Positions 1 through 25,472 of a stretch of 25,472 nucleotides of DNA are shown one piece after another. The notes under the pieces were generated by a model that was given only the letters and a program-made list of their open reading frames with translations, did no database searches and had not been told where the DNA came from. How positions within the stretch are numbered: position 1 is the stretch's first letter; each line of letters starts with the position of its first letter. This stretch comes from Phycisphaerales bacterium (GTDB taxonomy: Bacteria > Planctomycetota > Phycisphaerae > Phycisphaerales > SM1A02): assembly GCA_035543215.1 (NCBI GenBank), contig DATKJG010000360.1, positions 1-25,472 on the forward strand, written 5' to 3'. The position numbers were made by a program, and so were the translations under genes.

Positions 1-3000
1 CGGCCGTCGCTGCCGCGAGGCGTTGAAGGCGCTGGAGATCATGTCGGCGATGAGGCTGAGCGGAGCGTGGGTCGGCCGGTACAACTTGACGATGCGTTCA
101 GCCCCTTGTGGGGGGGGTGCGTCGAGGATCTCGATCATCTGCTCGACCACGTCGAACTTGTCGCCGCGGCCTGTGACGATGAGCGTGTTCAGCCGCGCAT
201 CAGCCTGTACCGCAATCGTGTCCTTCTTCGACGACTGGGGCCGCGGCGGCCAGAAGTACATGAACGCGTCCGGCTGGTTGTACAGCAGGTCGTTGACGAG
301 ATTCTGCACCGTGCGCTGAATCTCTGTAGCCCGCGCGTTCTTCAGTTGGAACACCTTGAAGGTCAGCGCGCCGGCAGCCTCGGCCGTGTCAAACTGCTCG
401 ACAAGTTTCTGCACGTCGGCGAAGTCGGCGTCGTTGGCGCATACCAGCAGCGTGTTGCTCGATTCGATCGCCATCACCGCCACGGCCGCCTTGGGCTGGC
501 CGCCCGTCCCGCCGCCTTCGCGCGTCTGCGCCTGCAGCGCGGCGCGGCGGTCGTAGAACTGCTGAATGGCCTGGGCCACCGATTCCGCCGGCGCCTTGGC
601 CAACGTGATCGTTCGCACCGGGAACTTCTGCTCGGGTGGCTTGGCGAAGGCGGCGATCAGGTCGCTGACGATCTTGAAATCAATGTCGTTCGCCGCCACG
701 ATCAGCGCGTTGGAAGGACCGTCGGCCAGAACGCTCACGCGCTTGGTGAGGTCGCCCGGCTGCCCTGCCGCAGGCGCGTACTTCTGCAATATCTGGCTGA
801 TCATCGTCGCGATGTGCCGCGCATCCAGTTCGGCCGGCAGGGCGATGGAGCGGATCTTGCCGGGCGCGGCGGGCAACTGCTCCTGCATCTGCTTCAGCAG
901 CGCGATGATGCGCTCGACGGCGCGCGGCGCGCCGAGAAAAACGAGGGAGTTGGTCGCCTGATCCACCGCGATCGTGACGTCGGGCTCCTGTTGCGGCGAC
1001 GGTGGAGCATCCTGTGCCATCGCGATCACGCACGTTGCGAGCATCGCCTGTATCGAAACGCCTGCAGCACTGGACTGCGAGCCGCTCGCGGGAGTCGCTT
1101 GCGGTTTCGCACCCTCGCCTCGCGAGTTCAGCAACTCTTCAAGCGTCATCACCTCGACCGTCGGCCCGCCCTCACCGTCACGCTGCAGCATCTTCTTGAG
1201 CGCCGCCGCGATGTCGGCCGCGTTGCCGCGCGCCGGATCGAGTGGAACCACCTTCATTTGCCGGCCACTGGCGAGAGCTGCCTGATCGACGCGCTTCACA
1301 ACCTCCTCGATGGCGTGAAACTGCTCGGCCGTGCCGCGCACCAGCAGGCTGTTGCTGGCAGGGTCGACGCGAATGACCGGCTTGCGGGCCGCCGGATCCT
1401 CGGCGAACACGGCATCCAGACTCGTGGCGAGTTGCGCGGCGTCAGCGTTCACCAGTGTCAGCACCTGGACGGAGCGCTCAGCATCGCCCGATCGCTCCTG
1501 ATCCAGTTCAGCCACGAGTTGCCCGGCCAGCGGCATGAGTTGGGCCGGTGCGCTGATCAGCAGACGATTGCCTGCGACATCGGGAAAGACCGACGGCTGG
1601 GCGATGCTTACGCCCGCGCGCACGATGGCCCGCAAGTCCGCCGGCCAGCGGCTCGGATCGCGCAACAGACCCTGCACAATCTGCGCCAGCATCTCGGCCG
1701 GGGCGTTCTTCAGGCCAATCAGTCGCAGATCGATCTGCGGCGCAGCCAGCGCTTGCGCATCGCGCTCGGCGAGCATCGCCATGGCACGCTGCGTTTCGGC
1801 TTCGGGGCCGATGACCACGATCGCGCCCGATTGCGGCTCAGCGACGATTTCCAGCGTTGTCCGTGTCGCAGCCCCTCCGATCGGCCGGGTCGCATCCATC
1901 ACGCGCTTGACGTTGGCGGCCAGCGAATTGATATCGAGCGAGTTCTTCGGCGTGAACACACTGCTGACGCGCTGCGACTGGTCATCGGGCGCATCCAATT
2001 GCTTGATCAACGTCTCGGCCAGCGCCAGCGCCTGCTGCGGACCGCTGACGATCAGGCTGTTGGTGCGGGCGTCCGCTTCGACGCGGATCTTCGGTGTGAG
2101 ATTGAGTTGGCCGCGGCTGGCGCGAATGCGCTCCAGCAGGATGCGCGGATCGGTCTCCTGCTGATCGTTCAGCAGGTTCTGCACCGTCTGGGAAATCTTC
2201 GTCGCGTCGGCGTGTTGAAGCGTGAAGGTCTTGGCATCCATCGCATCGGACGTCGGCCGTGCATCCAGCGGCTCGATCAGGGCTTCGACTTCCGCGAGTT
2301 CTGCCTCGAGCCCGACCATGATGATGGCATTGGAGCCCGGCCCCGCGAAAAGCTTGACGCTGACCGGCTCGCCCGTGGCCTTGCTCACCATGCTCGGCAG
2401 CGCGGCCATGAGCGATTGCGACACGCTGCCGGCATCGGCGAAGGTCAGGGGTTTGACACGCACGATCGGATCGCCAACCGACGCCGTGCCACTGTCGAGT
2501 TGCTGAATCAGCGTCTCGGCCACGGGCATGATCGCCTCGGGCGCCGAGAGAATGAGCGTGTTGGTCTTGCGGTCGGCTGTGACATTCAGCAGCGCCGCGG
2601 CCTCGTTCTTCGCCTCGGGCAGGTCCTGAGCGATGCGCGTCAGAAGCACCTGGCGCAGCATCTCGGCGATGGTCTCGGCCTTGGCGTTCTTCAAGGTGAA
2701 GAAGCGCAGCGTGGTGGCCGGGCCCGCGCGCTGCACGTCAAGATCCTTCAGAACGGTTTCGACACGCGCGAAGATCTCAGCAGGACCCGACACGACCAGG
2801 GCCTTGCTGACCGGCTCGGTGGCGATGTTGGTCGGCGTGCGCTGATCCGCGGCTCCCCCACTGCCAAGCGAATTGGATGCGGCGAGTTGGCGCAGGGTCT
2901 GCGCGATGGATTCAAGATTGGCGTGTTCGACACGATACGTGCGTACCTGCGTCTCCACGGAGAGTTGCGCGCGATCAAGTTGATCCACCAACTGCTGGAA

Positions 3001-5385
3001 CCCCGCCATGCGCTGCACCGGCGCATCGACGATGAGCGAGTTGGTCTGTGCATCGGCCCGCACGACGACCTCGCGCGGCTTGGCCAGTTGCGGCAGCGGC
3101 CGGCCGCGTGCATCCAAAGGAGGAGGGGGAGCGGGGTACATCTCGTCGATCGTGCGCGCCAACTGCTCCGCACGCGCGACCTTCAGCGGGAAGATGCGAA
3201 TCTCGCGGCCTTCCAGGTCGGTCCGCTCGACGGTGTTCAATTCCTCCACCATCTTCTGGATGTCGCCCAGGAGGTCGGGATGCGCCGCCACCAGCAGAGC
3301 ATTGGTGACGGGATCGGCGGCGATGTTGACGGGCTTGGCCTTGCGCTCGGAGGCGGTGCGCTGGTTGTATTGATTCATCAGCGCACTGGCGACCGAACCC
3401 GCATCGGCGATCTTCAACTGCAGGATGCGCAGCGGCGGCATGCCGGCCCCCACGGCCGCTTCCTTGCTATCGAGACTTGCCGCCAGCGATTCCAGCACGG
3501 CCAGTTGCTCGGGCGTCGCGGTGATCACCAGAGTGTTCAATTGATCGACCGGCGTGAACGTCGGCGCGACGTACTGCGAGCCGTCGGACGGCTGAAGCAG
3601 CGGCTGGGCCAGTGTGTTGAGCGGGCCGGCGATCTCGCTTGGCAGAACGCTGGTCAGCGTGATGCGCCTGGCTTCGCGCGCCACGGTCACGTTGCCTTCG
3701 ATCATGCGCAGCGTGGTGGTGAATTGCTCGACTGCTCTTGCCGATCCGACAGCCGTCACGACGCGCGCGTCGGGATCGACCTCGACGGAGATGGTGCGCG
3801 AGGTCTCATCCAGAGCCGCCGATTGCTCATCGAAGAGTTTGCGTGCCTGATCGACGATCTTGACCGGGTCGCCGGCCGCGATGCGCAATTGCCGCACCTG
3901 CTTGTCGGCCGGCGCCTGGCGGTCCAGCGCCTGCGCCAAGGCGCGCACCGAGGCGACATCGCCCGGCAGGCCGGTGACGAGGATCGACTTGCCGTCGGGC
4001 CCCGGTGCGATCTTCATGACCGCCGCCTGCCGGCGTGTGAGCATGCTCTGCACCGCGGTGACAACGGCCTGGGCATTGGCGCGCTGGAGTTCGATCACTG
4101 CCGCGCCGCTCTGTTCGTTGCTTGCCTGCTGAGTCGCCGCCGGCTCACCCTCGAGTTCGCGAATGAGCGCCTTGGCCTCGACGATCTGCGCCTCAGTGCC
4201 GAGCATCACCACCTTCGACATTTCATCGAGCGCGATGATCGTCGGCCGCGGTGGCTGATTGGGATTACGCGGCGGCGCGTTGGGATCCGCCCCGCCGCCC
4301 GCCCCGCCGCCGCGCTCGTACAACTGCCGCAGGCGATTCGCCGCATCCTGGGCGCTGATGATCGACAACGTTGCGCTCCACAGCGTCCGGCCGGCGCTCG
4401 CAGCGTCGCTGGCGGGCACGTCCAGCAACTTGATCGCCTCGCGCAGACCATCGATCTTCGCCTGAACGCCCTTGGCGATAACCGAATTGGTCCGCTCATC
4501 CGCGGTGATCGTCAACCCCGGCATCTGATCCTCTTCCAGTTTGACCTGCCGGCCCTCCTGGTTGATGACATACTTCTCCACACGCTGACTGAGCAAGGCC
4601 TTGAGCGGCGTCATCAGTTCCACCGCCTTGGCATGCTTGATCGCGAAGATCTCAACTTGGCCTTCGGGATCGGCCTGATCGAGTTGCGTGACGATCGCCA
4701 GCAATCGCCGCACCTGCCCGGCGGTCTCGGTGATCATCAGCGAGTTCTGCTGCTCCATCGCCGCCACGGAGCCGTACGCGGCGTTGACCATCGCCCCGAG
4801 TTTCTCCGCGAGGTTCTTGGCCAGCGCGATCTTCAACGGCATCACGACGGTCACGATCTGGTCGTCGGTTACCGACTCCGGCAGCGTGCCGGTAAAGGTC
4901 GGAATGTTCTCCTTCGCCATCTCCGTGAGTTTCTGCAGGTACAGCATGTTGCCGTCGACGCGCAACATCACGCCCTTGCTCTGCAGGATGATGTTGAGGA
5001 TGCGCAGGGCCTCGGGCATGTCGTAGCCGCGCGGCGAGACGTAATCGAGCGTGCCTTCGGGAACATCCGATTCCCAGACCACCGGCAGCCCGGTCGAGCG
5101 CGCGAAGAAATCGATGACCTGGCGATAGGTCGCACCCTTGAAGTTGAAGCGAATGTCGAGCGGCGCTGCGGGGGCAGCGGGTACGGCAGGTGGAGCCTGC
5201 GCCGTCGCGGGTTGCGTGGCGGCTGGTTGCTCGGCGACCGGGGCGGACGGTGCGGCTGCGGCCGGCTGCGATGCCGGCGCGGTCGCAGGCGGATCCTGCG
5301 CCAGCACCGTGCCGCTCATCAGCGCCAGCGCGGCAATTGGGATGCGCACACCAACAGACAGCGATTTGCAACGTGCTCTTTGCAT
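1..5385 (-). CDS. Giant secretin N-terminal-domain repeat protein (GspD/PilQ-like), partial: 3' end lies beyond the left edge, >=1795 aa
   Basis: Hand translation from ATG at 5385, preceded by GGAGGTGAAGG (SD). It reads MQRARCKSLSVGVRIPIAALALMSGTVLA|QDPP (signal peptide), a P/A/Q/T-rich linker, an N0-like domain (IRFNFKGATYRQVIDFFARSTG...) and repeated N-domain units (e.g. ITADERTNSVIA, VTADRKTNTLIL, VEADARTNSLIVSG). The segments I translated are open in this frame down to ...LSLIADMISSAFNASRQRRP at base 1, and the track lists no stop-terminated ORF in this frame. It lies at the end of a gspF-G-H-I-J-K-L-M-like operon. The C-terminal secretin domain is not in the window. Confidence 0.88.
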   Translation of the reverse strand, partial: MQRARCKSLSVGVRIPIAALALMSGTVLAQDPPATAPASQPAAAAPSAPVAEQPAATQPATAQAPPAVPAAPAAPLDIRFNFKGATYRQVIDFFARSTGLPVVWESDVPEGTLDYVSPRGYDMPEALRILNIILQSKGVMLRVDGNMLYLQKLTEMAKENIPTFTGTLPESVTDDQIVTVVMPLKIALAKNLAEKLGAMVNAAYGSVAAMEQQNSLMITETAGQVRRLLAIVTQLDQADPEGQVEIFAIKHAKAVELMTPLKALLSQRVEKYVINQEGRQVKLEEDQMPGLTITADERTNSVIAKGVQAKIDGLREAIKLLDVPASDAASAGRTLWSATLSIISAQDAANRLRQLYERGGGAGGGADPNAPPRNPNQPPRPTIIALDEMSKVVMLGTEAQIVEAKALIRELEGEPAATQQASNEQSGAAVIELQRANAQAVVTAVQSMLTRRQAAVMKIAPGPDGKSILVTGLPGDVASVRALAQALDRQAPADKQVRQLRIAAGDPVKIVDQARKLFDEQSAALDETSRTISVEVDPDARVVTAVGSARAVEQFTTTLRMIEGNVTVAREARRITLTSVLPSEIAGPLNTLAQPLLQPSDGSQYVAPTFTPVDQLNTLVITATPEQLAVLESLAASLDSKEAAVGAGMPPLRILQLKIADAGSVASALMNQYNQRTASERKAKPVNIAADPVTNALLVAAHPDLLGDIQKMVEELNTVERTDLEGREIRIFPLKVARAEQLARTIDEMYPAPPPPLDARGRPLPQLAKPREVVVRADAQTNSLIVDAPVQRMAGFQQLVDQLDRAQLSVETQVRTYRVEHANLESIAQTLRQLAASNSLGSGGAADQRTPTNIATEPVSKALVVSGPAEIFARVETVLKDLDVQRAGPATTLRFFTLKNAKAETIAEMLRQVLLTRIAQDLPEAKNEAAALLNVTADRKTNTLILSAPEAIMPVAETLIQQLDSGTASVGDPIVRVKPLTFADAGSVSQSLMAALPSMVSKATGEPVSVKLFAGPGSNAIIMVGLEAELAEVEALIEPLDARPTSDAMDAKTFTLQHADATKISQTVQNLLNDQQETDPRILLERIRASRGQLNLTPKIRVEADARTNSLIVSGPQQALALAETLIKQLDAPDDQSQRVSSVFTPKNSLDINSLAANVKRVMDATRPIGGAATRTTLEIVAEPQSGAIVVIGPEAETQRAMAMLAERDAQALAAPQIDLRLIGLKNAPAEMLAQIVQGLLRDPSRWPADLRAIVRAGVSIAQPSVFPDVAGNRLLISAPAQLMPLAGQLVAELDQERSGDAERSVQVLTLVNADAAQLATSLDAVFAEDPAARKPVIRVDPASNSLLVRGTAEQFHAIEEVVKRVDQAALASGRQMKVVPLDPARGNAADIAAALKKMLQRDGEGGPTVEVMTLEELLNSRGEGAKPQATPASGSQSSAAGVSIQAMLATCVIAMAQDAPPSPQQEPDVTIAVDQATNSLVFLGAPRAVERIIALLKQMQEQLPAAPGKIRSIALPAELDARHIATMISQILQKYAPAAGQPGDLTKRVSVLADGPSNALIVAANDIDFKIVSDLIAAFAKPPEQKFPVRTITLAKAPAESVAQAIQQFYDRRAALQAQTREGGGTGGQPKAAVAVMAIESSNTLLVCANDADFADVQKLVEQFDTAEAAGALTFKVFQLKNARATEIQRTVQNLVNDLLYNQPDAFMYFWPPRPQSSKKDTIAVQADARLNTLIVTGRGDKFDVVEQMIEILDAPPPQGAERIVKLYRPTHAPLSLIADMISSAFNASRQRRP
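130..4900 (-). repeat. About 19 tandem, diverged secretin N-domain (N1/N2/N3-type, roughly 80 aa) protein repeats
   Basis: A recurring beta-turn-beta core, D-x-x-[TS]-N-[STA]-L-[ILV]-[ILV], followed by an amphipathic helix ending in LD, occurs near 4745, 4490, 4225, 3985, 3775, 3535, 3300, 3045, 2805, 2560, 2325, 2060, 1820, 1560, 1355, 945, 700, 445 and 185. Spacing is mostly about 210-270 nt. The repeats are visible at protein level only, and the count is manual. Confidence 0.8.
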
Positions 5386-5466
5386 CCTTCACCTCCGTTC
5401 TTTCCCGCAGCGAGAGGGGAAAGGACGTTCTCGGTCACAACCTGTCTTGCCCGCGCGCCGAGCCAG

Positions 5467-6444
5467 TCATTGGCCAGCGGGCGAGCGCTGATCCATCGTC
5501 GAGCCCACCGCCACAATGACGTGCTGCTCGCCGAGCGTGAACTCAGCGGCCTCGGCGTCGCGCGCCGCGCCGTGGAACACCATGGCATCGAGGGCCTGGC
5601 CCGGCGCAAGCACGCGTGTCTGTCCGCTCGGCTGATGCCGCAGCCATGCCTCGACGCCCGATGGCCCCTGCGCCACGCCCGTGAGGGCCCATTCGCCAAA
5701 GGGGAATGGCGGCGGCGCGGGTGCGGCGGCGGCCGGCTGCTCGGTCTTTGGCGGAGCCGGCGGGGCGGGTGGAGGCGGCACTCGGAATGGGTTGCCGCTG
5801 ACCAGCGCAGCGAAACGCGACTGCAATTCGGGATTGGGCGGCTGCGCTGGCTGTTCGGTCTTCGGTTCGCGGCCGGGCAGGAAAAGCGTCGTCAGCCGCA
5901 GCGACACGTTGAGGCGGGCCCCATTGTCGCGCGGATCCAGCCGCACCTCGTCGATGCGCTTGATCCACGGTTCGGCCTCGATGGCGGTGATCAGCCGCAC
6001 GACGTCGGCCAGCGCGCCGACGCCGGAGATCGACGCCTCGACCTCGACGAAGTCGATCTCATCGCGCAGCGGCTTATACGACGCGGAGGAGAACAGCACG
6101 CGCGCCGGCGTGCCCTTGGGCCGGCCCGAGCCATCGGTGCCCACGGAAACGCCCTGCAGTTTCGATTGCTCGGCCAGGCGATTGAGCCGCGTGCGAAGTC
6201 GGTGATCGGCCGACTCGAGGCTGCCGCCGAGCGTGCGATCGACGATGGCCTGCAGATCGCGCGAGACGCCGGCCTTCTTCTGAGCGGCGTCGCGATGGCG
6301 CGCCAGTGTCGCGTTCGCGCCGTCGAGGTCTTCGATCAACGTACGGCGCGGCGCGAGATACCACTTGTTGACGGCGCTGTACAGCAGCCCCGCACACGCG
6401 AGGCCGGCGATCGCGATCGCGATGGGCTTGAGGATCGAGCTCAT
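5467..6444 (-). CDS. PilO/GspM-like inner-membrane assembly protein with a Pro-rich linker and a C-terminal GspC/PilP-like beta domain
   Basis: N-terminal TM segment (IAIAIAGLACAGLLYSAV), coiled coil, and a ferredoxin-like PilO/GspM pattern (VEVEASISGVGALADVVRLITAIEAEPWIKRIDEVRLDP). After PPPPAPPAPP comes a WALTGVAQGPSGVEAWLR...LAPGQAL domain. Its ATG overlaps the upstream TGA (6441-6444). Confidence 0.7.
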   Translation of the reverse strand: MSSILKPIAIAIAGLACAGLLYSAVNKWYLAPRRTLIEDLDGANATLARHRDAAQKKAGVSRDLQAIVDRTLGGSLESADHRLRTRLNRLAEQSKLQGVSVGTDGSGRPKGTPARVLFSSASYKPLRDEIDFVEVEASISGVGALADVVRLITAIEAEPWIKRIDEVRLDPRDNGARLNVSLRLTTLFLPGREPKTEQPAQPPNPELQSRFAALVSGNPFRVPPPPAPPAPPKTEQPAAAAPAPPPFPFGEWALTGVAQGPSGVEAWLRHQPSGQTRVLAPGQALDAMVFHGAARDAEAAEFTLGEQHVIVAVGSTMDQRSPAGQ

Positions 6445-8150
6445 CGCTCCGGCTCCGCGACCGGTTCGCTGGCGTCGGCCGATGTGACCGTCTGGTCAGT
6501 GGCCTTCGCGTCCGGATTCGCCGCCGTCGATTTCCGATCGCTCACAGGCGTGGCGGGCTGCGGCGCATCCGCGGGCGCCGCGGCCTGTGTTCGCAGGCGA
6601 TAGGTGAAGCCGAACGGCATGCGCTTGCCGCCGCGCGCATCGGCACCCGTCGTACTCGCGGCGTAGATCGGATTCTGAATGAGCGCGCCGCGGAAGGCGT
6701 CGGCCGTAGCGCGATTGCGGGCTTCGCCATCGATCACGATCGTCGCCTGGTGACCGGCGCTCCAGCGGTTGCTCCGCCGGTCGTAGGTTACGCCGCGAAA
6801 CTCCAGTGTGCCGGTCCAGGAATCGAGCACGATCTGCTCCGGCGGCGGGGCGACCTTGGCCAGGAACATGGCGTGATCGAGCCAATCGACATGAACGCTC
6901 TGCCACTGCTCCAGGTGCGCGAGCTTGTAGGCATCGCGGAAACTGCGGGCGTACGCGGCGTCATCCGACTTGTTCGTGCTCGCCAGCGTGCTGACGCGAC
7001 TCTGCAGCGATTGCAGGTCATTTCGCATCAGCGTGAAGGCGACGCCGCCGATGACCACGGCCGCCGCGGCCGCCAGCAGTCGTCGCTGCCGCGCCCGCGC
7101 GCCGACATCGGGCGTCTTGCGCGGATGCAGAAAGTCGATGCGCTCGACGGAGGATTCGCCTTCAAGCAGCAGACCCACCAACGGCCAGACGCGCGAGAGG
7201 TCCGGCGGTCCTTCGCCAGGCGCGGTGCGCTCGTCGATCTCGACGCAAGGATGCTCGCGCAGAACCTTCACCGGCATCTTCAGCATTTCGCCGACCGGAC
7301 CCGCGGCGTACTCGGCCACGCGGCGATCGCCCATGATCACGGCCTGCCCGATGCCGCCGGAGTCGTCGCCTGAGCGGTAACTCATCCAGGTTCGCCGCGC
7401 CTCGGTGACGACGGCCTCGGCCATGGCCAGCGCATCCTGCGGCGCGGGCACCTCCGCCGCGCGCGAGAACCGGATTGAGCCTTCGCTGAGGACGCAGAAC
7501 TCGACGCCCTCGCCGACGACGTCGACGGCGAGCGTTGCCGGCGCTTCGCTCGCGCGCACAGAGTCGGCGACGGGAGCGCTTTCCGATTCATCGGCGACCC
7601 TTCCCACATCCTCGACGCGGACGCTGATGGTCTGCGGCTCGACCAGCAGGTTCATGAGCGCGGCCGCGCCCATCGTCCGCAGCGCGATGCGCTGCACCTT
7701 CAGGCCGGCTTCGTCCATCACCTGCTGCACGAACTCGATCTGCTTGCGCGGCACGGCGACCGCCAGCACCGTGGTGCTGGCCTCGTGCCGTTCGACGGCC
7801 ACGAAATCGATGACTGCGGTCTCGGCGTCGAAAGGCAATTCCCGCTGCATGGCCAGACGCGTCATGTCCGGCAGTTCGGCCGGGTCGACGGTCGGGAGGA
7901 TGATGCGCTTGAGGATGACGTGCTCGCGGCCGACGGAAATTGTGGCCGGTCCGCGGGAAAATCCAGCCGCGGCGAGCCGCTCGGCCAGCCACCGGCCGGC
8001 TGCTGCCGGGTCGTCAAGGTTCAGGTCCGTGGGAACGTCGGCGACCACGACCCGCCCGACGCGCACGCCGCGGCGCGCCACGGCCGCAGCCTGCACCGCC
8101 CGAAGGCGCCGCCGGCCAAGGTCGATCGCGATCGCGTTGCGTGTTCCCAT
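6441..8150 (-). CDS. PilM-PilN fusion (GspL-like) assembly platform protein
   Basis: Start moved from 8222 to ATG 8150 because GGAGG lies just upstream. The N-terminus has the actin-like PilM motif AIAIDLG, plus AMQRELPFDAETAVIDF and VLAVAVPRKQI. IDFLHPRK matches the PilN N-terminal INLL-type motif and is followed by a TM helix (LLAAAAAVVIGGVAFTLM) and a periplasmic PilN-like fold. 569 aa. Confidence 0.8.
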   Translation of the reverse strand: MGTRNAIAIDLGRRRLRAVQAAAVARRGVRVGRVVVADVPTDLNLDDPAAAGRWLAERLAAAGFSRGPATISVGREHVILKRIILPTVDPAELPDMTRLAMQRELPFDAETAVIDFVAVERHEASTTVLAVAVPRKQIEFVQQVMDEAGLKVQRIALRTMGAAALMNLLVEPQTISVRVEDVGRVADESESAPVADSVRASEAPATLAVDVVGEGVEFCVLSEGSIRFSRAAEVPAPQDALAMAEAVVTEARRTWMSYRSGDDSGGIGQAVIMGDRRVAEYAAGPVGEMLKMPVKVLREHPCVEIDERTAPGEGPPDLSRVWPLVGLLLEGESSVERIDFLHPRKTPDVGARARQRRLLAAAAAVVIGGVAFTLMRNDLQSLQSRVSTLASTNKSDDAAYARSFRDAYKLAHLEQWQSVHVDWLDHAMFLAKVAPPPEQIVLDSWTGTLEFRGVTYDRRSNRWSAGHQATIVIDGEARNRATADAFRGALIQNPIYAASTTGADARGGKRMPFGFTYRLRTQAAAPADAPQPATPVSDRKSTAANPDAKATDQTVTSADASEPVAEPER

Positions 8151-8410
8151 TCGTCCTCCGCTGAAACTGCACGCTGGGTCATCCTGACCGGTCACGGAAC
8201 GCCGCCGGAGCGGGAAAGCCATGGTAGCGATGAGGCCTGCCGATGCACGTCATGCCGCGGGGCCGATCGCGGTTTTTTTCCCGTCGGCAACGATTTCGAC
8301 GCGCACGAGTGTGCACAACCTGCGAAGTGCGCGGAGAACGGGAAGATAGTGAAGACTGACTTGTAGGGCCGGCGCGCCGGCCGGTTGCAAAACCCCATGC
8401 AGCCACAGAC

Positions 8411-9889
8411 TCATGGACCGGAGGTCCAGCGGCCGATGCGCCCCGGCCCTCTTGGCTCCGAAGGCGCCGGCTGCGTGTCGTTCTCTCCATCGCCTCGACC
8501 CGGCGCGCGCGGCCGTGCATTCGTCGTCGGCCTGCTTGCAGGCTGCGTGCCTGCACTCGGCGCGGGCTCGACATCGGCCTGCACCGCTTCGGGTTCGCTG
8601 AACGTGGATTCCTCCGTGCTGTTCGCCTCCAGCGCCATCAGTGCCGCATCGCGCAGGAGCGTGATGTCGCGCAGGTACGCGATGCGCGGCTTTGGCCCCG
8701 CCAGATCAATCACCAGTTCCTGCACCTGCGGATTGATGATCGGCCCGTCCGGCGCATCGGCGTTGACCTCGCCTGCGGCCAGGCGAACGCGATAGGTCCA
8801 GCATCGAGCCGTCACGCGGCCCGCCATTTGCTCATATGTTTCCGGCGAGATGATCTGACTGGTCACGGGCCAGGCGCTGGTGCCCCGCTCCACAGGCGAG
8901 AGGTCCTGCCTGACGCTGATCATCTGGTCCACCTGTTCGGGCGTGACTCCCGGAAGGGCCAGCAACGCCTCGCGCGGCGCGGCGTTGATGTCCAGACGTC
9001 CGAAATGCAGATCGCCCGCTTCGGTGGTGAAGGCGTCGAGAATCGCCGGCCACTGCTCCAACGGCGTCTTGTAGGCGCGCATCGCCTTGACGAGACTGGT
9101 ATCGCTGTCGAACTTCGTGCCGCTCTCGAACACCTGCTTCATGACCGTGGCTGCGTCGGCGCCGAATCGCTCCTCGATGCGCTTCCCGAGTTCCTCGCTC
9201 CATTTCTGGTTGAGGTTGATCCGCCGGTTGGAGGTGTACTGCACAGCCGGCTCGACGGAGAAGACGGTCACGACATCGGCGAGACCGAGCGGCCGCGAAG
9301 CGCTCGAGTTGGTCGCCACGACGCGCACATGCACCGGCCGACTCGCATCGATCGCCAAGAGCGCGATCGTTGTGCCATATAGCATCTCGATGCTCATGCC
9401 CGGCGCGGCGAGCAGTTCACTCACCGATTGGACCGGCCGCCCCAGGCCATCGCGCCAGGCAATGATGCCATCCGCCGCGACGTGATCGACCAGGCCCGTG
9501 CGCGCCAGCGCCTCAGCGTCGACGCGGTTGAGATCGAGTTTCGCGGCTTCGGGCGCGAGGATTCCGCCATCGGCGTTGACGGCCAGCAGCCGCACGACGC
9601 CCGCGCGCGTGCCGGCCTCATAGACGAGGTACTGCGGATCGAGTTCGGGAAGCTCGCCTGCGAGAATGCGATCGCGCTGATCGGCGAGGCGGCTCATGAT
9701 GGCCTGCGCGCCTGACCACAACAACGCCCGAGCCTGGGCGGCATCAGCGCTGCCGGCCGCGCCTGCGGCCTCCGTCTGCGATACGTAGAGGAGGCCGGTC
9801 GCCACCAGAATCGCGCTCATCATGCACACCAGCACGGCCAGCATGATGAAGGAACGCCGGGCCGGCGAAGGTGATCGGTCACCGCTCAT
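8411..9889 (-). CDS. gspK: Type II secretion minor pseudopilin GspK-like protein
   Basis: Atypical prepilin leader RRS|FIMLAVLVCMMSAILVATGLL with no Glu5, as is typical of GspK. Two HhH-like motifs: KLDLNRVDAEAL and GRLDINAAPREALLALPGV. Start placed at ATG 9889, which overlaps the upstream stop, rather than 9928. Confidence 0.8.
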   Translation of the reverse strand: MSGDRSPSPARRSFIMLAVLVCMMSAILVATGLLYVSQTEAAGAAGSADAAQARALLWSGAQAIMSRLADQRDRILAGELPELDPQYLVYEAGTRAGVVRLLAVNADGGILAPEAAKLDLNRVDAEALARTGLVDHVAADGIIAWRDGLGRPVQSVSELLAAPGMSIEMLYGTTIALLAIDASRPVHVRVVATNSSASRPLGLADVVTVFSVEPAVQYTSNRRINLNQKWSEELGKRIEERFGADAATVMKQVFESGTKFDSDTSLVKAMRAYKTPLEQWPAILDAFTTEAGDLHFGRLDINAAPREALLALPGVTPEQVDQMISVRQDLSPVERGTSAWPVTSQIISPETYEQMAGRVTARCWTYRVRLAAGEVNADAPDGPIINPQVQELVIDLAGPKPRIAYLRDITLLRDAALMALEANSTEESTFSEPEAVQADVEPAPSAGTQPASRPTTNARPRAPGRGDGENDTQPAPSEPRGPGRIGRWTSGP

Positions 9890-10607
9890 TCGCCGCCGCC
9901 GCCTCCTCCCCGCCATCTGGAATAACAATCACGCGCCGGCGATCGGGCGGCGGCGCTCGGAACGACTCCGACTCGCTCATCATGGCGAAGGCGTTCTCGT
10001 CGAAGTTCCCAGCGGATTCGCCCGGCTGCGTCGAAGGTCCCGCGCCCGATGCGGCACTCGAAGCATCACCCGGCCAGGGGTTGAACCACACACACACCTC
10101 GACCGCAGCGGGAAGTCGATTGGCAGCAAGACTGTCGAACGATGCCTGCCATTGCCGTCCATCGAGATAGCGGAAGCGGATGTGTGCAATATCTCCGCCC
10201 AGCGCGGCGAACTCAGACGCCTCGCCCGCGAGGTGCTTGCGCGCCTCGAGGCTGTGGTTGCCCGCGTTGAACTGGTATTCGACAGCGTGCAGATCGCCCA
10301 GGGCCGCGGGATCATCCATGGCGCGCGAGGCCAGTTGCGTCATCACGCCGCGTGTGAGGATGCGCAGATGCGTCGCATCGCCGGTGATACCGGGGCCGTT
10401 GCGCGAATCGCCGACGAGACACGCGGCCAAGTCGCCTTCCACCCGCTCGATGAGCGTGGCAGCGGCCCGCTGCCGAGCCGCGTGTTCGAGTGTGCGGACG
10501 CGCGTCGCCAGCATGTCCTGGAGAAACACGAACATCGTCGCGCCGAGGATCAAGGCCAGTGCGATGGCGATGAGCACCTCCAGAAGCGTGAAGGCCCGTC
10601 GGGTCAT
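9879..10607 (-). CDS. Minor pseudopilin, GspJ-like (N-methylation motif)
   Basis: MTRRA|FTLLEVLIAIALALILG prepilin motif with Glu5. Position between the I-like and K-like genes; 4-nt start/stop overlap with the upstream gene. Confidence 0.8.
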   Translation of the reverse strand: MTRRAFTLLEVLIAIALALILGATMFVFLQDMLATRVRTLEHAARQRAAATLIERVEGDLAACLVGDSRNGPGITGDATHLRILTRGVMTQLASRAMDDPAALGDLHAVEYQFNAGNHSLEARKHLAGEASEFAALGGDIAHIRFRYLDGRQWQASFDSLAANRLPAAVEVCVWFNPWPGDASSAASGAGPSTQPGESAGNFDENAFAMMSESESFRAPPPDRRRVIVIPDGGEEAAAANER

Positions 10608-11113
10608 CGCTCGCCTCCGTCCGGAAGCCCACGTGTCATTTCGTCCTCGGCGAATGGCTGGCCCGCATCCTCACGCAGTGCCACCAATTGCCGCAGCGTG
10701 TAGCGCATCGGGCTCTCGCCGGCGGCTTCCAGTTCGGCCGGCATGTTCTCTATCACCGTCAGCTCGACGAGTGTCAGGTTGCCGAACTCGCTGCGCGCGG
10801 TTGAGACCTCGATGCGCCAGCGCGGCTCTTCGGCTGCGGCATGGGAGTCGGTGGAATTCGGATCGTCGATGTCGGCATCGCCGCGGAGGCCGCCAAGCGT
10901 CGTCAATCCCGCCTCGAGTTCAGCCATGCGCGACCTCGCAAGATCCACCGCCTCCTGCTGCAGGCGCGTGCGTTCGAGGGTTCTGGTCACCGAGCGCACG
11001 GAGGCGAGCGTCAGCGCCGCCGCGCCGACGAAGAGCGCCACCGCCAGCATGACCTCGAACAACACGCCGCCGCGCCGATGCTCGCCGAAACTGGCGTCAG
11101 CGCCGCAGGCCAT
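10604..11113 (-). CDS. Minor pseudopilin, GspI-like
   Basis: RRGG-VLFEVMLAVALFVGAAA pilin-like N-terminus and QEAVDLARSRMAEL helix. Size and position fit GspI. The start could be TTG 11119 or ATG 11113. Confidence 0.72.
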   Translation of the reverse strand: MACGADASFGEHRRGGVLFEVMLAVALFVGAAALTLASVRSVTRTLERTRLQQEAVDLARSRMAELEAGLTTLGGLRGDADIDDPNSTDSHAAAEEPRWRIEVSTARSEFGNLTLVELTVIENMPAELEAAGESPMRYTLRQLVALREDAGQPFAEDEMTRGLPDGGER

Positions 11114-11115
11114 GA

Positions 11116-12000
11116 TCAATCACCGCGAGCCGGTCGCTGGATGAGGCTGTCCTGCTTTGTCGATGGCCACGCGTCATCGGCGGCGGACTGGTCGGCAGGC
11201 AACGAGTTGTTACCCGATGGCATCGATTCGTCGGTGAGATCGGACAGGCGATGGAACATCGGCAGGCCGGACCAAGGATTGATCGTGATGCGGCCGAGGC
11301 GTCCCTGACCGTCATCGAGCCAGAGGTCATTGCCCACCATCGCCGAGCCATCGGGCATGAAGACCGCGAGGCGCACATCCTGTCCCTGCGCAAGTGCGTC
11401 GAGCACATCCGCGTCGCTGTCCCGAGCGACGGAGACCATCGTGCCGTCCGGCATGCAGATCTCCTCCATATCGGCGGCGTCGCCGGCAAACGGCGGATGT
11501 GTTCCAATTCGCATTCCGCGGCCAAGTGGGCGAATGGCCCAAGCCTCGGCAATGGCGCGATTCGACGAATCCGCGTCAGCATTGCCGCCGTTGCTGGCGG
11601 GCAGGCCTGACACTTCGTCACGTTCCGACGTCGAGCCGTGCCTGGGGGTGGGATTCTCGCGCGCACTGGAAGCCAAGGGCGAGGTGCCGGGCTCGATCGT
11701 GTCGAGAGCTCCCTGCGCATCCCACGGCGCATACACGCGCGCCTGCACCTGGCCGGTCATGGGGCTGTAGGTCACTTCAACCGCTTCGCCAGTCACCTGG
11801 GCATGGGCCCGGGCCATCATCAACTGCTCATTGGTGCCGTCGGCCGCGGCTTCAAACGCTCGCTCATCCAGGCGCTTGATCACGGTCGGCGCGACGATCG
11901 CCGCCAGGGCCGCCAACAACACCAGCGCGATCAACACCTCGAGCAGGGTCATTGCCGGGCGGCGTGTGCGTGCGTGCTGGAGCGTCATGTGGGCGTGCAT
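11116..12000 (-). CDS. Minor pseudopilin, GspH/FimT-like, enlarged
   Basis: RRPA|MTLLEVLIALVLLAALAAIVAP motif, LMMARAHAQVTG helix, and VFMPDGS...ITINPWSG C-terminal strands. SD AAGGAG lies 7 nt before the ATG. Confidence 0.78.
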   Translation of the reverse strand: MHAHMTLQHARTRRPAMTLLEVLIALVLLAALAAIVAPTVIKRLDERAFEAAADGTNEQLMMARAHAQVTGEAVEVTYSPMTGQVQARVYAPWDAQGALDTIEPGTSPLASSARENPTPRHGSTSERDEVSGLPASNGGNADADSSNRAIAEAWAIRPLGRGMRIGTHPPFAGDAADMEEICMPDGTMVSVARDSDADVLDALAQGQDVRLAVFMPDGSAMVGNDLWLDDGQGRLGRITINPWSGLPMFHRLSDLTDESMPSGNNSLPADQSAADDAWPSTKQDSLIQRPARGD

Positions 12001-12044
12001 GCGCGGTCTCCTTGAACAATGGATGCCGGCGGGCCGGCGCGGTC

Positions 12045-12599
12045 TCAGCCGCCGCCGCTGCCGCTAGCGCCGCTCCCGGAATCAGGAGGCGGAGCGAATC
12101 CATCGCCACTATCGGCATTGGAGCCGCTGGTCCCTTGCGAAGACGCGTTGGTGATGTCGTCCTCAGTCCCCTCCTGCTTGTCGGGGCCAAAGGAGACGAG
12201 GTCGTACCCCTCGGTGTTCACTTCGCCTGGACAGTGATAAACGAGTTCCGAGCCCCACGTGTCCTTGGTGATGGGCGACTCGAGGTACTTGCCGCGCCAA
12301 TTGGTGGCTTCATCCTCGCTGACCAGCAGCGACTTGTCCCACAGAGCCGCGAGGCCCTCCTCATCGCTCGGATAGCGCTTCATGTCGAGTTTGAACTGCT
12401 TGAGCGCGCCATCGATGTTCTGGAACTGCACCTTCTGCAGATCAATGTCCGCCTGCTCCTTGCGCGGGATGAGATTCACGACCACCAGGCCGCCAATCGC
12501 CAGAAGGATGGCGATGACGATAAGCACTTCGATGAGCGTGAGGCCCCGGCGGCGGGGCCGGGCGGCGGAGAATCGGGAGGCGCGGGGTATGGTGTTCAC
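12045..12599 (-). CDS. gspG: Type II secretion major pseudopilin GspG
   Basis: RRRG|LTLIEVLIVIAILLAIGG, RYPSDEEGLAAL, and the GspG C-terminal signature KDTWGSELVYHCPG...YDLVSFGPDKQEGTEDDITN. Start set at GTG 12599, with GGAGG 8 nt upstream. Confidence 0.92.
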   Translation of the reverse strand: MNTIPRASRFSAARPRRRGLTLIEVLIVIAILLAIGGLVVVNLIPRKEQADIDLQKVQFQNIDGALKQFKLDMKRYPSDEEGLAALWDKSLLVSEDEATNWRGKYLESPITKDTWGSELVYHCPGEVNTEGYDLVSFGPDKQEGTEDDITNASSQGTSGSNADSGDGFAPPPDSGSGASGSGGG

Positions 12600-12664
12600 G
12601 AGAAGACCCTCCAATTTCGAGATCCGGCGATGCGGCCGCGACATCCATGCCGGGCCGAATGAAA

Positions 12665-12694
12665 AGTGTATGCCCATTCGCCTGCCTAGTGCAA
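12665..12694 (-). promoter_or_regulatory. Candidate sigma70-type internal promoter upstream of gspG
   Basis: The minus strand reads TTGCAC-N18-TACACT, about 65 nt upstream of the gspG start, inside the 156-nt gspF-gspG gap. Confidence 0.5.
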
Positions 12695-12755
12695 ACTAAC
12701 CGGCGAGACGTTTTTTGGATGCGTCGAGGCGGGAGCGGGCGGTTCATGGACCGTT

Positions 12756-13955
12756 TCACCCCGAGAGCCCTGAACTCATACGCATCATGGGCACGATGAG
12801 CGCAATGAAAATGAACAGCACCACGCCCGCCATGCACAGCAACAGGGCCGGCTCGACCAGTCGCAGAAACACGTTCAGCAGGCGGTCAATACGCTTCTCG
12901 ATGGTGTCAGCGATGGTCACCAGCACACTTGGCAGGTTGTTCGCCGACTCGCCCACGCTGATCATCTCGATCACGTCGTCGTCGAACAGGCCGCTGTCAG
13001 CGAGTGGTTTGCTCAGCGTTTCGCCGGCGCGGACCGCCTCACCGGCGCGGTCGATCGCCTCGGCCAGCAGGATGTTGCCGGCGGCATCGCGGCTGATCTG
13101 CATGGCCTGCAGCACCGGGATGCCGTTCTCCAGCAGCGTGCCGAGTATGCGCGCGAAACGCCCGACAGCCACGGCGCGGGTAAGCGGGCCGATCGCGGGC
13201 ATCCTGGTCTGCAACTCCGCCAGGCCGCGCTGGACGCGCGGCGAGCGAGCGAGCCGCCACAATCCCAGGGCCACGAGCGCCGCGATCACCAGGATCGGCA
13301 GCCACCAGTGCGTTAGCGCATAGGAGGCGGATAGCAGCACCTTGGTCGGCCAGGGCAGTTGGATGCGCGCGTAGAAATCCTTGAAGCGCGGCACGAAGAC
13401 CAGCAGCGCGAAGATCACAATGCCCGCGCCCACCGTGAGCAGCACCAGCGGATAGATGAGGCTGCCGACCAATCGCGCACGAAGGTCCGCCTGATGCTCG
13501 AGAAACGTGCCCATGCGCGCGAGGACCGAATCAAGAAAGCCGCCCTTCTCGCCGGCCCGCACCATGGCGATCTGCACAGGGGGGAAGAATTCGCCATGCG
13601 TGGCCATGGCATCGCCCAGACGCTGACCATCGGCGACGGCGTCGGCGACCTTGTCCCACGTTCCGGCGAGGCGTGGATTCGACTTGCCGCGACCCAAGAG
13701 GCGCAGGCCGCGCAGAAGCGGCACGCCTGCCCGGAGGAGATCCGCCAGTTGCCGGTATGACGCGGCGAGCGGCCGCACACCGACACCGCGTCTGCCCACG
13801 CCCAGCCTCGGCCTGTCGCGCAATTCCTCAACGCGCACGGGAGCCAGGGCCCGGCTCTGCAGTTCCGCCAGCACGGCCGCGGAACTCGCACCGGCAAGCC
13901 GGCCCTCGATCTTCTGGCCAGCGGCATCGCGCGCGATGTAGGTGAACGTGGGCAC
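12756..13955 (-). CDS. gspF: Type II secretion inner-membrane platform protein GspF
   Basis: MPTFTYIARDAAG N-terminus, YRQLADLLRAGVPLL, AMVRAGEKGGFL, SLIYP, LLENGIP, MISVGESANNL and LVEP. This is the two-domain GspF/PilC pattern with three TM segments. Confidence 0.93.
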   Translation of the reverse strand: MPTFTYIARDAAGQKIEGRLAGASSAAVLAELQSRALAPVRVEELRDRPRLGVGRRGVGVRPLAASYRQLADLLRAGVPLLRGLRLLGRGKSNPRLAGTWDKVADAVADGQRLGDAMATHGEFFPPVQIAMVRAGEKGGFLDSVLARMGTFLEHQADLRARLVGSLIYPLVLLTVGAGIVIFALLVFVPRFKDFYARIQLPWPTKVLLSASYALTHWWLPILVIAALVALGLWRLARSPRVQRGLAELQTRMPAIGPLTRAVAVGRFARILGTLLENGIPVLQAMQISRDAAGNILLAEAIDRAGEAVRAGETLSKPLADSGLFDDDVIEMISVGESANNLPSVLVTIADTIEKRIDRLLNVFLRLVEPALLLCMAGVVLFIFIALIVPMMRMSSGLSG

Positions 13956-13965
13956 GGTGAGCCTG

Positions 13966-13971
13966 ATTGTA
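13966..13971 (-). promoter_or_regulatory. Candidate -10 box (TACAAT) for the gsp operon
   Basis: TACAAT lies 10 nt upstream of the gspF GTG. There is no SD and no clear -35. Confidence 0.45.
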
Positions 13972-14092
13972 CGAATCGCGCGCGGCTATGCGTGCGGGAA
14001 ACGCGCGCGTCTCATGATCGCGCAGTGTCGCACGCTTCTCCATATTCCCGCGGCAACACGTTGCACGACTGTTCGGAAGGCCCACCGCCCGA

Positions 14093-14098
14093 TAGATT
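14093..14098 (+). promoter_or_regulatory. Candidate -10 box (TAGATT), leaderless-type, for DUF485-actP
   Basis: TANNNT 8 nt before ATG 14107; no SD. Confidence 0.4.
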
Positions 14099-14106
14099 GC
14101 CGCACC

Positions 14107-14442
14107 ATGGCGGAAACGGGACATGCTCGCAACGCTCGTCAGGCAATTGACTGGCCCCGCATTGCGGCGTCGGAAGAGTTCCGCGCACTGACGGCAGCCA
14201 AGCGCCGCTTCATCATTCCCGGCGCCATCTTCTTCATCATCTATTACTTCGCGCTGCCGGCGCTGGTCGGCTACCTCCCCGACGTCATGGAGCGGCGCGT
14301 CTGGGGCGCGATCAACCTGGCGTACGTCTTCGCGCTGTCGCAGTTCTTCATGGCGTGGATCGTCATGTGGCTCTATGTGCGCGCGGCGCGACGCTGGGAC
14401 GCGATGGAGCGGGAGATCATCAATCGCGTGAGCGCGCAGTAA
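14107..14442 (+). CDS. DUF485 family small membrane protein (YjcH-like, partner of ActP)
   Basis: SEEFRALTAAKRRF followed by two TM helices (FFIIYYFALPAL; YVFALSQFFMAWIVMWLYVRAA), directly upstream of actP. Start set at ATG 14107 rather than 13942. Confidence 0.88.
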   Translation: MAETGHARNARQAIDWPRIAASEEFRALTAAKRRFIIPGAIFFIIYYFALPALVGYLPDVMERRVWGAINLAYVFALSQFFMAWIVMWLYVRAARRWDAMEREIINRVSAQ

Positions 14443-14445
14443 CGC

Positions 14446-16128
<1,683 letters not shown>

Positions 16129-16145
16129 GGATGCACGTCGTGCCG

Positions 16146-16154
16146 TGGTAACCT
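16146..16154 (+). promoter_or_regulatory. Candidate extended -10 promoter (TGgTAACCT), leaderless, for acs
   Basis: TGn plus TAACCT, exactly 6 nt before ATG 16161; no SD. Confidence 0.5.
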
Positions 16155-16160
16155 GTCGAC

Positions 16161-18227
<2,067 letters not shown>

Positions 18228-18233
18228 CGCCTG

Positions 18234-19970
18234 ATGCGTCCCGATCAGGATTCAGCGATGCGCGGCGAGGCGCCTTGCGCAGCGCATGCAATCCTGATCA
18301 GCATCGCCACAGCGCTGCTGCTCGCGCCCTTCCTCGGCAAGGCCTATCACATCGATGACCCGATGTTTCTGTGGGTGGCTCAGCAGATTCGAGCACATCC
18401 GCTGGATTTCTACGGCTTTGATGTGAACTGGTACGGCATTGTGATGCCGATGCACGAGGTCACGCAGAATCCGCCGCTTGCATCGTATTTCATCGCGCTC
18501 AACTCACTTGCTGTCGGCTGGAGCGAACTTGGCCAGCACGTCTGCTTCCTGCTCCCGGCCATCGCGCTGTCGCTGGGGATCTACACGCTGGCTGCCCGCC
18601 TTTGCTCCCATGCATTGCTGTCTGCCTTGATCGCGATCCTCACGCCGGTCTTTGCCGTGTGTTCAAGCAGCATCATGTGCGATGTGCCGATGATGTCGCT
18701 GTGGCTCTGGTCAGTTATCGCGTGGGAGAATGGATTGCGACGATCGCAGTTGCCGTGGCTGCTGCTCGCGGCGCTGCTGATCGCCGCAGCCGCCCTGACA
18801 AAGTATTTTGGCGCAGCGCTGATCCCGCTTCTCCTGGCGTATTCGATCGCATACCGGCGCGGCGTGGGCCTCTGGATGTGCTGGCTCGTGATTCCAGTGC
18901 TCGCCCTGGTTGCATTCGAGTTCTGGACCAAGCGACTTTACGGTCACGGACTCCTCGCCGGGGCACTTGATTACCCGCAGGCAACGCGCGCGCTGCGGCC
19001 ACGAGGCAGCACCGTGCTGATGCAGGGGCTGGCGTTCACCGGAGGCTGCATGCTGCCAGCCCTGTTCTTCGCGCCGCTGATGTGGTCGCGCGGTGTCCTG
19101 GGTGCGGCGATCGTTGCCTGCGGTGCGCTCGCCTTGGCCGCAGTCCGCGTGGGCGCCTGGCAGACGCTCCAGTTCACGACGCCTGAAGGGCCCGACTGGC
19201 TCGCGGCAGTCCAGGCCGCGGCGCTGATCATCACCGGCGTGAGCGTGCTGGCAGCCGCTGCAGTTGACCTCTACCGTCGGCGTGATGCCGGTTCAGTGCT
19301 CCTCGCCGCCTGGGTTGCCGGGACGTTCGTCTTTGCGACGTATCTCAACTGGTCCGTGACGGCGCGCACCCTTCTTCCGATGGCACCAGCGGTCGCGATC
19401 CTGATCGTGCGCCGACTGGAGGACCGCGGCGCTCTGCCGCGACAGGACCGGAAGTCGCAGAACGCACACTTCGTTCGTTGGACACATCGATTCGACCTGC
19501 GAATTGCCTGTGCCTTGCTCGCGTCGGCTGTCATCGCCATGGCGGCGGCATGGAGCGACCATTTGGCGGCCGCGGCCGCACGAGAGGCGGCACATCGCGT
19601 CGCAGCCGTTCAGCGTCCATCAGTGGTAACCCTTTGGTTCATGGGGCATTGGGGTTGGCAACACTACCTGCAGGAGGCCGGGGCCAAGCCACTTGACTTC
19701 GATCACTCTGAGATCCTGCCCGGCGATGTCATCGCAGTCGCCGACTACGGCAGCAATATCGTCATGCTGCCGGCCGGCGCCGTCCGCCGTTCCGAAGTCA
19801 TCGATATTCCAACCCTGGGCTGGCTCACCGTGTTTCATCCCCTGTCGGGCGCAGGATTCCATTCAAGCCTGTACGGGCCGCTTCCCTTGGTTGTCGACGA
19901 CGTTCCGCCGGAGCGATTCGAGGTGTTCGTGGCCCGCGACACGATCCGATTGAAGATTCCGACTCGTTAG
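18234..19970 (+). CDS. GT-C fold multi-pass membrane glycosyltransferase (ArnT/PMT-like, GT39/GT83-related)
   Basis: YHIDDPMF first-loop acidic motif, QNPPLASY, many TM helices, AALTKYFG, and a C-terminal soluble domain. GAGGAG (SD) precedes the start. Substrate unknown. Confidence 0.75.
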   Translation: MRPDQDSAMRGEAPCAAHAILISIATALLLAPFLGKAYHIDDPMFLWVAQQIRAHPLDFYGFDVNWYGIVMPMHEVTQNPPLASYFIALNSLAVGWSELGQHVCFLLPAIALSLGIYTLAARLCSHALLSALIAILTPVFAVCSSSIMCDVPMMSLWLWSVIAWENGLRRSQLPWLLLAALLIAAAALTKYFGAALIPLLLAYSIAYRRGVGLWMCWLVIPVLALVAFEFWTKRLYGHGLLAGALDYPQATRALRPRGSTVLMQGLAFTGGCMLPALFFAPLMWSRGVLGAAIVACGALALAAVRVGAWQTLQFTTPEGPDWLAAVQAAALIITGVSVLAAAAVDLYRRRDAGSVLLAAWVAGTFVFATYLNWSVTARTLLPMAPAVAILIVRRLEDRGALPRQDRKSQNAHFVRWTHRFDLRIACALLASAVIAMAAAWSDHLAAAAAREAAHRVAAVQRPSVVTLWFMGHWGWQHYLQEAGAKPLDFDHSEILPGDVIAVADYGSNIVMLPAGAVRRSEVIDIPTLGWLTVFHPLSGAGFHSSLYGPLPLVVDDVPPERFEVFVARDTIRLKIPTR

Positions 19971-19978
19971 CGGGCAGA

Positions 19979-19984
19979 TATGCT
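19979..19984 (+). promoter_or_regulatory. Candidate -10 box (TATGCT), leaderless, for the FAD monooxygenase
   Basis: TANNNT exactly 6 nt before ATG 19991; no SD. Confidence 0.5.
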
Positions 19985-19990
19985 GGCTGC

Positions 19991-21226
19991 ATGCCTGTGC
20001 GAATCGTCGTCATCGGCGCTGGGCCGGGCGGGGCAATGCTTGCCTATCTGCTGGCCTCGCGCGGCGGCGAGCGCCTTCGCATCACGCTCATCGAGCGCCA
20101 GCACGACTTCGAGCGGGAGTTTCGCGGCGAGGTGCTCATGCCTTCGGGCATCGACGTCATTCGGCAGGCCGGGCTGCTCGACCAGTTCCAGCAGGTCCCG
20201 AAGCGATTGTTGCGCCGCGCCGTCATCCTCGATCACAACAAGCCGCTCACTACGCTCGATCTGGAGCGTGCGGTTGGTCCTGGCGCGGCGTTCACCGCCG
20301 TGTCGCAGCCGGCCATGCTGGAGATGCTCGTGGCCGAGGCGAGCCGATTCTCGAATTTCGAGTTCGAGCGCGGCGTCGCCATGCGCGATCTCGTTGTCGG
20401 AGGCGATCGCGTGCGCGGCGTGCAGGTCGTCAGCGAAGGCCAGCCGCGCACCATTGAGACTGACCTGGTCATCGGGGCCGACGGCCGCGCCTCCGCCACG
20501 CGCAAGCACGCGGGACTGGACGCGATTCGCCGGCCACAGTCCTTCGACATCGTCTGGTGCAAGGCGCCGGCCCCCCCACTTTCGCAGGACGACCTGCATT
20601 CGGCGCAAGTCTTCATCGGCCGCGGCCACTTCGCGCTGGTCTTCCCCACCTACGACGATCGTCTACAGATCGCCTGGGTCATTCGCAAGGGCTCGATGGG
20701 CGAACTACGCCGCGCGGGCATCGAACACTGGATCGATCAGCTGGCCGGGCATGTTTCCGATGATCTCGCCCGTCATCTGCGCGCCAACCTGCACGCGATC
20801 ACCTCGCCGTTCCTGCTCGATGTGATCTGCGATCTCATGCCGCGATGGACGCGGCCGGGGCTGCTGCTAATCGGCGACGCGGCTCACCCGATGTCGCCGG
20901 TCGGAGGCCAGGGCATCAACATCGCGATGCGCGATGCGGTCGTCGCGGCCAATCACCTGATCGAGGCCTGCCGATCCGGCGACGCCTCCGCCGCGTCGTT
21001 CGACCTCGCTGCGGAGAGGATCCAGCGCGAGCGAATGCCGGAGGTCGATCGCATTCAGCGCATGCAGCAGATCCCGCCGCGCTTCCTCTTCGCCTGGCCG
21101 ATTGTGACACACACGCTCCTGGCGATCCTGCCTGTGCTCGTGAAATCGGGGATCGCAACGAGCACGGCCGGCGCGTTCCTGCGCCGCTTCGCCAATGGCG
21201 TAGGCAATGTGCGCCTGCGCGTTTGA
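19991..21226 (+). CDS. FAD-dependent monooxygenase/oxidoreductase (UbiH/aromatic hydroxylase-like)
   Basis: GAGPGG Rossmann motif, VIGADG (DG motif), and GDAAHPMSPVGGQGINIAMRD (GD motif). Confidence 0.9.
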   Translation: MPVRIVVIGAGPGGAMLAYLLASRGGERLRITLIERQHDFEREFRGEVLMPSGIDVIRQAGLLDQFQQVPKRLLRRAVILDHNKPLTTLDLERAVGPGAAFTAVSQPAMLEMLVAEASRFSNFEFERGVAMRDLVVGGDRVRGVQVVSEGQPRTIETDLVIGADGRASATRKHAGLDAIRRPQSFDIVWCKAPAPPLSQDDLHSAQVFIGRGHFALVFPTYDDRLQIAWVIRKGSMGELRRAGIEHWIDQLAGHVSDDLARHLRANLHAITSPFLLDVICDLMPRWTRPGLLLIGDAAHPMSPVGGQGINIAMRDAVVAANHLIEACRSGDASAASFDLAAERIQRERMPEVDRIQRMQQIPPRFLFAWPIVTHTLLAILPVLVKSGIATSTAGAFLRRFANGVGNVRLRV

Positions 21227-21230
21227 GCCG

Positions 21231-21236
21231 TATGCT
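21231..21236 (+). promoter_or_regulatory. Candidate -10 box (TATGCT) for the CDF gene
   Basis: TANNNT 8 nt before ATG 21245; no SD. Confidence 0.42.
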
Positions 21237-21244
21237 GCCCTTGA

Positions 21245-22180
21245 ATGTCCAGTGCCGTCCACCACGGTCTCGAGCGCGGAATCCGGCTCTCGCTCATCGG
21301 GATTCTCGCCAACGTCGCGCTGGCGACAATCAAACTTGTTGCTGGATTGCTGGGCCATTCGTACGCGCTGATCGCCGATGCGATGGAGTCGATGGCCGAC
21401 ATTGTCGGCTCGCTGGTGGTGTGGGGAGGCTTGAAATATTCGGTTCGTCCGCCGGATGAGAATCACCCGTACGGCCACGGCAAGGCGGAATCACTCGCGG
21501 CGCTGACTGTGTCGGTCATGCTGCTGGTGGCGGGAATCGGCATCGCGGTGGCGGCCGTGCGCGAGATCATCACGCCGCATCACGCGCCAGCAGCGTTCAC
21601 ACTGTGGGTGCTCATCGCCGTGGTGATCGTGAAGGAAACGCTCTATCGACTCGGCCGCCGCGCCGCCCGCACCAGTGGCAGCGGCGCAGTGCTGACCGAT
21701 GCGTGGCACCACCGGGCCGATGCCATCACGTCGCTGGCCGCAGGCATAGGCATCGCGATCGCCGTCTTCGGCGGTGAGAAGTACGCGCCGGCGGATGATG
21801 TCGCGGCCCTCGTGGCGTCCGGCTTCATCCTCTTGAACGCCTGGAAACTGCTGAGGGCGCCGCTGCAGGAGCTGCTCGATGTCGATCAGCCTGACCTGAT
21901 CGAGCGCGTGCGCGAGGTCGCTGCTGCCGTCGATGGCGTGCGCGGCATTGAGAAGGTCTTCGCGCGCAAAAGCGGCACGCGCTTCTGGGTTGACATGCAC
22001 ATGGAGGTGGATCCAGATATGCGCGTCAGCGAGGCGCACCGCATCGCGCACCAGACGAAGGATGCAGTTCGTGCCGCGCTGCCGAACGTCGCGGATCTGC
22101 TGATTCACATAGAGCCGCACCAGCGCGAAAGCAGCGCGCAAGGCCCAGGCGCGCCGGTGGCTGAGACCGAATCAAGCTGA
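21245..22180 (+). CDS. Cation diffusion facilitator (CDF) family transporter, FieF/MMT-like
   Basis: SYALIADAMESMADI, PPDENHPYGHGKAESLA, DAWHHRADAITS, and a C-terminal dimerisation domain (VDMHMEVD...AHRIAH...LIHIEP). Confidence 0.93.
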   Translation: MSSAVHHGLERGIRLSLIGILANVALATIKLVAGLLGHSYALIADAMESMADIVGSLVVWGGLKYSVRPPDENHPYGHGKAESLAALTVSVMLLVAGIGIAVAAVREIITPHHAPAAFTLWVLIAVVIVKETLYRLGRRAARTSGSGAVLTDAWHHRADAITSLAAGIGIAIAVFGGEKYAPADDVAALVASGFILLNAWKLLRAPLQELLDVDQPDLIERVREVAAAVDGVRGIEKVFARKSGTRFWVDMHMEVDPDMRVSEAHRIAHQTKDAVRAALPNVADLLIHIEPHQRESSAQGPGAPVAETESS

Positions 22181-22191
22181 TCATCGACGGC

Positions 22192-22217
22192 CCCACGGAC
22201 AGAGTCCGTGGGCTTCT
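22192..22217. terminator. Hairpin between convergent CDF and aminotransferase genes; probable intrinsic terminator
   Basis: CCCACGGAC-AGA-GTCCGTGGG is a perfect 9-bp stem, followed by CTTCT on the plus strand (weak U tract). Confidence 0.6.
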
Positions 22218-22224
22218 ACCGGCT

Positions 22225-23124
22225 TCATGCGATCGGCGTGCCTTCAGCCTCGGTCAACTCGCGGAACAGGCGCGACAGCCGTGCCGTCATCGGCCCCGGC
22301 TTGCCATCGCCGATGACGCGGCCGTCCACCTTCGTCACCGCCGCCAGTTCCCCCATCGTGCCAGTGCAGAACACTTCATCCGCGCGGTACACCTCGGGAA
22401 GGCTGATGTCGCGCACACGATGGGGGATGCCGTGGCCCGCGCAAAGGTCAAGCACGGCGGCGCGCGTGATGCCTTCGGGACAGGCGTTGCACGTGGGCGT
22501 ATCCAGCATCCCCCTGGTGCCAATGAACACGTGCGTCGCATTGGTCTCAGCGACGAACCCGTTGCGATCGAGCATGATCGCATCATCCGCGCCGGCGTTG
22601 GTGGCCTCGATTTTCGCGAGAATCGACTGGATCAGGTTGCAATGATGGATCTTCGGATCCATGCAGTCGGGCGGGAAGCGACGAATCGAGGATGTGATCA
22701 AACTCAGCCCCGACTTGTCGTACACCGGCGGCTTGAACTCAGCGAGGACGATCAGCGTCGGACCCGACTGGTTGAGGCGCGGGTCCATCCCGCTGGTGAC
22801 CTTGACGCCGCGCGTCAGCGTCAGCCGGATGTGCACGCCGTCGGTCATGTCGTTGGCGCGGAGCGTCTTGCGGATCTCGGCTGTGATGGCATCATGCGCC
22901 GGAATCTTTCGGAATGCCAGCGCCTTGGCTGAACTGCGCAGGCGATCGAGATGCTCGGTCAGTTTGAAGATGCGGCCGCCATAGACGCGCAGGCCCTCCC
23001 ATACTGCGTCGCCGCCCTGCACGCTTGAATCGAACGGCGAAACGCCGGCCTGATCGCGCGGCAGCAGTTGACCGTTGATGTTGATGACGATGCGGCGGTT
23101 GCGCTCATCGAACTTCTGCTGCAT
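22225..23124 (-). CDS. Aminotransferase class IV (PLP fold type IV; BCAT/D-amino-acid aminotransferase-like)
   Basis: GDAVWEGLRVY, LTEHLDRL, DPKIHHCNL (PLP Lys region), GFVAETNATHVF, EGITRAAV and GTMGEL. Start placed at ATG 23124 (alternative GTG 23142). Confidence 0.9.
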   Translation of the reverse strand: MQQKFDERNRRIVININGQLLPRDQAGVSPFDSSVQGGDAVWEGLRVYGGRIFKLTEHLDRLRSSAKALAFRKIPAHDAITAEIRKTLRANDMTDGVHIRLTLTRGVKVTSGMDPRLNQSGPTLIVLAEFKPPVYDKSGLSLITSSIRRFPPDCMDPKIHHCNLIQSILAKIEATNAGADDAIMLDRNGFVAETNATHVFIGTRGMLDTPTCNACPEGITRAAVLDLCAGHGIPHRVRDISLPEVYRADEVFCTGTMGELAAVTKVDGRVIGDGKPGPMTARLSRLFRELTEAEGTPIA

Positions 23125-23130
23125 CGCCGG

Positions 23131-23136
23131 AGTGTA
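23131..23136 (-). promoter_or_regulatory. Candidate -10 box (TACACT), leaderless, for the aminotransferase
   Basis: TANNNT exactly 6 nt before ATG 23124 on the minus strand; no SD. Confidence 0.48.
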
Positions 23137-23333
23137 TTGCACGGCGCGCGCTTGCGCCGAGGGCCGTCGCCGCGGCTGGCGACCGGCGTCAATACGGCTG
23201 CATCCCTATCCCGAATTGGTGAGTTCATGCGTACTCAAAGGTGAAGGCTGCTGCAGCGATGCGGCGCACTATGCGCGGCGGTCGCGCACGTGCCATGTTC
23301 GCACTGCCTCAGCCGTACTACAGGAGTATGTCC

Positions 23334-23552
23334 ATGCGACACAACTTCCAACTGCTCGCGACCGTGGTTGCGCTCGCCGGCTTCGCCTGCCTCTGCGGCG
23401 GTTGCGAGCGCGAAGTCGGACACATGAAGGAAACCGAGATCAAGGATGATGGCACGGTTAAGACCAAGGAGAAGACCGTGACCGAGGACGCGACCGGTGA
23501 CACCACCATCAAGGAGACCGAGACCACCAAGAAGCCCGGCACTCCCGACTGA
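23334..23552 (+). CDS. Small putative lipoprotein (72 aa), T/E/K-rich
   Basis: AGGAG SD 7 nt upstream. MRHNFQLLATVVALAGFACLCGG|C is a signal peptide with a lipobox-like Cys. The mature part is a coherent, strongly biased peptide (KETEIKDDGTVKTKEKTVTEDATGDTTIKETETTKK). A hairpin follows the stop. Confidence 0.72.
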   Translation: MRHNFQLLATVVALAGFACLCGGCEREVGHMKETEIKDDGTVKTKEKTVTEDATGDTTIKETETTKKPGTPD

Positions 23553-23595
23553 TGCACCGATCGCTGATGAATGTTTGATTGATCCTCCTCGCATT

Positions 23596-23624
23596 CAGGG
23601 CTCGGACGATTCGTCCGGGCCCTG
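23596..23624. terminator. Inverted repeat between convergent lipoprotein and sulfotransferase-like genes; probable terminator
   Basis: CAGGGCTCGGACGA-T-TCGTCCGGGCCCTG has 14-nt arms with one G-T pair and is followed by TTGCCTT on the plus strand. Confidence 0.62.
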
Positions 23625-23647
23625 TTGCCTTGGAGAAGCATTCGCGG

Positions 23648-24406
23648 TCAACGAAGCCTGCGATCGTATAAATGCTGGTAATGCTGTTGACATTCATCAA
23701 GCAGCGATTGCAATGATGCCGGCACCTGCTCCGCTTTCGGCATGTATGGTTCGAACGTCGTCGATCGCTCGACGCTCGCGTACCAATGCTTCGCCCAGAT
23801 GCCATCGGTCGGCCGCGGGCCGGGCGCCCAATGCAGCATCGCTTTGTCGAACGGCACATCGAGCGCCGTGCAGAGCATCATCAACATGCGACGCGGGTCC
23901 TGAAGCACATCGCGCGAATCGATGACCGGCGGCGTGCGACCGGTTGCTCGCTCAACATGCTCGAAGATTTCCACCTGCTGCACCAATCCGGTGTCGCGAA
24001 TCGTTGGATTCGGCACGTTCTTCATAAGCGACGTCAGCATCTCGCGCGGATCGCGAATCAGGAATGCGTGCGTGAGGTGATGCAGCCAGTCACGTTCGAT
24101 TTCAGGCAGCAGGTGATGGGCCATGTGCTTCTGGTACCAGATCGCCGGACGAGCGCCGCTCGCGCTGTCGGGCTGCGGCGGCGGTCCCGTCAGCCATGTG
24201 ACGACCTTGCGCCAATCGGCTTCATGGTGCGCGACAACCTCCGGCGCGCCTGGATGAGGCACGCCGGTCTGGAGCAGGTAGTGCGCGTACAGCGGCTCAT
24301 CGCACACGACCGTATCGGCGCGGCTGCCCCACGAGCGCATCATCGCCGTGGAGATGTTGCGCGGGCCGGACCACATCGCGATGCGCTTGGTGTTCGAGGA
24401 GTTCAC
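23648..24406 (-). CDS. Sulfotransferase-fold (P-loop-like) protein of the family associated with class IV aminotransferases
   Basis: IAMWSGPRNISTAMMRSW (variant of the PAPS 5'-phosphosulfate loop PRSGT), CDEPLYAHYL, WYQKHMAHH, FLIRDPREML, and WAKHWYASVERSTTF. Confidence 0.8.
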   Translation of the reverse strand: MNSSNTKRIAMWSGPRNISTAMMRSWGSRADTVVCDEPLYAHYLLQTGVPHPGAPEVVAHHEADWRKVVTWLTGPPPQPDSASGARPAIWYQKHMAHHLLPEIERDWLHHLTHAFLIRDPREMLTSLMKNVPNPTIRDTGLVQQVEIFEHVERATGRTPPVIDSRDVLQDPRRMLMMLCTALDVPFDKAMLHWAPGPRPTDGIWAKHWYASVERSTTFEPYMPKAEQVPASLQSLLDECQQHYQHLYDRRLR

Positions 24407-24459
24407 GGCGTGGACGGAGAAGCATACTGAGAATCACAGCAAGCGATGGTGCGGCCCGT

Positions 24460-24465
24460 TATTCT
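24460..24465 (+). promoter_or_regulatory. Candidate -10 box (TATTCT), leaderless, for the YiiX-like gene
   Basis: TANNNT exactly 6 nt before ATG 24472; no SD. Confidence 0.48.
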
Positions 24466-24471
24466 TGAGCC

Positions 24472-25472
24472 ATGCAGCACGAGGCGCTGATTCAGGCCGC
24501 CGCGCGATCGGTTGAAAGTCTTGCGCCGGCTCTCATCGCGCGGCCGAAACAGGAACTGAAGGATATCGCCCGCGGCGTCGAGCGCGGGCACTTCACGCCG
24601 GATGAGGACGAACGCATTCGCGAGCGGTTCGCGGCCTATCTCACCGCGCGGGCCGGCATGCTGCAGACGATCGCGGACCTCAGGCCCATCGCGCTCGCCC
24701 GCGCAGGAGAAGTGGACGCACGCGATCGCGTGCGCGCATACGCAATCGCCTATGCCGCGGCGGGTCTGCTGGTGCGGGCCGCGCGCTTCGTGGTCGAGCA
24801 CTACGCGCGTCACGAGGTGATCCAGCGGAAGTTGAACGAAGCCGAGCCGCGCTTCGGCCTGCCCCGCAAGCAATTCACCGCGGTGTATCAGGCGGTCACG
24901 AATCCGCGCAATGCCGTGCAACTGGCCGATGCGACCCGCTTCGCCGCGGCTCATCGAGGCGAGATCGAGGCCCTCGCGACCGAGCCGCACTTCGCCGCGG
25001 TGCTTCATCATCTGCGCGAAAGCGAGCCGGCCATGCAGCGCGGCACGGGCGATCTCGTCCGAGCGCGCCTGGCCTACCGCTGGCATTCGCTGCGACGACG
25101 GCGAGCGTCTGCATTCCAGCAGGCACTGTTCGGCCTGTTCCAGATCTCCGGCCGCGTCATCGCCGATATTCGCAATCCCTTTCATCAAAAGCGCGTCACG
25201 CCAGCGATTCTCGCACAACTTGGCGAGATCCTGCAGCCGGGCGATGCGATCGTCACGCGCCATGATGATGCGATGAGCAATCTGTTCCTGCCCGGATACT
25301 GGATTCACTCCTCGCTGCATATCGGCACGGAAGATGACCGGCAACGACTGGGCGTCAGGGTCGATCCGCCCCGCGAGATGCGATGGACAGGTCCGATTCG
25401 CGTGCTCGAAGCCCGCAAGGATGGCGTGCTGCTGCGCGAACTGGCTGACACGCTGCGCGTGGATGTCGTGGC
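24472..25472 (+). CDS. YiiX/YebB-like permuted papain-like NlpC/P60 cysteine hydrolase with a long N-terminal helical domain; partial, runs off the right edge
   Basis: Not in the ORF track. Hand translation is open for 333 codons: MQHEALIQAAARS...KLNEAEPRFG...ILQPGDAIVTRHDDAMSNLFLPGYWIHSSLHIG...VLEARKDGV. The PGD...H...EA...GV pattern matches permuted NlpC/P60 enzymes. The catalytic Cys would lie beyond the window. Confidence 0.75.
   Translation, partial: MQHEALIQAAARSVESLAPALIARPKQELKDIARGVERGHFTPDEDERIRERFAAYLTARAGMLQTIADLRPIALARAGEVDARDRVRAYAIAYAAAGLLVRAARFVVEHYARHEVIQRKLNEAEPRFGLPRKQFTAVYQAVTNPRNAVQLADATRFAAAHRGEIEALATEPHFAAVLHHLRESEPAMQRGTGDLVRARLAYRWHSLRRRRASAFQQALFGLFQISGRVIADIRNPFHQKRVTPAILAQLGEILQPGDAIVTRHDDAMSNLFLPGYWIHSSLHIGTEDDRQRLGVRVDPPREMRWTGPIRVLEARKDGVLLRELADTLRVDVV

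Follow-up and report, generated by a model that had tools for sequence, protein, structure and literature searches.

Few bacterial outer-membrane machines have been studied as closely as secretins, and the pores examined to date have three to six rings. In current models of the T2SS, the periplasmic vestibule is assumed to comprise three or four rings and to measure about 10 to 15 nm. A larger channel has been described for Thermus thermophilus PilQ, a 757-aa secretin with six stacked rings (N0 to N5) that was called among the largest characterized. The extra N-domain rings of this protein lengthen the channel to cross a wide periplasm, and the ring stack contains a hinge (PMC5745081).

The window analyzed here is a contig of 25,472 nucleotides from a soil/rhizosphere Phycisphaerae-type planctomycete. 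Its minus strand carries 1,795 open codons (5385..1), which start from an ATG with a GGAGG site on the 5' side and exit at the contig end. The first-pass annotation had described this gene as hidden from the ORF track, and the frame was indeed listed only when open-ended ORFs were allowed and is overlapped by a longer spurious plus-strand ORF. The latter (1..6603, plus strand, 2,200 aa) was rejected as an antisense artifact; it showed no Pfam match, was rich in R, G, and L, and did not fit the strain variants. Public soil runs gave 40 strain variants; when read in the minus frame, 31 of these lay at third codon positions (p = 1.3e-8), compared with 4 in the plus frame. Because the variants concentrate at its third codon positions, the minus-strand ORF is a real coding sequence under purifying selection. 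Contigs from RNA libraries also covered the gene, which is not proof of transcription. The part within the window makes up the first 46% of a protein of about 3,917 residues and contains the following features:

1..5385, minus strand: giant secretin gene, GspD class by homology, first 1,795 codons; truncated by the contig end at position 1
5299..5385, minus strand: Sec signal peptide, aa 1-29 (from the translation: basic n-region, hydrophobic core, VLA then QD)
5155..5298, minus strand: Pro/Ala-rich linker, aa 30-77 (from the translation)
4858..5154, minus strand: N0 domain, aa 78-176 (profile against solved structures, TIGR02517)
100..4857, minus strand: 19 Secretin_N (beta-alpha-beta-beta-alpha) domains, aa 177-1762, with linkers of 0-6 aa
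994..1113, minus strand: insert splitting N-domain 15, aa 1425-1464 (translation, alignment with relatives, AF2)
1..99, minus strand: N-domain 20, first half only (aa 1763-1795), where the contig ends; the domain is completed in L017 and L018

The signal peptide has a hydropathy of 2.01 and a predicted cleavage site after VLA and before QD. The profile of aa 70-430 matched N0-N1-N2 of GspD 5wq7 (E = 2e-21) from chain residue 8, and the TIGR02517 alignment to the secretin N terminus began at model position 1. The Pfam N0 model (PF21305) gave a weak match (E = 0.0085, 16.4 bits, under the cut-off of 27 bits). Together, the profile matches indicate an N-terminal N0 domain. Pfam Secretin_N (PF03958) matched the window protein over 17 stretches with an E value of 8.9e-160, a genome scan gave 18 stretches, and a custom HMM derived from the N-domains of this protein placed 18 copies that tile aa 177-1762. 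A 74-aa gap (aa 496-569) had the same beta-alpha-beta-beta-alpha pattern, as judged by eye, and the window total was therefore 19 complete N-domains and 1 partial domain. In an AF2 model of aa 1300-1600, the secondary structure agreed with Secretin_N and Foldseek returned ExeD/GspD/EpsD/PulD. Multi-domain AF2 models matched GspD domain by domain. The signal peptide, the N0-like domain, and the Secretin_N matches anticipated by the first-pass annotation were all recovered. Its count of about 19 N-domains holds for the window and is too low for the whole protein, which has 40 N-domains with linkers of at most 10 aa, because the window stops inside the gene.

No secretin barrel was found within the window, and the first-pass annotation had made its proposal of a very long periplasmic tube, or of a guide for a long pseudopilus, conditional on one that follows. 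Another contig of the same genome, C243, encodes the last 1,393 aa of such a protein with the Secretin domain (PF00263, E = 9e-54). L017, a JGI contig of a closely related strain (96-99% DNA identity), matches window positions 1-50 exactly and then stays open in frame for 2,139 aa; its product and the C243 fragment agree at 98.9% identity. A further contig, L018, has 98.6% identity with the window and shares an exact 101-nt overlap with L017. The join between the window and C243 was thus made via this related strain and not within the same assembly, and a missing middle piece was not found in the window's own genome (shortest contig, 2,005 bp). The window and C243 fragments were colinear on all 120 of 120 relatives, with a median gap of 701 aa. 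The stop or frameshift that the annotation had named as grounds for doubt was found in the secretin frame neither of the window nor of L018. The full secretin of about 3,917 aa consists of a signal peptide, a Pro/Ala linker, N0, 40 Secretin_N domains, a beta-barrel, and a short tail. Near-identical internal repeats found no support as the cause of the assembly break; no off-diagonal self-match was obtained at E < 1e-10, and the highest identity between N-domains was 44%. In public runs, where depth was 6-8x and strains differed by about 1.5%, the contigs over the gene were fragmented, and an 86-kb ENA contig with a 99%-identical neighbor gene likewise stops within the secretin, at residue 1,669.

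Hundreds of relatives of this protein exist. The 103 full-length relatives had a median length of 4,727 aa and a median of 47 N-domains. In closed or nearly complete genomes from the same order, the secretin is encoded by one intact ORF of 3,942-4,634 aa, with 41 to 48 domains. Giant secretins were intact in hundreds of Phycisphaerae and other Planctomycetota. Paralogous N-domains were 29% identical, versus 50-60% at orthologous positions, and each of the 40 N-domain positions was conserved as its own orthologue. As the annotation had suspected of unannotated planctomycete genes, very large relatives were present in databases under generic names. It had also asked whether such lengths might prove routine and already characterized; the size is routine within the clade, and no paper on the family was found. 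The literature search, which covered a minority of subscription journals, returned no description of giant multi-N-domain secretins, and a giant-gene preprint concerns other proteins (10.1101/2023.11.21.568195).

Next, we compared the secretin with the GspD and PilQ classes. The N-terminal profile matched GspD 5wq7 at E = 2e-21 versus 1e-5 for PilQ, and the barrel profile against solved structures gave about 1e-40 for GspD and 1e-25 for PilQ. The GspD model TIGR02517 scored 707.9 bits against an equivalog cut-off of 351.35 on the 2,139-aa barrel-bearing part from the related strain, and the first 700 aa of the window protein alone scored 149.6 bits (E = 1e-43). The PilQ model TIGR02515 was also above its cut-off (348.8 versus 284). 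A Pfam scan of the window protein found no AMIN domain. The protein did not join PilQ by best match, AMIN domain, or pilin and retraction-ATPase neighbors, and its layout departs from the canonical N0-N1-N2-N3-barrel architecture of 650-750 aa. By homology, the secretin belongs to the GspD class as a divergent architectural variant with 40 N-domains and about 3,917 aa.

The giant secretin closes an operon resembling gspF-G-H-I-J-K-L, with all genes on the same strand:

12756..13955, minus strand: GspF inner-membrane platform protein, first operon gene (PF00482, E = 7e-56; TIGR02120, E = 6e-93)
12045..12677, minus strand: GspG major pseudopilin (PF08334, E = 2e-25; TIGR01710, 101.3 bits, above the cut-off of 88.85)
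11116..12000, minus strand: GspH-like pseudopilin with prepilin N-methylation motif (PF07963; weak XpsH and gspH matches)
10604..11119, minus strand: GspI-like minor pseudopilin, weak (weak NCBIfam matches to XpsI and gspI)
9879..10607, minus strand: GspJ-like minor pseudopilin (PF11612 T2SSJ, N_methyl; TIGR01711 weak)
8411..9928, minus strand: GspK-like minor pseudopilin candidate, HHH_3 (PF12836, E = 2.7e-9; same operon position in L005 and L013)
6441..8222, minus strand: PilM/GspL-like inner-membrane platform protein (PF11104 PilM_2, E = 2.8e-6; TIGR01175, E = 2.5e-9)
5467..6444, minus strand: membrane-anchored protein of 325 aa, PilO/GspM-like plus GspC-HR/PilP-like (AF2 and fold comparison, from an Atlas lead)

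The PilM/GspL-like protein has 593 aa from the first ATG and was called as 569 aa in L013. A GspE ATPase gene was absent from the operon, and several copies were present elsewhere in the genome. The 325-aa protein, whose gene lies immediately upstream of the secretin gene, could not be identified by sequence in Pfam, NCBIfam, or a PDB profile search; fold comparison alone worked. Its AF2 model (pLDDT 88.5) matched PilO with a Z score of 12.3, and its C-terminal domain (aa 249-322) matched the GspC HR domain (3oss_C) with a Z score of 7.8 over 61 of 65 residues and PilP with Z scores of 7.1-7.7. In solved systems, GspC-HR/PilP is the module that binds the secretin N0 domain. The gene adjoins the secretin also in L005, L013, and L019. 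On the basis of the modeled fold, the 325-aa protein is likely the docking partner of the secretin's N0. The platform partners resemble type IV pilus parts (PilM, PilO, and PilP) as much as T2SS parts.

In addition, we examined the insert that splits N-domain 15. Its hydrophobic core (aa 1443-1457, nt 1015-1059) ends with AMA followed by QD and looks like a signal peptide. In alignments with relatives that have split secretins, it falls on the genuine signal peptide encoded by the second gene. The sequence comparison indicates that this segment marks the point where relatives divide the secretin into two genes. The relatives P0026, P0030, and P0042 begin at this split point, and two of them (P0026 and P0030) have a genuine signal peptide there. 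In L005, gene A encodes 904 aa, has no barrel, and ends mid-domain, and gene B encodes 1,827 aa; the two overlap by ATGA, with AGGAGGG upstream of the ATG of gene B. The hydrophobic stretch was retained in 78 of 118 fused relatives, with drift in its sequence, and AF2 folded both halves of domain 15 with high confidence around a disordered insert. An internal translation start at the segment was rejected for this gene, as the ATG at aa 1448 has no ribosome-binding site. A lipobox was also rejected on account of an unconserved Cys and a -1 residue unsuited to the motif. A second, independent mid-domain split in GCA_013112555.1 (three overlapping calls) was attributed to frameshift-type breaks without signal peptides.

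The reading that we favor, and hold to be reasonably probable, is that this GspD-class T2SS secretin of about 3,917 codons stacks its 40 N-domains as a long trans-periplasmic ring conduit. Twelve to 15 copies would assemble with one ring per N-domain, as in solved secretins; N0 would dock on the inner-membrane platform, and the barrel would sit in the outer membrane. Each ring takes 3-4 nm in GspD and Thermus PilQ, and 40 rings would add up to an unbroken conduit roughly 120-160 nm long. A planctomycete periplasm that is invaginated or of unusual width would accommodate such a length, and folded proteins would be pushed out by a GspG pseudopilus that has to grow through the conduit. No periplasm width measured in Phycisphaerae turned up in the literature search. 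For the tube there is a precedent in Thermus PilQ, where ring number follows periplasm width (PMC5745081); against it, a span of 120-160 nm exceeds the normal width of a periplasm at least fivefold. A continuous tube of more than 100 nm across an enlarged planctomycete periplasm might also be built from two modules that lock via the split ring domain, with the retained internal signal peptide separating or positioning them in fused genes such as this one, a proposal that we regard as tentative. The modules would be N0 with about 14.5 rings and about 25.5 rings with the barrel.

The geometry could also differ from a straight rigid stack. If the chain of 40 N-domains were bent, compressible, partly disordered, or folded back on itself, its span would be much shorter or variable, and it would keep the pore tied to the platform as periplasm width changes. 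The planctomycete periplasm is described as variable in width, which would suit such a chain. The predicted complex of four copies of aa 1049-1216 (two N-domains) gave neither support for stacking nor evidence against it (score of 0.23 versus a mark of 0.42), the overall TM of the multi-domain AF2 models was low (0.25), and the ring stack of Thermus PilQ contains a hinge (PMC5745081). However, linkers of 0-10 aa give little slack. Every solved secretin that we know of stacks its N-domains as rings, and the conservation of each of the 40 positions as its own orthologue fits fixed neighbor contacts better than a loose tether. We consider the flexible chain unlikely. Nor do we expect that the secretin works as two pieces, a barrel-less one with N0 and 14.5 domains and another with 25.5 domains and the barrel, cut or otherwise separated after AMA (aa 1457) and rejoined by completion of N-domain 15, as the two products of split-gene relatives would have to be. 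The starts of P0026, P0030, and P0042, the gene A/B arrangement of L005, the retention of the stretch in the fused relatives, and the folding of the half-domains around a disordered insert all speak for such a separation. However, once the upstream sequence had been exported, the segment would enter SecY with its N-terminal side already periplasmic, which would place a C-terminal signal-peptidase site on the cytoplasmic face. The sole internal start, the ATG at aa 1448, is also unusable for lack of a ribosome-binding site, and repeated fusion and fission of the gene could have left the segment behind as a tolerated remnant.

A different machine is also conceivable, namely a type IV pilus-like fiber system, and not a protein-secreting T2SS, in which the long channel guides a pilus. 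The resemblance of the platform proteins to PilM, PilO, and PilP, weak matches to the Akkermansia Amuc_1100/1101 pilus-cluster families, and the PilQ score above cut-off are consistent with it. This reading is improbable in view of GspD scores about twice those of PilQ at both ends, a major pilin that passes the GspG equivalog cut-off, minor pilins of the H/I/J/K type, the lack of an AMIN domain in the Pfam scan, and an operon without a PilT-type gene. There is a negligible chance that the gene is an artifact, whether a pseudogene, a chimera of the assembly, or a frame that happens to be open in GC-rich DNA. DNA of 66% GC does yield long spurious ORFs, such as the 2,200-aa one on the plus strand, the assemblies all break within the secretin gene, and one relative's gene is split into three calls. 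However, that relative carries a frameshift-type error, probably from long-read assembly, and the Secretin_N match, the third-position bias of the variants, and the intact ORF in independent assemblies and closed genomes have already refuted an artifact.

A GspD with 40 putative rings in hundreds of planctomycetes does not fit current T2SS models. The long conduit, if real, would be a trans-envelope channel of more than 100 nm, a length not known from any secretion system. The protein bears on the site of substrate entry, the distance of pseudopilus growth, and the export and 12- to 15-fold assembly of a chain of about 4,000 residues. Ring number could serve as a molecular ruler in the dispute over how planctomycete cells are organized, and the split and fused genes offer a natural experiment on completing ring domains in trans. 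Giant secretin genes are also an annotation problem, in that assemblers routinely break them or antisense ORFs mask them.

Finally, we compared the locus with known systems. The T2SS secretins GspD/PulD/XcpQ/EpsD (the 15-mers 5wq7, 6hcg, 5wln, and 5wq8) were the best matches at both ends of the giant secretin, which shares with GspD the signal peptide, N0, beta-alpha-beta-beta-alpha N-domains, and a C-terminal barrel. As in the T2SS, its gene lies together with gspF, gspG, the genes of minor pseudopilins, and that of a GspC-HR-like partner. In contrast to GspD, with N1-N3 in 650-750 aa, it has 40 N-domains in 3,917 aa, a 48-aa Pro/Ala linker before N0, and the signal-peptide-like insert in domain 15. 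Unlike the usual T2SS, the operon has neither gspE nor gspC of the usual type, and no pilotin was identified. The two-gene form (L005/L006; also P0026 and P0042) has the same operon order and about 50% identity on each side of the junction. In L005/L006, however, the chain is broken mid-N-domain and has fewer domains (2,731 aa in total), whereas the window's frame is continuous. The PilO-PilP and GspM/GspC-HR connectors (2rjz, 3oss chain C, 2y4y, and 4av2 chain M) are resembled in fold by the 325-aa protein, which, unlike them, fuses both modules in one chain. Thermus PilQ follows the same working idea as that proposed for the giant secretin, in which more rings give a longer channel; it is a type IV pilus/DNA-uptake secretin, whereas the window's secretin is assigned to the GspD class and would have about seven times more rings.

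The left end of the window carries two overlapping open frames, both very long:

5385..1, minus strand: giant secretin, 5' part (1,795 aa, ATG start, open past the contig end)
5155-5298, minus strand: Pro/Ala-rich low-complexity linker of 48 residues, between the signal peptide and the N-terminal docking domain (N0)
1..6603, plus strand: open frame of 2,200 codons

The minus-strand product carried repeated TNSLIV-type motifs and, as the first-pass annotation had claimed, a clear signal peptide. Pfam detected Secretin_N in 17 stretches (E = 8.9e-160). With an HMM made from the protein's own domains, 18 N-domains tiled aa 177-1762 with almost no linkers, and the sole gap (aa 496-569) showed, by eye, the beta-alpha-beta-beta-alpha pattern of the other N-domains. 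Another N-domain begins at aa 1763-1795, and the earlier estimate of about 19 was accurate. On the mature protein, the Pro/Ala-rich linker would remain as a flexible N-terminal tail. Among 40 listed strain variants taken from public soil metagenome contigs, 31 hit third codon positions when read in the minus frame (P = 1.3e-8), compared with 4 in the plus frame. Because the variants concentrate on its third codon positions, the minus strand is independently proved to be the coding strand. The plus-strand frame was rejected as a gene, since its product is R/G/L-rich and matches no family and the strain variants misfit the frame. It lies antisense to both the secretin and the neighboring upstream gene, exceeds the in-window part of the secretin in length, and could mislead gene callers.

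The source assembly is fragmented (2.34 Mb, 493 contigs, 64% complete), and the window is one entire contig. A mirror-image fragment of 1,393 aa, open at its 5' end, was found on contig C243 of the same genome (C243:3323-7501, minus strand), bearing some 12 Secretin_N domains as well as a Secretin barrel (E = 9e-54). The two fragments were colinear on single proteins in all 120 long relatives, and the gap from the last window residue to the first C243 residue was 626 to 737 aa in 118 of the 120 (median, 701). The middle piece is absent from the window's own genome assembly. In public run X2, a 3.9-kb contig matched window positions 1-50 without mismatch and extended 3.87 kb further. A pattern built from the end of the window with degenerate third positions led us to two bridging JGI contigs from one metagenome, L017 and L018. 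L017 matched window positions 1-50 exactly and stayed in frame for another 2,139 aa before reaching a stop; its last 1,394 aa were 98.9% identical to the C243 fragment (DNA identity, 96.4% over the whole of C243). L018, which belongs to an 88.8-kb contig, was 98.6% identical to the window across 8.25 kb and shared an exact 101-nt overlap with L017. The bridge is 729 aa, giving a composite protein of 3,917 aa (3,920 aa in the JGI strain) with 40 N-domains at aa 177-3622 (39 HMM detected and one diverged) and the barrel after them. The barrel sought downstream is therefore present, joined in frame through L017. Although this join was made through a closely related strain in a different assembly, the sequence comparisons make it very likely that the two fragments are one single gene.

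The N-terminal profile matched N0-N1-N2 of the solved T2SS GspD (5wq7) at E = 2e-21, versus 1e-5 for PilQ. The barrel profile gave about 1e-40 for GspD, 1e-25 for PilQ, and 1e-13 for T3SS secretins, and the barrel-bearing part reached 707.9 bits against the GspD equivalog model (cutoff, 351), roughly double what it scored on PilQ and SctC. For aa 1300-1600, an AlphaFold2 model (pLDDT, 77.6) showed beta-alpha-beta-beta-alpha units, and its top structural matches were ExeD, GspD, EpsD, and PulD; Pfam and modeling thus both bear out the initial secretin assignment. The giant secretin is real and of the GspD class, and its gene is now completed.

The first-pass annotation had cautioned that large relatives may already sit in databases. 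A search with the bridging region returned 454 proteins at E <= 1e-20, named only "secretin N-terminal domain-containing protein," "type II secretion system protein D," or "hypothetical." Named relatives belonged to Phycisphaerales, Phycisphaerae, or Planctomycetota, plus one Verrucomicrobia hit. Within the best 120 of the 454, 103 were full length (median, 4,727 aa; range, 3,343 to 5,073) with a median of 47 domain hits (31 to 52). By this size distribution, giant length is commonplace in the clade, where the window's protein lies at the short end. Ten genomes were sampled from the same order, and at least 7 had a barrel-bearing open frame of 3,942 to 5,073 aa; all six genes retrieved, some from closed genomes, were single uninterrupted ORFs with 41 to 48 domain hits. 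N-domain paralogues within the protein had a median identity of 29% (maximum, 44%) with no higher-order period among the 40, and orthologous stretches in relatives were about 50 to 60% identical; by these identities, the N-domains are old and individually conserved. Relatives differ through gain or loss of multidomain blocks (aa ~740-1250, for example, are missing from P0011). A second, ordinary-sized secretin (728-aa frame) lies in the same genome at G000:C165:457-2640 (plus strand), on a contig that also bears T2SSE- and T2SSF-like genes. The organism thus has both normal and giant secretin systems, as do relatives such as G162 and G178.

Apart from the true signal peptide, no stretch is more hydrophobic than aa 1443-1457, which lies within a 40-aa insert dividing N-domain 15. 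This stretch ends in AMA followed by QDAPP, an echo of the true cleavage region, VLA followed by QDPPA. The barrel-bearing relatives P0026 and P0030 (~1,820 aa) start exactly at this point with a genuine signal peptide. In the two-gene relatives L005 and L006, gene A (904 aa, no barrel) stops in the first half of the split N-domain; its end and the start of gene B share ATGA, and AGGAGGG lies ahead of the gene B ATG. Because split forms resemble the window's protein more closely (47 to 51% identity) than several fused forms do (41%), the fused or split state changed within the clade. Of 118 fused relatives, 78 retained the hydrophobicity of the segment despite drift in its sequence, which argues for selection or for repeated switching between the two states. 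An internal translation start is unavailable here in the window's gene, and on topological grounds signal peptidase should not reach the internal site of a fused chain. In the relative L019 (9001-24576; GCA_013112555.1), the annotation divides the giant secretin among three overlapping genes (2,191, 1,673, and 1,495 aa). A second split site was rejected there, as the junctions lack signal peptides and begin mid-domain; they are frameshift-type breaks, probably assembly errors, in one gene of ~5,350 aa.

The genes upstream of the secretin on the same strand run GspF, GspG (which passes its equivalog cutoff), the H-, I-, J-, and K-like pseudopilins, then one for a PilM/GspL-like protein and one for a 325-aa protein. 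GspE is missing from the operon; other parts of the genome encode several T2SSE ATPases. For three genes, the first in-frame start gives a longer product than the gene call in the near-identical contig L013:

12045-12677, minus strand: GspG (210 versus 184 aa)
8411-9928, minus strand: K-like pseudopilin (505 versus 492 aa)
6441-8222, minus strand: PilM/GspL-like protein (593 versus 569 aa)

Since the L013 calls are shorter, the true starts are probably slightly downstream. The 325-aa protein had no sequence-level match. Its confident model (pLDDT, 88.5) has a membrane helix and a domain resembling PilO (2rjz; Z = 12.3), and a beta-domain at the C terminus beyond a proline-rich linker. This last domain matched 3oss chain C, the HR domain of GspC from the solved GspC-GspD(N0) complex (Z = 7.8; rmsd, 2.4 A; 61/65 residues), and PilP (Z = 7.1 to 7.7); all top matches were HR or PilP domains, although Z values below 8 are middling. 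Its gene precedes the secretin in all inspected relatives (L005, L013, and L019). These findings support, short of proof, an N0 end held at the inner-membrane platform, with the 325-aa protein as its likely partner.

Many studies have recovered the organism in metagenomes of soil and rhizosphere. Some short contigs that map to the secretin gene come from metatranscriptome libraries, which is compatible with its expression but falls short of proof. All assemblies found (the window, L013, L014-L016, and L017/L018) break inside this gene, at residues 353, 373, 1,031, 1,669, 1,795, and about 1,814. Near-identical repeats were dismissed as the cause, given the maximum N-domain identity; depth (6 to 8x in public-run contigs) and strain differences (~1.5%) are probably responsible. 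The remaining window genes are housekeeping type from 18234 onward:

14446-18227, plus strand: sodium:solute symporter (SSF, 560 aa), then acetyl-CoA synthetase (688 aa)
within 18234-25344: PMT_2 glycosyltransferase, FAD-dependent monooxygenase, CDF cation-efflux protein
within 18234-25344, minus strand: class IV aminotransferase, sulfotransferase
24403-25344, minus strand: 313-aa ORF, no family match

A DUF485 gene adjoins the symporter in L013, and the symporter and acetyl-CoA synthetase genes form the usual acetate uptake and activation cluster of the actP-yjcH-acs type.

Altogether, domain order, class, and operon are established, and the N0 partner is likely. If the N-domains stack as rings, at 3 to 4 nm per ring as in GspD and the 34-nm Thermus complex, 40 rings would reach ~120 to 160 nm. 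No measurement of periplasm width in Phycisphaerae was found in the literature. A literature search, with most subscription journals outside it, found no description of giant multi-N-domain secretins; as far as could be found, a size ordinary for the clade is yet uncharacterized. The giant secretin is a new architecture within the known GspD class. Thermus PilQ, called among the largest characterized, has six rings that let it cross most of a wide periplasm (PMC5745081), and it is therefore the nearest working precedent for a secretin with 40 N-domains.
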